Source: Vicinamibacteria bacterium
GTDB taxonomy: Bacteria; Acidobacteriota; Vicinamibacteria; Marinacidobacterales; Marinacidobacteraceae
NCBI GenBank assembly: GCA_963422395.1
Contig: OY729431.1
Coordinates: forward strand, 2,400,001-2,464,000
DNA length: 64,000 bases
Direction: 5' to 3'
The notes under the pieces were generated by a model. It searched no databases, had not been told where the DNA came from, and saw only the letters and a list, made by a program, of their open reading frames with translations. Below are positions 1-64,000 of the stretch, one piece after another; the first letter of the stretch is position 1, and every line of letters begins with the position of its first letter. The position numbers and the translations under genes were made by a program.

Positions 1-269
1 AGCGCGAACGGACCCTCGACGGATTCGATGATCTCGGTGATCGGGATCTCCGCCGGCAGCCGCGCGAGGCGGTAGCCGCCGCGGATTCCCTGCCGGGTCT
101 CGACGATGCCGGACTTCTTGAGGCTCTGCAGCACTTTCGCGGCAAGTTCGGGAGGCAGATTGTGGCCCTCCGCCACCCGTCTCGCGCTGAGCGTCTCCCC
201 GCTGGACAGGAATGCGAGATCGGCGAGCGCCATCAGGGCGTAGTCGGTGCTCTTCGAGAGGCGGATCAC
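1..269 (-). CDS. Rrf2-family transcriptional regulator (3' end outside the window)
   Basis: Manual translation from GTG at 269: MIRLSKSTDYALMALADLAF...LAAKVLQSLKKSGIVETRQGIRGGYRLAR..., carrying the Rrf2 DYAL and GxxGGYxLAR motifs. Confidence 0.85.
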   Translation of the reverse strand, partial: MIRLSKSTDYALMALADLAFLSSGETLSARRVAEGHNLPPELAAKVLQSLKKSGIVETRQGIRGGYRLARLPAEIPITEIIESVEGPFA

Positions 270-497
270 AGCGGATGACGAGGCGTCGGTTCGGCGGCTC
301 CTTCCTCGAACGGCATCCCTCGAAGGGATTCGACCCGCGCCCGGCGCGGCGGCCCGGAAAAGAACCGGGAGGAAAACAGGCGGTTCCGCTAAATGCGACC
401 CAATCGGTCGTATATCCTAACACAGGGCAGAGAACGGCAAAGTCCTTCTGGCCGGCGTTCTTGCGGGAGAGCCTCTCCGCTTAGACTCCAGCATGAT

Positions 498-1172
498 ATG
501 AAGCCCTCCGAGGAGGGACCCTGGGGCTCCGGAGCGGAGACGAAAACGGAAGCAGCACCGGACTGGTCCGCTGCCGCCCGGCGCCTCGCCCGCCAGGATC
601 CGAAGCTCGGCGAGCTCATCGAGCGGATCGGCCCCTGCTCTCTCGTCCCCCGCTCCAACTCCTTCGAGAACCTCGTCGGCTCCATCGTCGCCCAGCAGAT
701 CTCGGCGGCCGCCGCCCGAACCATCCACCGCCGGATCTGGGCGCTCACCCGGGGAAAGCCGCCGACCCCGCGCGACCTGCTCCGCCGCCGAGACACCACC
801 CTGAGGCGGGTCGGCCTCTCGCGCCAGAAGATCGTCTATCTGCGCGACCTCGCCTCCCGGATCGAGAGCGGGGATCTCGATCTCGAAGCCCTCGAATCCC
901 TGGACGACGACGCGGTCCGCACCGTGCTCACCCGGGGGAAAGGCATCGGGAATTGGACCGCCGACATGCACCTCATCTTCACCCTGAACCGACCCGATGT
1001 CTTCGCCCCCGGCGATGCCGCCGTCCTCGCGGCGATGCGCGACCTCTACGAGCTGCCGGAGGACGCGCCGCGGGACGCTTACCTCCGGATCAGCGACAGC
1101 TGGCGCCCCTTCCGCAGCATCGGCGTCTGGTACATGTACGAACACCTCCGGGCCCGCCGCCGAGGGGAGTGA
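498..1172 (+). CDS. DNA-3-methyladenine glycosylase, AlkA/HhH-GPD family
   Basis: Motifs IVAQQIS, GLSRQK, HhH GKGIGNWTA and WRPFRS. Start trimmed to ATG 498 within ORF 393..1172. Confidence 0.9.
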   Translation: MKPSEEGPWGSGAETKTEAAPDWSAAARRLARQDPKLGELIERIGPCSLVPRSNSFENLVGSIVAQQISAAAARTIHRRIWALTRGKPPTPRDLLRRRDTTLRRVGLSRQKIVYLRDLASRIESGDLDLEALESLDDDAVRTVLTRGKGIGNWTADMHLIFTLNRPDVFAPGDAAVLAAMRDLYELPEDAPRDAYLRISDSWRPFRSIGVWYMYEHLRARRRGE

Positions 1173-1260
1173 GCCCCCAGCGCTTCCGCGCTCCTGCTTC
1201 CTCGCCCCCGTATTCTCGGAGCGATCCGAATCGGGAACGGTCGCCCCAAGCGTCGTGCCA

Positions 1261-1570
1261 GGAGTCTGCGCCGCAGGAAGGTTGGGGCGGATCGGGGGTT
1301 CGGGAGCGCGTGATCGGAGTCATGGGGCGGGATCGCGCAGTTTTCGGGCGGGAGGGGAGTTCGGGAAGGCGCTCCGGAGGGCCTTTGGGCGGGTTGATGG
1401 GGCCAGGGCGGGGCGGGGCAGGCGTTTACGCTGCCAGCAACCCCGGGAGCCGTCGCGGGTTCAACGCCAGGCAGACCAGGTCCCACTCTCCTTGCGCCTT
1501 GCGCAGCCCCCGGAAGCTGAACCGCCGGAACCCCATCACCTCCTTGATCCACCCGTGGGGCGCCTCGGAC
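1261..1570 (-). mobile_element. IS1182-like remnant: transposase C-terminal fragment (1426-1569) plus probable element end near 1261
   Basis: 1569->1426 translates SEAPHGWIKEVMGFRRFSFRGLRKAQGEWDLVCLALNPRRLPGLLAA*, resembling IS1182 transposase C-termini (GFRRFxxRGLxKxxxEWxL). It is cut exactly at the IS481-type end at 1571. The boundary at 1261 is inferred. Confidence 0.65.
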
Positions 1571-1932
1571 TGTGCAACCTCACCAGGTTGTTCAGGGGTC
1601 GAGCGCCTAGATGGGGGGTCGGTGATGGAGGCTGGTGTGAGGCCGGCAGCGATGCGGGCGCGAGGAGCGGTCCCCGAGGCCCGGCAGGCCCTCCTCGCGC
1701 CAGCGGGCGAGCCACTTGTATGCAGTGCGCACGCTCACTCCCGAGGCTTGGGCCGCCGCCTCGACGCGGAGGCCTTCCTCGGTGATGCGGCGAACCAGGA
1801 TCTCTCGACCGAGCGGGGTCAGTTTGGCGGACTCGTGGATGTTCATGCGGGTTCCTCCTCATGCTGAGAGATCGTGGATACCCATGAGCTTCGGGCATCG
1901 GGCTCGCGTGAACAACCTGCCGCAAGGTCACA
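1571..1932 (-). mobile_element. Internally deleted IS481-family element (362 bp)
   Basis: Imperfect 24-bp TIRs TGTGCAACCTCACCAGGTTGTTCA (1571-1594) and TGAACAACCTGCCGCAAGGTCACA (1909-1932), 16/24 identical. GCTAGC target-like flank at 1933-1938. ORF 1607..1846 encodes an IS481 N-terminal HTH (MNIHESAKLTPLGR...RTAYKWLARWREEG) with no DDE core. Confidence 0.85.
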
Positions 1933-1941
1933 GCTAGCCGA

Positions 1942-3396
1942 TCAGGGGGCGGGGCGATTCTCTTCGCCGGCAGCCTCCGGGGACGAAGGCCAAGCCGCCA
2001 ACGGCGGGGGCGGCGCAAGGGCGTGGGCAAGCTGGAGCACGCCGAAATCATCGCGTTCCCGGCCGACGATCTGGAGGCCCACCGGGAGCCCCTCCCCCGA
2101 ATCCTCGCGGGTGCGGCCGAAGGGCGCCGAGACCGCCGGCTGGCCGAGCAGGGAGACGAAGGCGCAAGACCCCATCCACTCGGTGTAGGTCCGCATCGGG
2201 ACCCCGGCGATCGCTCGCGGATACGGAATCTCGAGATCGAAAGGCGGAACCTGCGACACCGGGAGGACCCAGAACCGGTAGCGGGCGAAGAAGCGGCGCG
2301 CCCGGCCGCGGAGCGCGGTCCAACGCAGGGCGGCCTCGGCGAGCTCGTCGCGCGAGAGCGCGCGGCCCTGCTCGATGTTCCAGACCACGGTGTCCTTCAT
2401 CCGCTCCCGGTGCTCGTCGAGCAGCCGTCCGTAGCAACGCTCGAAATACCAGGCCCGCCAGCGGTCGAACACGGTGTCGGCGCCCGTCAGGTCCGGCTCG
2501 GCTTCCTCCACGACGCAGCCCAGCGTTTCGAGCGCTGCCGGCGCCGGGGCGAGCGCTTCGGTGACCCGAGGGTCGAAGGGAAGTCCGGCGAAACGGGGGC
2601 TCCAGGCGACCCGCACCCCCCGGAAATCGCGTTCGAGCGGCCGCCCGAAACGCTCCGGGGAGTCCGCGAGCGAAAGCGGCGCCCGGTCGTCCGGACCGGC
2701 GATCGCGGAGAGCAGCAGCGCCGCATCGGCTGCCGTTCGCGCCATCGGTCCCTGGACCGGGAGCGGAAACCAGGGGGTCTCGTCGGGCCAGACGGGAACC
2801 CGCCCCGGCGAGGGGCGGAGCCCGACCACTCCGCAGAAGCTCGCGGGGTTCCGCAGCGAGCCTCCGAAGTCGCTGCCGTCGGCGATCGGCACCATTCCGG
2901 CAGCGAGCGCCGCCGCCGCACCGCCGCTGCTGCCGCCGCAGGTCTTCGCCTCGTCCCAGGGATTCCGGGTCGGACCGAACACCGGGTTGAAGGTCTGGGA
3001 GCCGGCGCCGAACTCGGGGGTGTTCGTCTTGCCGACGGTGATCGCGCCGGCGGCCCGGGTCCGCTCGACGAGCAGCGCGTCTTCCCGGGGAACGAAGTCG
3101 CTGAAGATCGGCGATCCGAAAGTCGTCCGGAGACCGCGGGTGAGGGTCAGGTCCTTGTGGGCGACCGGGAGCCCGTGGAGCGGTCCGAGCGGCTCGCCCC
3201 GCGCCGCGGCCTCGTCGGCTCGCTCCGCGGCGGCGAGCAGCGCTTTCTCCGGCCGCAGGGTGACGATGGCGTTGAGGCGCGGGTCCACCTCCTGGATCCG
3301 GGTGAGGTGGGCCTGCATCACCTCGACCGCCGACGCCTCTCGCCGGGCGATGAGCCCCGCGAGCTCCCCTGCCCCGCGGCGGCAGAGATCGGACAT
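1942..3396 (-). CDS. Amidase (amidase-signature family)
   Basis: Motifs GPLHGLPVAHKD, GKTNTPEF, GGSSGG and GSDFGGSLRNPASFCG. Confidence 0.95.
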   Translation of the reverse strand: MSDLCRRGAGELAGLIARREASAVEVMQAHLTRIQEVDPRLNAIVTLRPEKALLAAAERADEAAARGEPLGPLHGLPVAHKDLTLTRGLRTTFGSPIFSDFVPREDALLVERTRAAGAITVGKTNTPEFGAGSQTFNPVFGPTRNPWDEAKTCGGSSGGAAAALAAGMVPIADGSDFGGSLRNPASFCGVVGLRPSPGRVPVWPDETPWFPLPVQGPMARTAADAALLLSAIAGPDDRAPLSLADSPERFGRPLERDFRGVRVAWSPRFAGLPFDPRVTEALAPAPAALETLGCVVEEAEPDLTGADTVFDRWRAWYFERCYGRLLDEHRERMKDTVVWNIEQGRALSRDELAEAALRWTALRGRARRFFARYRFWVLPVSQVPPFDLEIPYPRAIAGVPMRTYTEWMGSCAFVSLLGQPAVSAPFGRTREDSGEGLPVGLQIVGRERDDFGVLQLAHALAPPPPLAAWPSSPEAAGEENRPAP

Positions 3397-3483
3397 GCAG
3401 GGGGCGCGGCGCCTTTCGCTGCAGCAGCGCCGCCGGACTCGCCTCCGAAGCTTCCGGGACTCGCTCAGCGCCGCTTCAACCGG

Positions 3484-5124
3484 TCAGCAGCAAGCGTCGA
3501 GGCGGGCGAGGAGCGCGGACAGCCCCGGCTCGCCGGGGACCGGAGCCGGAAGCCAGAGCACCCGCCGACCGCGCCGCTGCAGCTCCTGGTAGTCGGCAGC
3601 GGCCTGGAGCCGGGCGAAGGCTCCCGCGCCGAGGCCGACCGCCGGCGGCGGCAATGCTCCGGCGGGCGGGAGGAGGAGGTCCGCTTCCGGCTCCCAGCTC
3701 AGCATCAGGACGCCCAGGCCCGGCGGCCCGCCTTTTTCGATCTGTCCCAGCGAATGGAGCAGCGAGGAGCCGAACCCGACCGCCGGGACGACGCCCAACC
3801 GGTCCGCGAGGAGGCGCGCTGTCCGCTGGAACGCCGCCTCGGCGCGCGGGCTGCGGTGCCCGAAGCCGTTGATCGCCAACCCTCCCTCCCGCGCAGCGCC
3901 GAGGAACTCGGCGAGTCGGCGGTCTTCCACCGGCGGAGGCGCTGGCGCCGAGCCCGGGTCCACCATGAGCTGCCGTGCCGCCGCCTTGGCTCCCTCGACA
4001 TCCGGCTGGTCGTAGGGGTCCACCCCCATCCGGTAGGCGGCGACCGAAGCCGCTACCTGCCAGCGGAAGAGCTCGCCGAGGACGGTTGCGCGGGAGAGCG
4101 CCGCGTGGACCACCGGGAGCCCCGCGGCCGCCGCCCGGTCGAGACGCTCCCGGTCTTCGCCTTCCGCCGGCCCCAGATGGATCGAGAAGACCCGGCTTCC
4201 CGAAGTGGGCGGGCGGGGCGACGGCGGCAGGAGGACCGGCAGGATTCCTCTCCCCTGCTTGCCGGTGTTCTCGGAGAAGAGCTGTTCGAGCCAGGGCAGG
4301 ATCGCCGAAAATTCCGCAGCAGCAGAGATGTGCGCCTCGCACCGCCCCGCCGCTTCGAGCCGGGCGAGGAAGACTCCGAGCAGCACCCCGGGGTCTTCCG
4401 CCGGAAGCGAGGGAGCGTCGAGAGTGCCGCGCACTCGGCGCGCGGCCTCGAGGCCGGCTTCGACCCGGCACCCGGCGAGTACCGCCGGCAGGAGCCCATA
4501 GGCGCCGAGCGCGGAGAAGCGGCCTCCCACACTCGGCATCCCGGCGAACGCCATCCTGTATCCGGCGGCGGCGGAATGGGCGAGGAGAGGCGAGCCGGGG
4601 TCGCTGAGCGCCATGAGCTGCCGGCCGGGAGTGCCTCCCGAAACCTCGAGAGCCCGGACGATCAGCGCTTCGAGCACTCTGGTCTCCACCGTGGTCCCCG
4701 ACTTCGAGGCGATCAGGAAGACAGTGCGCGGCAGCGATTCGGCACCGAGCGCCGCGCGCACCGCCTCGGGTGCCAGGGTGTTCAGGAAACGGGCTTCGAG
4801 GGCAGTTTCGCGATCGACATCCCGCGGGAGAAGAGCGCACAGGGTCTCCGCAGCACGCCCCGATCCTCCCATCCCCACCACCACCAAGCGGTCGAGGCCG
4901 TCCTCGACGAGCTCTCGGCGGAGCGTCCGCCAAGCGGGGAGCGAACCGGCAGCGGCGAGGGGGAGATCCACCCAGCCCAACCGGTCGGCACTCGTTCGCA
5001 TCCCCGTCCGCCCGAGCCTTCCGGGCGGCGTTCCCTCGGCCCAGAGCGCGGCAGCGGCCTCGCGAGATTCCGTGAGGCCGCCCGTCCGCACCGCTCCCGG
5101 AGCGGGCCAGAGGCGCCAGCTCAT
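3484..5124 (-). CDS. Glucose-6-phosphate isomerase-like protein (PGI domain of the Tal/Pgi type)
   Basis: Motifs GMGGS, ASKSGTTVET, VGGRFS, WLEQLFSENTGKQG, DQPDVEGAK and HSLGQ. Start is approximate. Confidence 0.8.
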   Translation of the reverse strand: MSWRLWPAPGAVRTGGLTESREAAAALWAEGTPPGRLGRTGMRTSADRLGWVDLPLAAAGSLPAWRTLRRELVEDGLDRLVVVGMGGSGRAAETLCALLPRDVDRETALEARFLNTLAPEAVRAALGAESLPRTVFLIASKSGTTVETRVLEALIVRALEVSGGTPGRQLMALSDPGSPLLAHSAAAGYRMAFAGMPSVGGRFSALGAYGLLPAVLAGCRVEAGLEAARRVRGTLDAPSLPAEDPGVLLGVFLARLEAAGRCEAHISAAAEFSAILPWLEQLFSENTGKQGRGILPVLLPPSPRPPTSGSRVFSIHLGPAEGEDRERLDRAAAAGLPVVHAALSRATVLGELFRWQVAASVAAYRMGVDPYDQPDVEGAKAAARQLMVDPGSAPAPPPVEDRRLAEFLGAAREGGLAINGFGHRSPRAEAAFQRTARLLADRLGVVPAVGFGSSLLHSLGQIEKGGPPGLGVLMLSWEPEADLLLPPAGALPPPAVGLGAGAFARLQAAADYQELQRRGRRVLWLPAPVPGEPGLSALLARLDACC

Positions 5125-5174
5125 CGTTTTCCGGCGCGGAGACTGCTCTGGGGTCCGGCTACCATTGACGAAGC

Positions 5175-6239
5175 ATGATGAGGATGCGGAGGGTACCAAT
5201 GAGCCAGCTGGTCAAAACCTCGAAACGACTCCGCTACGAGAAGAGTCCGGTCGGCGGCTCGATCACCGACCCGGCGGTCTTCTTCGAACGGCGGGCACTG
5301 CTGCGCGCCATCGGCAGCACCGCGCTGATCGGCCCCGTTTCGGCGGCCTGCGGGACGCCCGCCGAAGGCGCCGAGATGCTGGAAGTCCCGTATGCACGCC
5401 CGGATGTCTTTCCGGCGTCGCGGAACGCAGCGTACACCGTCCCCGCAGAGATCGAGCGAAAGGAGCTGATGGCGCGCGAGGTGGCGGGATCGCACAACAA
5501 CTTCTACGAGTTCCTCGCCGGTCGGGGCGGCGCGGTCTGGAGGCTCTCCGGCGAGTACCAGCCGGTGCCCTGGGCAGTCGAGGTGACCGGCGAGTGCGCG
5601 AAGCCGCGGACCTTCGACCTCGACGCGCTGCTCGGCTTCGACCACGAGGAGCGCATCTACCACTTCCGCTGCGTCGAGCGCTGGGCGATGAATGTGCCGT
5701 GGACCGGGTTCCCGCTGGCCGAGCTGATCGCCGCGGTGGAGCCGACGGGCGAGGCCCGCTTCTGTGCCTTCACCTGCCTCGACCGCCCCGAGGAGATGCC
5801 GGGGCTGGCCTCGAGCGACTGGTATCCCTGGCCGTACCACGAAGCGCTGCGGATGGACGAGGCGATGCACCCGCTCGCCTTCGTGGCGACCGGAATCTAC
5901 GGCGAACCGCTGGTCCGCCAGCACGGCGCCCCGGTGCGGCTCGCCCTTCCCTGGAAGTACGGCTACAAGGGACCGAAGGCGGTGGTGAAGATCGAGCTGA
6001 CCAGGGAGCAACCGCCTTTCTTCTGGGAGATGCAGAAGCACGAGTACGGGTTCTTGTCCAACATCAACCCGAACATCCCCCACCCGCGCTGGAGCCAGGA
6101 GCAGTCCTACTGGCTCGACGACCGAGAGCCCTTCCCGACCCCGCTCTTCAACGGCTACGCCGAGCAGGTGGCAGCGCTCTACCCGGACGAGCCGAGGGAG
6201 CCGCAGCGGCCGCTCCGCCTGGGACAGACGGCGCGGTAG
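5175..6239 (+). CDS. msrP: Protein-methionine-sulfoxide reductase catalytic subunit (molybdopterin)
   Basis: Tat-like ERRALL, then NNFYEF, EERIYHFRCVERW, GAPVRLALPWKYGYK, EYGFLSNINP and HPRWSQ. Start could be 5199. Confidence 0.92.
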   Translation: MMRMRRVPMSQLVKTSKRLRYEKSPVGGSITDPAVFFERRALLRAIGSTALIGPVSAACGTPAEGAEMLEVPYARPDVFPASRNAAYTVPAEIERKELMAREVAGSHNNFYEFLAGRGGAVWRLSGEYQPVPWAVEVTGECAKPRTFDLDALLGFDHEERIYHFRCVERWAMNVPWTGFPLAELIAAVEPTGEARFCAFTCLDRPEEMPGLASSDWYPWPYHEALRMDEAMHPLAFVATGIYGEPLVRQHGAPVRLALPWKYGYKGPKAVVKIELTREQPPFFWEMQKHEYGFLSNINPNIPHPRWSQEQSYWLDDREPFPTPLFNGYAEQVAALYPDEPREPQRPLRLGQTAR

Positions 6240-6269
6240 GCCCCCGCCCCGGAAGCCGCAGCGCGCCGC

Positions 6270-6803
6270 ATGACGCTCGCCGCGGACCGGCAGGCGATCC
6301 AGGACCACTACCCCGAGTCCACGAAGCACTGCTACGGCTGCGGCTCCGAGAACCCGCACGGCTATCGGATCCGCAGTTTCCGGGAGGGCGGCGAAACGGT
6401 CTGCCGCTTCACTCCGGAGCCCTTCCACACGGCGGTACCGGGGGCGGTGTACGGCGGGCTGATCGCCTCGCTGGTGGATTGCCACGGCACCGGGGCCGCC
6501 GCCGAAGCCGCCTATCGCGCGGCCGGGCGGCCCCTGGGCAGCGAGCCTCCGCTCCGTTTCGTCACCGGCTCGCTCCGGGTGGACTACCGGCGGCCCACAC
6601 CGATCGGCGAGGAACTGGTCCTACGGGCCCGCGCCGCCGAGATCACCGAGCGGAGAGTGCGGGTCCGGATCACCGTGGAGGCCGGCGGCATGGTGACCGC
6701 CGAAGGCGAGGTGGTCGCCGTGCGCATTCCGGAGAGCTGGCTCGATAGCCTCGGCAGGGGCGAGTCGGGGGACGGGCGGTCTCGCGGGCCGGACCGCTCC
6801 TGA
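6270..6803 (+). CDS. PaaI/hotdog-fold thioesterase
   Basis: Motifs CYGCGSENPHG, YGGLIASLVDCHG and VDYRRPTP. Confidence 0.85.
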   Translation: MTLAADRQAIQDHYPESTKHCYGCGSENPHGYRIRSFREGGETVCRFTPEPFHTAVPGAVYGGLIASLVDCHGTGAAAEAAYRAAGRPLGSEPPLRFVTGSLRVDYRRPTPIGEELVLRARAAEITERRVRVRITVEAGGMVTAEGEVVAVRIPESWLDSLGRGESGDGRSRGPDRS

Positions 6804-6862
6804 CCGAAGCCCCCTCCGGGGGCGGGGCGAGAAGGCGAACGACAGTCTTTAGTCGACAGCCT

Positions 6863-9397
6863 TTAGTCGGCCAGGACCTGCAGCGGCTTTCTGCGGAGGA
6901 CATCGGCGGCGGCGAGCGCCCCCACTGCGGCAGCCCCGGCCGCTGGAAGAAGGATCGCGAGCCCGGCGAGCCGCATTTCCACCTCGAAGGGCAGGTTCAT
7001 GACCTGCCGGACGACGAAGAGCGCGGTCACCGCGGCGAAGAGCCCGGCTGCGCCCCCGGCGAGCGCGCCGATGGCGCCGTGTTCGAGCAGGGTGACCGCC
7101 AGCACCCGCCGGCGGCCCGCTCCGAAGACCCGGAGCACCGCGGTCTCGCGGCGGCGGGCGCCGATGTGCACCGCGACGGTGCCGATGAGGATGAGCAGGC
7201 CGCCGGCCATCGCGATGAGGCCGACGATCCGGATCGCGAGCGCCACGCTGTCGGCCACCTGCTGCATGGTGTCGAGCACATCCCGAAGATCCACCACCGT
7301 CACATTGGGGAACTCTCCGACCAGCGCCCCCTGGAAGCGCGCCCGTTCGAGGGCGCCGTCGGGGCCCCGGACGAAGCCGGCGTAGGTCATCGGGAAGCCC
7401 CGGAAGTTGTCGGGATGGAAGAGGAAGGTGAACCCGCCGTTCCGAGCGTTTCTCCACTCCACATCGCGCATCGAGGTCACCGTCGCGTCGAGGATCTCCC
7501 CGAGGATCTCGAAGCGCATCGTGTCTCCGACGCGGAGGCCGTAGTCGTCCATCAGCCAGTTCTCGACGGACACCTCGATCCCGTCAGCGGAGCGCTCACC
7601 CCAGAATTCGCCGGCGATCAGCGATTCGTTGTCCTCCAGGAAGGACCGGGAACTGACGGTGTACTCGCGGGAGAGCCCCCCGGCAGAGCGCACTGCAGCG
7701 CGGTCTGCGAGCCGGATGTTCTCGCCGAAGATGCCGTGGATCCGCGCCTGCATCACCGGGATCAGCCGGATGTCGGGCGCTCCGCCCGCCGCCGCGCTCG
7801 CCCGAACGGCTTCGAGCTGGTCCGCCTGGATGTCGAGGAAGAACAGATCCGGAGCCTCGCGGTCCGCCTCGAAGGCGAACTCGCGCCGCAGGTTGCGTTC
7901 GATCTGCACGGCGGTGAGCACCAGGAAGATCCCCACGCCGAGCGAGACCAGCACCACCCGCAGCTGCCGCCCGCCGCGGAGGACGGTCCGCACCGCATGG
8001 CGGAGCGCGAAGGCGCGGGCGTTCGCGAGCGGCGCGAGAACCCGGAGCAGCAGTCCGCCCAGAACCCACAGCACGAGGGCCGCCCCGAGGAAGCCTCCGG
8101 TGACCGCCAGAGTGATCGCGGGCGAACCGGACTGCCAGCTGGCGAGACCGAAGAAGGCCGCTGCGGCGAGCGCGAACACCGCCCACTCCGCCGGGCGGGT
8201 TCGGGAGGAGCCGGCCTCCCCGTCGAGCATCTCCCCACTCCGCAGCAGACCGAGCGGCCGCACTCGACCGAGCGGCAGCAGCGGAAAAGCCGCCGAGAAC
8301 AGGGACACCAGGGCTCCGGTGAAGACCCCCTGGAGAGCGGCGGCCGGGGTCAGCCGCGCGGCCACCTGGACACCGCTGATCTCCACCGCCGGGATGAAGA
8401 GCCCGAGCGCCGCCGCCCCGAGGGCGATCCCGAAGCCACCAGCGAGGGCGGCGAGCGCCAGCACCTGCAGCAGAGCGATCGACAGGATGCTCCGGGAGGA
8501 GGCCCCGAGACAGCGCAGGGTCGCCGCCGAAGGCAGGCTCTGGCGGGTGAAGGCGCGGGCGGCGCTGAAGACGCCCACCCCGCCCAGCACCAGGATCACG
8601 AAACCGGCGAGGCTCAGATAGTCCTCCCCTCGGCGAATCCGGCGGGCAAGCCGGTCCCCCGTCTGGCGGAAAGTGCGGACCCGAACCGGAAGGTCGTCGA
8701 GCGCGCTCCGCAGGTCCGCCGCCAGCTCGGACGCCGCCGCCTCCGATTCCACGGCGAACAGCACCTCGCGCCGGCCGCGCGAGGGCCCCGCGAGCAGACC
8801 GGTTCCCCGCAGGTCGGAGAGGGAGACGAGCACTCGGGGGCCGCGGCGGAAGAAGTCGAGCCCCGCCCCCGGCTCCCGGAGCAGGTCTCCCCGAATTTCG
8901 AACGGCTCGCCGCCCAGGAGGATGGCGTCCCCGATCTCGAGGCCCAGGCGGGTCCGCACCTCAGGGCGCGCAAGCGCGCCGCGCCCGACGAGGAGGTCGG
9001 GACCGTAGGCGGCGCCCTCGATCTCCATCTCTCCGTAGAGCGGGAAGGCGTCGTCCACTCCCTTGAGCTCCACCATCGCCGCGCGGAGCGGATCGGCGGC
9101 GGAACGGGCCAAGGTGGCGATCTGGGCCGAACGCGCTACCCCGGTGAGCGGGTGGACCCCCGCCGCGTCGTCGAGGACGGCTTCGGTTTCGGGGTCGAAG
9201 CCCTCGGAAGTCGAAACCGCCACATCGCCGGCCATCAGGAAGCGCGATTCGCTCCGGAGCGCCGCCCGCAGGCTGTCCGCCGCCGAGCGGAGCACCACGA
9301 TCGCCGCCACCCCGATCCCGACGGCGAGGAAGAAGAGCGAGAGTCGGCGGGCGGAGGAGCGGAGTTCGCGCGCCGCCATCCGCAGGGCGAAACGCAT
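6863..9397 (-). CDS. ABC transporter permease, YbbP-like (duplicated FtsX/MacB)
   Basis: 844 aa with MRFALRMAARELR, two FtsX-like TM blocks, YPLYG-like FPLYG and FFLDIQ. Lies directly downstream of an ABC ATPase. Confidence 0.88.
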   Translation of the reverse strand: MRFALRMAARELRSSARRLSLFFLAVGIGVAAIVVLRSAADSLRAALRSESRFLMAGDVAVSTSEGFDPETEAVLDDAAGVHPLTGVARSAQIATLARSAADPLRAAMVELKGVDDAFPLYGEMEIEGAAYGPDLLVGRGALARPEVRTRLGLEIGDAILLGGEPFEIRGDLLREPGAGLDFFRRGPRVLVSLSDLRGTGLLAGPSRGRREVLFAVESEAAASELAADLRSALDDLPVRVRTFRQTGDRLARRIRRGEDYLSLAGFVILVLGGVGVFSAARAFTRQSLPSAATLRCLGASSRSILSIALLQVLALAALAGGFGIALGAAALGLFIPAVEISGVQVAARLTPAAALQGVFTGALVSLFSAAFPLLPLGRVRPLGLLRSGEMLDGEAGSSRTRPAEWAVFALAAAAFFGLASWQSGSPAITLAVTGGFLGAALVLWVLGGLLLRVLAPLANARAFALRHAVRTVLRGGRQLRVVLVSLGVGIFLVLTAVQIERNLRREFAFEADREAPDLFFLDIQADQLEAVRASAAAGGAPDIRLIPVMQARIHGIFGENIRLADRAAVRSAGGLSREYTVSSRSFLEDNESLIAGEFWGERSADGIEVSVENWLMDDYGLRVGDTMRFEILGEILDATVTSMRDVEWRNARNGGFTFLFHPDNFRGFPMTYAGFVRGPDGALERARFQGALVGEFPNVTVVDLRDVLDTMQQVADSVALAIRIVGLIAMAGGLLILIGTVAVHIGARRRETAVLRVFGAGRRRVLAVTLLEHGAIGALAGGAAGLFAAVTALFVVRQVMNLPFEVEMRLAGLAILLPAAGAAAVGALAAADVLRRKPLQVLAD

Positions 9398-9424
9398 CGG
9401 ATGGCTTCCGGAAACTCTGGGGGA

Positions 9425-10135
9425 TCAGGCGCTGGCGAGCGCCGGCGCAGGAGGGGAGAGGAGGGGAGGAGCGGTTTCCTCGTGGAGCCGTCCTCCCCGC
9501 AGCGAGAGCCGCCGGTCGGCGCGGGTGGCGAGCTCGGCGTCGTGGGTCGCCACCACCACCGCCGCTCCGGTCCGCTCGCGCACTCCGACCAGGAGTTCGG
9601 CGATCCGCGCCCCGGTCTCCTCGTCGAGGTTGCCGGTGGGTTCGTCGGCGAGCACCAGCCGCGGCTCGTTCGAGATCGCCCGCGCGATGGCCACCCGCTG
9701 CTGTTCGCCCCCGGACATCTGCGAGGGGAGGTGGTGCGCGCGCTCCGCGAGACCGAAGGATTCGAGCAGCGCCTGCGCCCGCTCGTGGGCGCCGGAGACT
9801 CCGGCGATCTCCAGCGGAACCCCTACATTCTCGAGCGCGGTCAGGTTGGGGAGCAGATGGAACGACTGGAAGACGAAGCCGAGGTGGCGGGAGCGGAAGA
9901 GCGCCAGTCGCTCCTCGTCGAGGGTCGAGAGGTCGACTCCGGCGACTTGCACGACTCCGGCCGTGGGGTGGTCGAGGCCCGCGAGCAGCCCGAGCAGCGT
10001 GGACTTGCCGCTCCCGGAAGGGCCGCGCACGCAGACGAACTCGCCGGCCTCCACCGCGAAATCGAGCCCGCTCAGGATGGTGAGATCGCGGTCCCCGCTC
10101 CGAACGGTCTTCCGAAGGCCTTCCGCCTGGATCAT
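9425..10135 (-). CDS. ABC transporter ATP-binding protein, YbbA/LolD-like
   Basis: Walker A GPSGSGKST, signature MSGGEQQRV, Walker B LADEPTGNLD. Confidence 0.95.
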   Translation of the reverse strand: MIQAEGLRKTVRSGDRDLTILSGLDFAVEAGEFVCVRGPSGSGKSTLLGLLAGLDHPTAGVVQVAGVDLSTLDEERLALFRSRHLGFVFQSFHLLPNLTALENVGVPLEIAGVSGAHERAQALLESFGLAERAHHLPSQMSGGEQQRVAIARAISNEPRLVLADEPTGNLDEETGARIAELLVGVRERTGAAVVVATHDAELATRADRRLSLRGGRLHEETAPPLLSPPAPALASA

Positions 10136-10212
10136 GAGTGACGAGCCGGTGGGGAAGCGCCCGTCCGCACCGGCTCACCGGAATCTTGCCACGAGTGGGT
10201 CCTGCCAAGACG

Positions 10213-10484
10213 CTCCCCCCACCGGCCTGATGGCTCGAATCGCTCCGCGATTCGAGCCAATTCCCTCTCGAAAAAAGGGACATCCCTCTACGAAGCGCCA
10301 CTCCCCGCCGCTTCCTCGATCCCCCTGGAAAAAGCGCCCCGCGTCCGCACTGGCGCGCCGGGATCTCGACTCGAGGCCTCTTTTCTTCGTCATACCCCCG
10401 CACGGTACTCCCCCCACCGGACCGATATCTCGAATCGCGGATCGATTCGAGCCACCTCCCTCTTCTAAAAAAGGGACATCCCTC
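10213..10484. repeat. Two ~76-bp imperfect direct repeats (10213-10288 and 10408-10484) with internal palindromes
   Basis: Both copies read CTCCCCCCACCGG..CTCGAATCG-N5-CGATTCGAGCCA..TCCCTCT..AAAAAAGGGACATCCCTC, with a 195-bp period. Confidence 0.85.
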
Positions 10485-10615
10485 CCCCCCGAAACCCACC
10501 CCGAGCTCCGCGCCGCCGCCGCAGCCCGTGGATGGAGCGGCGCGAGCCTCCACGCGGGTGCGGCTTCGCGTGCTGCCCCGATTCTCCCCGGACTGCCGAC
10601 CTTCGCCACCGCTGG

Positions 10616-11359
10616 TCAGGGCCTCTCCGGCTCCGTGAGCAGGAGGGGGCGGAGGGCCGCCAGCACATTCGCGGCGAGGCGGCGGGCGCCCTCGGGATTC
10701 GGGTGGATCCGGTCGGGCTGGTTCTTTTCGGGGATTCCGGCCACTCCTTCGAGGAGATTCGGGAGCAGCGGCACTCCAGTCCCGGCGGCCACCGCAGCGA
10801 ACACCGCGCCGAACTCCGCTTCGTAGTCGCGGCCGAGCTCCGGGGGCGCGGGAACTCCGGCGAGCAGCACCCCGAGACCGCGTTCCTGCGCCTCGTCGAT
10901 CATGCCCCGGAGGCTCTCCTCCATCACCCGAACCGGCACTCCGCGGAGCCCGTCGTTGCCGCCGAGCGCGATGACGATCAGCACGGCGCTGGGCTCCCGA
11001 TCGAGCACCCAGGGGAGGCGGCGGAGCCCTCCCGAGGTCGTCTCCCCGGAAACTCCGGCATTCACCACCCGGTAACCGAACCGGGAGTCGTCGAGCAGCC
11101 GCTGGAGCCGCGCCGGCCAGGCCTCCGCTGCCTCGATGCCGTACCCGGCGGTGAGGCTGTCTCCGAAGGCGAGGAGCACCGGACGAGGGTCCGATGGATC
11201 CGCTTCCGGAACCGGGGGAACAGCCGCCGCCCTGCCCCCCGGGGACCGCTCTTCGGGAGGAGGCGGAATCGCTTCCCCGCAGCTCCCCGCGAGCGGTACG
11301 AAGAGTCCGGCGAGCAGGGCCGCGAGGGGCAGCCGGCGGTGGGAGGGAGGCGGAAACAC
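10616..11359 (-). CDS. Arylesterase/TesA-like GDSL (SGNH) hydrolase, possibly a lipoprotein
   Basis: Motifs FGDSLTAGYG, NAGVSGETT, GGNDGLRG and DRIHPN. Lipobox-like LAGSC near the N-terminus. Confidence 0.92.
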   Translation of the reverse strand: MFPPPSHRRLPLAALLAGLFVPLAGSCGEAIPPPPEERSPGGRAAAVPPVPEADPSDPRPVLLAFGDSLTAGYGIEAAEAWPARLQRLLDDSRFGYRVVNAGVSGETTSGGLRRLPWVLDREPSAVLIVIALGGNDGLRGVPVRVMEESLRGMIDEAQERGLGVLLAGVPAPPELGRDYEAEFGAVFAAVAAGTGVPLLPNLLEGVAGIPEKNQPDRIHPNPEGARRLAANVLAALRPLLLTEPERP

Positions 11360-11508
11360 GGGGGCGGGGAAAAACGGTTAGGAACGCCTCGGACCCATCG
11401 CGGAATGCGGGCGAACGGGCAGCACCCCCGGGGTGCCTCCCGGGGCGGTTCCCGGCGAACTCCCGACGAAGGCAGGCGAAGAATACCCCCGTAGAATCCG
11501 CACCGCCG

Positions 11509-11931
11509 ATGGCCGAAGCTGGGTCCCGCGAGCCGCGCTCGGTCGTGTTCCTCTGCGTCGCCAACTCGGCGCGCAGTCAGCTCGCCGAGGGGATCGCGCG
11601 CCAGCTCGCTCCCCCGGGAATCTCGGTGATGAGTGCCGGATCGAATCCTTGGCGAGTCCATCCGGTAGCGGTCCAGGTGCTCGCCGAGCAGGGAATCGAT
11701 ATCTCCGAGGCGCGAGCCCGGAGCGTCGACGAGATCCCCATCGAGGACGCGGACCTGGTGGTCACGCTCTGTGTCGAGGAAGTGTGTCCCCGGGTGCCTC
11801 CGGAGGTTCGCCGGCTGCACTGGCCCCTCGCCGACCCGGCGGAAGCGATCGGCGAGGGGGAGATGCTCCACCGGTTCCGCGAGACCCGCGACCTGCTGCG
11901 AGAGAAGATCGCTGCCCTCTTCGCCCGGTAG
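11509..11931 (+). CDS. arsC: Arsenate reductase, LMW-PTP family
   Basis: Motifs FLCVANSARSQLAEG, SAGS, TLC..EVCP and HWPLADP. Start set at ATG 11509. Confidence 0.88.
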   Translation: MAEAGSREPRSVVFLCVANSARSQLAEGIARQLAPPGISVMSAGSNPWRVHPVAVQVLAEQGIDISEARARSVDEIPIEDADLVVTLCVEEVCPRVPPEVRRLHWPLADPAEAIGEGEMLHRFRETRDLLREKIAALFAR

Positions 11932-12405
11932 CAGCAACCTGATCTATGCGGTCAGTCCGTCGCCCGAAGAGGCCGAAAAGCGCCGGCTTGCGGTCGAACT
12001 GCTGAGGCGAGATGACCTCGCCGTTTCGGTCCAGGTGCTTAGCAGCCTGTGGACAAAGTCACACGGCCAAAGGCCGGCGATGCCCAGTTCTTTGGGCTCG
12101 CGCCACTTCATCCACAGGCTGCTAAGGAGTTCCATTCCCAGATCACGGGGCCGACCCGTACCGAGCCGCTGACCGCCTCGCAGGCGCTGCGCTTCCTCGA
12201 TTCGATCCGTGCCTTCCCCGTCCAGGAGCTCACCCTCGCCGTGTTTCGAGCCGTGGTGGCGATCAGCCGCCAATTCCGACTCTCATACTGGGATGGGGCG
12301 ATTCTGGCGGCGGCGCGCGAGTCCGGCTGTAAAGCGGTGTACTCCGAGGATCTCAGCGACGAGCAGGACTACGGCGGCCTGCAGGTGATCGATCCTTTTC
12401 GCTAG
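11932..12405 (+). pseudogene. PIN/VapC-family toxin pseudogene (N-terminus missing, MITE-induced frameshift)
   Basis: SNLIYA...SVQVL joins KEF...LSYWDGAILAAARESGCKAVYSEDL...IDPF in frame once the 83-bp insert is removed. No start codon or first Asp (DxN) motif. Confidence 0.85.
12042..12122. mobile_element. 81-bp MITE with terminal inverted repeats and a TA duplication
   Basis: Ends GCAGCCTGTGGACAAAGT and ACTTCATCCACAGGCTGC (16/18 inverted match). TA flanks at 12040-12041 and 12123-12124. Confidence 0.85.
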
Positions 12406-12449
12406 CGGACCCGAACCGCTGGCCGGAGCGCGCTCGCGGAGGGGACGGG

Positions 12450-13502
12450 TTACCAGATGTCTCCGATGGTGAAGCCCTCGGGGAACGGATCGGAGGGGTC
12501 CACCGAGTACTGGGCGATCCCGGTGATCCAGGCGGCACCGCTGATCCGGGGGACCACTGCGGGCACGCCGCCGATGGTAGTTTCCCGGAGCAGCCGGCCC
12601 ACGAACTCGGTGCCCACCGGGCCGAAGTTGTGGAAGTCCTCGCCGATCTCCAGCTCGCCGCGGGCGTGGAGCACCGCCATCCGGGCCGAAGTGCCGGTAC
12701 CGCAGGGAGAGCGGTCGAGCGCTCCGGTCCAGGTCTCGGGCCGCTCCCAGTCGAGCTCGCCGGTCGCCACCGACACCGCGTTCGAGGCGGTCCGGGTGCC
12801 CGGGTCCCAGGGGCCCGCCAGCTGTCCGATACTCGCCCGCCGGATCTCGGGGTTTTCGGGGTGGACCGCCTCGATCTGCTCCCTCGCCGCCTGCTTCACC
12901 ATCGCCCCGACCCGCGCCAACTCGCGCCCGTTCTCCGGAACGATCTCCAGGCCGAAGCGCGCCGCGTCGGCGATCGCATAGAACATCCCGCCCCAGGCGA
13001 CATCCACTTCCACCGCACCGAAAGTCGGCACCTCGATCTTCGCCCCCAGGTGGACCGGGAAAGCCGGCACATTCTCGAAGGTGACCCGCGTCACCTTGCC
13101 GCCCTCGACGCGGGCCTCGACTTCGATGAGCCCCGCCGGGGTCTCGAGGACCAGCTCGGTGACCGGCTCCTGCGCGGGCACCATCCCCGTTTCGAGGAGC
13201 GCGGTGACCGTGCACATGGTGTTCGTGCCCGACATCGGCGGGTACTCGGTCTGCTCCATGATGACGAAGCCGGCGTCGGCATCGGGATGAGTCGGCGGGA
13301 GGATCAGGTTGCAGTTGGCCGCCGGAAAGCCCCGCGGTTCCCGGAGCATGAGCTTCCGAAGCCCGTCGGCGTTTCGCTCCAGATGCTGCATCTTGCGGAA
13401 CATCGTCTCACCGGGGACATCCAGCACCCCGCCGACGATCACCCGCCCCGGCTCCCCGCCGGCATGGAGATCCACCGCCTGGATCAATCGCTTCGACCGC
13501 AT
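12450..13502 (-). CDS. Proline racemase superfamily protein (Ser/Cys catalytic pair)
   Basis: Motifs HAGGEPGR, REPRG, MSGTN and DRSPCGTGTSA. Confidence 0.92.
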   Translation of the reverse strand: MRSKRLIQAVDLHAGGEPGRVIVGGVLDVPGETMFRKMQHLERNADGLRKLMLREPRGFPAANCNLILPPTHPDADAGFVIMEQTEYPPMSGTNTMCTVTALLETGMVPAQEPVTELVLETPAGLIEVEARVEGGKVTRVTFENVPAFPVHLGAKIEVPTFGAVEVDVAWGGMFYAIADAARFGLEIVPENGRELARVGAMVKQAAREQIEAVHPENPEIRRASIGQLAGPWDPGTRTASNAVSVATGELDWERPETWTGALDRSPCGTGTSARMAVLHARGELEIGEDFHNFGPVGTEFVGRLLRETTIGGVPAVVPRISGAAWITGIAQYSVDPSDPFPEGFTIGDIW

Positions 13503-13532
13503 GGGACTCTCCCTCGCTTCGGGGTACGCCGC

Positions 13533-13820
13533 TCAGGCGCTTCCCCCATCCGCAGCCGCCTCTTCTTCCGCAGCCGCCCGATCCGCGCACGCGGCGGAAC
13601 AGAAGGTGCGGCCGCCGCGGATCTCCGCCCGTTTCCCGGGGACATGGAGATCGCAGCGTTCGCAGCGTACGACTTCGCCGCGCAGCTCCGCCGCCCCGCC
13701 CGGCGGTCCGGTTCGGGGCGGGAACTCCCGGGAAGCGCGGCTCACGAACAGGGCCCGAAGGATCCGCCACCCCACCCGGGCCAGCAGCAGGACCAGCAGG
13801 ACCTGGAGAAAACGGATCAT
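13533..13820 (-). CDS. Small membrane-anchored protein with CxxC...C motif (PP0621-like)
   Basis: Hydrophobic N-terminus followed by VRCERCDLHVP...FCSAAC. Confidence 0.7.
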   Translation of the reverse strand: MIRFLQVLLVLLLARVGWRILRALFVSRASREFPPRTGPPGGAAELRGEVVRCERCDLHVPGKRAEIRGGRTFCSAACADRAAAEEEAAADGGSA

Positions 13821-13944
13821 GCGCGGACCGTCATCTTAGGGGCGGATCGAACGAAGGGCCGTTCACCCCCCACCGCTCGCCGGCCCCCCGGCGGGACGCG
13901 CGCCTCTACCATCTAGTCGGAAAGAGACAATCCGAGGACGCTCC

Positions 13945-16437
13945 ATGTTCCATGAAACGATCGAAGCGCTGAAGAGCCTCGCCAAGCGGCCGGGGTTCAC
14001 CCTGCTGGTCTGCCTCCCGCTCGGGCTGGGCATCGGGGCTGCCTCGACGGTGTTCTCGGCGGTCTCCGGGGTACTGCTCCGGGCCTCGCCGTTCGCCGAA
14101 CCGGACCGGTTGGTGCAGATCTGGGAGCACCGCCCCCGCCTGCCGATGCCGGAGGAGGCCGCGGCGTTTTCGACGGACCACTTCCGGCGCTGGCGGGAAG
14201 CGAACACCGTGTTCGAGGGCATGGCGATGTACGGCGACCTGCCGATCGCCTACCGGGGACTCGCCGCGGACCCCGGCGAGCCGCGTCCGCTCTCGGCCGA
14301 ACGGATTTCGCCGGAGCTCTTCGAGGTTCTGGGCGTCCAGCCCGCGCTCGGGCGCGGGTTCCGGCCCGAGGAAGGCTCTCCGGGGAGAGACGGCGTGGTC
14401 GTGCTGGGGGACGCCTTCTGGAGGCGCGAGTTCGGGAGCGACCGCGGCATCCTCGGCGCGGCGCTCCGGCTGAACGACCAGAGTTTCGAAGTCGTCGGGG
14501 TCATGCCCCGCGGGTTCGGCTTTCCCGTTCCCGGAACCGACCTCTACCTTCCCTATCCGTTCGAGCCGCCCGCCGATCTCCAGCCCGGGCAGGTGCGCCT
14601 CGAGCTCGTCCAGGTGGTGGGCCGGCTCGGCGACGGAGTCACCATCGAGCAGGCGGAGGCCGAGGCAGCCGCGCTCATCTCCCGGCTGAGCGAGGAGAGC
14701 GATATCCAGCGGATGCTCAACGATGGAGTCACGGTCCATCTCACTTCGTTCACCGAGCAGGCCACCCGGCGCATCCGCGATCCACTGGTCGCGCTCTTCG
14801 GGGTGACCCTGCTGGTACTGCTGATCGCCTGCGGCAATGCGGCGAATCTGCTGCTGACCCGCGCCGCCGGGCGGGAGCGCGAACTCGCAGTCCGCAGCGC
14901 CCTCGGCGCGGAACGGCCGCGGCTCGTTCGCCGGCTGTTCCTCGAAAGCCTGCTGCTCGCCGCCGGAGCCGGGGCCGTCGGCATCCTGTTGGCCGGCGGG
15001 GGCGCAGCCCTGGTGCGCTCGCTGACCGTCCTCGGGCTGCCGCAACTCGCCGCTGCCCGGGTGGATGCCGCCGTCGTCGCCTTCACCATTGCGGCGGCGG
15101 GGGCCGCGGCGGTCCTCTTCGGCACCCTCCCCGCACTCCGCGCCGCCTCCCGCGACCCGGCGGCGGCGCTCGGCGGCTCGGGGCGCGGCGACGGCGCCGG
15201 GCTGGGCGGCAGGGGCCGCAGCTTCGGAGCCCGGGGCCTCTTCGCCTCGCTGCAGCTCGCCCTCACTCTGCCGCTGCTCCTCGGGGCCGGCCTGCTGCTT
15301 CGGAGCTTTCTGGCCCTGGTCGCGGTGCCGCCGGGGTACGAGCCGAGACACACTGCGGTCTTCGATCTGCAGCTCTCCCCGGACCGCTATCCCGACGCGG
15401 AAGCCCGGCAAGCGCTGTTCGACCGGGTTCGGGAGACGCTGGCCGCGGTCCCCGGCGTTCTCCAGGTCGGCATCGTGGACACCCTGCCGCTCAGCGGAGA
15501 ACGGGCGGTGATCGGCTTCCAACGTCTCGGCGAAGAAGCAGAGACGGATCCCAATGCCGTGCCGCGCGCGCTGCTGCGCCGGGTCTCGCCGGGCTATTTC
15601 CGGGCGATGGGCATTCCGCTGGCCGCAGGCCGGGCGTTTTCCGAAGCCGACCGCACCGGCCCGCGGGTTTCCATCGTGAACCGGGCTCTCGTTGCGCGCT
15701 ATTTCGAAGATCCGCCGGTCGGCCTCGAGCTGCGGGGCCTCGGCGAGGTCATCGGGGTGGCGGGCGATGTCCTCGAAGCGGGAGTCGACACGCCGGCCGA
15801 GCCGATCCTCTACCTGCTGCGCGGCACCCTCCCGATGTCCGCTCCGGAGGGCGAGGTCGTCCGCGCGAGCGTGGTGATGCGCCACGCTCCGGGCGCCGCG
15901 GTGGCCGAGGCGGCTGCCGCCCGCGTCCGCGAACTGGACCCCGAACTGGCGGCGCTCGACCCGCGAACTCTCGAGGACCGAATCCGGGAATCGGTGGCGC
16001 AGCCGCGGCTCTACGCGCTGTTGCTCGGCGGCTTCGCGGCCGCCGCGGCGCTCCTCGCCGCTTGGGGCGTCTTCGGCGTCGTCAGCTTCTGGGCGAACAC
16101 CGGCATCCCGGCCCACGGAGTCCGCATGGCATTCGGGGCCGCTCCCGGGGACATCCGGCGGCTCGTCCTGCGGGGCGGGCTCCGGATCGCGGCACTCGGG
16201 CTGCTTCCCGGCATGCTGCTCGCCTGGTCCCTCTCCCGCGCTGCGGCGAGCGACCTCTCCCCGTTGCTCTTCGAGATCACTCCCCTCGACCCGGTGGTGT
16301 TCCTGCTGGTCCCGCTGGGTCTCCTCGCCGCGGTGCTGGCGGCCTCACTGCAGCCGGCCGCCGCCGCCGCCCGCCTCGATGTCGCCCAGGCGCTCCGCAC
16401 CGAGGCGGGGCGCAGCTCCGGGCCCCGCTTCGCTTGA
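13945..16437 (+). CDS. ADOP-type duplicated ABC permease (MacB-like)
   Basis: Motifs PGFT, LGIGAASTVFSAV, LLIACGNAANLL and RERELAVRSALGA; 830 aa with duplicated architecture. Confidence 0.88.
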   Translation: MFHETIEALKSLAKRPGFTLLVCLPLGLGIGAASTVFSAVSGVLLRASPFAEPDRLVQIWEHRPRLPMPEEAAAFSTDHFRRWREANTVFEGMAMYGDLPIAYRGLAADPGEPRPLSAERISPELFEVLGVQPALGRGFRPEEGSPGRDGVVVLGDAFWRREFGSDRGILGAALRLNDQSFEVVGVMPRGFGFPVPGTDLYLPYPFEPPADLQPGQVRLELVQVVGRLGDGVTIEQAEAEAAALISRLSEESDIQRMLNDGVTVHLTSFTEQATRRIRDPLVALFGVTLLVLLIACGNAANLLLTRAAGRERELAVRSALGAERPRLVRRLFLESLLLAAGAGAVGILLAGGGAALVRSLTVLGLPQLAAARVDAAVVAFTIAAAGAAAVLFGTLPALRAASRDPAAALGGSGRGDGAGLGGRGRSFGARGLFASLQLALTLPLLLGAGLLLRSFLALVAVPPGYEPRHTAVFDLQLSPDRYPDAEARQALFDRVRETLAAVPGVLQVGIVDTLPLSGERAVIGFQRLGEEAETDPNAVPRALLRRVSPGYFRAMGIPLAAGRAFSEADRTGPRVSIVNRALVARYFEDPPVGLELRGLGEVIGVAGDVLEAGVDTPAEPILYLLRGTLPMSAPEGEVVRASVVMRHAPGAAVAEAAAARVRELDPELAALDPRTLEDRIRESVAQPRLYALLLGGFAAAAALLAAWGVFGVVSFWANTGIPAHGVRMAFGAAPGDIRRLVLRGGLRIAALGLLPGMLLAWSLSRAAASDLSPLLFEITPLDPVVFLLVPLGLLAAVLAASLQPAAAAARLDVAQALRTEAGRSSGPRFA

Positions 16438-16459
16438 CGAATTTCTCTAGGATCCCTCG

Positions 16460-18058
16460 GTGGCCAAGTTCTCCCCCCGTACCCGATGGCTGCTCGGCGG
16501 CGGAGCCGCCGGAATCCTGATCCTGCTGCGGCTCGGGGGCGGCGGGTCCCCGGAGGCGGCGGACGCCGAGGAAACGGACAGCTTGCTTTCCCCCTGCTCT
16601 GTCGACAGAGACTCCCCCGGCGGGAGAGTGGAAGGCGGGCTCTGCGGAGTGGTCGAGGTCCCGGAGGACCGCGAAGACCCCGAAGGGCGTTCGATCGCGC
16701 TCTCCGTTCTCGTCCTCCCGGCCAGCGAGCAGGGCGGCGCGCCGGATCCGGTGTTCTTCCTGGCCGGTGGGCCGGGACAGGCCGCCACCGAGCTGGCGCC
16801 GAGGCTTCGAAGAGCTCTCGAAGATGTGCTTCGGCAGCGCGATTTCGTGTTCGTGGATCAGCGGGGAACCGGCGATTCCAACCCGCTGACCTGCGACTTC
16901 CTCGAAGGAGAGGATGCGGGGTCTCTCGAGAGCGTTCCGGAACTGTCCGAGGCCGACTGGCAGGAGTGCCTCGACTCTCTCGACGCGAGCCCGGAGCACT
17001 ACACCACCCCGGTCGCCATGGACGACCTCGAAGAGGTTCGAAAGGCGCTCGGCTACGGCCGGATCAACCTCTGGGGCGGCTCCTACGGCACCCGCGCCGC
17101 CACCGTCTTCCTCCGCCGGCATCCCGAGAGCGTGCGCTCGGTGGTCCTCGACGGAATGGCCCCGGTGGACATGCGGATCCCGCTCTCCTTCGCCGAGGAC
17201 GGGCAGCGGGCACTGAACCTGCTTCTCGACGACTGCGCCGCGGATGCGGATTGTGCGGCGCGCTTCCCCGGACTCGCCGGTTCCATCGAAACACTGCTCG
17301 CGAGCCTCGACCAGGACCCGCCGCGCCGCTTCCGCGTCCGCCATCCCCGAACCGGCGACTGGGAGGAGGTGCCCATCCGGCGCGAGCTGGCGGCCGGGGT
17401 GCTGCGCTTCCTGCTCTACCGCCCCGCCTACGCGGCACTGGTGCCGCTGCTGGTGGAAAGTGCGCTCGACGGCGACTTCGGCCCCATGATCGCCCTCGCC
17501 GACCCCGCGGTCGGACCCCGGATGACGATCGGCATGTTCTTGTCGGTGGTATGCGCCGAGGACGCTCCATTCCTGACCGTCGAAGAAGCCGCACGCGCCG
17601 CCGAAGAGAGCTTCCTCGACGAATTCATGGTCGAGCAGATCCTTTCGGCGTGCTCGGTCTGGCCGCGCGGCGAGCTGCCGGCGGGATACCGGGAACCGGT
17701 GCGCTCCGAAGCGCCGGTCCTCATCCTGTCGGGGGCCCTCGACCCGGTGACTCCTCCCCGCTGGGGCGAACATGCGGCGGCGACCCTTCCGAATTCTCGG
17801 CATTCGATCGTCCCCGGCGCGGGTCACGGCACTCTGTCGGCGGGGTGCGTGCCGGAACTGATCGCCGGGTTCCTCGACTCCGCCGACCCTGCGGGTCTCA
17901 GCACCGATTGCGTCTCCGAGGTCGGGCGCCCCCCTTTCTGGCGCTCGGCCACCGGACCGGATGCCGCGGTCTCCGGGAATCCCGAAAGCGAAAACCCGGC
18001 AACCGACGAGCCAGCGACCGGCGGGCCAGCGACTGGGGATCGCCGCTCCGACCCATGA
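16460..18058 (+). CDS. Secreted alpha/beta hydrolase with TAP-like C-terminus
   Basis: Motifs GGPG, DQRGTG, GGSYG nucleophile, DPVTP and GAGHG. Confidence 0.88.
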   Translation: MAKFSPRTRWLLGGGAAGILILLRLGGGGSPEAADAEETDSLLSPCSVDRDSPGGRVEGGLCGVVEVPEDREDPEGRSIALSVLVLPASEQGGAPDPVFFLAGGPGQAATELAPRLRRALEDVLRQRDFVFVDQRGTGDSNPLTCDFLEGEDAGSLESVPELSEADWQECLDSLDASPEHYTTPVAMDDLEEVRKALGYGRINLWGGSYGTRAATVFLRRHPESVRSVVLDGMAPVDMRIPLSFAEDGQRALNLLLDDCAADADCAARFPGLAGSIETLLASLDQDPPRRFRVRHPRTGDWEEVPIRRELAAGVLRFLLYRPAYAALVPLLVESALDGDFGPMIALADPAVGPRMTIGMFLSVVCAEDAPFLTVEEAARAAEESFLDEFMVEQILSACSVWPRGELPAGYREPVRSEAPVLILSGALDPVTPPRWGEHAAATLPNSRHSIVPGAGHGTLSAGCVPELIAGFLDSADPAGLSTDCVSEVGRPPFWRSATGPDAAVSGNPESENPATDEPATGGPATGDRRSDP

Positions 18059-18810
18059 TCGAAGTCTCCGGTCTCAGGAAGACCTTCGGCAGCGTGGTCG
18101 CCGTGGACGAGGTGAGCTTCCGCGCCGGCGACGGACAGATCACCGGGCTCCTCGGCCCGAACGGCGCCGGCAAATCCACCACCCTGCGGATGCTCTACGG
18201 CCTCATGACCCCCGAAGCCGGCGAGGTTCGGGTGGACGGCGTGGATGGACGGCGCGAGCCCCTGGCCGCCCAGGCGACGATCGGGGCGCTTCCGGATACC
18301 CACGCGCTCTACCCGCGGCTGAGCGGACGAGAGAACATCCGCTACTTCGCCCAGCTGCGCCGGATTCCGCCCGAGGACGCCGCCTCGCGAACCGACGAGT
18401 ACATCCGCCTGCTGGAAATGGGCGACTTCGTGGACCGGCGGGCGAAGGGGTACTCCCACGGCGAACGCTCCCGCGTGCTGCTCGCCCGGGCGCTCATCCA
18501 CGAGCCCCGGAATGTCCTTCTCGACGAGCCGACGAACGGCCTCGATGTGATGAGCACGCGGCGGATGCGGGGCATGATCCGACAGCTGCGGGACCGGGGC
18601 CGCGCGGTGCTGTTTTCGAGCCACATCATGCAGGAGGTCTCGCTCCTGTGCGACCGGATCGTGATCATCGCTGCCGGACGGGTGGTCGCCGAGGGATCCC
18701 CGGACGAGATCCGCAGGGCGGCAGGGCGCGAAGATCTGGAGGAGGCGTTCGTACAGCTCACCGGACCGGCGTCCGAATCGGCGTCCGAATCGGCGTCCGA
18801 GGCCGCCTGA
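18055..18810 (+). CDS. ABC transporter ATP-binding protein (NatA-like)
   Basis: GPNGAGKST and LLDEPTNGLD. ATGA overlap with the upstream gene. Confidence 0.92.
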   Translation: MIEVSGLRKTFGSVVAVDEVSFRAGDGQITGLLGPNGAGKSTTLRMLYGLMTPEAGEVRVDGVDGRREPLAAQATIGALPDTHALYPRLSGRENIRYFAQLRRIPPEDAASRTDEYIRLLEMGDFVDRRAKGYSHGERSRVLLARALIHEPRNVLLDEPTNGLDVMSTRRMRGMIRQLRDRGRAVLFSSHIMQEVSLLCDRIVIIAAGRVVAEGSPDEIRRAAGREDLEEAFVQLTGPASESASESASEAA

Positions 18811-18823
18811 GGAACAGCGGACC

Positions 18824-19987
18824 ATGGGAACCGCCGGCGTCGTCTTCCGAAAGGAGCTGCTCGAAGGAATCCGCGACCGGCGGGCCCTCGTCGCCGTGGT
18901 CCTCTCGATCAGCATCTTCCCCGTGCTGGTGCTGTTCATGGGCCGGTTCAGCCGGGGAGTCCGCGATGAGGCGCGCAACCTGACCCTCCCCGTCGCGGGC
19001 GCGGAGCGCGCCCCCGCACTCGTCGAATGGCTCGACCGGCAGCCGGGTCTGGCGATCGACGAGGCGCCGGGGGACCCGGCGACCGCAGTGCGGGACCGGG
19101 AGACCGACCTGGTGCTCCGGATCCCCGACGACTACGCGGAGCAGTTCGCCGAGGGCCGGCCAGCGGAGGTCGAGCTGATCGCCGACAGTTCGCGCGCCAC
19201 CGGCTCGGTCAAGATGCGGCGGGTCACCGGGCTCCTCGAAGCCTACGGACAGGAGGTCGCCGCCCTGCGGCTGATCAGCCGCGGTGTCAGCCCTCTGCTG
19301 GCGCGTCCGATCGCGGTCGAACGCGCCGAGGTCTTCAGCGAGCGGCGGCGGGCGGTGTTCTCGGCGCTGGGATTCATCCCGATGTTCCTGCTGATGAACG
19401 CCTTCTTCGGCGGCATGCAGATCTCTGCCGACGCCATCGCCGGCGAACGCGAGCGCGGATCCATCGAGGCGCTGCTCATCAACGCCGCGCCGGCGCGCCT
19501 GCTGGTCTTCGGCAAGTGGGCGGCCGCCTCCTCGTTCGCGGTCTTCCTGACCCTGCTCGGCCTTTTGACCTGCGTCGTGGTGCTGCGGTTCCTGCCCGGC
19601 GCGCTGAACATCTCCCCAACGGTGGCCGACTGGCTGATGGTGGCGCTGCTGGCGACCCCTCTCGCGCTCTTCTGTTCCGCGCTGCAGGTGGTCGTCGCCA
19701 CCTACGCCAAGTCCTACAAGGAAGCGCAGACCTATTTCGGCTATCTGGTTTTCTTGCCGATGCTCCCCTTCTTCGCGGTCACCTTCCAGTGGGTGGAGCA
19801 GGGATCCTGGGCATCCTTCCTGCCGATCCTCGGCCAGCACCTGATGATCCTCGGCGTGGTCGCCGGCGAACCGGCAGCAGGTTGGGAACTGGCGTTCGCC
19901 GGAGCGTTGGCGCTCGGCGCCGCCTGGGGCCTGCTGCGCTTCGCCGCATCACTCTTCACCCGCGAGAGCGTCGTCTTCGTCCGCTGA
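18824..19987 (+). CDS. ABC-2 permease (NatB-like)
   Basis: Motifs KELLEGIRDRR, AGERERGSIE and KSYKEAQ; multiple TM segments. Confidence 0.88.
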   Translation: MGTAGVVFRKELLEGIRDRRALVAVVLSISIFPVLVLFMGRFSRGVRDEARNLTLPVAGAERAPALVEWLDRQPGLAIDEAPGDPATAVRDRETDLVLRIPDDYAEQFAEGRPAEVELIADSSRATGSVKMRRVTGLLEAYGQEVAALRLISRGVSPLLARPIAVERAEVFSERRRAVFSALGFIPMFLLMNAFFGGMQISADAIAGERERGSIEALLINAAPARLLVFGKWAAASSFAVFLTLLGLLTCVVVLRFLPGALNISPTVADWLMVALLATPLALFCSALQVVVATYAKSYKEAQTYFGYLVFLPMLPFFAVTFQWVEQGSWASFLPILGQHLMILGVVAGEPAAGWELAFAGALALGAAWGLLRFAASLFTRESVVFVR

Positions 19988-20659
19988 GCGGACCGCCGCC
20001 AGCGCCTGGATCCGGCGGCCTTCGAGCCGGTACTTGCGCTCGAAGTTGGATCCCGCGAGTTCGCCCAGGTCCTGACGCGCCGATACCGGCGGCTCGTAGG
20101 GGTGGCGGGCGAGACGCGGGCGGGCGGCGAGAACCTCTTCGACCCGGGCGAAGTAGTCGGCGTCGTCGGTCACCACATAGAGCGCCCCCCCGGGAGCGAG
20201 TGCCCGCTCGGCGGCAGCGAGAAAGTCCGGCTGGAGCAGGAGCCGGCGGTGGGCGTGGCGCCGCTTCGGCCAGGGATCGGGGAAGAACACCCGGATCGCG
20301 GCCAGCGAGCCGGGAAGAAGCGCGTCGAGCGTCCCGGTCGCCTCCCCCAGGACGATCCGGGCATTCCGCCGCTCCCGCCGCCGCAGCCGGTCCGCCGCGT
20401 AGAGCCAGTAGCGGCGGGCCCGCTCCACTCCGAGGAAGAGGGTGTCGGGGCGGGCCTCTCCCTCGGCGATCAGGAAAGAACCCTTGCCGGAGCCGATCTC
20501 GAGTTCGAGGGGAGCAGCAGCAGGGGCAGCCGCAGGGCCGCCGGCGAGGCCGCGGCCGAAGAGCTGCTCCCGGTCGAGCGGCCGCGCGAGTTCCTCGAGG
20601 TCGAAGCCGTAGCCGGTCGGGTCGGCGTCCCGCCGGCTGCGGATGTGGCTGCGGCCCAT
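19949..20659 (-). CDS. trmB: tRNA (guanine-N7)-methyltransferase
   Basis: Motifs LEIGSGKG, FPDPWPKRRHAHRR, VTD and SNFERKY. Start ATG 20659 lies within ORF 19949..21418. Confidence 0.9.
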   Translation of the reverse strand: MGRSHIRSRRDADPTGYGFDLEELARPLDREQLFGRGLAGGPAAAPAAAPLELEIGSGKGSFLIAEGEARPDTLFLGVERARRYWLYAADRLRRRERRNARIVLGEATGTLDALLPGSLAAIRVFFPDPWPKRRHAHRRLLLQPDFLAAAERALAPGGALYVVTDDADYFARVEEVLAARPRLARHPYEPPVSARQDLGELAGSNFERKYRLEGRRIQALAAVRSADEDDALAGEE

Positions 20660-20684
20660 CCGCCGGAGAACCGCTCGCCGGAGA

Positions 20685-21497
20685 TCAGCGGCTCCGGCGC
20701 TGCGTGAAGAGCCACTCGTAGAGGCCCTGCTCGCGGTACGCCGGCACCCAGGAATCGTGCGCGACGCCGGGATACTCGGTGTAGCGGGGGGCCGCTCCTG
20801 CCGCTTCGAGCGCCTCCGCCATCCGGCGGGACTCGTCGGCGGGCACCCGGCGGTCCTCGGCGCCGTGGAAGATCCAGACCGGAATCCCGGCGACCACCCG
20901 CGCCGTCTCCGCCCAGGGATCCTCCGGACGAACCGCCGCCGGATGCCAATCGGGCACCGGAAGCCGCGTGCGCACCGCAGAAACGCCGCCGCAGACCGGA
21001 ACCAGAGCGGCGAATCGCTCCGGGTAGCGGTAGGCGAACGCCCAAGTCCCGTAACCGCCGAGCGAGAGCCCGGTGAGGTAGGTGCGGTCCGGGTCCCCGC
21101 CGAATTCGGCGACCGCAGCCTCGAGCGCGCCCATCGCCAGAGCCTCGATCTCCGGGCTCCCCCACCAGGCGTCTCGCGGGGACTGCGGCAGGACCACCAG
21201 CGCGGGAAAGTCGGGCTGCTCCCGCAGGACCGCCGGCAGCCCGATCGAGGTCTGCCGCTCGCCGTCCACGCCGCGCTCGCCGGCGCCGTGGAGGAAGAGG
21301 ACGACCGGCGGGTTCGTCTCTTCTCCCGAGAGAACCCGGCCGGGCACGAAGACCTGCCAGCGGTGGCTCCTGCCTTCCACCTCGGTGGTCCGAGAGAGGA
21401 ACCGGCCCGGTTCGGCACTCCCTTCGGGGCCCTCTCGGGAGAACGCCGCCCCGGTCAACAGGAGACCCGGAACGAGCCCGGCGGCGACGAGACGCAT
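20685..21497 (-). CDS. Secreted phospholipase/carboxylesterase-type hydrolase
   Basis: Motifs FLHGAGERG, GLSLGG, WIFHGAED and HDSW. Confidence 0.85.
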   Translation of the reverse strand: MRLVAAGLVPGLLLTGAAFSREGPEGSAEPGRFLSRTTEVEGRSHRWQVFVPGRVLSGEETNPPVVLFLHGAGERGVDGERQTSIGLPAVLREQPDFPALVVLPQSPRDAWWGSPEIEALAMGALEAAVAEFGGDPDRTYLTGLSLGGYGTWAFAYRYPERFAALVPVCGGVSAVRTRLPVPDWHPAAVRPEDPWAETARVVAGIPVWIFHGAEDRRVPADESRRMAEALEAAGAAPRYTEYPGVAHDSWVPAYREQGLYEWLFTQRRSR

Positions 21498-21605
21498 CCT
21501 CGTGGATGCTACCGCTGCCAGCCCTCCCGTCGGCCCCTCCCCTCGGTCCCAGCCGCTTCGGAAAACCAGGTTCGGACCGCCGCCGCGAGGCTAGAATTCT
21601 CCACC

Positions 21606-22106
21606 ATGACGATCGCCGAAGGATTCGCCGTCGAGTTTTCTAGGGAGGCAGCCGCTACCCGCAAGTTCCTCGAACGCTTCGAAGCGGAACATGCGGATTG
21701 GAAGCCCCACGAAAAGTCCATGTCCATGTCCCGGCTGGCCAGCCATGTGGTGGAGTGCCCCGACTGGGGCGTCAGCATGCTGGACGCCGATCATTACGAC
21801 TTCGCTTCCGGCGATTACCAGCCGGGCCAGTGGAAGACGGCAGCCGAGCTGGTCGAAAACCACGACCGGATCGGAGCGGGCTTCCTGAAGCACCTCGAAG
21901 GGAAGTCCGACGAGTTCATGCGCCAGAACTGGCGACTGCTGCATGGCGGAAAGGTGCTCATGGAGATGACCCGCGAAGCCGCGGTGCGGGAGTTCATCCT
22001 GAGCCATGGGATCCACCACCGCGGCCAGCTGAGCGTGTACTACCGGCTCGTCGGAATCCCGGTCCCGGGGCCCTATGGGCCGTCGGCCGACGAACGGGAC
22101 GAATAG
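21606..22106 (+). CDS. DinB-family protein
   Basis: Motifs WKPHEKSMS, LASH and HGIHHRGQLSVY..PGPYGPSADE. Confidence 0.9.
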   Translation: MTIAEGFAVEFSREAAATRKFLERFEAEHADWKPHEKSMSMSRLASHVVECPDWGVSMLDADHYDFASGDYQPGQWKTAAELVENHDRIGAGFLKHLEGKSDEFMRQNWRLLHGGKVLMEMTREAAVREFILSHGIHHRGQLSVYYRLVGIPVPGPYGPSADERDE

Positions 22107-23413
22107 CGGAAACGAAAAGCAGAACCGCGCTCGTCCTCGGGGCCGGGGCGATCGGACTTTCCTGCGCCTACTTCCTCAGGCGCGCCGGCTGGGAAGTCAC
22201 CGTCCTCGACCGGGGCGAGCCGGGGCGCGGCGCGACCGAGGGCACCGCCGGACTCCTGTGCCCGGCCCATTCCCAGCCGCTTCCCGGGCCCGGGGTCCTC
22301 CTCCAGGCGCTCCGCTGGATGTTTCGCCGGGACAGCCCGTTCCACATTCGCTGGCGCGCCGATCCTCGGCTCCTCGGCTGGCTGGCAGGCTTCGCGCGCG
22401 CCTCGACCCGCGCCCGCTCGCGAGCCGGGTTCACCGCCACCTGCGCCCTCTCCTCATCGAGCCTGCGCCTCTTCGAAGAGGTCCTGGGGCGCGGCGACGC
22501 CGACTTCTTCTTCGAGAAGGGGGGCGGCTGGCTGGCGTTCCTGACCGATCGGGGGCTCGCCCGCGGACGGGACGAGGCGGAAGAACTGCGGCGCCGAGGC
22601 TTCCCGGTGGAGCTCCTCGAAGACGGGGCCCTCCGGGAGCGCGAGCCCGCATTCGCCGCGGCGGTGCGCGGCGCGGTCTTCCTCCCCGGCGACGCCCACG
22701 GGCTGAGCCTGGGGTTCGCCGAGTCGCTGGCCGGGACGCTCGGGCGGCAGGGGGTCGTCTTCGAGATCGGGCTATCGGCCGAACGACTGCTGCTCCACCG
22801 AAGAAGAGTGCGGGGCGCCGAAGTGGTGACCGAAGCCGGCGCTCGTGAGGAACGCCTCGCCGACGAGACGATCCTCGCGCTCGGCGCCCGCTCGCCGGAA
22901 CTCGCCCGGACCGCCGGGGTTCGGTTGCCGATCCTGCCCGCCAAGGGGTACAGCGCGACGGTCCGCCGGTTCGCGGGGGCGCCGTCCCTCCCGATCACGG
23001 TAGCGGAACGCAAGATGATCATCACTCCCCTCGAGGATCGGGTGCGCTTCGCCGGAACCCTCGAACTCGCCGGATTCGACCCCCGGCTCGACCCGCGCCG
23101 CTACCAGGCGGTCCTCGCCGGAGCCCAGGCCGCCCTCGCGGCAGAGATCCCCCTTCGGGACGAAACGCCCTGGATCGGCTTCCGCCCCCTCACTCCGGAC
23201 AGCCTGCCGATCATCGGGCGTCCACCCCGCCGGGCCGGGCTCCTGATCGCCGCCGGCCACGGAATGCTCGGCTTCACCCAGTCTCTCGGCACCGGATCGC
23301 TGGTCCGGGAACTCGCCGACGGCACGGCGCCGAGCGTGGACCCGGCCCCTTTCGCGCCCTACCGCAGCGTGTTCGGACGAGCCGCAGACCCTCGGGTGCG
23401 GAGGAGGAGGTAG
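22103..23413 (+). CDS. FAD-dependent D-amino acid dehydrogenase (DadA-like); start uncertain
   Basis: Motifs VLGAGAIG, PAKGYS, RFAGT, GFRPLTPDSLPIIG and GHGMLG. No ATG/GTG/TTG close upstream; in-frame ATA at 22103. Confidence 0.85.
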   Translation: MAETKSRTALVLGAGAIGLSCAYFLRRAGWEVTVLDRGEPGRGATEGTAGLLCPAHSQPLPGPGVLLQALRWMFRRDSPFHIRWRADPRLLGWLAGFARASTRARSRAGFTATCALSSSSLRLFEEVLGRGDADFFFEKGGGWLAFLTDRGLARGRDEAEELRRRGFPVELLEDGALREREPAFAAAVRGAVFLPGDAHGLSLGFAESLAGTLGRQGVVFEIGLSAERLLLHRRRVRGAEVVTEAGAREERLADETILALGARSPELARTAGVRLPILPAKGYSATVRRFAGAPSLPITVAERKMIITPLEDRVRFAGTLELAGFDPRLDPRRYQAVLAGAQAALAAEIPLRDETPWIGFRPLTPDSLPIIGRPPRRAGLLIAAGHGMLGFTQSLGTGSLVRELADGTAPSVDPAPFAPYRSVFGRAADPRVRRRR

Positions 23414-24513
23414 TCGGCGAAGCTGGGAATCCCCATTTCCCAGACCGCCGACGAGGTCTCCCACACCACCCCGAGGTCGCGCAGGCGGGCGAGCAGCGAA
23501 ACCCAGTCCAGAGGGACGGATTTCCGGGCGGCGATCTCCCGAAGGAGCGGCATGAGCTCGCCGTCGCCGAGCCGTCCGCCGCGGCGGAGGATGCGGTCCG
23601 CGAGCGGGGCGAGAGCTTCGGCGACTTCGCGCTCCCGGGCCTCATCGAACCGCTCCTGGTAGAACCGTTCCACGGCGGCGGCTGCCGAGGCGGCCGCTGC
23701 CTCCGCCACCCGGGGGCCGACCCCGGCCTCGTCGTTTCGGGCAGCCGCCTCCCAGACGGCACTCCCGAACAGCTGGACGAAATAGGGATACCGCTGCGAC
23801 TTCTCCACCAGGAAGTCCAGTGCGTCCTCGGCGATCCGGCAGCCGCCGGCCGCAGCCGGTTTGGCCAGTGCGGCGGCAGCGGCGGCAGCGTCGAGCCGGC
23901 CGATCGGAAACCGCTCGAAAGCGCGCTCAGCGAAGGTCCCGGCACCCCGAATCCTCCTCGGTGCGTCCGGCGTTCCGGCGGCGACGACCCAGAAGGGCAG
24001 CTGGTCGGCAACGGAATTCTGGACCGCTTCGAAGAACATTCGGCCCACCTCGGGAGCCGCGGTCTGGACTTCGTCCAGGACGACCACCAGCGGCGGCGAT
24101 TCCACCAGCACCCAGGCCGCGAACAGCCGAGACACCTCCCCGGTGGGAGGCGCCCGTTCCGCAGCTGCGCCCAGGGGACCCAACTGCATACCGGTCAGCC
24201 GGCCCTCCAAAAGCCGGGCGCGTTCTTGCAGCGAACGAACCAGCCGTTCTTCCCTGCGGAGCGCCGCGGCTGGAAGGCGCTCGGCCCGCATCCCCAGCTC
24301 CCGGGCGCGCTCCGCGATGCGCTCCGCCAGCACCGTCTTGCCGTTCCCCCGCGGCCCGTAGAGGAGGAACCCCTGCGGCGGAGCCGTCCCGCCGGCGAGT
24401 TGCCGGAGCCGCTGCTCGGCGCTCGCGAGTTCGCCGTCGCGCCCCGCCAGCAAAGGGGGCATCTGGCCAGCGCCCGGCCGGAACGGGTTCTCGCGCGCTC
24501 CCGCCCGAACCAT
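23359..24513 (-). CDS. AAA-family P-loop ATPase (AAA_16-like)
   Basis: NPFRPGAG..PP.LAGR, Walker A GPRGNGKT, Walker B LDEVQ, and YPYFVQ. Confidence 0.85.
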   Translation of the reverse strand: MVRAGARENPFRPGAGQMPPLLAGRDGELASAEQRLRQLAGGTAPPQGFLLYGPRGNGKTVLAERIAERARELGMRAERLPAAALRREERLVRSLQERARLLEGRLTGMQLGPLGAAAERAPPTGEVSRLFAAWVLVESPPLVVVLDEVQTAAPEVGRMFFEAVQNSVADQLPFWVVAAGTPDAPRRIRGAGTFAERAFERFPIGRLDAAAAAAALAKPAAAGGCRIAEDALDFLVEKSQRYPYFVQLFGSAVWEAAARNDEAGVGPRVAEAAAASAAAAVERFYQERFDEAREREVAEALAPLADRILRRGGRLGDGELMPLLREIAARKSVPLDWVSLLARLRDLGVVWETSSAVWEMGIPSFADYLLLRTRGSAARPNTLR

Positions 24514-24581
24514 GAGCGAAGCCTACCCAGCATGCCCGAGGCACGGGCGAAGTGGCGGCAGGCGGGTGGGGAGCGGGACGG

Positions 24582-25244
24582 CTATCTCGCAGCGGCGGAC
24601 AACCGCCGCCCGAGCACCAAAACCACGACCGCCCCGTACAGAGCGCCCAGCAACGCCCCGAAGAGGGCGCCGAACAAGGGGGTTCCCCCATCGAATCGGA
24701 AGGCCGCCCCTGCCGCCGCCGTCACCACCGCCGCTGCGGCGAACCCCCCGGCGCTGGCGGCGGCTAACCGGCCTGCCCCCGGGACGCACCGCCGCAGGAC
24801 CCCCCAGTGCGCGAGGAGGAAGGCCGCGAGCCCGACGACGACGGCAGCCGCGGCCGCAACAGCAGCCGCCGAACCCGGGGCCCCGCTTCCAGCGGGGGGC
24901 ATCCCCTGGAGCACGGCGAAGGCGGAAGCGGCCGCCGCCGCACCCGCCGCCGCACCCGCCGCCGGCCAGCGAGCCGCCCAGGAGACCCGGCCGCGCAGCA
25001 GCGGCCACTGCGCCAGCGCGACCCCGCCCAGCACCCCACCCCCGGCCACTGCACCGACGACGGCCTCGCCGACGACGGCGCCGAGCGCCCCGTGCGCCGC
25101 GCCTCCCACCAGATAGGAGAGCGGCCGCGCCACCGCTGCGGCAGCGGCCATCCCCGCCGCACTCGCCAGAATCCAGAGGACCCGAAAGCGGCTGCTATCC
25201 AGTCCACCCTCCGGCGCCCCCGCTTCCCCGACTGCCGCGCCCAT
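24582..25244 (-). CDS. Hypothetical Ala/Gly-rich membrane protein
   Basis: Several hydrophobic segments with repeated AQW.LLR-like motifs; fills the gap co-directionally. Confidence 0.55.
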   Translation of the reverse strand: MGAAVGEAGAPEGGLDSSRFRVLWILASAAGMAAAAAVARPLSYLVGGAAHGALGAVVGEAVVGAVAGGGVLGGVALAQWPLLRGRVSWAARWPAAGAAAGAAAAASAFAVLQGMPPAGSGAPGSAAAVAAAAAVVVGLAAFLLAHWGVLRRCVPGAGRLAAASAGGFAAAAVVTAAAGAAFRFDGGTPLFGALFGALLGALYGAVVVLVLGRRLSAAAR

Positions 25245-25368
25245 GACCGCCGCAGCCTACCGCACGGACGAAGGGGCGATGATCAGACCCCTGCCGGACA
25301 CCTCAAGGAAACTGGACCCCGGAAAACGCTTCCCCGCTATCCCCTCGAATCACGCTCACGCTCCCTGC

Positions 25369-28300
25369 TCAAGATCCTTTTCTCTCCAGCGCGGCTTCCA
25401 GGACCCCGAGCGCCACCCGCCGGGCGAGATGCGGGTGGGCGAACTGGTTGCGGTAGCTCCGAAGACATCCGTAACAACTCCGGTCGCAGCCGCAGCCGCC
25501 TGCGACACGATCCCGCGCCCGTTCGAGGACCCGGCGAAAGCTGCGTTCGTCCGTCAGTTGCGCCACCAGGCCCGCCCCGCCGGGAACATCGTCGTAGAGG
25601 ACGACCGCACCCGGAGCGAGCGTCACATTCAGATCGCGCTCGGGTACCGCCACCGCGTCAGCAGCTCCGAGAAGCAGGGCGTAGCCCACCGAGTAACGAC
25701 CCCACCGGTCGAGCGGTTCCGGGAAACACACCTTTACCACATCGGTCTTCAGATCGTGGCCGAGCGAGAACCTGCGAAAGCACCCGGAGCATCGCTGCCC
25801 GTCTGACCTAAAGTGTTCAGACTTCGGACCGGCCTCGTGCTTACCGCACACTCCACACAACAGGAAACCTCTCCTCCCCGACCCCTCGCATAGAACGACC
25901 AATTCTCCGGGAACCGCTTCGCTTACCCCGATCCCGAAGATGTCCTTTTCGTCCGGCGAGCCCGTGCCGGTGAATCCTCGGAAGAAGGGGCGCGTCGAGT
26001 AGAGACGCTTGTTGCGCCTCTCCGGCGCCTTGGGTCTATCCCAAATTTTCGTTTCGAAACCGAATTCCGGCACGAGATACTTGCGGCCGCCCGCTTCAGA
26101 ACTCGGGCTTGTGAAATCCGGTTCTCCCGCTTCGTCGTCGCCGTAGGACCGCTCCCTCGGCTCCTTACCTTCGATCTTGCGGATGCCTACCGACTTCCAT
26201 TCCAGCTTGTTCGCCACCACGCTGCTTCCCGGGGCGTACTCGGCGATCGCCAGCGAGAGATCGCGGGAGAGCTCGATCTTCTCGCCTTCCTGCGACATCC
26301 CGGTGTGCAGTTCGACGACATCCACCGGGAATCCGTACTTCGGGATGACGGCTCGTCTAGCGAGGAAAGTCACCGCGCCTTCCTTGGAGATCGTGCGCAT
26401 CCTGTCATCTGCACGGCTCACTCTCCAGAATTTTCGATCTTTCAAGCTGTGATTCTCAATCCGCTTCATCAGCCGATACTCGTCGCAGACCTCGGAGGTC
26501 GCCTCGGCGAGCCGGCTGTCGAGCCCGGCGGCTCGATCGATCCAGCCTCCGTTCCCCAGGCCGAGCTCTTCGTAGAGGCTCTGCGGGACGATCCTGCGGA
26601 GAGTCTCCGAGAGCCGGCGGTTCTCCTCACAGAAACGTTTCAAGGATTCCGCCGCCGAGGGCTCGCTCCAGTCTCCGCCGACGAGCGCTTCGACGGATTT
26701 CGAGCGGCTGCAGTGGCGGGGGTCCCTGAAGAACGCCGAGAGCGCGACGGCCGTCAGATGGCGCGTCACGATCTTCGGATTCGCGATTCCGAGGCGCGGC
26801 GGCACGACGGTTCCGGCGATCAGGTCTTTGGGATTTTGGAAGTAATGGAGATCGTGTGGCCCCCTCCGGCAGTAGGTGAGCGCGAGGCCGGGCCGTTTCC
26901 GGCGCCCGGCGCGGCCGACACGCTGGGCGTAGTTGAAGGGTTCCGGCGGGACATTGCGGAGGAAGGTCACCTCCAAATCGCCCAGGTCCACCCCGACCTC
27001 GAAGGTCGTGGAGGAGCTGAGGAGATGGACCTCCCCGCTTTGGAACTCCGCCTGCCGCCTGCGCGCCTCGTCGTCCGCGAGTTGGGCGGTGTGCTCCGCC
27101 GTAGTCATCTTCGCTGGAAGATCCTTCAGCTCGTAGAGCGTGCGGTAGTGGTTCTCGGAGAGCTTCTCCATATCTACTGGTTTCAGGGCACCTCGGCAAC
27201 CGCTGCGGGGGCAGATCCTCCGGATGTCGTGGGGTGTGATCCGGGCGCAGGTGCCGCATTCCCGGAGTTCGGGCAGCTCGACGGCCCGTACCCGCAGCCA
27301 TCCCGCCTTCAGCCGAAAGGCACCATCTCCTCCGGCGCGTTCCAGCAGGCGCTCCTCGCTGGACACCTCGTCGTCGTGCTCCCTGATGGCGGCCCATACC
27401 GCCTTCATCAGTCTTTGCGCATCCTCCTCGCGATTAGCACCCTTCGGTAACGCCGAATCTCCGAGGAGTCGGGGAAGGAAGTGCTTCACCAGCGAACTCG
27501 TCTCGCCGCCCCATTCCGAGACTTGCTTTCTCCCGCGCGGAGCACTCCCCGCGAAAGCCGGTTGCCGCTGCGGGCGGGGGCTCACTCCCTTCCAGTCCGG
27601 GAATTCCGGGCCATCGGGCAGCGCGATCGCCCCGACCTCCCGAAATCGGGCCAGGAGGAACTGCAGCAGCGCCGCTGCTGCTTCCGGCGTGAAGTTCCAG
27701 GGCGGGCGCTGCATCTCCCGCGGCGGTTTCAAGCCGACCGGCAGCTGCACCGACCACCGCGCGATCCCGACACCTTCGAGCGACAGTCGGGTTTCCTCCG
27801 TGAGAGCCTCGGTGAGAATTGCCGAATACGCACGGCGCAGGACGGTCTCGGCGGTGTCCGAAACCGCATCCACGCCAGCATCGCGCCGGACGCGCACCAG
27901 CCGGTGCCCGAAATCCTCGACGGACAGCGCGCTTCGGCGAACCGGGTTTGCACTCCCGGTCCAGCAGAGCGCTCGCAGCATGAGGTTTCGGTCCCGAACC
28001 CTGGTGTAGGAGTCCTCGGCGTACCAGGCGAAGAACGCCGCGTCCTGCCGACTGTCCGCGAACGCCAGGATCTTGCGGGCTTCCTTCGGCAGGAGGCCGT
28101 GGACTGCAGTCGCCAGGACCGCGTTCGGTCCGTCGGCGCCGTGCACGATCTCCTGTACCGGATCACCGACGCCGCCGCGCCGATAACCGCAGCGGGCACA
28201 TTCCCTCAGCTGATCGGAGTGACCCGGCCGGTTCTTACCCTTCTTTATCGGGATCGAAGCCTCGCAACCGCAAGCAGAAGCCCCGCGGCCGATCGCGCCG

Positions 28301-29643
28301 CAGCGCCGGCACAGGGTTTCGCGGGCAGTATCGGCGGTCTCAGCAGAAGACGGCAGGTAGAAGTCCACGCCGAAATCGTGCCGGGCCGGATCCCGGACCG
28401 CCTCCACGAGCTTCCCGCCCTGGGCTTTGCCGACATAGTAGTGCTGGCCGCATTCCCGGCAGAGGGCGATCTCGAGCGGTTCCGCTGCCGGCCCGCCTCC
28501 CGGATCCCCGGAGACGCGGTTCAGGACGACGCGGTCCTGCCCTCGGTCGTGGAGCAGGAAGGCTCCCTCGAGGGCCCGGACGAACAGGTGGTAGCGCCGC
28601 ACATCCGACGCGCATTCGGCCTTCGATCCGGATTCCTCGTATTTGCCGAAAACGACTCCGCTGGGTTCGAACGGCTCTCCGAACAGGGTCCCGGCGAAGT
28701 CGGCGACGGCCCGTCGATCGTTTTCGGTACCGCCGGAGGCGATGGTCGCGCTGGTGGCGAGGCAGCGGAACGGTTTTCGCCTTCCTCCTTCTCGCAGGCG
28801 CTCCTTCAACCGGCGGAGCAGCATCGCCATCTCGATGCCCTTCGCGCCGCGGTAGGCGTGCGCCTCGTCCAGGATCAGGAAGCGCCAGTGTTCCCCGCGC
28901 CCTTCGTCGAACAGCGCACTCTCTTGCGGGCGGATGAGGAGGTACTCCAGCATGGAGTAGTTCGTGAACAGGATGTGCGGAGGGCTCTCCAACATGTCCT
29001 CGCGGAAGACCTTCTCGCCGGGAAGCGCTTTCCTCCCGCGCTCTGCTCCGTTTCGGCTCCTGTCTTGCGCGTTCTTGGGCGTCTGTCCGATGTACTGTCC
29101 GAAAGTGAAACGGAAATCGGAACCGGAGTTTGCCAAATCCCCACAGAGGCCGCCGAGTCGGCGGCGCTGGTCGTTCACGAGCGCGTTCATCGGGTAGAGA
29201 ACCAGCGCCCGAACCCCGGGACGGTCGAGCGTCCCGGCGAGGTGTTCCTGGAAGAGGTAGAAGAGGACCGGATAGAGGAAGCACTCCGTCTTGCCGCTCC
29301 CGGTACCGCTCGCGACGACGACATTCCGGTCCTCGAAATGGGCGGCGCGGATGGCGTGCTCTTGATGAAAATGGAGGTTTCCCTTCAAGAGTGCGGGGAA
29401 GAGTGCCTCGGCCTTTTCGGGGAATGTTTCCCGCGCGAGCTCCCGAGCTTCGATCCCCGGGGGGAATCGTCGTCCGTGCTCCGGAAATGGTCCCCGCAGC
29501 AGGTTCTCGCCCTCGCTGCCAAGCGCTTCCCGGAAAGATTGGCGCAGCGTCGGGTCGCGGAAATGGAAACTGGTCGTCAGGTAGCTGACATAGCGGGAAT
29601 GCAGGATATCGACCCAACGGTCGATCTCACTTGGAGTGGGCAT
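25369..29643 (-). CDS. DEAH-box SF2 helicase with Zn fingers and C-terminal DUF1998 (YprA/MrfA/DruE-like family)
   Basis: Motif I SGTGSGKT, Ia [54 protein letters not shown]. Several CxxC pairs and terminal [27 protein letters not shown]. Confidence 0.92.
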
Positions 29644-30157
29644 CGGCGCGTTCTCCTTCGAACTCCATTTCGATGTAACTCAAATCCTTGCCTCGAAGCT
29701 CCGCCACGCCTGCCTTCGAGCGAAGCGAGAGCAGTCCGGTCATCGTGGCCTCGACCACATTCTTCGGGTTTTTGCTGCCGAGAGATTTCGTCAGGATGTC
29801 CCCGATCCCCGCCAGCTCGATCACCGCCCGCGCCGGGCCGCCGGCGATGACGCCGGTTCCCCGTGATGCCGGTTTCAGCAGCACCCGCGCTGCTCCGAAC
29901 ACCCCCACCACCTGGTGCGCGATCGTCGAGCCCTCCCGGGGAATCGCCGTCAGATTCTTCTTGGCGATCTCGGTTCCCTTCTTGATCGCCGCCGGCACCT
30001 CACGCGCTTTCCCGAGCCCGAACCCGACGCGGCCATCCTCGTTCCCCACGACCACCAGCGCCGAGAAGGAAAGGTTCTTGCCGCCCTTCACCACTTTCGT
30101 CACCCGGTTGATCGAGACCACCTTGTCCTTGAGGTCCGGGGCTCCCGTGCGTTCCAC
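29627..30157 (-). other. rpsE: Complete uS5 (30S ribosomal protein S5) domain within the fusion ORF
   Basis: [102 protein letters not shown]; both S5 N- and C-domains are present. Confidence 0.95.
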
Positions 30158-32323
30158 CTGGATATTCCGGGGGTCGCGCGGCGGCCGCGGCCGGAGCTTT
30201 CTGGCCGGTTCGGGTTTCAGCGGCGGTGGATCCGGTGTCACCTCGATCAAGTCGAACTCCAGATCGGAATCCATACCGGGCAGCCGGAGCCGAAGCGCGC
30301 ACGCCTCGCTCATGTCCCGACCGACGGCAGCGTAGTCGCGGAAACTCTCGAGTGGAACGACCGAGCGGCGCTTGCTCGGGAAATCTTCGTCCCGTTTCGG
30401 AGTGAAGGACTGATATTCGCCACCATCCAATCCGTTCCCCAGGCCGACCTCGAGAGACTTCGCTGTCTCTGGCACGAGAACCTCGATTTCCTTCCCTGTC
30501 TTGCGGAATTGCGTACGCGTCATCGGAAGAAGGGTTCGACCCGCCCAATCTCCCTTTCCCGAGAGGCGCCACCAGACCCGCGGCAGGTGGACCGAGACAC
30601 CCATCTCCGACTTTCCCTCGCGGAGGAGCAAGCGCACTTCGTCGGCTTCGGGGCGGGACTGGACTCTCACCGCTCCGTCGGCGCTCAAGGAGGCATGCAG
30701 ACTCGATACCTCGGGACGCAGCCGGCCGCTGCGCCCGACGAGGCAAACGGTATCGCTGCGGCGGGAATCCGCCCCCGGCGCCAGCACCAGATCCTCCCGG
30801 AACGGCTCGCCGTTCACTCGGATCCCCTCGAGGCCGGGCCAGTAGCGGAAGGCGGCGCTATCCACGAGAGCCATTCCGCCCAGCGGATAGGTGCGCAGGA
30901 AGAACCGGCCCTTCCTCCCTTTCAGCACTTCGGCGATCGATCTCTCGGCTACGCGGAAGTTCTGACCCTTCCAACCACCCGGGCGTTCTTCCCCGACGCG
31001 CGCCCATTCGATGCCTTCCCCCACATCCAGCCTCGGCGGTTCCCCGACGAAGAGCTCCCCTTCGTCCGAGCTCTCGAAGAGAGACTCCCCCCACAGCCAG
31101 GCGCTCCGACTGGCCCCCGGCCGCCAATCCCCGATGGAACCGAGAGAGTCCGGAGAGTCGTCTTTCGAAGTGGTGAAGAAATGAGCGCGGAAATCGGGAT
31201 CCGAACAGGGCTCCGGTTCCCGGAACTCGTGCCCCTTTCGAGGCCAAGCGACAGGGGCGATCACGAGGTAGCGTCCGACGGTGATCCGCTCGCATTGCCG
31301 CCCCACCAGCAAGTCCTCAGAGCCCGAAAGCCGGAACCGGAGCGGCGTCTTCCCGTCGTCGAACAGCGGGATGCCGCCCGACTCCCCGTCGCCCCAAGCG
31401 AGCGACAACCTACCCGAGAAGGACGCCAGCGGATACTCGCTGTCCCGAGACTTCAAGTCGGTTTCGCCATGACGCATCGCCGTAACCCCCATCTCGGGAT
31501 CGACGGAAAGCACGATCTCCCACTCGTGGGAGCCGGGCGTTCTTCGGCACCGGAGTTCCGGCGGAGAGTCGGGTGGCCGGGACCGGGGCGCAATCGCTCC
31601 TGACGAACCCCGCCGCCCGCCGGTCCGGCGGGGTTCCCCCGGTTCCCGCGGCCTCTCGGGTTCCGGGGGTGGCCTCGGAGGCAGTGCGGCCTCGGGTGGG
31701 ACGGCACCTTCCGTCCGCGACTCGCCTTTCGGCAGTTCGTCCGATGGTTCGTCCGATTTCGGAGACGGAGATGCGGATCGGTCCTCCGGATCCCCGCCCT
31801 CCGCACCATCTCTCTGCGAGGGATCGGATGGCGCCGGAGGCCGCTCCGGAGGCGGGCTGCCACTCGCCCCGGGCGACTCGCCGACTCCACCCGGCGCATC
31901 GCCATTCCCGCCCGGCGCTTCATCACCGTTCCCCGCGCCCGGCGCCGGCGCGTCTCCCTCGCCATCGGCCTCGAGGACCCCTGCCCCCTCGTCCTCCTGT
32001 CCAGGCCGCCCGGCGGCTCCTTCTTCTTCCTCTGCTTCTTCGCCTTTCTCCGGTTCCTCGTCTTCCTCTGAACGCGGTTCTACCGCCTGTTTCCGACCTC
32101 CCGGCTCGGTTTCTCCATCGGCCTTCTGATCCGGCTCCAGCGGGGGACTTTCCTCCCCGCCCCCTCTATTCGACTTCGGGGCGACGACGACCGGAGAAGA
32201 CGGTGCTACACCGCCACCGGCTAAGCCGACGGGTTTCGGCGAGCGTCTGCGCCCTCTGCGCCGCCAGGTCCGGACCCCCTGGCGGAGCGCCCGGATCGCC
32301 CAGCTCAAAAGTCCGAACGCCAT
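29627..32323 (-). CDS. Large uncharacterised protein with a C-terminal ribosomal protein uS5 domain
   Basis: Uninterrupted ORF (track 29627..32443; likely start ATG 32323). Low-complexity N-terminus, ~440-aa globular middle, uS5 at the C-terminus. Overlaps the helicase start by 17 nt. Confidence 0.8.
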
Positions 32324-32524
32324 GGAGATCGGGGGCGGCGAAAACTGGCCACATATCCACCATATCCCCGAGGAGCGACAAAATGAAGCCACCCCGTCCA
32401 TTGCCCGAATTCGGAGCCTTTCCCGCTCCGCCGCAGAGCCCACCGAGGCTGCGTAGGCGGGGGCGCCGCTCTCACCCCAGCGAGCGGTCGTGCTGTCCGG
32501 CGGGCTTCCCTCTCGTTTCGGCCT

Positions 32525-34063
32525 TCAGCGGATCTTTTCGGAGTAGTTGACGCCGACGAAGACTCGCACCACCGCGCCTTCTTCATCCACCGCGAAACGC
32601 ACCAGCTCGCCGTGGGCGCCGAAGCCGTCGCTCTCGAGCCGGAACTCATGCGGCTCGCCGGTGGGTCTCAGGATGCCCTGCGAGCGGTCCGGGTTTTCGG
32701 AGAGCGGGGAGAGGAGGACGAGTTCGTCTTCCAATCGCAGCACGCTGGTGTCTCCCCAGCGGCTCCGGTAGGTCCCCAGATAGATCTCCCATTCCGGTTC
32801 GAAGGCGGTGGTCGCTTCCTCGTCGTCGGCCTCTTCTTCGGTGAGGTGCGGGGCGACCCACTCGAACGCCTTTTCGACGAAGCGGCCGGGGTTTCCGTCG
32901 CCACCGTTCGTGAAGACGGAGACTCCGACCTTCTCCTCGGGGCTGAGCAGCGTCTGGGTGCGGTAGCCGGGATAGGAACCGCCGTGGCCGATCAGGTCGC
33001 GGTCCTCGGTGTGGCGCACCGAAAAGCCGAGCCCCCAGCCGCTCTCCCAGGAGGGCTGGAGCCAGTGGACCCGCTGCATTTCGAGCAGGGTGTTCGAGGA
33101 CAACACCTCTTCGCTCTCGCGGTCGCGGACCCGCATCTGCCACTTCAGGAAGCGCAGCATGTCGGGCACCGTGGAGGACACCCCGGTCGCCGGATCGAAG
33201 GCGCGGGCGTCCACGAAGGGGTAACGCTCCCGGCTGCCGTCGGGCATTCGCCGCCCGTAGCCGGTGGCGAGGCGGGCGGCTTGGCCCGCCGGAACCGGCC
33301 CCACGCTGGTGGAATCCATGCCCAGCGGCTCCAGGATGCCGGAGTTCACGAGCTCCTCGAACGACGCTCCGCCAGCGGCCTCGGCCGCCATCCCCGCGAG
33401 GGTGAACCCGAGGTTCGAGTACTTCCACTTCGTCTCGGTCGCGTAGGTCGTCTCCTGGTCCGACACCGTGTTCCGCACCGCCTCGGGCTCGGGGAACTCG
33501 AAGTCGGTCCATGCCGGATGGATCGACTCGCGGGGGAGGCCGGCGGTATGGGTCAGCAGGTGCCGCAAGGTCACCGGACGGGCTTCGGCATGGCGGTTTT
33601 CGATGTCGAACCAGGGGAGGTGCCGGGTGATCTCATCGTCGAGCCGGAGCGCGCCGGAATCGCGCAGCCGCATCACCGCGATCGCGGTGAACAGTTTGGA
33701 ATGCGAGGCGATGCGGAAGATCGAGTCCTCGGTCATCGGCGCCTCGGGATCGAGCGAGGCGTGCCCGTACGCCTGCTGCCAGACGACCTCCTGGTCGTGG
33801 ACGATCCCGATCACCAGACCGGGGAGCCCGGAGTACTCGAGCTGCGCCCGGATCCACTCGTCCAGCAGGGTGATCCCCGCCCGGACCTTCGCGTCCCTCG
33901 CTTCCGCAGACGCGCCCGCTGCGGACCCGGCGGCCGGCCATGTAGTTGGCCATGCGGTTGAAGGCGGCGCGGCGAGAGCCAGCGGCACGGCGAACCCGCC
34001 CGTCAGCAGCGCCGCCGCCGCGAACCGATGCAGCGCCGCGATCGTGATCTTCTTCGGTTTCAT
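32525..34063 (-). CDS. Serine hydrolase, beta-lactamase/AmpC-like family
   Basis: SxxK (ASHSK), LLTHTAGL, YSN and HGG. Signal-peptide-like N-terminus. Confidence 0.9.
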   Translation of the reverse strand: MKPKKITIAALHRFAAAALLTGGFAVPLALAAPPSTAWPTTWPAAGSAAGASAEARDAKVRAGITLLDEWIRAQLEYSGLPGLVIGIVHDQEVVWQQAYGHASLDPEAPMTEDSIFRIASHSKLFTAIAVMRLRDSGALRLDDEITRHLPWFDIENRHAEARPVTLRHLLTHTAGLPRESIHPAWTDFEFPEPEAVRNTVSDQETTYATETKWKYSNLGFTLAGMAAEAAGGASFEELVNSGILEPLGMDSTSVGPVPAGQAARLATGYGRRMPDGSRERYPFVDARAFDPATGVSSTVPDMLRFLKWQMRVRDRESEEVLSSNTLLEMQRVHWLQPSWESGWGLGFSVRHTEDRDLIGHGGSYPGYRTQTLLSPEEKVGVSVFTNGGDGNPGRFVEKAFEWVAPHLTEEEADDEEATTAFEPEWEIYLGTYRSRWGDTSVLRLEDELVLLSPLSENPDRSQGILRPTGEPHEFRLESDGFGAHGELVRFAVDEEGAVVRVFVGVNYSEKIR

Positions 34064-34085
34064 CGCTCCGACCCGAAAAGCCGCC

Positions 34086-35309
34086 TCAGCGGCGGAAGAC
34101 GACCGCCCCATCCACCAGCACCACCGCGGTCCGGGCGTAGGTGCCGATCGGGTGGGAGTCCCAGATCACCACATCGCCGTCGAGGCCGGGGGCGAGGGTT
34201 CCGATCCGGTCCGCCACCCCGAGGATCGCCGCCGCATCGGCGGTGACCGCGGTCAGCGCCGCCTCGCGCGGCAGCCCGTGCGCCCAGGCGATCACCGCCT
34301 CCACCGCCACGGAACGACCGCGGGAGTCGAATGTCGAAAGCGCGATCCGCACCCCGGCCTGGTGGAGGATCCCGGCGGCCGCCGGAGTGTGCCCCGCGAG
34401 TTCCATCGGGCCGCCGTCGCCGATGGCGAGGATCGAGGGCCCCACCACCACCGGAATGCCGGCCTCGGCCAGCCGGCCGGCCAGCGCCGGCGCCCCCGCC
34501 GCCTGGTCCAGCACCAGGCGAAGGTCGAATTCGCCCGCCACCCGCAGCGCGGTCTCGATGTCGTCCGGCTTGTTGGCGAGCATCCGCAGCGGCAACTCTC
34601 CGGCGAGCAGGCGCCCGAGCGTGCGGCCCGCCTCGCCCGAGATGGCGTCCTCGCCGGCGCGCACCAGCGTGTTCCGAAGGTCGAAGATCATCCCCTGACG
34701 GGTGGTGCGCCCGCGGGGGGCCTCGGCGCCCGGCGGAGTGTCCCCGACTGCGGATTCCCCGAAGGAGGCGGCGATCGCGACCTCTTCGGCGAGGACAGCG
34801 GTCTCGGCTGGGCCGAAAAGCTTCACCACCGCGCCGGTCCCGCCGAGCAGGAGCCGCGGGTCGGGGGCCAGATAGACCGCAGTGACCCCGGCGCACAGCC
34901 ACTCCGGAGCCAGACCCTCCCGGAAACGGTCTCCGGCGCGGGCCGCCGGAAGGATCGTCTCACCGGGTTCCCCGGCCAGATTCACGAGCGAACCGCCCGA
35001 TCCCGGCACCGAACCGAGCAGCGTCTGCGCATCGAGGAATCCCGGGGTCACCACCATCCCGGCGGCAGAGATCACTTCGGCGCCCTCGGGAACCTCGATT
35101 CCTCCGCCCACTGCAGTGATCTTCCCGTCCTCGAGGAGCACCGAGGCGTCCGGCAGCACCTCGCCGGTTCCGGTATGGACCTCGCCGCCCACGATCGCGA
35201 CCGACTGCGCCCGGGCGGCCGCCGGGGCCGAAACTGCAACGGCAGCGGCGGCGAGCAGGACGGCGAACGAGCGCTTCCGCAACTCGGAAGCCGGCGAACT
35301 CGGCATCAC
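34086..35309 (-). CDS. Amidohydrolase-family protein (probably lacking metal ligands)
   Basis: VTPGFLDAQT (HxH absent) and GTLAPGLDGDVVIW. Start GTG 35309 or ATG 35306 overlaps the upstream stop. Confidence 0.8.
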   Translation of the reverse strand: MMPSSPASELRKRSFAVLLAAAAVAVSAPAAARAQSVAIVGGEVHTGTGEVLPDASVLLEDGKITAVGGGIEVPEGAEVISAAGMVVTPGFLDAQTLLGSVPGSGGSLVNLAGEPGETILPAARAGDRFREGLAPEWLCAGVTAVYLAPDPRLLLGGTGAVVKLFGPAETAVLAEEVAIAASFGESAVGDTPPGAEAPRGRTTRQGMIFDLRNTLVRAGEDAISGEAGRTLGRLLAGELPLRMLANKPDDIETALRVAGEFDLRLVLDQAAGAPALAGRLAEAGIPVVVGPSILAIGDGGPMELAGHTPAAAGILHQAGVRIALSTFDSRGRSVAVEAVIAWAHGLPREAALTAVTADAAAILGVADRIGTLAPGLDGDVVIWDSHPIGTYARTAVVLVDGAVVFRR

Positions 35310-36637
35310 CAGCCCTTCGGCACCCGGTCGCCGAAGATGTTGAATCCGGTATCGCGGTTGAAGACCTCCACTCCGTCCACGAACACCTGCATGACGAGGT
35401 TTTCCCAGGCGAGCGGGTCCTCGCCGCCGAGGATCGCGATGTCGGCGTCCTTGCCCGGTTCGAGGCTGCCGATCCGCTCTTCGAGATGGAAGATGCGGGC
35501 GCCGTTCAGGGTGAGTGCGCGCAGCGCTGCTTCGGGCGGCATGCCGCGCCGCACGAACAGCGCGGCGGTGTGGCGCAGGAAGTACGCATGTCCGTCGGGG
35601 GGATCCTGATGGAAGGCGACCACCCCGCCGAGCTCTGCGAGCCGGACCGGACCGGCGAGATCGGCGCCCTCCGGGCTGTCCTGCGGCAGGACCGGCCCGA
35701 AACTCACGGGAACTCCGAGCCGCGCCATCTCCTCGGCGTGGTCCGTGGTCCGGCCGCCGTGGTGGATGTAGAGGTCGAGATCGAAGCGCCGCTTCAGCTC
35801 GAGGGCGTACTCCATCTGTTCTCGGCTGCTCGAATGGACGCCGACGACCCACTCGCGGGTGAGGAGCTTTCCGAACGCCTCGCGCGCGAGGTCCCGCGGC
35901 GGTCTCGGACTTTGCGGATCGGCATGGTGTACAGCGAGGGCGTCGAGGTATTCGCGGGCGGTTTCTAGTTCGGCGGCGAGAAGTTCGAAGACGCCCTCCT
36001 CGGTGGTCGGGAACCCCGGATAGGGAGTCGTCGCCCGGATCGCGAACTTCATCCCGCCGGGGGCGAGGAACATGTCCTCCACGGTGCCGCCGCGCATCTT
36101 CAAGAGCACCGACTGCCCGCTGTTGGGGCTCCGGCTGCCGGTGGTGATGTTCTGGGAGGTGATCCCGCCGGCGACCGCCAGCGCGAACGCCGGATCTCCC
36201 GAGTCCAGCCCGTCCATCGCCCGCACCTGCGCGTTGATCGGCACCGAGAGTTCGTTGTTGTTCGAGCCGGTGGCGGGCAGGTTCAGCACCTTGAAGCCGG
36301 TGTGGGAGTGGGTCTCGATCAGGCCGGGGATGACGCTCTTCCCGGTCGCGTCCACGACCTGCGCTCCGGCGGGAACGGCGACCGCACCGCCCACCGCCTC
36401 GATCTTCCCGTTCCGGATCAGCACCGTGCCCCCCGGGATCGGATCCGAACTCACCGGATACACGAGCCCGCCGGTGATCGCGATCAGCCCCGACTCGGTG
36501 CCCGCCGGGCCGCAGCCTGCCGCCGCGAGGAGCGAGGCCGCAAACGAAGCGGCACCGAGGAATACGGCGGCCACTCCTCTCTCGGATCCTTCCCCGAGGG
36601 GTTCCCCAAGCACTCTCCGGCTCACTCTCCCCTCCAT
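35306..36637 (-). CDS. Amidohydrolase-family protein
   Basis: Motifs PGLIETHSH and GSLEPGKDADI. Start trimmed to 36637. Confidence 0.85.
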   Translation of the reverse strand: MEGRVSRRVLGEPLGEGSERGVAAVFLGAASFAASLLAAAGCGPAGTESGLIAITGGLVYPVSSDPIPGGTVLIRNGKIEAVGGAVAVPAGAQVVDATGKSVIPGLIETHSHTGFKVLNLPATGSNNNELSVPINAQVRAMDGLDSGDPAFALAVAGGITSQNITTGSRSPNSGQSVLLKMRGGTVEDMFLAPGGMKFAIRATTPYPGFPTTEEGVFELLAAELETAREYLDALAVHHADPQSPRPPRDLAREAFGKLLTREWVVGVHSSSREQMEYALELKRRFDLDLYIHHGGRTTDHAEEMARLGVPVSFGPVLPQDSPEGADLAGPVRLAELGGVVAFHQDPPDGHAYFLRHTAALFVRRGMPPEAALRALTLNGARIFHLEERIGSLEPGKDADIAILGGEDPLAWENLVMQVFVDGVEVFNRDTGFNIFGDRVPKGW

Positions 36638-36751
36638 ACCGCCCGGAAACCGACTATAGCAGCCTGCTGGCAAGAGTGCCCCGATCGCCATCCCGCCCTC
36701 GCAAGGCTCGGGGCCCCGCCGCTTCCGAACCCCGGCGATAGAATTCCGGGC

Positions 36752-37816
36752 ATGCGTGAGGTGGGAGGCACGGGAACCGCAGTGCTGGAGCAGCTCCGAA
36801 CCGGTGCGAAACGAGCCGACGCGAAACCGGTCGGTGCGCCTCGGCACAGCGAGAGTTGGACTCCGGTGTCCGCCCTGGAGTTCGTGGGCTATGAGTCCTG
36901 CCGGATGACGCTCGCGGAGTACGAGAACTACCCCGAAGACCCCGAAGACGGGCGCAAGATCGAGTTCTTCGATTCGGCGGCAGGCCTCGCCTGGATGGTC
37001 GAGGATTCGCCGAATCTCCCGCACGAGGACCCGGTCCGCAGGCTGGTGGCGCTCGTGCAGGAGATCGCCATCACCCGCGGATCGCCGATTCGGTGCCGCG
37101 GCGCGGGGTCGCTGCAGCTGCGGGACGCCGATTCACGGCGGATGCGGGCCCTCCACCCGGACGAGATGGTCTTCTTGCATCCGGAACGCTCCCATACCGC
37201 CGACCCGGAGTTCCTGGCGGCGGGGAAAGATTCCTACCCGGAGGTGGTGCTGGAGGTGGACCACACCTGCGACATCCGCCGCGGCAAGCTGAAGCTCTAT
37301 GAGGAGTGGGGCTTTCCGGAGTTGTGGGTCGAGGTTCCGAACGTGTATTCACGGAGCCGGCCGCGGCGGCTGCAAGCGGAGCTCAGGATCTACCTGCTGG
37401 AGGGGGAGCGGTACGCGATGGCGGCGGAGAGCCGGGCGTTTCCGGGCTGGCGGGCGGAGGAGATCCACCGGGCGCTGAACGAGGTGGTGATCTCGGAGGA
37501 GACTTCGGCGGTGCTTTCGCGGGTGGGGCGCGCCCTCGGAGAGCGCGAGGGAACCGGGCCGGAAGATCACCCGCTGCTCGCTTCCCTCGGCCGCCGGAGA
37601 CAGGCGGCGGGACGCGAAGCGGGACGAGTCGAGGGACGGATCGAGGGGCGGGCCGGGATGGTGCGCGCGATCCTGGCGTCGCGGGGCATCGAGATAGCCG
37701 CGGATTTTCCGCCCGCGGGCTACCGGGCCGCCCTTTCGGCGGCTTCGGACGCGGCCACGCTTTCGGCAGCCGCTTCGGCGTCTAGCGAAGCCGATTTCCT
37801 GAATCGGCTCGGATAA
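36752..37816 (+). CDS. Uma2-family (PD-(D/E)xK) endonuclease-like protein
   Basis: Motifs HPDE, PEVVLEVD and KLKLYEEWGFPELW; C-terminal EGRxEG repeats. Confidence 0.8.
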   Translation: MREVGGTGTAVLEQLRTGAKRADAKPVGAPRHSESWTPVSALEFVGYESCRMTLAEYENYPEDPEDGRKIEFFDSAAGLAWMVEDSPNLPHEDPVRRLVALVQEIAITRGSPIRCRGAGSLQLRDADSRRMRALHPDEMVFLHPERSHTADPEFLAAGKDSYPEVVLEVDHTCDIRRGKLKLYEEWGFPELWVEVPNVYSRSRPRRLQAELRIYLLEGERYAMAAESRAFPGWRAEEIHRALNEVVISEETSAVLSRVGRALGEREGTGPEDHPLLASLGRRRQAAGREAGRVEGRIEGRAGMVRAILASRGIEIAADFPPAGYRAALSAASDAATLSAAASASSEADFLNRLG

Positions 37817-37973
37817 CAGGACGAGGTTTCCGGCACCCGATCCAACCTCCCGAAAACGCCGGTCTCCCCAAACGACAGTCGGCCGGCGAATGTCGCGCCG
37901 ACAGGTATTCGACCGAAGATCCGCGGCGCGCCTGCGAAGTCAGCGCGTGAGCGTCATTCCGACCAGGCACTCG

Positions 37974-37998
37974 TTAGCAGCCTGTGGACAAAGTCACA
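37974..37998 (+). mobile_element. Isolated copy of the MITE/IS left end
   Basis: TTAGCAGCCTGTGGACAAAGTCACA is identical (25/25) to 12039-12063. Confidence 0.8.
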
Positions 37999-37999
37999 G

Positions 38000-38353
38000 C
38001 TAGCCGAGAGGTCGGCGGTCGCCGCCAGCTACGGAGCCGGCGAGGTCATTCGCACACCGGCCCACTTGGTGTTGTCGAAAGCCCGGAACATGAGCGGTCA
38101 TCAACGCTCTGAACAGCTTGCCGTGGTTGGGCACCCGCAGGTGGAGCAATTCGTGAACGATGACGAAGTCCTGAAAGTCCGGTTCGCGATCGGCGAGGTC
38201 GCCGGCCAGAGTCACGGTCCCGGAAGTCGAGCACGAGCCCCACTTCCGCACCATGCGCTGAACCCGCACGAGCCGCGGTCGGACCCGCAGCCGCCGCGAC
38301 CAGATTTCGACGCGGCGCCGCAGCGCCTCGCGCCGCTCGTCAGCCGCCTCCAT
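38000..38353 (-). CDS. YgjP/M48-like Zn metallopeptidase, type I R-M associated
   Basis: Motifs KWGSCS and [12 protein letters not shown]; overlaps the hsdR 3' end. Confidence 0.88.
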
Positions 38354-41294
38354 CGCTCTTCGCGGCCAGCAGAATGGAGAGGATGCGCTTCACGACCGGT
38401 GCTCGTTCCTTCCCTCCGAGTCGCAGCAGCGGCCGATAGAGGGCGGCGCGGAGCCGCCGCTCCTCTTCGGGATTGTCCGCCGCGCCCGGGAAGCGGGCCA
38501 GCAGCGCCTCCGCCTCCCGCGCCAGCTCCGCCGCCTGGATATCGGCGGCGCGAAGACCCGGATCGTCCTTCAGCGTCCACGAGATCCCGAACGCCCGCGG
38601 CGAGAGTTCGCTTTTCTCCAGGGCCTCGATAGCCGCCGCCTTTTCCCGGGCGAGGTCGGCCAACCGGTCGAGTGCGGCCAGCGCGGAGGTCGTGCGCTCC
38701 TCCAGGTCCTGCAGGATCCGTTCGGCGCGCTTTTTCAGAGGCAGCAGTATCACCTGCGCTTCCGGCTGCTCCTCGATTTCCTTCCGTAATCCGCGCACGA
38801 GATCGAAAACCTTGCTCTCGTCCGATCTGGACTGCCCGCGAAGTGCTTCTAGCGTCTCGAGGTCGAAGTCCACGCTCCGCACACCGAACCCCAACCCCTC
38901 CTGGACCCCGCTTTCCTGCACCAGCGCCGTCGTCTTGGCGCCCAGCTCCGCTGGGTAGTCGAAGCGGCGCGCGTAGGCGTTTTGCACAGTGGCGTAGAGG
39001 CGGGAAAGCCTCCGGTAGGTTGCGATCGAGTCCCGCAGCGCCGCCGACGGCGACAGGATCTCCCAGAGATCGCTGATCTCCCGATAGGCGGCGAAGAACT
39101 CGCGTCGCCGCACCGGGTCCAGAAAACACCCGTACACGACCTTCTCGAGGCGCTCGTCCTCCCCGCCGGCGCTTTCGTCCTCGAGCCAGTCGGCCTTCGC
39201 CCGGGCGATCTTCCCGTGAAAGTCCTGCATCAGCAGATCGAGGTCTTCGATCACGCCGCTGATGTCGGAAGAATCGAACCGCAAGGCCTTTTTCAACTCT
39301 CGTAGGACGCCGATGAAATCGACGACGAGGCCGAACCGCTTGCGGGCGCCGCCTTCGATCGCATGAGGGCGGTTCACCCGCGCGATCGCCTGCAAGAGCA
39401 CATGATCGCGCATCGGCTTGTCGAGATACAGGCAGTAGAGAAGCGGTGCGTCGAAACCGGTGAGCAGCTTGTCGGTGACGATGAGGATCTTCGGGTTTTC
39501 GTTCGCCTTCCGGAATCTCAGGCGGGTGTCCGCCTCCTGCTCCGGAGAGAGCTGGAGCTCGGCGACGAGCGGGCGGTCCACGATGTCGCCGGAACTCGCG
39601 GTATAGACCGGAGCGGTCCATGCCGACGGCAGAAGACGGTCGAGTGCGCGCTTGTACCGGGCGCAGGCTTCCCGATTCACTCCGACGAGGAACGCCTTGT
39701 AATCGAGCGGCGCCACATTCTCGAGGAAATGCCGGGCGACGAACGCCGCCACTCTCCCGATGCGGTCGTCGGCGGTCAGGAACGAGCGCAGGCCGACCGC
39801 CCGATCCAGCACCCGGTTGAGCTCCTCGATGTCGGTTATGCCCTCCTCCTCGGCCAGTTCGAAGAATTCCCGGTCGAGCCGCTCCAGCGGAACGGTCATT
39901 TCGCTCGGCGCCATGGTGTGGCGGATCGGCAGCGTGGTCTCGTCGGCGATGGACTCGGCGATGGTGTACTTGTCGAGATACCCCTGCTCATCGTCGGCGC
40001 CGAAGATCTTGAAGGTGCCCGTCCCGTGCGCGGTCCGGTCGATCGGGGTGCCGGTGAAACCGATGATCGTGGCGTTCGGGATCGCCGCCATCAGATAGCT
40101 GCCCATATCTCCGGCGACCGAGCGGTGCGCCTCGTCGAGGAACACGAAGATGTTGCGGCGGAGGTTGGCGTCCTTCTCGATCCCCTCGAACTTGTGGATC
40201 ATCGAGAGGATCAGTCCGCGTCTGTCGGTGTGGAGCAGATCCCGAAGCTCGGCCTTCGATTCCGCCTGCCCGACCGGAATGTCCTGCTGCTGCATTTCGC
40301 CGAGAAGCCGTTCGACCCAGCCCGCCAGCTGCCCCTCGAGTTCCCTCCGGTCCACCACGACGATCACGGTGGGGTTTCCGAAGCGGTTCGCGCCGTCCTG
40401 CACGATCAGGCGGGCGGCGGTCAGCAGCGTGAATGTCTTGCCGGAACCCTGGGTGTGCCAGATGAGTCCGCGCCGTTTCGCTGGCTCGGCACAGCGCTCG
40501 ACGATGCGCTCGGCGGCGCGGCGTTGGTGCTGGCGCAATATCGACTTCCGGGTCTCGCCGTCCTCGATGTAGAAGAGGATCCAGTCCCGGAGCGTGCGCA
40601 GGAAATCGGTCGGTTCGAAAAACGACTGGACGGCGAACCGGTAGCTGTCTTCCCGCGGCTCCTTCCAGCGCGCCGCGAAGCGGCGCGTGGCGTTCCAGGT
40701 CACGCCGTACCGGGTTTCGAGGAGATCGGTGACATTGAAGAGCTGCGCTGCGCCCATCAGCTCGGGCGTCTCGATCTCATAGCGCCGCAGCTGCCTGATT
40801 CCCCGCCCGACGGCGTCGGGATCGGCCGGATTCTTGTGCTCGACGATGGCGGCCGGCACGCCGTTGACGACGAACATCACATCGGCGCGGTTTCCCTTCC
40901 TGGCCGGAGGCTCGATCCTCCACTCCCAGGTGACATGGAGGGCGTTCGCTCCCGGCGTCTCGAAGTCGACCAGCCGGACATGCCGACTGCGTTCTTCGGC
41001 CTCGTCGTACCACTGCCGCTCGCCCCGCAGCCAGGTGAGCATTTCCCGGTTTCCCTCGATGGTCGGCGGAATGGCTTCCAGCTTCTCGACGACCGAGCGG
41101 ACCGAATCGTCCATCATCCAGGGGTTGAAACGATGGAGCGCTCCCTCGACCTCATCGCGAAACAGCATCCGGTCCACACCGCCCCGCTTCCCGATCGCGG
41201 CCTTCGGCGCGAGCGGCGCCCAGCCGATCTCCGCCGCATGGCGGACCATCGGAAACTGCACCGAACCCGCCTCGCTGATCCGGAGATCGCTCAC
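38340..41294 (-). CDS. hsdR: Type I restriction enzyme R subunit
   Basis: Nuclease [37 protein letters not shown] and LQAIARVNR. Start set at GTG 41294. Confidence 0.95.
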
Positions 41295-41313
41295 GACCGG
41301 ACCTTCCGCTGGG

Positions 41314-42090
41314 TCACCCCGAAAGGCTCTCGCCCAGAAATCGGATGATGCGGTCACGGTTCGCGGGCAAACTGGAGAACTGCTTATCGGACACATCACT
41401 GAAGCGCGCCAACACTTTTCGATTGATCGCCTCCTGATCTTCGAAGATCGCCACGGACCGGAAAGAGACTCCCCATCTCTCGAACTGATGCAGCGCGATC
41501 GTGGCATCGCGGGTTCTGTCGTCGTTGGGGAGGGCATGCACGAAAAGTGGCCTCGAAGCGCCGTTGATTCGGCAATCTACGGAGTACTTTCCCTCTGGAT
41601 CGCGTTCGGCATCGTTCCAGTCGAAACGCCGTCGCTCTTCCGGCGCGACCTCGCTCAACAAATTCCGAAAGTCCTCCAGGAATGTCGACCGGACCTGCTC
41701 GCGCGACAGATAAGACACATCCGCAATCCTGAGCAGGGCCTGGATGAAGGAATACAGCGCATCACCGTAGCGTCCGTCCGGAATGCCCAGAACCAATTCT
41801 CCATCCCGGTCCTCGATCTGAAATGTGGACAGCGCATTGGAGATGATCGTCTGACGCGTTCCCCGGTGCAGATCTCTCTCGGCGATGTCGTAGGTGAGGT
41901 GCATGTAGGTGTGCGCCTCGTCGGAGAGCACCCACCCCGCTCCCTCCCGTCTCAGAACGATATCCAGATGATCGCCGTCGTCGAACAGGAACGGAGTGAA
42001 CACCCGAAAGCGGTCGACCCCCTCGGGCTCGATCCGCACCTTGGCCGACACCTTGCAGTGGAAATCCCGCACCATGGTTTCGATGGACAT
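41314..42090 (-). CDS. DUF1828-like protein
   Basis: [11 protein letters not shown] and LSDEAHT, recognised as DUF1828-like by eye. The C-terminal YSVDCRING segment may be a PD-(D/E)xK-like module. Confidence 0.7.
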
Positions 42091-42573
42091 CTACTTCCTC
42101 CCGAAGAGACCGTGCGGCAACTCCTGCGGCGCCGTAAAGCCGGCGTCGGCGAACAGACAGCGCAGGGCCTCGAAAACTGTGGCGTAACGATCGGTGGTCT
42201 CGGCGTAGGAATCCTCTCTTGCGCCGAGATCCTGATAGCGTTCCGTCGCGCAGTGGATGTGGAAGTCGTAGAAGGTGTTGCCCTCGATGGGATTCGTGTG
42301 TTCATGGCTTCTGCCGTTGTAGCGGCGGAGCCGAAAAACCTGCGTCGATTGCGGAACGAGTACAGCGAGGATGACGGAGAAATCCATGGAATCGATCCTG
42401 TTCTTTCGGAGAATCACCCGGAACTCGCTCCCGTGCATCCCGACGATATCCAACTGTTGCTCTTCGTGCCCCCGCTTCGGCTTCATCTGCACGCGGCGGC
42501 GCCAGTCCGCAGGCAGCTCCTTGGGCTCCTGTAGCAACCCCTCGATGTCACAGTCGGTGTAGGTCACAGCCAT
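42091..42573 (-). CDS. Hypothetical protein with HxNP...HxH motif (DUF6978-like)
   Basis: LRRYNGRSHEHTNP...FHIHCATERY; its stop abuts the next ATG. Confidence 0.65.
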   Translation of the reverse strand: MAVTYTDCDIEGLLQEPKELPADWRRRVQMKPKRGHEEQQLDIVGMHGSEFRVILRKNRIDSMDFSVILAVLVPQSTQVFRLRRYNGRSHEHTNPIEGNTFYDFHIHCATERYQDLGAREDSYAETTDRYATVFEALRCLFADAGFTAPQELPHGLFGRK

Positions 42574-42576
42574 CGG

Positions 42577-43847
42577 CTACTCCCGATCCGGAACACGAGC
42601 CGTCACCCTACCAGTATGGTTGCCAGGGAATGCGTCCGATCCGTTGTCGAGGTCCGCGGCGCGGATCTCGCCGGTCATCAGCTCGTGGAGGAGGGTCTTG
42701 AACAGGTCATCGAGGACGGCGCGCTTTCCCCGATGCAGCTCCACCTTCCGGTCGATGGCGTCGAGGATGGCGACGATCTCGCATTGTTCGTCTCGAGGCG
42801 GATGCGGAATCGGCAACTCAGCAAGACGGGAACGGGAGAGGTTGGGGATGGTCGTGCGGTTCCCGGCTCCCTCATAAACTCCACGGTGCTTGAATCCCTC
42901 TTCCAGCCATGCCATCGCGAAGCGTGGATGTGTCCAGGAGGAGTCCGAAGAGCGCAGGCGGTGGAGATGGTTCTGAAAGAGACACCGTTCGATCTCGCCG
43001 TTCCAAACGGCGGCGCGACCGATCTCGCCGCCCTCGCAGACCAGAAGATCGTCGTCTCGAAGCATCTTTTTCTCGGGAATGCCGTTGTCGAGGCGCATCC
43101 GGCTGACGGTCTGCAGTTCGATGCGTCCCCAATACACATTCGAGGTGCGGAGGAACGGTGATCCGGTGTCCCCGCTTGCAAGGTTGCCCTTCAGGGAAAG
43201 CCCCTGCTCGATGTCGAAGAGACTGCCGATAGTCTCCAGCTCCCAGCTCTTCGGCAGCGGCCCGATTTCCGTTTCCTTCTGCAGCTCGCCGCGCAGGCCG
43301 CGCGTGAAGAGAGTTCCCATCGCGGCGCGCTTGAGGGACCGCCCCGATTCGATCAAATTCTCGGATGCTCGGATCGCTTCCTGAATGATCCACAGGAAGT
43401 CGGAGATCGTCCGGTGATCGTCGGGCGTGAACGCGGGAAGAACGAACTCGCGTATGTGCGGCCAGGATGTCCTGGGATGCTGCACTCCGGTTACGCCGGA
43501 TACGGCGTACTCTACGAAGGCCGGCGAATGAACGACGCCGGCCACGAAGCGCGGATCGACGCCTTCTTTCGCCCGCAGCACCAGCAGTTCTGTGGTACAA
43601 ACACCTTCGTTCCCAGCGAGCACTGCTTTGTCCAGGTAGGGACGGAGCTTGCCGTAGAGGACATCACCGGGTCGGAAAGCAGACTTGTGGCTCCGCACCT
43701 CCGACGCCTTTCCCGTCCCCACGGGAAGAAACCGTCCGGACGCGAGGTGCTCAAGGCCGATATAGACGGCGTCGGGCCGGTCGCGGGGATCGACATTCTC
43801 CGCGGCGAGGTCGCAAAGGTCCGCGAGGCGCGTCGTCGTAGCGAAGT

Positions 43848-43851
<4 letters not shown>
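42577..43851 (-). CDS. hsdS: Type I R-M specificity subunit
   Basis: Two TRDs with conserved spacers: [27 protein letters not shown] and LLHELMTGE. Confidence 0.92.
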
Positions 43852-45698
<1,847 letters not shown>

Positions 45699-45704
45699 GT
45701 ATGA

Positions 45705-45770
45705 GATATATGCTATATCGAATCCTGACTCGATCATCGCTGGTGATCCCATTCGGCATCCAGGATTCGA
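45705..45770. promoter_or_regulatory. Candidate operator palindromes upstream of hsdM
   Basis: GATATA-TGC-TATATC (45705-45719), plus a 10-bp inverted pair TCGAATCCTG (45718-45727) / CAGGATTCGA (45761-45770), in the divergent intergenic gap. Confidence 0.45.
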
Positions 45771-45776
45771 TCCGAG

Positions 45777-46736
45777 ATGAAATCGAACGGCCCCGGTCCG
45801 GAACGCGCGCGGTCGAGCGGCGAACAGCGAGGGTCGAGTGCGGTCGTGAGTGTGGACGGCTGGATCGGGCCGCCGGAGGAGGCGAGCGTGCGCCCGCTGG
45901 ACCGGGGTTTCCTCTACGGCGAGGCGGTGTACGAAAACCTCAGGACCTACGGCGGCGAACCCTTCCTCGAAGGCCGCCATCTCGGGCGGCTGCGCCGTTC
46001 GGCGGCGTACCTGGGGATTCCGCTGCGGCTCTCCGACGCCGAGATCGGCGAGCGGCTCCGAGCAGCCCTCTCGGCAGCCGGAGGGGGCGAAGACGGAGAA
46101 CACTCGCTGCGGCTGATCCTCACCGCCGGCCCCGAGGGCGGCGTCCCGTCCCTGGTGATCCTGGTGCGGCCGCTGCCGCCGCTGCCGGTGGATCCGGAGC
46201 GGGAGGGAGTGGGCGTGCTGCTCTTCGACCGGGTGCGGACGGCGCCGGTCGGCTTGCCAGCGGATGTGAAGACTACGAACCTGCTGGGAGGGCGGCTCGC
46301 GGTCCGCGAGGCACATGCTGCCGGAGCGCACGAGGCGGTGTTCCGAAGTCCCGGCGGCGGCCTCGCCGAAGGAGCCACCTCGAATCTGTTCCTCGTCCAC
46401 GATGGAGTGGTCCGCACCGCGCCGGCGTCCGCCGGTCTGCTCCCCGGGATCACCCGCTCCCTCGTGTTCGAAGTGCTGGACGAACTCGGGATCCCGTGCG
46501 AGGAAGCGCGGCTGCCGACGACGCGTCTGGAGGACGCCGACGAAGCCTTTCTCACGAGTTCGTCGCGCGAGGTGCTGCCGGTGACCTGGGTCGCAGCTCC
46601 CGGCAGCCGCCGGCAGGACATCGGCGATAGCCGGCGAATCATCGGGAACGGGAAGCCGGGCGCACTCACTCTGCGCGCCCTCGCCGGCTACCGGCAGACG
46701 GCGCGGCGACTTCTCGGCGCACCGGAACTCGGCTGA
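45777..46736 (+). CDS. Class IV aminotransferase (IlvE/PabC/Dat family)
   Basis: Motifs [30 protein letters not shown] and ADEAFLTSS. Confidence 0.92.
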
Positions 46737-46763
46737 TTCCGGTCCCTTCGGCAGCCCCGGACG

Positions 46764-49154
46764 GTGGTACATTCGTCCGCTAGCATGGTCGCGGCCTCGC
46801 CTCGCGGAAGGCCCCCGTCCGGCGGAAGGATCCGAACCCGCAGAAGCGCCCGAATTCTCCGCTGGAGGATCGCCGGCTCCTGGCCCCTGTTGCTCCTCGG
46901 ATTCGCCGCCCCGCCGGCAGCGGCGGCGCAGCAGCTAGCGGCTGCCCGGGCCATCGATTTCGAAACGGTCCGTTTCGAGCGCCGGCTGACGGCGGTCCGC
47001 GCCGCCGGACCCATCGAGGTGGACGGAGTTCTCGGTGAGGACGAGTGGGCGGGCGCCGCGCTGGTCTCTGGGTTCACCCAGGGGAACCCGAACGAAGGGA
47101 TGCCCGCCACCTTCGAGACCGAAGTCCGGGTGCTATACGACGACGAATCCCTCTACATAGGCGCCTTCGCCTACGACGACGCCCCCGACGAGATCATCGT
47201 GAACGATCTGTCGCGCGACTTCTCGACCCGCGCCGGCGACATCTTCGGAGTGGTGCTGGACACCTTCCACGACCGCCGGAACGGCTACATGTTCGAGACG
47301 AACCCCGCCGGCGCGAAGTTCGACGGGCAGGTCTTCAACGAGGGCCGCGAGTTCAACCGGGACTGGGACGGGGTCTGGCACGTCCGCACCCGGCGGGTCG
47401 CGGGCGGCTGGCAGGTGGAGATGGCGATCCCGTTCAAGACGCTGCGCTTCCGGGAAGACCCGGAGCAGACCTGGGGCATCAACTTCCTGCGCCGGGTCCG
47501 CCGTCTGAACGAGGACGCCTTCTGGGCGCCCATTCCCCGGTTCTTCAACTTCGCCCGCGTCTCCTATTCGGGGACCCTCGAAGGGCTCCTGGACCTGAAA
47601 GCGGGAGGACGGTTCAAGATCACCCCCTATCTGGGCGCCGACACCAGTCAGGGCGCCGCCGAGGTCGATGCCGGCGCGGAGTTCTCCGCCGCTGCCGGGG
47701 TGGATGCGAAGGTGCTCCTGGGGACCGGGCTGAATCTGGACCTGACCGTGAACACCGATTTCTCGCAGGTGGAGGCGGACCTCCAGCAGGTGAACCTCAC
47801 CCGCTACAGCCTCTTCCTCCCCGAAAAACGCGATTTCTTCATCGAGAATTCGGGCATCTTCCGATTCGGGGTTCCCTCGGACTCCCGGCTCAACCAGTTC
47901 CGGGCCGACTTCGGGCAGGCGTTCAATCCGTCGGTCCTGCGATCCAGCCAGAGCCGCGGCGACGACCTGTACCTCTTCTTCAGCCGTCGGATCGGCCTCT
48001 CCGCTTCCGGGACCCCGATCCCGGTGCTCGGAGGCGGAAGGCTCACCGGGCGGGCGGGACCCTACGAACTCGGGATACTGAACATCCAGACCGGCGAACA
48101 CCAGGATGCCCCTCGGTCCGAGAATTTTTCGGCGGTCCGGGTGCGCCGGAACATCGGCGGAAACTCGGATGTGGGCGCCATCTTCCTGAATCGGGAGGCC
48201 GGGTCGGGCAGCGACCACTTCAACCGCTCGGTAGGCGCCGACGCCAACCTCCGCATCACTCCGGAGCTGGAGCTGAACTCCTACTGGGCGCGCACGATGA
48301 GCCCGGCGGCGAACCCGGAGCCGGCGGTAGACCCTGGCGGTCACGAACAAGCCGCCCGGGTCGCGGCCAACTACGACGGGCGGCTCTGGCAGCTTCGCGG
48401 AGCCTGGTCGGTCCTCGGCGACGACTTCGACCCGGAGATGGGCTTCGCTCCGCGGGTCGGCATCCGCCGACTGCTGGGATACGCCGGGTACCACTACCGC
48501 CCGGCCTGGTGGAGCGACTTCCTGCGCGAGTTCAACCCGCACTTCGAGTTCAACGACTTCGAGAACAGCGACGGCGAGCTGGTGAGCCGTTATGTCAACT
48601 GGCACTTCGCCTTCCGCCACCAGAACGGCTCCCTGTTCGAGTTCGGCTACAACGACAGCGTCGAGAACACCTTCGACGCCTTCGACATCCACCCGACGAC
48701 CGTCGTCCAGCCCGGCGAGCACCACTACGACGAGTGGTTCGTGATGGTGTTCTCGAATCCCAGCCGACCGCTGTCGCTGAACGCGCGCTACGACTGGGGC
48801 GGGTTCTATTCGGGTACCCGGAAAGCACTCAACCTGAGCACGGTGGCTCGCGCCGGGGGCAAGCTGACCGCCTATCTCGGCTGGAGCCGGAACGACATCG
48901 CGCTTCCCGAAGGGGAGTTCGTCACCGACCTGCTCACAGCGCGGCTCACCTGGACCTTCACCACCAACATGTTCCTGAACGCGCTGATCCAGTACAACAG
49001 CGTGACCGAAGACTGGAGCTCCAACATCCGCTTCAATCTCATCCACCGACCGCTGTCCGATTTCTTCATCGTGCTCAACGACCGGCGCGACCCGATGGGC
49101 AACCGCCTCGACCGCGCGCTGATCGCCAAGTACACGATCCTGATGGATTTCTGA
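46764..49154 (+). CDS. CBM9-like/DUF5916 outer-membrane-type protein
   Basis: Motifs [28 protein letters not shown] and PEKRDFF; terminal Phe. Start uncertain (46764 or 46785). Confidence 0.8.
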
Positions 49155-49194
49155 ATCCAGCGATTCCACCCCCGACGGGGGAAGGAGAAACCCC

Positions 49195-49596
49195 ATGAAA
49201 ACCATGCTCGAAAGCCACCGGGACACCGCATACGCACTCTTGCGCATCGTCTCCGGCTTCCTGTTCTTCTGCCACGGTGCCCAGAAGCTCTTCGGGGTGA
49301 TGGGCGGAAATCAGCGTGAGATCCTGTCGTTGATGGGGCTCGCCGGAGTGATCGAGCTCGTCGGCGGCCTGATGCTGATCTTCGGATTCCTCACCGGCGT
49401 CACCGCATTCGTGTGCAGCGGCCAGATGGCGGTCGCCTACTTCATGGCCCATCAGTTCCGCGCCGACGAGGCGGGTGCGATGCTCGGCTGGTTACCGATC
49501 CAGAATCGGGGCGAGCTTGCGGTGCTCTACTGCTTCTTGTTCCTGTTCATCGCCATGACCGGAGCCGGAAAGTGGAGCCTCGACGAACGCCGCTGA
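49195..49596 (+). CDS. DoxX-family membrane protein
   Basis: Motifs LRIVSGFLFFCHGAQKLFG, MAVAYF and GAGKWSLD. Confidence 0.92.
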   Translation: MKTMLESHRDTAYALLRIVSGFLFFCHGAQKLFGVMGGNQREILSLMGLAGVIELVGGLMLIFGFLTGVTAFVCSGQMAVAYFMAHQFRADEAGAMLGWLPIQNRGELAVLYCFLFLFIAMTGAGKWSLDERR

Positions 49597-49620
49597 CCGG
49601 CTGACCCCACCTTCCGCCGA

Positions 49621-49660
49621 GCTGCCGCGGACAGGGCTTCCCCTCGTCCGCGGTGCAGCG
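49621..49660. terminator. GC-rich hairpin between convergent genes
   Basis: GCTGCCGCGGACAGGG-CTTC-CCCTCGTCCGCGGTGCAGC forms a long imperfect stem. No U-tract. Confidence 0.35.
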
Positions 49661-49783
49661 GGGGAGGTGACTCAGAATCCGAACTCGCTGCCCCCGGCAG
49701 TTCGGATTCCCGGCGCGAAGCGCCGGGCGGTTCGGGGGCGGGGCGTCACGCTCTTCCCGAGGGGTGCGAGACGCAAGCCGACC

Positions 49784-50740
49784 TCACTCCCCGTTCCCGA
49801 ACCGCTCAGCCCTGACCTCGCGCGCCGGCGGCCGGAAGACCTCCTTCCGGTGCCAGCGGATGTATTCATGCCCGGGTTCGTGCGCGCTGTCCACCGGCAG
49901 CCGGATATCCCTCCCGTTGTAGCGCAGCAGGTGCCCGGTGGAATCGGCATGCCCGTTAACTTCGCGGGAGACGATCACCCGAACCCGGCCAGCGGCGGGT
50001 TCGGGTTCGAGGCCGATGGCCCCCCGGTCGAAGGCCCGGTGGTGGAGGACGCAGAGCGCGAGGCCGTTCGGGATTTCGTCGGGGCCCCCATGGGTATGCC
50101 AGCGGATGTGCGCCGCTTCGAGACCGAGGAGGTCGTCGCCGAGACGGATGTCGTAGCCGCAGACCGCGCAGCGCCGTTCGTAGGCGGAGAACACCTCGGT
50201 CCGGAAATTCGAGACTCGGGGGCGGCCCGGTTGCCAGAGGGCGATCTCCGCCTCTCCAGCCGCTGCATCGAGCCCGACCGCTTCGAGGATGTCCCGGTGG
50301 AAGGACTCGGCGAAGTGCTCTTCGAGAAGGCGCTGCGCCAGGAGCGCAGCGAGCCCGGGGTCCGCCGCCAGCGAGCGGTGCAGCGGCTCGGGCAGCCCCC
50401 CTTCGACGGCGCGCAGGTCGGCTATCGGAGGATCCCCTGAATCGGTCAGGGGGACCGAGACGGCGCGGGGGATCTCCCACAGGTCCTCGTCGTTCCGCAG
50501 CCGCCAGAAGGGCATCCCCGGGTGGAGCGTCTGGCGCGGAGGGCCGAACCGCCGAAGGAGCTCTCCGATCGGCTCCTCCGCATCCCGAAACCGGACTAGC
50601 CGAGGCTCGTTCCGCAGCGCGCGCCCGATCGCCCAGAGCAGGAGCAGCGGCTTGTGGGGCGCCCGCTCACCGCCACGCTTCCATATCCGCAGCTCCGACA
50701 GGCACCGGAGGACCTCATCCTCTTTCATCGGCCCGTTCAT
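49784..50740 (-). CDS. SBD-HNH phosphorothioate-dependent restriction endonuclease (ScoMcrA-like)
   Basis: N-terminal RAPHKPLLLL and PFWRLRND..LWE sulfur-binding-domain motifs. C-terminal CAVCG..LEAAHIRWH..GGPD..NGLALCVLHHRAFD HNH. Start 50740 or 50728. Confidence 0.85.
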   Translation of the reverse strand: MNGPMKEDEVLRCLSELRIWKRGGERAPHKPLLLLWAIGRALRNEPRLVRFRDAEEPIGELLRRFGPPRQTLHPGMPFWRLRNDEDLWEIPRAVSVPLTDSGDPPIADLRAVEGGLPEPLHRSLAADPGLAALLAQRLLEEHFAESFHRDILEAVGLDAAAGEAEIALWQPGRPRVSNFRTEVFSAYERRCAVCGYDIRLGDDLLGLEAAHIRWHTHGGPDEIPNGLALCVLHHRAFDRGAIGLEPEPAAGRVRVIVSREVNGHADSTGHLLRYNGRDIRLPVDSAHEPGHEYIRWHRKEVFRPPAREVRAERFGNGE

Positions 50741-50917
50741 CGGGGGGGCGACTCTACCGGAATCGGCTCCCGAGGGATCGTCGCCGATGGAGCGACGGAT
50801 TCTGACATCCGACCGCGGTAGGGTCTTTCTCGCGGGGCCCGGAAGGCCGGCCGGTACAATGGCACTCCAACGGGTCGCCGCCGAGACGCCCGCACCCCTC
50901 CGACGCCACAGTTCCCG

Positions 50918-52016
<1,099 letters not shown>

Positions 52017-52020
<4 letters not shown>

Positions 52021-55000
52021 GTCAGGAGATGCCGGCCTCCGTCGAGGCCCGGCCGCTTTCGGAGTTCTTTCGGATTCCGAACCGCTTCCACCGTTCGGTG
52101 CACCTGTCCCGCGACCGGCAGCGGAAGCGCGGCGCCGCCGAATACCTGGTCACCGGGGCCATCGCCGAGACGGCGGGCCAGATCCTGGACGAGCTCTCCC
52201 GTCCGGAAGGGACCCGCGCCTGGACCCTGACCGGCCCGTACGGCTCGGGGAAGTCGGCCTTCCTGCTGTTCCTCACCGACCTGCTGGCGAGCCGCGACCC
52301 GTACCATCCGGAGGCGCGCTCGCTGCGGCGGGAACGGCTTCCCGAAAGCCCCGCACTCCGCCCGATCCTGCTCCAGGCGGAGGCCGCTCCGCTGGCTCCG
52401 GCCCTCACCGCCGCTCTCGCGGATTCGGGGATCGGGGAAGTCAGCGGCCGCGCCCGCGCCCTCTCGCGCCGGCGCGAACCCTCGGGCAGCGAATGCGCCG
52501 GACTGCTCGCCGAGGCCGCGGCAGCGAGCGGCGGCGGGCTGATGGTGGCAGTGGACGAACTGGGGAAGTATCTCGAACACGCTGCCGGAAGGAACGAGGA
52601 AGACATCTTCCTGCTGCAGCAACTCGCCGAAGCAGCAGCCCGCAGCGAGAAACCGCTGCTCCTGATCGGCGCCCTCCATTCCGGGTTTTCCGACTATCTC
52701 TCCGGCAGCCGCGCGGACGCGGCCGTCCAGCGCGCCGAATGGCAGAAGGTGCAGGGCCGGTTCCACGACCTGCCGTTCGCACTGCCCAACGAACAGGTCC
52801 TCGATCTGGTGGGCAAAGCGCTCCGGAGCGGCGCCGAGACTCTGCGCCGCGGCTACGCAGAACGGACCGCCCGGATCGCAGCAGCGATCGGCCCGGCAGT
52901 TCGGAGGGGCCGGAAAACGAACCGACTCGCCGCCTGCGCTCCCCTCCACCCGATCACCGCGCTGCTGCTCTGGCCGCTCTTCCGCAGCAAGGCGGCCCAG
53001 AACGAACGCTCGCTGTTCACCTTCCTGACGAGCCACGAGCCCTTCGGCTTTCGTGAGTTCCTGCACCGCGAGACCGCAGCCCCGGGGAAGCCGCTTCCCT
53101 TCTTCCGGCTGCCCGAGCTCCACGACTACGCCGCCGACGCGCTCGGCTCGGCCGCCTTCACCGGCGCCGGCGCCCGCCACTGGAGTCTCATGGCCCAGGC
53201 GCTGGAACGAGTGCCGGCCGACGCGCCCCCGCTCGCTGCCGGACTGGTGAAGGCGGTCGGTCTGCTCTCCCTCTACGGCGAAGCCGCCGGGCTCCGAGCG
53301 GACCGGGAGACCCTGGAGGCGGTCTTCGACGACCGGGAAGAGGAAGCGGTGACCACCGCCATAGAAGCCCTCAGCGAAGCATCCATCGTGCTGTTCCGGC
53401 GGCATCGGCACGCCTTCGGCCTCTGGGAGGGATCGGACATCGACCTCGACGCCGCCTTCGAACGGGCGATCCGGGACCAGGGGGCGGAGCCCCTCTTCCG
53501 CCGCCTGCGGCGGGTGGGGGAGCCGCGCCCAGTCGCGGCGCGGGCGCACAGCGTTCGGGGTGGAACGCTCCGCTGGTTCGAGACGCGCCTCAGCGGGCCT
53601 TCGGAAGCGGAGCTGGCGCAAGCCGTCGAGGCGCCCACCGAGGCCGACGGCCTCTTGCTGTTCGTAGTCGGCCGACAGCCGGAGGCTGCTGAAAGTGCGC
53701 GCCGAGCGAGCCGGGCCGCCGACCGGCCGCGTCAGAAACCGGTGCTGGCCGCGGCGCCGCACTCCCCCGAAGCGCTCGCCGACTGCCTCGACGAGGTCGA
53801 GGGCTGGCAATGGGTACGGGACAACACCCCCGAACTCGGCGGCGACGACACCGCCCGCCGCGAGGTCGAAGCCCGGGAAGAAGCGGCCCGCCGACGATTC
53901 GAGCGAAACGCCGGGCCGACCCTCGGCCTCGGGGGACATGTCCTCGATCCCTCACGGTGCGACTGGTTCGTGAAGGGAGAGAAGAAGCGGGGAATCGCGG
54001 CCCCGCGCCGGCTGCAGCAGCTGCTGTCCCGAATCTTCGACGACGCCTACGACGAGGCCCCTCCGCTCCACAACGAACTGTTGGCCCGGCGGAACCTCTC
54101 CTCGGCGGCCGCCGCCGGGCGCCGGAATCTGATCGAGCGGATCGTCTCCGACACCGGGCAGGAGCGGCTTTCGATCGAGGGCTTCGGGCCGGAGTACAGC
54201 ATGTTCTGCTCGCTGGTCGAGGCCGGCGGCTTCAGGCGCCGGGGGGAACACGGCGCTCTCGAATTCGGCGCCCCTCGGGAACCCGGCTGGCAGCCGGTCT
54301 GGAAGGCGATCTCCGACTTCGTCGAGGATGCCCGCGACCGCCCCCGCCCGCTCTCCGAACTGGTCGTCCGGCTGGAGTCCCCGCCCTTCGGACTCCCCCG
54401 GGGTCCGTTCCCGGTGTGGATGACCCTGTTCCTCAAGGCCCGGGGCGCGAGCGCGGCCCTCTACGAGGACGGAATGTTCGTCCCCGGAACCGGGATCGAG
54501 ACCCTGGAGCGGTTGACCCGGCGGCCCGAGACCTTCGCCATCCGGTCGTTCCGTTTCGGGCGGGAAGAGCGCGCAGTGCTCCGGGCGGTGAGCCGGAAGT
54601 TCGACTGCGCGCCATCTCTGGTTCTCCTCGCCAGGAACCTCGTCGGCGGGGCGGTTCGGCTTTCGCCCTACGCGCGGCAGACGAAACGGATTTCGGACGC
54701 CGCCCGCCGGGTGCGTGACGAGCTGTTGACGGCACGGGACCCGCGCGATCTGCTGCTGCGCGACCTGCCCGCCGCCGTCGGGATTCGCTGCGAAGACGAG
54801 GCAGCCGGCGGCGAATTCGCGTCGAAGCTTCGGGAAGCCGCGGAGGAGTGCCGCGAGGCTCTGCCCCAGCTGCTGGAGCGGATCGAAGCGGTGCTCGGCG
54901 ACGCATTCGGGATCCCCGAACGGGGAGAGGAGTTGCGGCGGTCACTGCGGGAACGGGCGCGGCAGCTCGCCGGCCGGGCGACCGACGACCGGCTCCGCCA

Positions 55001-55382
55001 GTTCCTCGAAGCCGCCGGTCGGACCGAGGGGAAGGGGAGGAGCGCAAGGCCCGGGAGAAGCGGAGGGCCCGGAGGCGATTGGCGGGCGGTGCTCGCGCTG
55101 CCGCTCGCGGGCGGCCTCCCGCCGGAGCGCTGGACCGACGATCTGGCCGCCGCCGCCGAGGCGCGCCTGCGGCTGCTGGCGGGCGAGGTCGAGCGGATCG
55201 AAGGCGCCGTCCGACTCTCGAGGCCGGCCAACGCGGATGCCCTCTTCGAGCGTTGGCGCCGGGATGTCGAAGCCGCCGGAGTGAGCGGGCTGCCGCCGGG
55301 CGAATGCCGGAAGGCCGCCGAGCAGCTCGCGGCGTTCCTCGGCAGGCGGTACCCGACGGCCGAATCGAGACCGACAGCATGA
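52017..55382 (+). CDS. sspC: Large P-loop ATPase, SspC/BrxC-like
   Basis: RFHRSVHL, Walker A GPYGSGKS, VDELGKYLE, EWQKVQGRF, PLHP and QNERSLF. ATGA overlaps at both ends. Confidence 0.82.
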
Positions 55383-56212
55383 TCGAGGGCGGCGCGCGGA
55401 GGGCAGCCGACAGCCCGCGCCACATCGTGACGCTCTCCGGCGGCAAGGACTCGACGGCTCTCGCGCTCTATCTGCGAGAGAAGAACCCCGACACCCCCTA
55501 CGAATACCTCTTCTGCGACACCCACAAGGAACTCCCCGAGACCTACGAGTACCTGGCGCGGATCGAGGCCCGGCTCGAACAGCCGATCGTCCGCCTCGCC
55601 TCCGCCCACGGAGACCGCGGATTCGACCACTTCCTGAAGCTGTACGGGGGGTTCCTCCCGTCGCCGAGCGCCCGCTGGTGCACCCGCAGGCTCAAGATCG
55701 AGCCCTTCGAGCAGTACGTCGGCGACGACCCGACCCGTCTCTATGTCGGGATTCGCGCCGACGAGAACCGCAGCGGCTACATCTCCACGAAACCCAACAT
55801 CGAAGCGGTCTTTCCGTTCCGGGAGGACGGCCTCGGACGCGGCGAGGTGCTGCGGATCCTGGAGCGGAGCGGCGTGGGGCTGCCCCGCTACTACGAGTGG
55901 CGTTCCCGGTCCGGCTGTTACTTCTGCTTCTTCCAGCAGCGCGGCGAATGGGTTCGGCTGCGGGAGCGGCACCCGGAGCTGTTCGAGAAGGCCAAGGCTT
56001 ACGAGAAGGAAGAGCAGGGATACACCTGGGTGTCGCAGGAGAGCCTCTCGCGGATGGAAGACCCCGCCCGCCGGAAGCAGATCCAGGAGCGGGATGAGGC
56101 CGAACGGGCGCGCCGCGCCGCCCGCCGAAAGCCGAAGACCCTCGGCCAGGCCTTCGGCTACGAAGAACCCGACGATGACGAAGAAGACATATGCCTGATG
56201 TGTCACAAGTAG
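55379..56212 (+). CDS. sspD: PAPS-reductase-family protein, SspD-like
   Basis: PP-loop SGGKDS, DTHKELPETY, RWCTRRLKI, GIRADE, RSRSGCYFCFFQ and terminal CLMCHK. Confidence 0.88.
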   Translation: MIEGGARRAADSPRHIVTLSGGKDSTALALYLREKNPDTPYEYLFCDTHKELPETYEYLARIEARLEQPIVRLASAHGDRGFDHFLKLYGGFLPSPSARWCTRRLKIEPFEQYVGDDPTRLYVGIRADENRSGYISTKPNIEAVFPFREDGLGRGEVLRILERSGVGLPRYYEWRSRSGCYFCFFQQRGEWVRLRERHPELFEKAKAYEKEEQGYTWVSQESLSRMEDPARRKQIQERDEAERARRAARRKPKTLGQAFGYEEPDDDEEDICLMCHK

Positions 56213-57426
56213 GAATCGATCCGGTGCTCGAACGGCGGATCTACCTCGATCACCAGGCGTCCACTCCGATGGACCCGTCGGCGCTCGCGCTGATGCATCA
56301 CACCGCTGCGCTTTTCCACGCAAACCCGTCGAGCTCCCATCTCGCGGGCCGCCGCGCCCGCGAAGTCGTCGAAAGGGCGCGCGCCCGGGTCGCGGAGGCG
56401 GTGTCCGCACTCCCCGAAGAGATCGTGTTCACCTCCGGGGCCACCGAGAGCAACAACCTCGCCCTCCTCGGCGCCGCCCGCGCCGCGCTCGAACGGGGCG
56501 GCTCTCGCCGAGGCCTCGTCACCCTGCCGGTCGAACACCCCTCGGTCCTGGCTCCGGCCCGCCATTTGGAGGCGCAGGGATTCCGGCTGCGGCTGGTGCC
56601 GGTCGGGAGCGACGGAAGAGTGATCCTGGAAGCGCTGGAAGAGCAGCTCGACGAGGGAGTCCTGCTGCTGAGCATCCAGGCGGCGAACAACGAGATCGGC
56701 ACGATCCAGCCGCTGGCGGAAGCGGCGGCGCTCGCCCGGAAGCACGGCGTCCTGGTCCACTGCGACGCGGCCCAGGCCCTCGGAAAGACCCCGCTCGAAG
56801 TGGAGGCGCTCGACCTCGATTTCGCCTCGCTGAGCGCGCACAAGTGCGCCGGTCCCAAGGGGGTGGGAGCGCTCTTCGTGCGCCACGGCGTCCGCCGCGC
56901 CCCCATCGCCCCGATCGCCTTCGGCGGCGGCCACGAACGGGGCCTCCGCCCCGGCACCCAGAACACCCCCGCCATCGCCGGCTTCGGCGAAGCAGCGGAA
57001 CGCGCCGCCGCCCGGCTCCCGGAAGAAGCCCCGCGGCTCGCCCGGCTCCGCGACCGGCTCGAACGCCGCATCCTGGACGGGGCGCCCGGCGCCCGGGTCA
57101 ACGGCGCCGTCGGCCACCGGGTCCCCGGCGCCACCTCGATCACCTTCCCGGGCCTCGACGCCGACGCCCTGATCGCGAATCTCCCGGATCTCGACATCTC
57201 GAACGCTTCGGCCTGCCACGCCGGAATCCCGGAGCCGTCGCATGTCCTCCGCGCCATCGGCTTGTCGCGCGAAGACGCCTACGCCACCGTCCGCCTCGCC
57301 CTCGACCGCCCCCGAGCCGACAGCCCCCGAGCCGACAGCGCCGTCGACCGAATCGCCGACCGAATCACCGGAGCGATTCGAACGCTGCGCCGTCTTTTGG
57401 CCTCGTCCCCCGGCGCGCCGCTCTAG
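56191..57426 (+). CDS. Cysteine desulfurase (IscS/DndA/SspA-like)
   Basis: Motifs YLDHQASTP, FTSGATESNN, NNEIGTIQ, DAAQ, PLP lysine SAHK and ASACH. Confidence 0.92.
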   Translation: MPDVSQVGIDPVLERRIYLDHQASTPMDPSALALMHHTAALFHANPSSSHLAGRRAREVVERARARVAEAVSALPEEIVFTSGATESNNLALLGAARAALERGGSRRGLVTLPVEHPSVLAPARHLEAQGFRLRLVPVGSDGRVILEALEEQLDEGVLLLSIQAANNEIGTIQPLAEAAALARKHGVLVHCDAAQALGKTPLEVEALDLDFASLSAHKCAGPKGVGALFVRHGVRRAPIAPIAFGGGHERGLRPGTQNTPAIAGFGEAAERAAARLPEEAPRLARLRDRLERRILDGAPGARVNGAVGHRVPGATSITFPGLDADALIANLPDLDISNASACHAGIPEPSHVLRAIGLSREDAYATVRLALDRPRADSPRADSAVDRIADRITGAIRTLRRLLASSPGAPL

Positions 57427-57428
57427 AA

Positions 57429-57773
57429 GTGGCTGCTATCGCACTCGACCGCCGCAGAACCGGACCCCTCGCGTTCACCTATCACAACATCGAATGTTCC
57501 CCGCGCGAGCCTGGCGTCTATGAATTCTGGTTCAGGCGGCGATGCCTCTATGTCGGACAGTCGAAGGATGTCCGAGGTCGTTTGCTGCAGCACTGGAACG
57601 CTAGCCACAACGCCGATCTTCGGCTCTGGATCGAGGCCTACGGCAAGGACCTGTCATTCGAGTACTCCATTTGTCCATTCGATCACCGTCAGCAGGAAGA
57701 GCGTCGTCGAATCCTGAAACTCCGACCTGAAGTGAATATCGCTCTGACAGAACTTAGAAAAGGAGATTCCTGA
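57429..57773 (+). CDS. Small stand-alone GIY-YIG nuclease
   Basis: PGVYEF..LYVGQS..VRGRLLQH..EE..I..LRPEVN. Start GTG 57429; the stop overlaps the next ATG. Confidence 0.78.
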   Translation: MAAIALDRRRTGPLAFTYHNIECSPREPGVYEFWFRRRCLYVGQSKDVRGRLLQHWNASHNADLRLWIEAYGKDLSFEYSICPFDHRQQEERRRILKLRPEVNIALTELRKGDS

Positions 57774-59032
57774 TGCCTACCACGATTCCAGCGATCGCTG
57801 GACGAATCGGCAAGACCGAATACTGGGTCACTACGATGAAGGCCAAGGAGATGTGCGAACGGCTCGTGATCCCCAAGGAAATGGAGGGATGGGAGGACAT
57901 CTCTCTCGAGGAGAGATACCAGAGAGACATCGATCTGGCGCGGGTCCGTCGGGAGATCGCCCCGTACTTCGCCAACGACGAGAATCGTTTCACGGGATCT
58001 CTGATCGTTGCCATTCAGAATCCTGATGGAATCGAATTCGAAGAGGTAACGGAAGTGGCTCCGAATATGCCGTCCCTGTACAAGCAGTCGGCCAGAGGGC
58101 TCGGCCTGCTGACGCTTTCCGGCGGGGAGATCCTCGTTCCTCTCGACGGCCAGCACCGTACGAAGGCCATCAAGTATGCGATCACCGGACGGGACGACAA
58201 CAACAACGACCTCGACAGGATCGACGGAAATTCAGAAATCGCGCGCGACGACATCGTGATCATTCTCGTCAAGTACGATCCAGAAGTCTCTCGCCGTATC
58301 TTCAACAAGGTCAACCGGTACGCGCGGCCCACTTCGAAAGGGCAGAATCTCATCACCGACGACGACGATGTCGTGGCGGTCATCGTGCGTCGGAATGTCG
58401 TGGGAGAACTCATCGATCCTCGTCTGGTGAGTTTCCGATCATCGAGCTTGAACAGGAAGGCCAGGGAATTCACCACATTATCCACCCTGTACGAAGGGAG
58501 TCAGTCGATCCTCAAAGCGAAAGGACACAAGCCGGACAAGTCGAGGCCCGATTCCAGCAAGGAACAGATTTTCCGAAAGGAGATCGTGGATACCTGGAAG
58601 GCACTGTTCGAAGGGATGGATGTCGTTCGGCTCGCCATAGCCGATCCAGGAGAAGCCGGGGACGAGAAACGACGGGAGATCCGCAAGGACTCCATCCTCG
58701 GAAGGCCGATCGGCCAGCTCGCGACCGTTCGGGCCGCCATGACGCTTCGGCACGACAGTCGTTTCGAGATGCCGATGGCAAAAGTGATCGCTGGCCTGAA
58801 CCGGGTGCCATGGGACCCCGATGCTTCGGTTTGGCAGGGCGTCCTGAGGAGCGGAACGAAGATGAAGTCTGGGCGAACGGCGGCTGTCCTCGCCGGCGAC
58901 CTCATCGCCTACATGGTGGCGGGGAATAACTTCACCGACGACGAGGCGAAGGAACTCGAGAAGAAGATCCAATCGAACCTGGCCGAGCCAGAGGCGGCCG
59001 AATATCGGCTGCCCGATCCGATCGGACTCTGA
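57773..59032 (+). CDS. DGQHR-domain (DndB-like) protein 1
   Basis: Motifs RYQRDID..RV, RFTGSLIVA, LDGQHR and FNKVNRYARP. Confidence 0.88.
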   Translation: MPTTIPAIAGRIGKTEYWVTTMKAKEMCERLVIPKEMEGWEDISLEERYQRDIDLARVRREIAPYFANDENRFTGSLIVAIQNPDGIEFEEVTEVAPNMPSLYKQSARGLGLLTLSGGEILVPLDGQHRTKAIKYAITGRDDNNNDLDRIDGNSEIARDDIVIILVKYDPEVSRRIFNKVNRYARPTSKGQNLITDDDDVVAVIVRRNVVGELIDPRLVSFRSSSLNRKAREFTTLSTLYEGSQSILKAKGHKPDKSRPDSSKEQIFRKEIVDTWKALFEGMDVVRLAIADPGEAGDEKRREIRKDSILGRPIGQLATVRAAMTLRHDSRFEMPMAKVIAGLNRVPWDPDASVWQGVLRSGTKMKSGRTAAVLAGDLIAYMVAGNNFTDDEAKELEKKIQSNLAEPEAAEYRLPDPIGL

Positions 59033-59206
59033 ATATAGAACGAGCTCCATGTCATCGTGCTGGTATCCACTGATCATGCACTCCGAACAGTTGGAAGTGC
59101 TGGGAAACCTCATGCCGGAAGCTGCCGATAGTCATGGTCTTGCAAAACCTTCTGCATCTGTGAAGAGGCCGCCTCCACACAGCCATATCGATCAATTCAG
59201 CATCGA

Positions 59207-61081
59207 ATGACCGAAACCATGACGATCCTTCCTCCGATAACCAGCAATCCGTACAACCAGAAACTGCAGGGTTTCTACGGCGAATTCGGCGCCGGCTCCG
59301 GGGTCTGCGCGCTCTATCTGCAGTCCGCCATCGAGCCGATCCAGCTCGAACGCATCTCGATGATCAGCGAAATCGAAGACTCCAAGCGCTGGCCGGTGCG
59401 CAACCTGTTCCAGCGCGATGTGGACACTGAGCGGGTGACTCACGGCCTGCTGCCGTACCTGTCCTCGAACGACAGGATCAAGTTCTTCAATCCGCTCACT
59501 CTGACCCTGCTCCCGATCGGGCGAGACGCGGCGGTGGCGGACCTCGAGATCCCGAACCTCGAAGTCGAGACCGAGGAACGAAACGGCCCCCCCGCGATCA
59601 CCTGGGAAATGCGGTCTCACGCCCCCCACTACCGCGTCTCGTGGATCCGCGGCAACCCGCAGTTCGCCGAAATGGAGTGGAACGACTCCAGAACCCGGAT
59701 CGTGGCCATCGACGGCCAGCACCGGCTCTCGGCGCTCAAGCGCTTGTGGACCGATCAGGACACTGCCGCGAGGAAACGGCTGGCCGAATGGCGAATTCCG
59801 GTGGTCGTGGTGACCTTCCGGCGAGACCACAAGCGCAAGCACCTGCCGTCGCTCGTCGATGTGGTCCGCAACATCTTCGTCGATATCAACACCACCGCTC
59901 AGGAAGTCAGCACGGCCCGCGCGATCCTGCTCTCGGACGAGAGTCCTTCGGCGGTCTGCACCCAGGAGCTTCTGCAGCGGTCGCACGGAAACGACTTCCT
60001 GTCCCTGGCGCAGCGGAAAGCGGAGCGGGTGCCGCTCCTGTGTTACGACTGGCGCGGAGAGGAGAGCAAGAAGCGGCGGGAGCACGCCCCCGCGGCGGTG
60101 ATGGGAATCGAGGAAGTCCGGGACTGGTTCTTCCACTACCTCCTCGGTTGCCGGATCGAGTCGAAGAACGGCGACCGCAACGAGTTCACGACGGAAGTCA
60201 GGAACGCCCTCGGCATCGTGTCCACCGACCGGCTCCACCCGGCGTTCGTCGAAGGCCGACTGAACCACGAGACCAGCGGTCTTCTCCGAAGACGCTTCGA
60301 GCAGGATCTACTCCCGGCAGTCGAGCATGTGCTGCAGAACTTCGCCCCCTACCGGGCCTATGTGAAGAGCCTGCGGGACCTGGAACAGACGTATTGCGGA
60401 CCGGCGCGCCCCGACATCGGCCGCCACGCCTTCGGTCAGCTCCGCTTCGGATCGAGCCGACCCGAGGAAGCCGTGCAGGATCAGGTTCGCGAAACGCTGG
60501 TGGATATCAAGGACCGGGTAGCGAATCTCCGGAAGGAGCACCTGCGGGCGCCGGTGGGACTCGACATCGGAATGCGGGGCGTCATGGCCGCGTTCGGAAG
60601 CTTGCGGGCCTCGTTCGGCCATCCACCCTGGGTGGAGTACGCCGAGCGGTTCACCCAAGCACTGAACCAGCTCTACAACAACGGTTGGCTCGATACCTCA
60701 CGGCAGAACGCGTACCGGGAGCACCTCCGGCACCTCGTCGAAGACCACGACGAGAAAATCGTCAACTACCGGATCGACGCCGTCCCGGATGCCCTCGGGG
60801 CCTACCTGGGAATCCTGGCGGCGGCCTATGGGGGGAAATGGCCGGAGTCCTGGACCAAGGATTGGGCAGCCCCGCGCGAATCCCTGATGGACCGTCTCGA
60901 AGCGACGCTCGTGCGGGGCTACAGGCGGCAGGTGAGGCCGGGCTTGAGAGAGCAGTACCCCAAGGGAGGACGCGATCTGACGGACGCCGTGAACGACGAG
61001 GCGCAGCGGCTGGCCGGGCGCCATATCCGGAGATTCGAGCAGGCCGTGAAACGGGTGCGGAAGAGCTACCAGGGCGTCTGA
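59207..61081 (+). CDS. DGQHR-domain protein 2 (624 aa, long helical C-terminus)
   Basis: Motifs LFQRDVD..RV, FFNPLT, IDGQHRL and FVDINTTA. Confidence 0.85.
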   Translation: MTETMTILPPITSNPYNQKLQGFYGEFGAGSGVCALYLQSAIEPIQLERISMISEIEDSKRWPVRNLFQRDVDTERVTHGLLPYLSSNDRIKFFNPLTLTLLPIGRDAAVADLEIPNLEVETEERNGPPAITWEMRSHAPHYRVSWIRGNPQFAEMEWNDSRTRIVAIDGQHRLSALKRLWTDQDTAARKRLAEWRIPVVVVTFRRDHKRKHLPSLVDVVRNIFVDINTTAQEVSTARAILLSDESPSAVCTQELLQRSHGNDFLSLAQRKAERVPLLCYDWRGEESKKRREHAPAAVMGIEEVRDWFFHYLLGCRIESKNGDRNEFTTEVRNALGIVSTDRLHPAFVEGRLNHETSGLLRRRFEQDLLPAVEHVLQNFAPYRAYVKSLRDLEQTYCGPARPDIGRHAFGQLRFGSSRPEEAVQDQVRETLVDIKDRVANLRKEHLRAPVGLDIGMRGVMAAFGSLRASFGHPPWVEYAERFTQALNQLYNNGWLDTSRQNAYREHLRHLVEDHDEKIVNYRIDAVPDALGAYLGILAAAYGGKWPESWTKDWAAPRESLMDRLEATLVRGYRRQVRPGLREQYPKGGRDLTDAVNDEAQRLAGRHIRRFEQAVKRVRKSYQGV

Positions 61082-61106
61082 ACGGCGCCGGAACCGAGGA
61101 GAAACG

Positions 61107-62483
61107 ATGCAGCTGTATCCCGCCATGCGCGCCTCGATGGGCGACTGGACCTACTACATCGTCCGCATGACGATGCGGGAGGTGGCGCACGAGGTGCAGC
61201 TCGCCAGCGAACTGTGGACCGACGCGACCCTGAGCGACGCCATCCAGCGGACGGTGGATGCATCGCGAGTGAAGAGGGAACTCGTGAAGTTCCTCTCCCG
61301 GCGCGACGACCGGTTCTTCTCGTCGCTGGTGGTGGCCGCCATCGGCGGGAACCCGAGCTGGAAGCCGGTCGATTCGCGATTCGAAGAGGCTTTCGGGGAG
61401 CTCGCCTTCCAGGTCGATCCGCGGTACTACGCCCTCGACGGGCAGCACCGGCTCAAGGCGATCAAGGAGCTCATGGCGGACCCTTCGGGGGCGCCCCCGA
61501 GATTCGCAAGCGAGCAGCTCTCGGTGATCGTCGTGGTGCGCGAGCACCAGACCGCCGACGGAGACGATCGGTTGTGGAAACAGCGTTACCGGCGGTTGTT
61601 CTCGAGCCTGAACCGATATGCGAAACCGACCGACGGGGACACGAACATCATCATGGACGAGGACGATGTGTTCGCCATCGTCACCCGGCGGCTGATCGCG
61701 GATCACCCCTTCTTCCAGGTGTCGGCTCCGGAGAAGAAGTCCTTCCGGGTGCAGACCAGGGGCAAGAACTTGAAGGCGGGAGCACCGCACTTCACCAGCC
61801 TGCAGACACTCTACGAGATGAACCAGATCTTGCTGACGGACGCCGAGATGCAAGCCCGGTGGGGCCAGCCCCGGGACGTGAAGGTGTACTTGCGGTTCCG
61901 GCCCGAAGAGGAGGAGATCGATACCTGCTACCGGAAACTCGCACAGACTTGGGATTCCTTGCTCGAGGCGATGCCCGACCTCCGCACCCCTCCGGAACGA
62001 ATGCGGACCCACCAGCCGCCGGACTCGAACCCCGACGGGTTCTCCGACCACCTCGCGTTCTGGCCCATCGGGCAGAGCTTGCTGGCGAAAATCGCCCGCT
62101 CTCTCCTCGACAGCGCAGCAGCCGACCCGGACGAGGAACCGGCGCCGATGGTCGAGGCACTGCGGCCGCTCGCGGACGCGCCGTGGGATCTCCACCAGCC
62201 CCCCTGGCGGTATCTCCTGCTGGTGCCCGACGAAACGAAACCAAGTGTATGGCGCATGCGCAGCGAGAGCCGCAAGAAGGCCCTCGAAGTGGCCGAACGG
62301 CTGCTGCGCTGGCTCTGCGGCCTCGACCCATTGAACGAAGAAGAAGAGGGGGAACTCCAGAAGGACTGGCGAAACCTGCTCTACCGGTCGCCCGAACCGA
62401 CCGGTGACGCCCCCGAGGAAGCGTCGCAGATGTGGGAGCGGGTCGAGGCGGCACGGCAGAAAATCGTTGTCCGAGGCGGTTGA
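61107..62483 (+). CDS. DGQHR-domain (DndB-like) protein 3
   Basis: Motifs IQRTVD..RV, RFFSSLVVA, LDGQHRL and FSSLNRYAKP. Confidence 0.88.
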   Translation: MQLYPAMRASMGDWTYYIVRMTMREVAHEVQLASELWTDATLSDAIQRTVDASRVKRELVKFLSRRDDRFFSSLVVAAIGGNPSWKPVDSRFEEAFGELAFQVDPRYYALDGQHRLKAIKELMADPSGAPPRFASEQLSVIVVVREHQTADGDDRLWKQRYRRLFSSLNRYAKPTDGDTNIIMDEDDVFAIVTRRLIADHPFFQVSAPEKKSFRVQTRGKNLKAGAPHFTSLQTLYEMNQILLTDAEMQARWGQPRDVKVYLRFRPEEEEIDTCYRKLAQTWDSLLEAMPDLRTPPERMRTHQPPDSNPDGFSDHLAFWPIGQSLLAKIARSLLDSAAADPDEEPAPMVEALRPLADAPWDLHQPPWRYLLLVPDETKPSVWRMRSESRKKALEVAERLLRWLCGLDPLNEEEEGELQKDWRNLLYRSPEPTGDAPEEASQMWERVEAARQKIVVRGG

Positions 62484-64000
62484 CGGATCGGCGCCCGAAA
62501 GGGAGCGCACCCGCGGCGAGATCGTCTTCCGCTGCCGCGCTCCGGCACGAGTCACCGCGGAGCGTTGCCGCATCGCCTCGGACTGGGCGATAACTCTCGA
62601 CGCCGGGCTGGCCCAGCGCACTTCCCGAGGCGAGAGCCCGCAGGTCGAAGTCCCCTCCCGGCTGACAGCGGCCTTCACCCGGGCGATGCACCCCACGCTG
62701 GCCGAATATCGCCGGCTGCGGCTCGGCGTCGGCAGCTTGGTGCGCCCCCTCTTCCTCGATACCCCGGACGACCTGGAAGCGTTGGAGGCGCTCTATCCCT
62801 TCCAGCGCGAAGGCGCTCGTTGGCTCGCAGAACGCTCCGGCGCCATCCTCGCCGACGACATGGGCCTCGGCAAGACGGTTCAGGTCATCGCCGCCCTGCG
62901 GGTTCTCTTCCATCGGGGCAAGGTCCGCAGCGTGGTCGTGGTGTGCCCGAAGAGCCTGCTTCGGACCTGGGAGCGAGAATTCGGCCGTTGGGCTCCGGAG
63001 CTCGCCGGCGCGGTGATGACCCCGCCCGCCCGGATCCGCGAGCAGGCGTGGAAGGCGGTCGCCGGGCGGCGGCATGTGCTGTTGACGAACTACGAACAAC
63101 TCCGGGAGCCGCCCGCAGTCCTGCAGCAGCGCCCGCTGGAGGTACTGGTCGCCGACGAGGCGCACCATCTGCGCAAGCGGGAGGCGAAGGTGACTTCCGG
63201 CATCTTCCTCCTGCGGCCCGGCCGGTTCTGGGCGCTGAGCGGAACGCCGCTCGAACGGAGCCAAGAGGACCTGGCGACCCTCCTCTCCCTGGTAGCACCG
63301 AGCCGGTTCAACCCTTCGGACGCAAAACTCCATCCCTCCTCGCTGCGGAGCCGAGGGCGCCAGTTCATCCTCCGGCGGCGGAAGGAGGAGGTGTTCGATC
63401 AGCTGCCGCCGGTGTTCGACACCACCGAGATGCTGCAGCTCACCGAACTCCAGGAGCAGGCCTATCGCAAGGCGGTGCGCGAATTCAGACAGGAGCCGGA
63501 AACGGAACTCTCGCTGCTGACCCGCCTGCTCGGGCTCTGCGGCATCGAACCCGAAAGCCGGGCCAGCTCGAAGGCCGACGAGATCGAGTCCCGACTGGGC
63601 CGGATTCGGGAGCAGCGCGAGAAGGCGGTGGTGTTCTCCCTCCGCCTCGATCCGCTCCGGGAGCTCCACCGGCGCCTCACGCGGCGATTCGGAAGAGGAA
63701 CGGCGGTGCTCCTCGTCGGCGAGATGGACGCCGAGGAGCGAGACCGCAGCGTCCAACGCTTCCGCTCCGACGAACAGGCGTTCGTGCTGCTGGCATCGAC
63801 CCGGGTCGGCGGTGAGGGACTGACGCTCACCGAGGCGAACCACATCTTCATGTTCGACCAGTGGTGGAACCCGTCCACGAACGACCAGGCCCGCGACCGG
63901 GTGGTACGGATCGGGCAGCAGCGCGCAGTGCGCGTCCACCGCTTCTGCTGCCTCGACACGATCGAGGAGCGGCTGCTGCGGATACTGGAAACGAAGCGGG
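62467..64000 (+). CDS. SNF2-family helicase/ATPase (3' end outside the window)
   Basis: Manual translation: LYPFQREG..WL, LADDMGLGKT, VVCPKSL..W, DEAH, LSGTP, LRRRK, GEGLTLTEA and WWNP..DQARDRVVRIGQ. Start TTG 62467 is uncertain; an alternative ATG is at 62686. Confidence 0.88.
   Translation, partial: MSEAVDGSAPERERTRGEIVFRCRAPARVTAERCRIASDWAITLDAGLAQRTSRGESPQVEVPSRLTAAFTRAMHPTLAEYRRLRLGVGSLVRPLFLDTPDDLEALEALYPFQREGARWLAERSGAILADDMGLGKTVQVIAALRVLFHRGKVRSVVVVCPKSLLRTWEREFGRWAPELAGAVMTPPARIREQAWKAVAGRRHVLLTNYEQLREPPAVLQQRPLEVLVADEAHHLRKREAKVTSGIFLLRPGRFWALSGTPLERSQEDLATLLSLVAPSRFNPSDAKLHPSSLRSRGRQFILRRRKEEVFDQLPPVFDTTEMLQLTELQEQAYRKAVREFRQEPETELSLLTRLLGLCGIEPESRASSKADEIESRLGRIREQREKAVVFSLRLDPLRELHRRLTRRFGRGTAVLLVGEMDAEERDRSVQRFRSDEQAFVLLASTRVGGEGLTLTEANHIFMFDQWWNPSTNDQARDRVVRIGQQRAVRVHRFCCLDTIEERLLRILETKR

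Follow-up and report, generated by a model that had tools for sequence, protein, structure and literature searches.

A candidate Druantia-like gene pair whose partner protein ends in a ribosomal protein uS5 copied from the host

Within the window, the stretch of 64,000 nucleotides that we analyzed, two genes overlap on the minus strand. The upstream one (29627..32323) encodes a partner protein of 898 aa when read from ATG 32323, a start that fits the N termini of its homologues; the longest frame of this ORF runs from GTG 32443 (29627..32443), and the database gene call for the locus begins internally, giving 628 aa. The downstream one (25369..29643) encodes a 1424-aa SF2 helicase assigned by Pfam and PADLOC to the DruE/YprA family, and in the ORF list its ATG precedes the partner's stop codon, the two frames sharing 17 nt (29627..29643). 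A preliminary description of this DNA had reported the same ORFs, helicase length and overlap, and our analysis reproduced these coordinates. As in Druantia III, a DruE-type helicase is preceded by a single partner in the same operon, and we consider it highly probable that the two genes form a genuine Druantia-like module, with a partner family that is new.

The partner is a chain of distinct segments, and the basic N terminus, acidic linker, core and hinge that had been read from its translation are all present. An amphipathic helix rich in basic and aromatic residues (residues 1-30, 32234..32323, minus strand, as are all features below) is a family trait, the first 30 residues containing a median of 12 hydrophobic residues and 5 K+R in 140 members. 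It is followed by a disordered, low-complexity linker, acidic and rich in Pro, Gly and Ser (residues 31-224, 31652..32233), defined by its composition (D+E 24%, K+R 8%, PGSTA 57%); the family medians are 20% for D+E and 195 aa for N-terminal length. A conserved basic motif (31577..31651), with the consensus EGPRxxxEPWRxGxRR / PRxIGGRR in alignments A1, A4 and A5, lies just N-terminal of the core, and across the family the last 25 residues ahead of the core hold a median of 6 K+R. The conserved core of ~440 aa (30236..31576, alignment A3) belongs to no known family and leads through a Pro-rich hinge of 22 residues (30170..30235 in the translation) into the uS5 domain.

A profile search with the core collected 887 representatives at E<=1e-3, while the core itself has no sequence match in Pfam, PADLOC or PDB. 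None of 10 partner-family members matched the DruH models of PADLOC, and sequence comparison showed no resemblance between the middle region and DruH or DruF. Identity as a DruH, a YjiT-family protein with an Ig-like/J-like scaffold, was rejected on these grounds, that is, by sequence only; the partner appears to represent a large unnamed family unlike DruH. Identity at a syntenic chromosomal site falls to 46% for the partner, whereas the helicase retains 68-71% and the genes on either side 74-80%, which indicates that the partner core evolves fast.

The C-terminal uS5 domain (29681..30136) contains both Pfam halves (S5 at 2.2e-27, S5_C at 8.1e-27) and scores 207.8 bits against TIGR01021, whose cut-off is 164.05, over model positions 3-154 of 156, in agreement with the earlier claim that the ribosomal protein is complete. 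The DNA of the segment 29670..30188 is a copy of the genome's own rpsE, with 455 of 519 nt identical in a gapless alignment that includes ~25 nt of the 5′ flank, and the last ~19 nt of the hinge (30170-30188) already lie within this stretch. Where the host gene has its ATG, the fused copy has ATC (30161..30163), a former start codon now read through in frame as Ile. The two copies share 88% nucleotide identity with a dS of 0.40 and a dN/dS of 0.146, host-to-host values of dS for rpsE being 0.79-1.39, and they form a clade with support of 100/99 in the DNA tree. This bears out the suggestion that a host-type uS5 was captured and indicates descent of the fused domain from the rpsE of this very lineage. 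Grouping three fused uS5 copies in one clade was rejected (AU p 0.02), and a uS5 head was gained at least twice in the family.

We found the fusion to be real and not a chimera. Contigs of three sequencing runs from one study bridge positions 30100-30300, the same architecture occurs in relatives from independent assemblies (S5_C in 13 of 28 first homologues), and the genome has a canonical rpsE between rplR and rplO, 241 kb from the fused copy; all three observations are contrary to what the preliminary description had listed as grounds for abandoning its proposal. No spc-operon neighbor lies beside the fused uS5, as that description had also stated. Like canonical bacterial uS5, the head passes the equivalog cut-off, and it keeps 116 of 120 host-invariant residues, 4 being changed; across nine heads, 2-8 of ~120 are changed. 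It differs from canonical rpsE in sitting behind ~720 residues, outside the spc operon and with its start codon lost, and in having evolved ~3-4x faster at replacement sites. The possibility that it is a stand-alone spc-operon gene was discarded given the fusion, the lost start codon and its distance from rplR-rpsE-rplO. Other uS5 heads have decayed, with TIGR01021 scores of 60.9 (L003), 48.1 (L004), 89.2 (G016) and 121.3 bits (L006), but their modules keep open frames and the heads stay basic. L003 and L004 occupy the site syntenic with the window, whose own head is host-like.

Downstream, the helicase has the Pfam domains DEAD, Helicase_C and MZB/DUF1998: RecA1 (DEAD/DEAH) at residues 93-302 (28738..29367), the RecA2 match (Helicase_C) at residues 843-915 (26899..27117) and the zinc-binding MZB/DUF1998 domain at residues 1321-1394 (25462..25683), beyond which only 30 aa remain. 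Walker A, the DEAH box, motif VI and the four MZB cysteines (C1384, C1386, C1390 and C1393) do not vary among 8 orthologues. Also invariant in orthologues are the pairs C395/C398, C445/C448, C458/C460 and C482/C485 of a Cys-rich insert (28189..28461), which would fit the zinc-binding beta-barrel insert described for the ARMADA/Druantia branch by Bell et al. (2025). Neither Pfam nor PADLOC revealed a nuclease domain in the helicase or the partner, confirming what had been noted from the sequence. The PADLOC models DruE1 (2.8e-142) and DruE3 (2.7e-132) match the helicase far above the repair-type model TIGR03817 (1.4e-31; cut-off 874 bits), on which basis an MrfA/YprA repair helicase was rejected. 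An MrfA paired with its exonuclease MrfB was likewise rejected, as the upstream partner belongs to no exonuclease family in Pfam.

The preliminary description had proposed a two-gene module with a DruE/YprA-type helicase, and the pairing is conserved: in each of the 9 other loci examined, the helicase gene directly follows that of the partner (7 of 7 in genomes and 2 of 2 in metagenomes, one of the latter running off the end of its contig). These loci span several phyla and come from Acidobacteria, Pseudomonadales and Alphaproteobacteria. No third gene is common to all loci. The module is patchy: 7 of 28 genomes of the taxonomic family have it, as do 2 of the 401 sampled from the phylum. The neighborhood, which includes a type I R-M system, an HNH enzyme and SspC within 26 kb, forms a defence island. 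From homology and this context, we infer a role in defence.

What the slot at the C terminus holds in relatives had been raised as a question, and the answer proved richer than expected. We surveyed 162 members, comprising the best 150 of the 887 representatives plus the proteins of the first search, and found 114 eL13-like heads, 16 of uS5, 7 NusA KH, 2 bS6, 1 bS18 and 1 whole bS1; about 20 heads fell into none of these classes. Of the latter, one is similar to a portion of an acidobacterial ADOP permease and another to TrcR, neither of which is a translation part. The named classes include no HTH, cold-shock, RRM or zinc-finger head. On the tree of the core, the content of the slot has changed at least 23 times. 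The bS1 head is full length and 83% identical over 594 aa to the rpsA of the window genome, and for the bS18 head the identity is 75% over 60 aa. Net charge amounts to +7 for eL13-like heads (last 60 aa), +13.5 for uS5, +14 for bS18, -26 for bS1 and ~0 for bS6.

The eL13-like label follows a pattern that we defined ourselves, and PF01294 (Pfam) confirmed it in 40 of 59 such heads scanned, among 62 members scanned in all. When the family profile was compared with PDB, eL13 was found in all 60 matches listed of the 70 obtained, the best at 1.1e-11 over ~51 residues; these matches establish homology to the conserved eL13 core, although just ~50 of the 180 positions of the model are covered. The partner itself provides the only PF01294 match in 4 of the 5 genomes checked, and to our knowledge eL13 has no counterpart in any bacterial ribosome. 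The default head would then be an eL13-like motif of ~50 aa, predicted to bind rRNA. In one acidobacterial clade this motif gave way to copies of uS5, bS1, bS18 or NusA KH taken from the host itself, and elsewhere to bS6 or, again, uS5.

Heads taken from ribosomal and RNA-handling proteins suggest an immune sensor tied to protein synthesis, and the reading that we tentatively favor, itself far from assured, is that the head acts by docking. The effector would be a compact, nuclease-less DruE/YprA helicase in a Druantia-III-like anti-phage module, expected to load on ssDNA and to unwind it 3′ to 5′, as shown for E. coli DruE. The upstream partner would serve as sensor or adaptor, the role of DruH taken over by a different family, and its head would dock it onto ribosomes or ribosome-bound mRNA. 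Once docked, the pair could monitor DNA undergoing expression, and a change there might release or license the helicase; both the docking and its coupling to the helicase are speculative. Nothing in our results supports the translation-linked output that the preliminary description had thought plausible. Docking at the ribosome accounts better than generic binding for heads that, where identified, are ribosomal or NusA parts and not common DNA- or RNA-binding folds, some of them acidic or, like bS6, near neutral. Against it stand the commonest head, which has no bacterial-ribosome counterpart and matches so little of eL13, the heads of other kinds, and several uS5 heads too decayed for 30S assembly whose frames are nevertheless open. 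In addition, 720 extra residues at the N terminus of uS5 may prevent its assembly altogether, and characterised Druantia III acts on DNA with no known link to ribosomes.

A second, possible but less probable explanation is that the head is an integrated decoy, a bait mimicking a host protein that phages attack, such that a phage factor acting on the bait would cause the partner to activate the helicase. Several observations agree with it: the heads include whole host-like copies such as uS5 from the genome's own rpsE and full-length bS1, few host-invariant uS5 residues have changed, uS5 was acquired repeatedly, and the core evolves fast. Moreover, the window head is host-like beside its decayed syntenic relatives, as if renewed from rpsE, although such renewal could be neutral gene conversion between paralogues; divergent heads, for their part, suit an arms race better than ribosome assembly. 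Phage enzymes and regulators (T4 ModB, T7 Gp0.7, lambda N) classically target bS1, bS6 and NusA. We are aware of no phage factor directed against uS5 or bS18, however, nor of a trigger, and the eL13-like motif carried by 114 of the 162 members mimics no bacterial host protein. Because of this majority and the badly decayed uS5 heads, a reading as pure host mimicry fits poorly. The larger proposal, an immune-sensor family with an exchangeable bait slot that is repeatedly refilled by host uS5, bS1, bS6, bS18 and NusA, guards translation against takeover by phage factors and answers with a DruE helicase, is in our opinion conceivable but doubtful.

It is rather unlikely that the slot merely needs any RNA- or ssDNA-binding module that holds the substrate of the helicase, with ribosomal proteins as abundant donors. 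S1 and KH domains do bind single strands, most heads are basic, and decayed uS5 heads remain so in genes that are still open. bS6 binds rRNA solely in a specific context, and neither bS6 nor bS1 heads are basic. The near-complete set of host-invariant uS5 residues and a dN/dS of 0.15 exceed what such a need would impose, and common nucleic-acid-binding folds are missing from the named classes. In favor of this reading, E. coli DruH binds ssDNA through its C-terminal region, where the C-terminal domain meets an Ig domain (Hu et al.).

That the pair serves housekeeping or stress instead of defence, be it as a ribosome-associated helicase or as the source of an alternative uS5 paralogue released from a precursor, seems improbable. 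The YprA family does include a DNA-repair branch, MrfA (Bell et al., 2025), the module occupies a syntenic chromosomal site in three genomes, and it was not found in the plasmid, phage and viral-contig collections searched. This reading is opposed by a helicase that fits DruE models end to end (1e-142 versus 1e-31 for the repair type), the patchy distribution, the fast evolution of the partner, the defence-island neighborhood, and the presence in one slot of different proteins, which no model of paralogue supply explains. Finally, that the fusion is an artefact, either chimeric assembly or two distinct genes called as one by read-through, for which the internal start of the database call and GTG 30157, in principle a start for a separate uS5, could be adduced, is extremely improbable in view of the spanned junction, the recurrence of the fusion with different linkers in independent assemblies, the mutated rpsE start codon and the genome's own rpsE.

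Few defence systems are as widespread as Druantia, and there is still debate over what its partners sense. Here the sensing end of a partner can be read from its sequence, built as it is of proteins of the ribosome and the mRNA path, and in one lineage the heads can be shown to derive from genes of the host itself, through more than one copying event. The module would tie DNA-helicase defence to the translation apparatus, a link absent from those parts of the Druantia literature that were examined. Should the heads be anchors, this would be a rare defence system stationed on the ribosome; should they be baits, the captured proteins would list host targets of uncultured phages, guide us to the ribosomal proteins that phages attack and represent, in prokaryotes, a counterpart of the integrated decoys known from plant NLRs. 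The family occurs almost wholly in uncultured marine-type lineages, which may be why it has been overlooked; we found no published description of it or of its heads.

Among known systems, Druantia III-B comes closest, which Himpich et al. describe as one partner with a compact DruE that lacks PLD domains; it is likewise a two-gene operon with an upstream overlapping partner and a YprA/DruE helicase lacking the PLD nuclease. The mycobacterial pair shows the same overlap as the window pair, reported as 17 bp for druH/druE of M. smegmatis in PMC13316683. The window partner, however, matches no PADLOC DruH model (the DruH of III-B being compared by description only), and the III-B descriptions that were examined mention no ribosomal-protein head. 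With Druantia III-A of E. coli the module has in common the helicase lineage and the two-gene logic; E. coli DruE has ~2000 aa with two PLD-like domains, and DruH, ~1100 aa with six Ig-like subdomains, is thought to be a sensor that binds nucleic acid via its C-terminal part. The window helicase has 1424 aa and no nuclease, and its partner is unrelated to DruH by sequence. Assignment to III-A was rejected for lack of the PLD-like nuclease domains; the helicase fits instead III-B or the III-like branch, whose members mostly lack a nuclease (Bell et al., 2025). Outside the prokaryotes, the integrated decoys of plant NLRs are built on an unrelated receptor scaffold, and the commonest head here, the eL13-like one, differs from them in copying no host protein, but they likewise carry a host-copied domain in a variable slot that is filled differently in relatives.

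Two genes lie on the minus strand, the partner (29627-32323) upstream and the helicase (25369-29643) downstream, with the 17-nt overlap that the preliminary description had stated. The frame of the partner is open from a GTG at 32443, and the ATG at 32323, which agrees with the N-termini of homologues, gives a protein of 898 aa. Its final 170 residues, hereafter the head, form a complete bacterial uS5 that scores 207.8 bits with TIGR01021 (cut-off 164.05) and matches both Pfam halves, confirming the full uS5 claimed for this C terminus. The helicase is an SF2 enzyme of 1424 aa with DEAD, Helicase_C and zinc-binding MZB/DUF1998 domains in Pfam, matches the PADLOC DruE models at 2.8e-142 and ends 30 residues past the zinc domain; Pfam and PADLOC detected no nuclease family in it, in agreement with the first reading. 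Eight helicase orthologues show no variation in the Walker A, DEAH and VI motifs, in the four cysteines of MZB or in several clusters of paired cysteines. A promoter and terminator scan returned matches that were not above chance level.

The preliminary description had considered that the fused uS5 could be the genome's only rpsE, that the fusion could stem from a chimeric assembly, or that no related genome might carry it. The first is ruled out by a separate host rpsE (contig positions 2671333-2671791), 241 kb from the fusion on the single 2.9-Mb contig of this genome and flanked by rplR (2671869-2672195) and rplO (2670526-2670999) in the normal spc arrangement. The second is ruled out by contigs from three sequencing runs that span the junction of core and uS5 (X1 and X4, 2231 nt each; X3, 685 nt) and by the recurrence of the architecture in other assemblies, with different linkers, which also answers the third. 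X1, X3 and X4 come from one study and may be the source of the assembly; the recurrence is the better, independent support. An assembly or gene-calling artefact is thus a most improbable explanation of the fusion. Among the 120 best long proteins with a uS5, those of more than 600 aa that lack spc-operon neighbours include nine confirmed members of the partner family, and all of them, with P0202 beyond these nine, appear to belong to it.

In run X5, which belongs to another study, sequence is present on either side of 29994-30244 but not within it; cover is missing at 29994-30209 and 30642-30749, and one contig diverges from the window sequence at 30245, a loose end. A strain variant may differ here in its hinge and in the initial half of its head. 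Short, high-depth unitigs at 29886-29998 in three runs are probably assembly-graph branching where the fused uS5 and the host rpsE share exact words.

Window positions 29670-30188 are identical to the host rpsE locus at 455 of 519 nt, without gaps; the match already begins some 25 nt before the start codon of rpsE, and the former ATG reads ATC in the fusion (30161-30163). By NG86, in which values above 1 are near saturation, the fused uS5 differs from its own host rpsE with a dS of 0.40 (dN/dS 0.146), compared with 0.74-1.16 against the rpsE of other hosts, and with 0.79-1.39 (dN/dS 0.03-0.08) for host rpsE between genera of the same family. A nucleotide tree of 26 sequences joins the fused copy and the genome's rpsE in one clade (support 100/99), and the tree is worse by 26.7 log-likelihood units (AU p 0.02) when three fused copies (window, genome G003 and locus L063, a group chosen after seeing a weaker protein tree) are constrained to be monophyletic. 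Together, the dS comparison, this clade and the rejected single clade of fused copies indicate that the head was copied from, or overwritten by, the lineage's own rpsE after the genus split from the others sampled. The capture of a host-type uS5, as first proposed, is thus upheld by the nucleotide match, the dS and the tree of fused and spc copies. Of 120 residues shared by all 19 host uS5 proteins compared, the fused one departs at only four, which, with the dN/dS against its own rpsE, points to purifying selection and rules out the relaxed, decaying uS5 that had been raised as a possibility for the window.

Searching with the middle region of the partner, we found 28 relatives with varied C-terminal Pfam domains. 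A Pfam scan of 28 proteins (the window's partner and 27 relatives) gave S5_C in 13, S5_N in 10, NusA-like KH in 6, L13e in 5, S1 in 1 and S18 in 1. A core-only profile (A3, eight sequences from several phyla) matched 887 representatives at E<=1e-3 in 1.84 billion proteins, 488 of them also at the stricter <=1e-30. We surveyed the heads in the best 150 of these 887 together with the proteins from the first search: 171 match the core HMM, 165 have a complete core end and 162 carry a tail of at least 40 aa. Labels were assigned by a uS5 HMM, an eL13-like motif pattern, manual reading and Pfam spot checks, and are therefore partly our own; they give 114 eL13-like, 16 uS5, 7 KH and 2 bS6 heads, one each of bS18, bS1, TrcR-like and weak HhH, and about 20 that are unknown or short (single-linkage clustering of the tails merged head classes and was discarded). 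Pfam confirmed L13e in 40 of 59 scanned members labelled eL13, S6 in both bS6-head members, and the uS5 heads of P0115, P0166 and P0032. The slot that holds uS5 in the window, whose content in relatives the preliminary description had asked about, thus accommodates uS5, other ribosomal domains (bS1, bS6, bS18, eL13-like) and NusA KH. A 62-member profile (A5) matched 70 distinct PDB sequences, of which the 60 listed were all eL13 chains, the best listed at 1.1e-11 over about 51 residues; with the Pfam L13e matches, this argues that the eL13 likeness of the common head is real but short. In four of five host genomes checked, the partner itself is the sole PF01294 match.

Heads have been exchanged repeatedly, with at least 23 switches on the core tree, which was built with FastTree only. 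All 23 rows of one clade (support 100) carry uS5, bS18, bS1 or KH heads, and uS5 heads also occur separately, outside it. The bS1 head matches this genome's rpsA at 83% over 594 aa, N-terminal extension included; in the host comparison the bS18 head reaches 75% over 60 aa, and KH heads are 39-51% identical to NusA. The bS6 heads reach only 32-35% identity and probably derive from other phyla. At the other end of the protein, 140 members share an amphipathic helix, an acidic low-complexity region (median 195 aa) and then a basic motif. P0101, P0139 and one A5 member contain odd pieces, namely an ADOP permease-like segment (1.9e-7) resembling an acidobacterial permease, the start of the cell-cycle regulator TrcR (2.3e-10) and a PIN nuclease (1.4e-5); NCBIfam models run on ten members with unknown heads returned a weak ADOP-permease-like match and noise only.

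A full-length helicase, 51-71% identical to that of the window, lies directly downstream of the partner in all seven genome loci (Acidobacteria labelled Candidatus Marinacidobacterium, Pseudomonadales, Alphaproteobacteria and Paracoccaceae), as well as in both metagenome loci, one of them cut by a contig end, and no third gene is common to all loci. Of the two-gene defence module that had been proposed, the pairing is therefore firm, while we infer the defence role from homology and context. Of 28 genomes of the family, 7 carry the module, as do 2 of the 401 in a sample of the phylum; a second uS5 is present in 6 of 19 genomes of the family and in none of the 12 that represent two sister families. 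These counts include kin genomes not independent of one another. In the window and in loci L003 and L004 the module occupies the same chromosomal site, where flanking genes are 74-80% identical, the helicase 68-71% and the partner only 46%, which points to fast evolution of the partner. Unlike in the window, decay of the uS5 head is genuine in L003, L004, L006 and genome G016: it is at an intermediate stage in L006 (121.3 bits) and G016 (89.2 bits), and is reduced to a remnant in L003 (60.9 bits) and L004 (48.1 bits). In the last two the partner stops early, about 180 nt before the helicase start (L003 9764-9965, L004 9743-9925), and retains no more than a decayed S5_C remnant, as though the head were on its way to being lost.

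A complete type I restriction-modification set lies further along the minus strand (38340-46772), comprising hsdR (38340-41537), a small DUF6978 ORF (42091-42573), hsdS (42577-43851) and an unusually long hsdM (43848-46772), whose 974-aa product is extended at its N terminus by a helix-turn-helix. The minus strand also encodes an HNH/type IV-like restriction enzyme (49784-51136), next to the plus-strand gene of SspC (51378-55382; PADLOC 2.2e-243), a component of Ssp phosphorothioate defence. Because these genes cluster with the module, a defence island extends in the window from 25 kb to 55 kb at least. About 0.9 kb downstream of the helicase, a STAND-like AAA ATPase (23359-24513, minus strand; AAA_16, weak nSTAND1) lacks a PADLOC match and does not recur beside the module in other loci. 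Elsewhere in the window, a plus-strand ORF of 1020 aa (7079-10141) has a very high first-codon-position G+C of 0.88, suggesting a low-complexity or repetitive protein.

By homology and context, the helicase would be a 3'-to-5' DNA motor. For the head, we tentatively favor docking on ribosomes or ribosome-bound mRNA, because the heads identified derive from ribosomal proteins or NusA instead of the usual folds that bind nucleic acids, because some of these heads are acidic, and because the eL13-like default is an rRNA-binding segment. Somewhat less probable is that the head serves as bait or decoy: heads copied from the host and faithful to it, the apparent renewal of the head from rpsE and the tolerated divergence would all suit this role, whereas the eL13-like majority copies no bacterial protein. 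A generic binder is doubtful; the tail of E. coli DruH binds ssDNA and decayed heads are retained, but the host-specific residues of uS5 are strongly conserved. A role of the module outside defence is unlikely.

Pfam found no family for the core itself, A3 gave two chance-level hits in the PDB, and A5 matched there through its eL13 tail, with nothing for the core. PADLOC DruH models matched none of ten family members. Plasmid and phage collections (tblastn) and IMG/VR viral contigs yielded no family member, a metagenome scan yielded two loci only, a third homologue search added no members, and source database records hold no names for the family proteins. A Clostridium butyricum plasmid locus (L055, 1783-9668) encodes a DruE-like helicase of 1559 aa (DruE1, 6.4e-177) with an overlapping upstream partner of 1069 aa that matches neither the PADLOC DruH models nor the window's partner family (hhalign against the core, probability 0.08). 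Current models appear to cover only part of the variety among partners of DruE-like helicases.

Our search of the literature on Druantia and YprA helicases, decoys and ribosomal-protein fusions found no description of this family, which operon-partner supplements might name. Nowhere in their main text do Bell et al. (2025, bioRxiv 10.1101/2025.09.15.676423) mention ribosome, NusA, decoy, L13e, uS5 or translation, and Himpich et al. (2026, 10.64898/2026.05.13.724758) do not mention ribosomes. Bell et al. place DruE within the YprA family and report that helicases of the Druantia III-like branch are most often without a nuclease, and Himpich et al. define subtype III-B by a compact DruE without PLD domains and a DruH "that lacks annotated domains"; the window's helicase is likewise compact and nuclease-less. 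Hu et al. (2026, 10.64898/2026.05.12.722862) show that E. coli DruH consists of a globular domain at the N terminus, six Ig-like subdomains and an ssDNA-binding C-terminal domain. A further preprint (10.64898/2026.05.12.724681) places DruH in the YjiT family and argues for a role as the sensor, and Li and He (2026, PMC13316683) report that DruH and DruE overlap by 17 bp in a mycobacterial pair and that their interaction is required. The window's partner is unlike every one of these DruH descriptions, compared by sequence only, and the negative PADLOC, Pfam and PDB searches therefore set it apart from DruH at that level. Because the helicase fits the compact kind and the partner fits no DruH in this comparison, we file the module as Druantia-III-like with a putative new partner family, rather than as a proven member of Druantia III.
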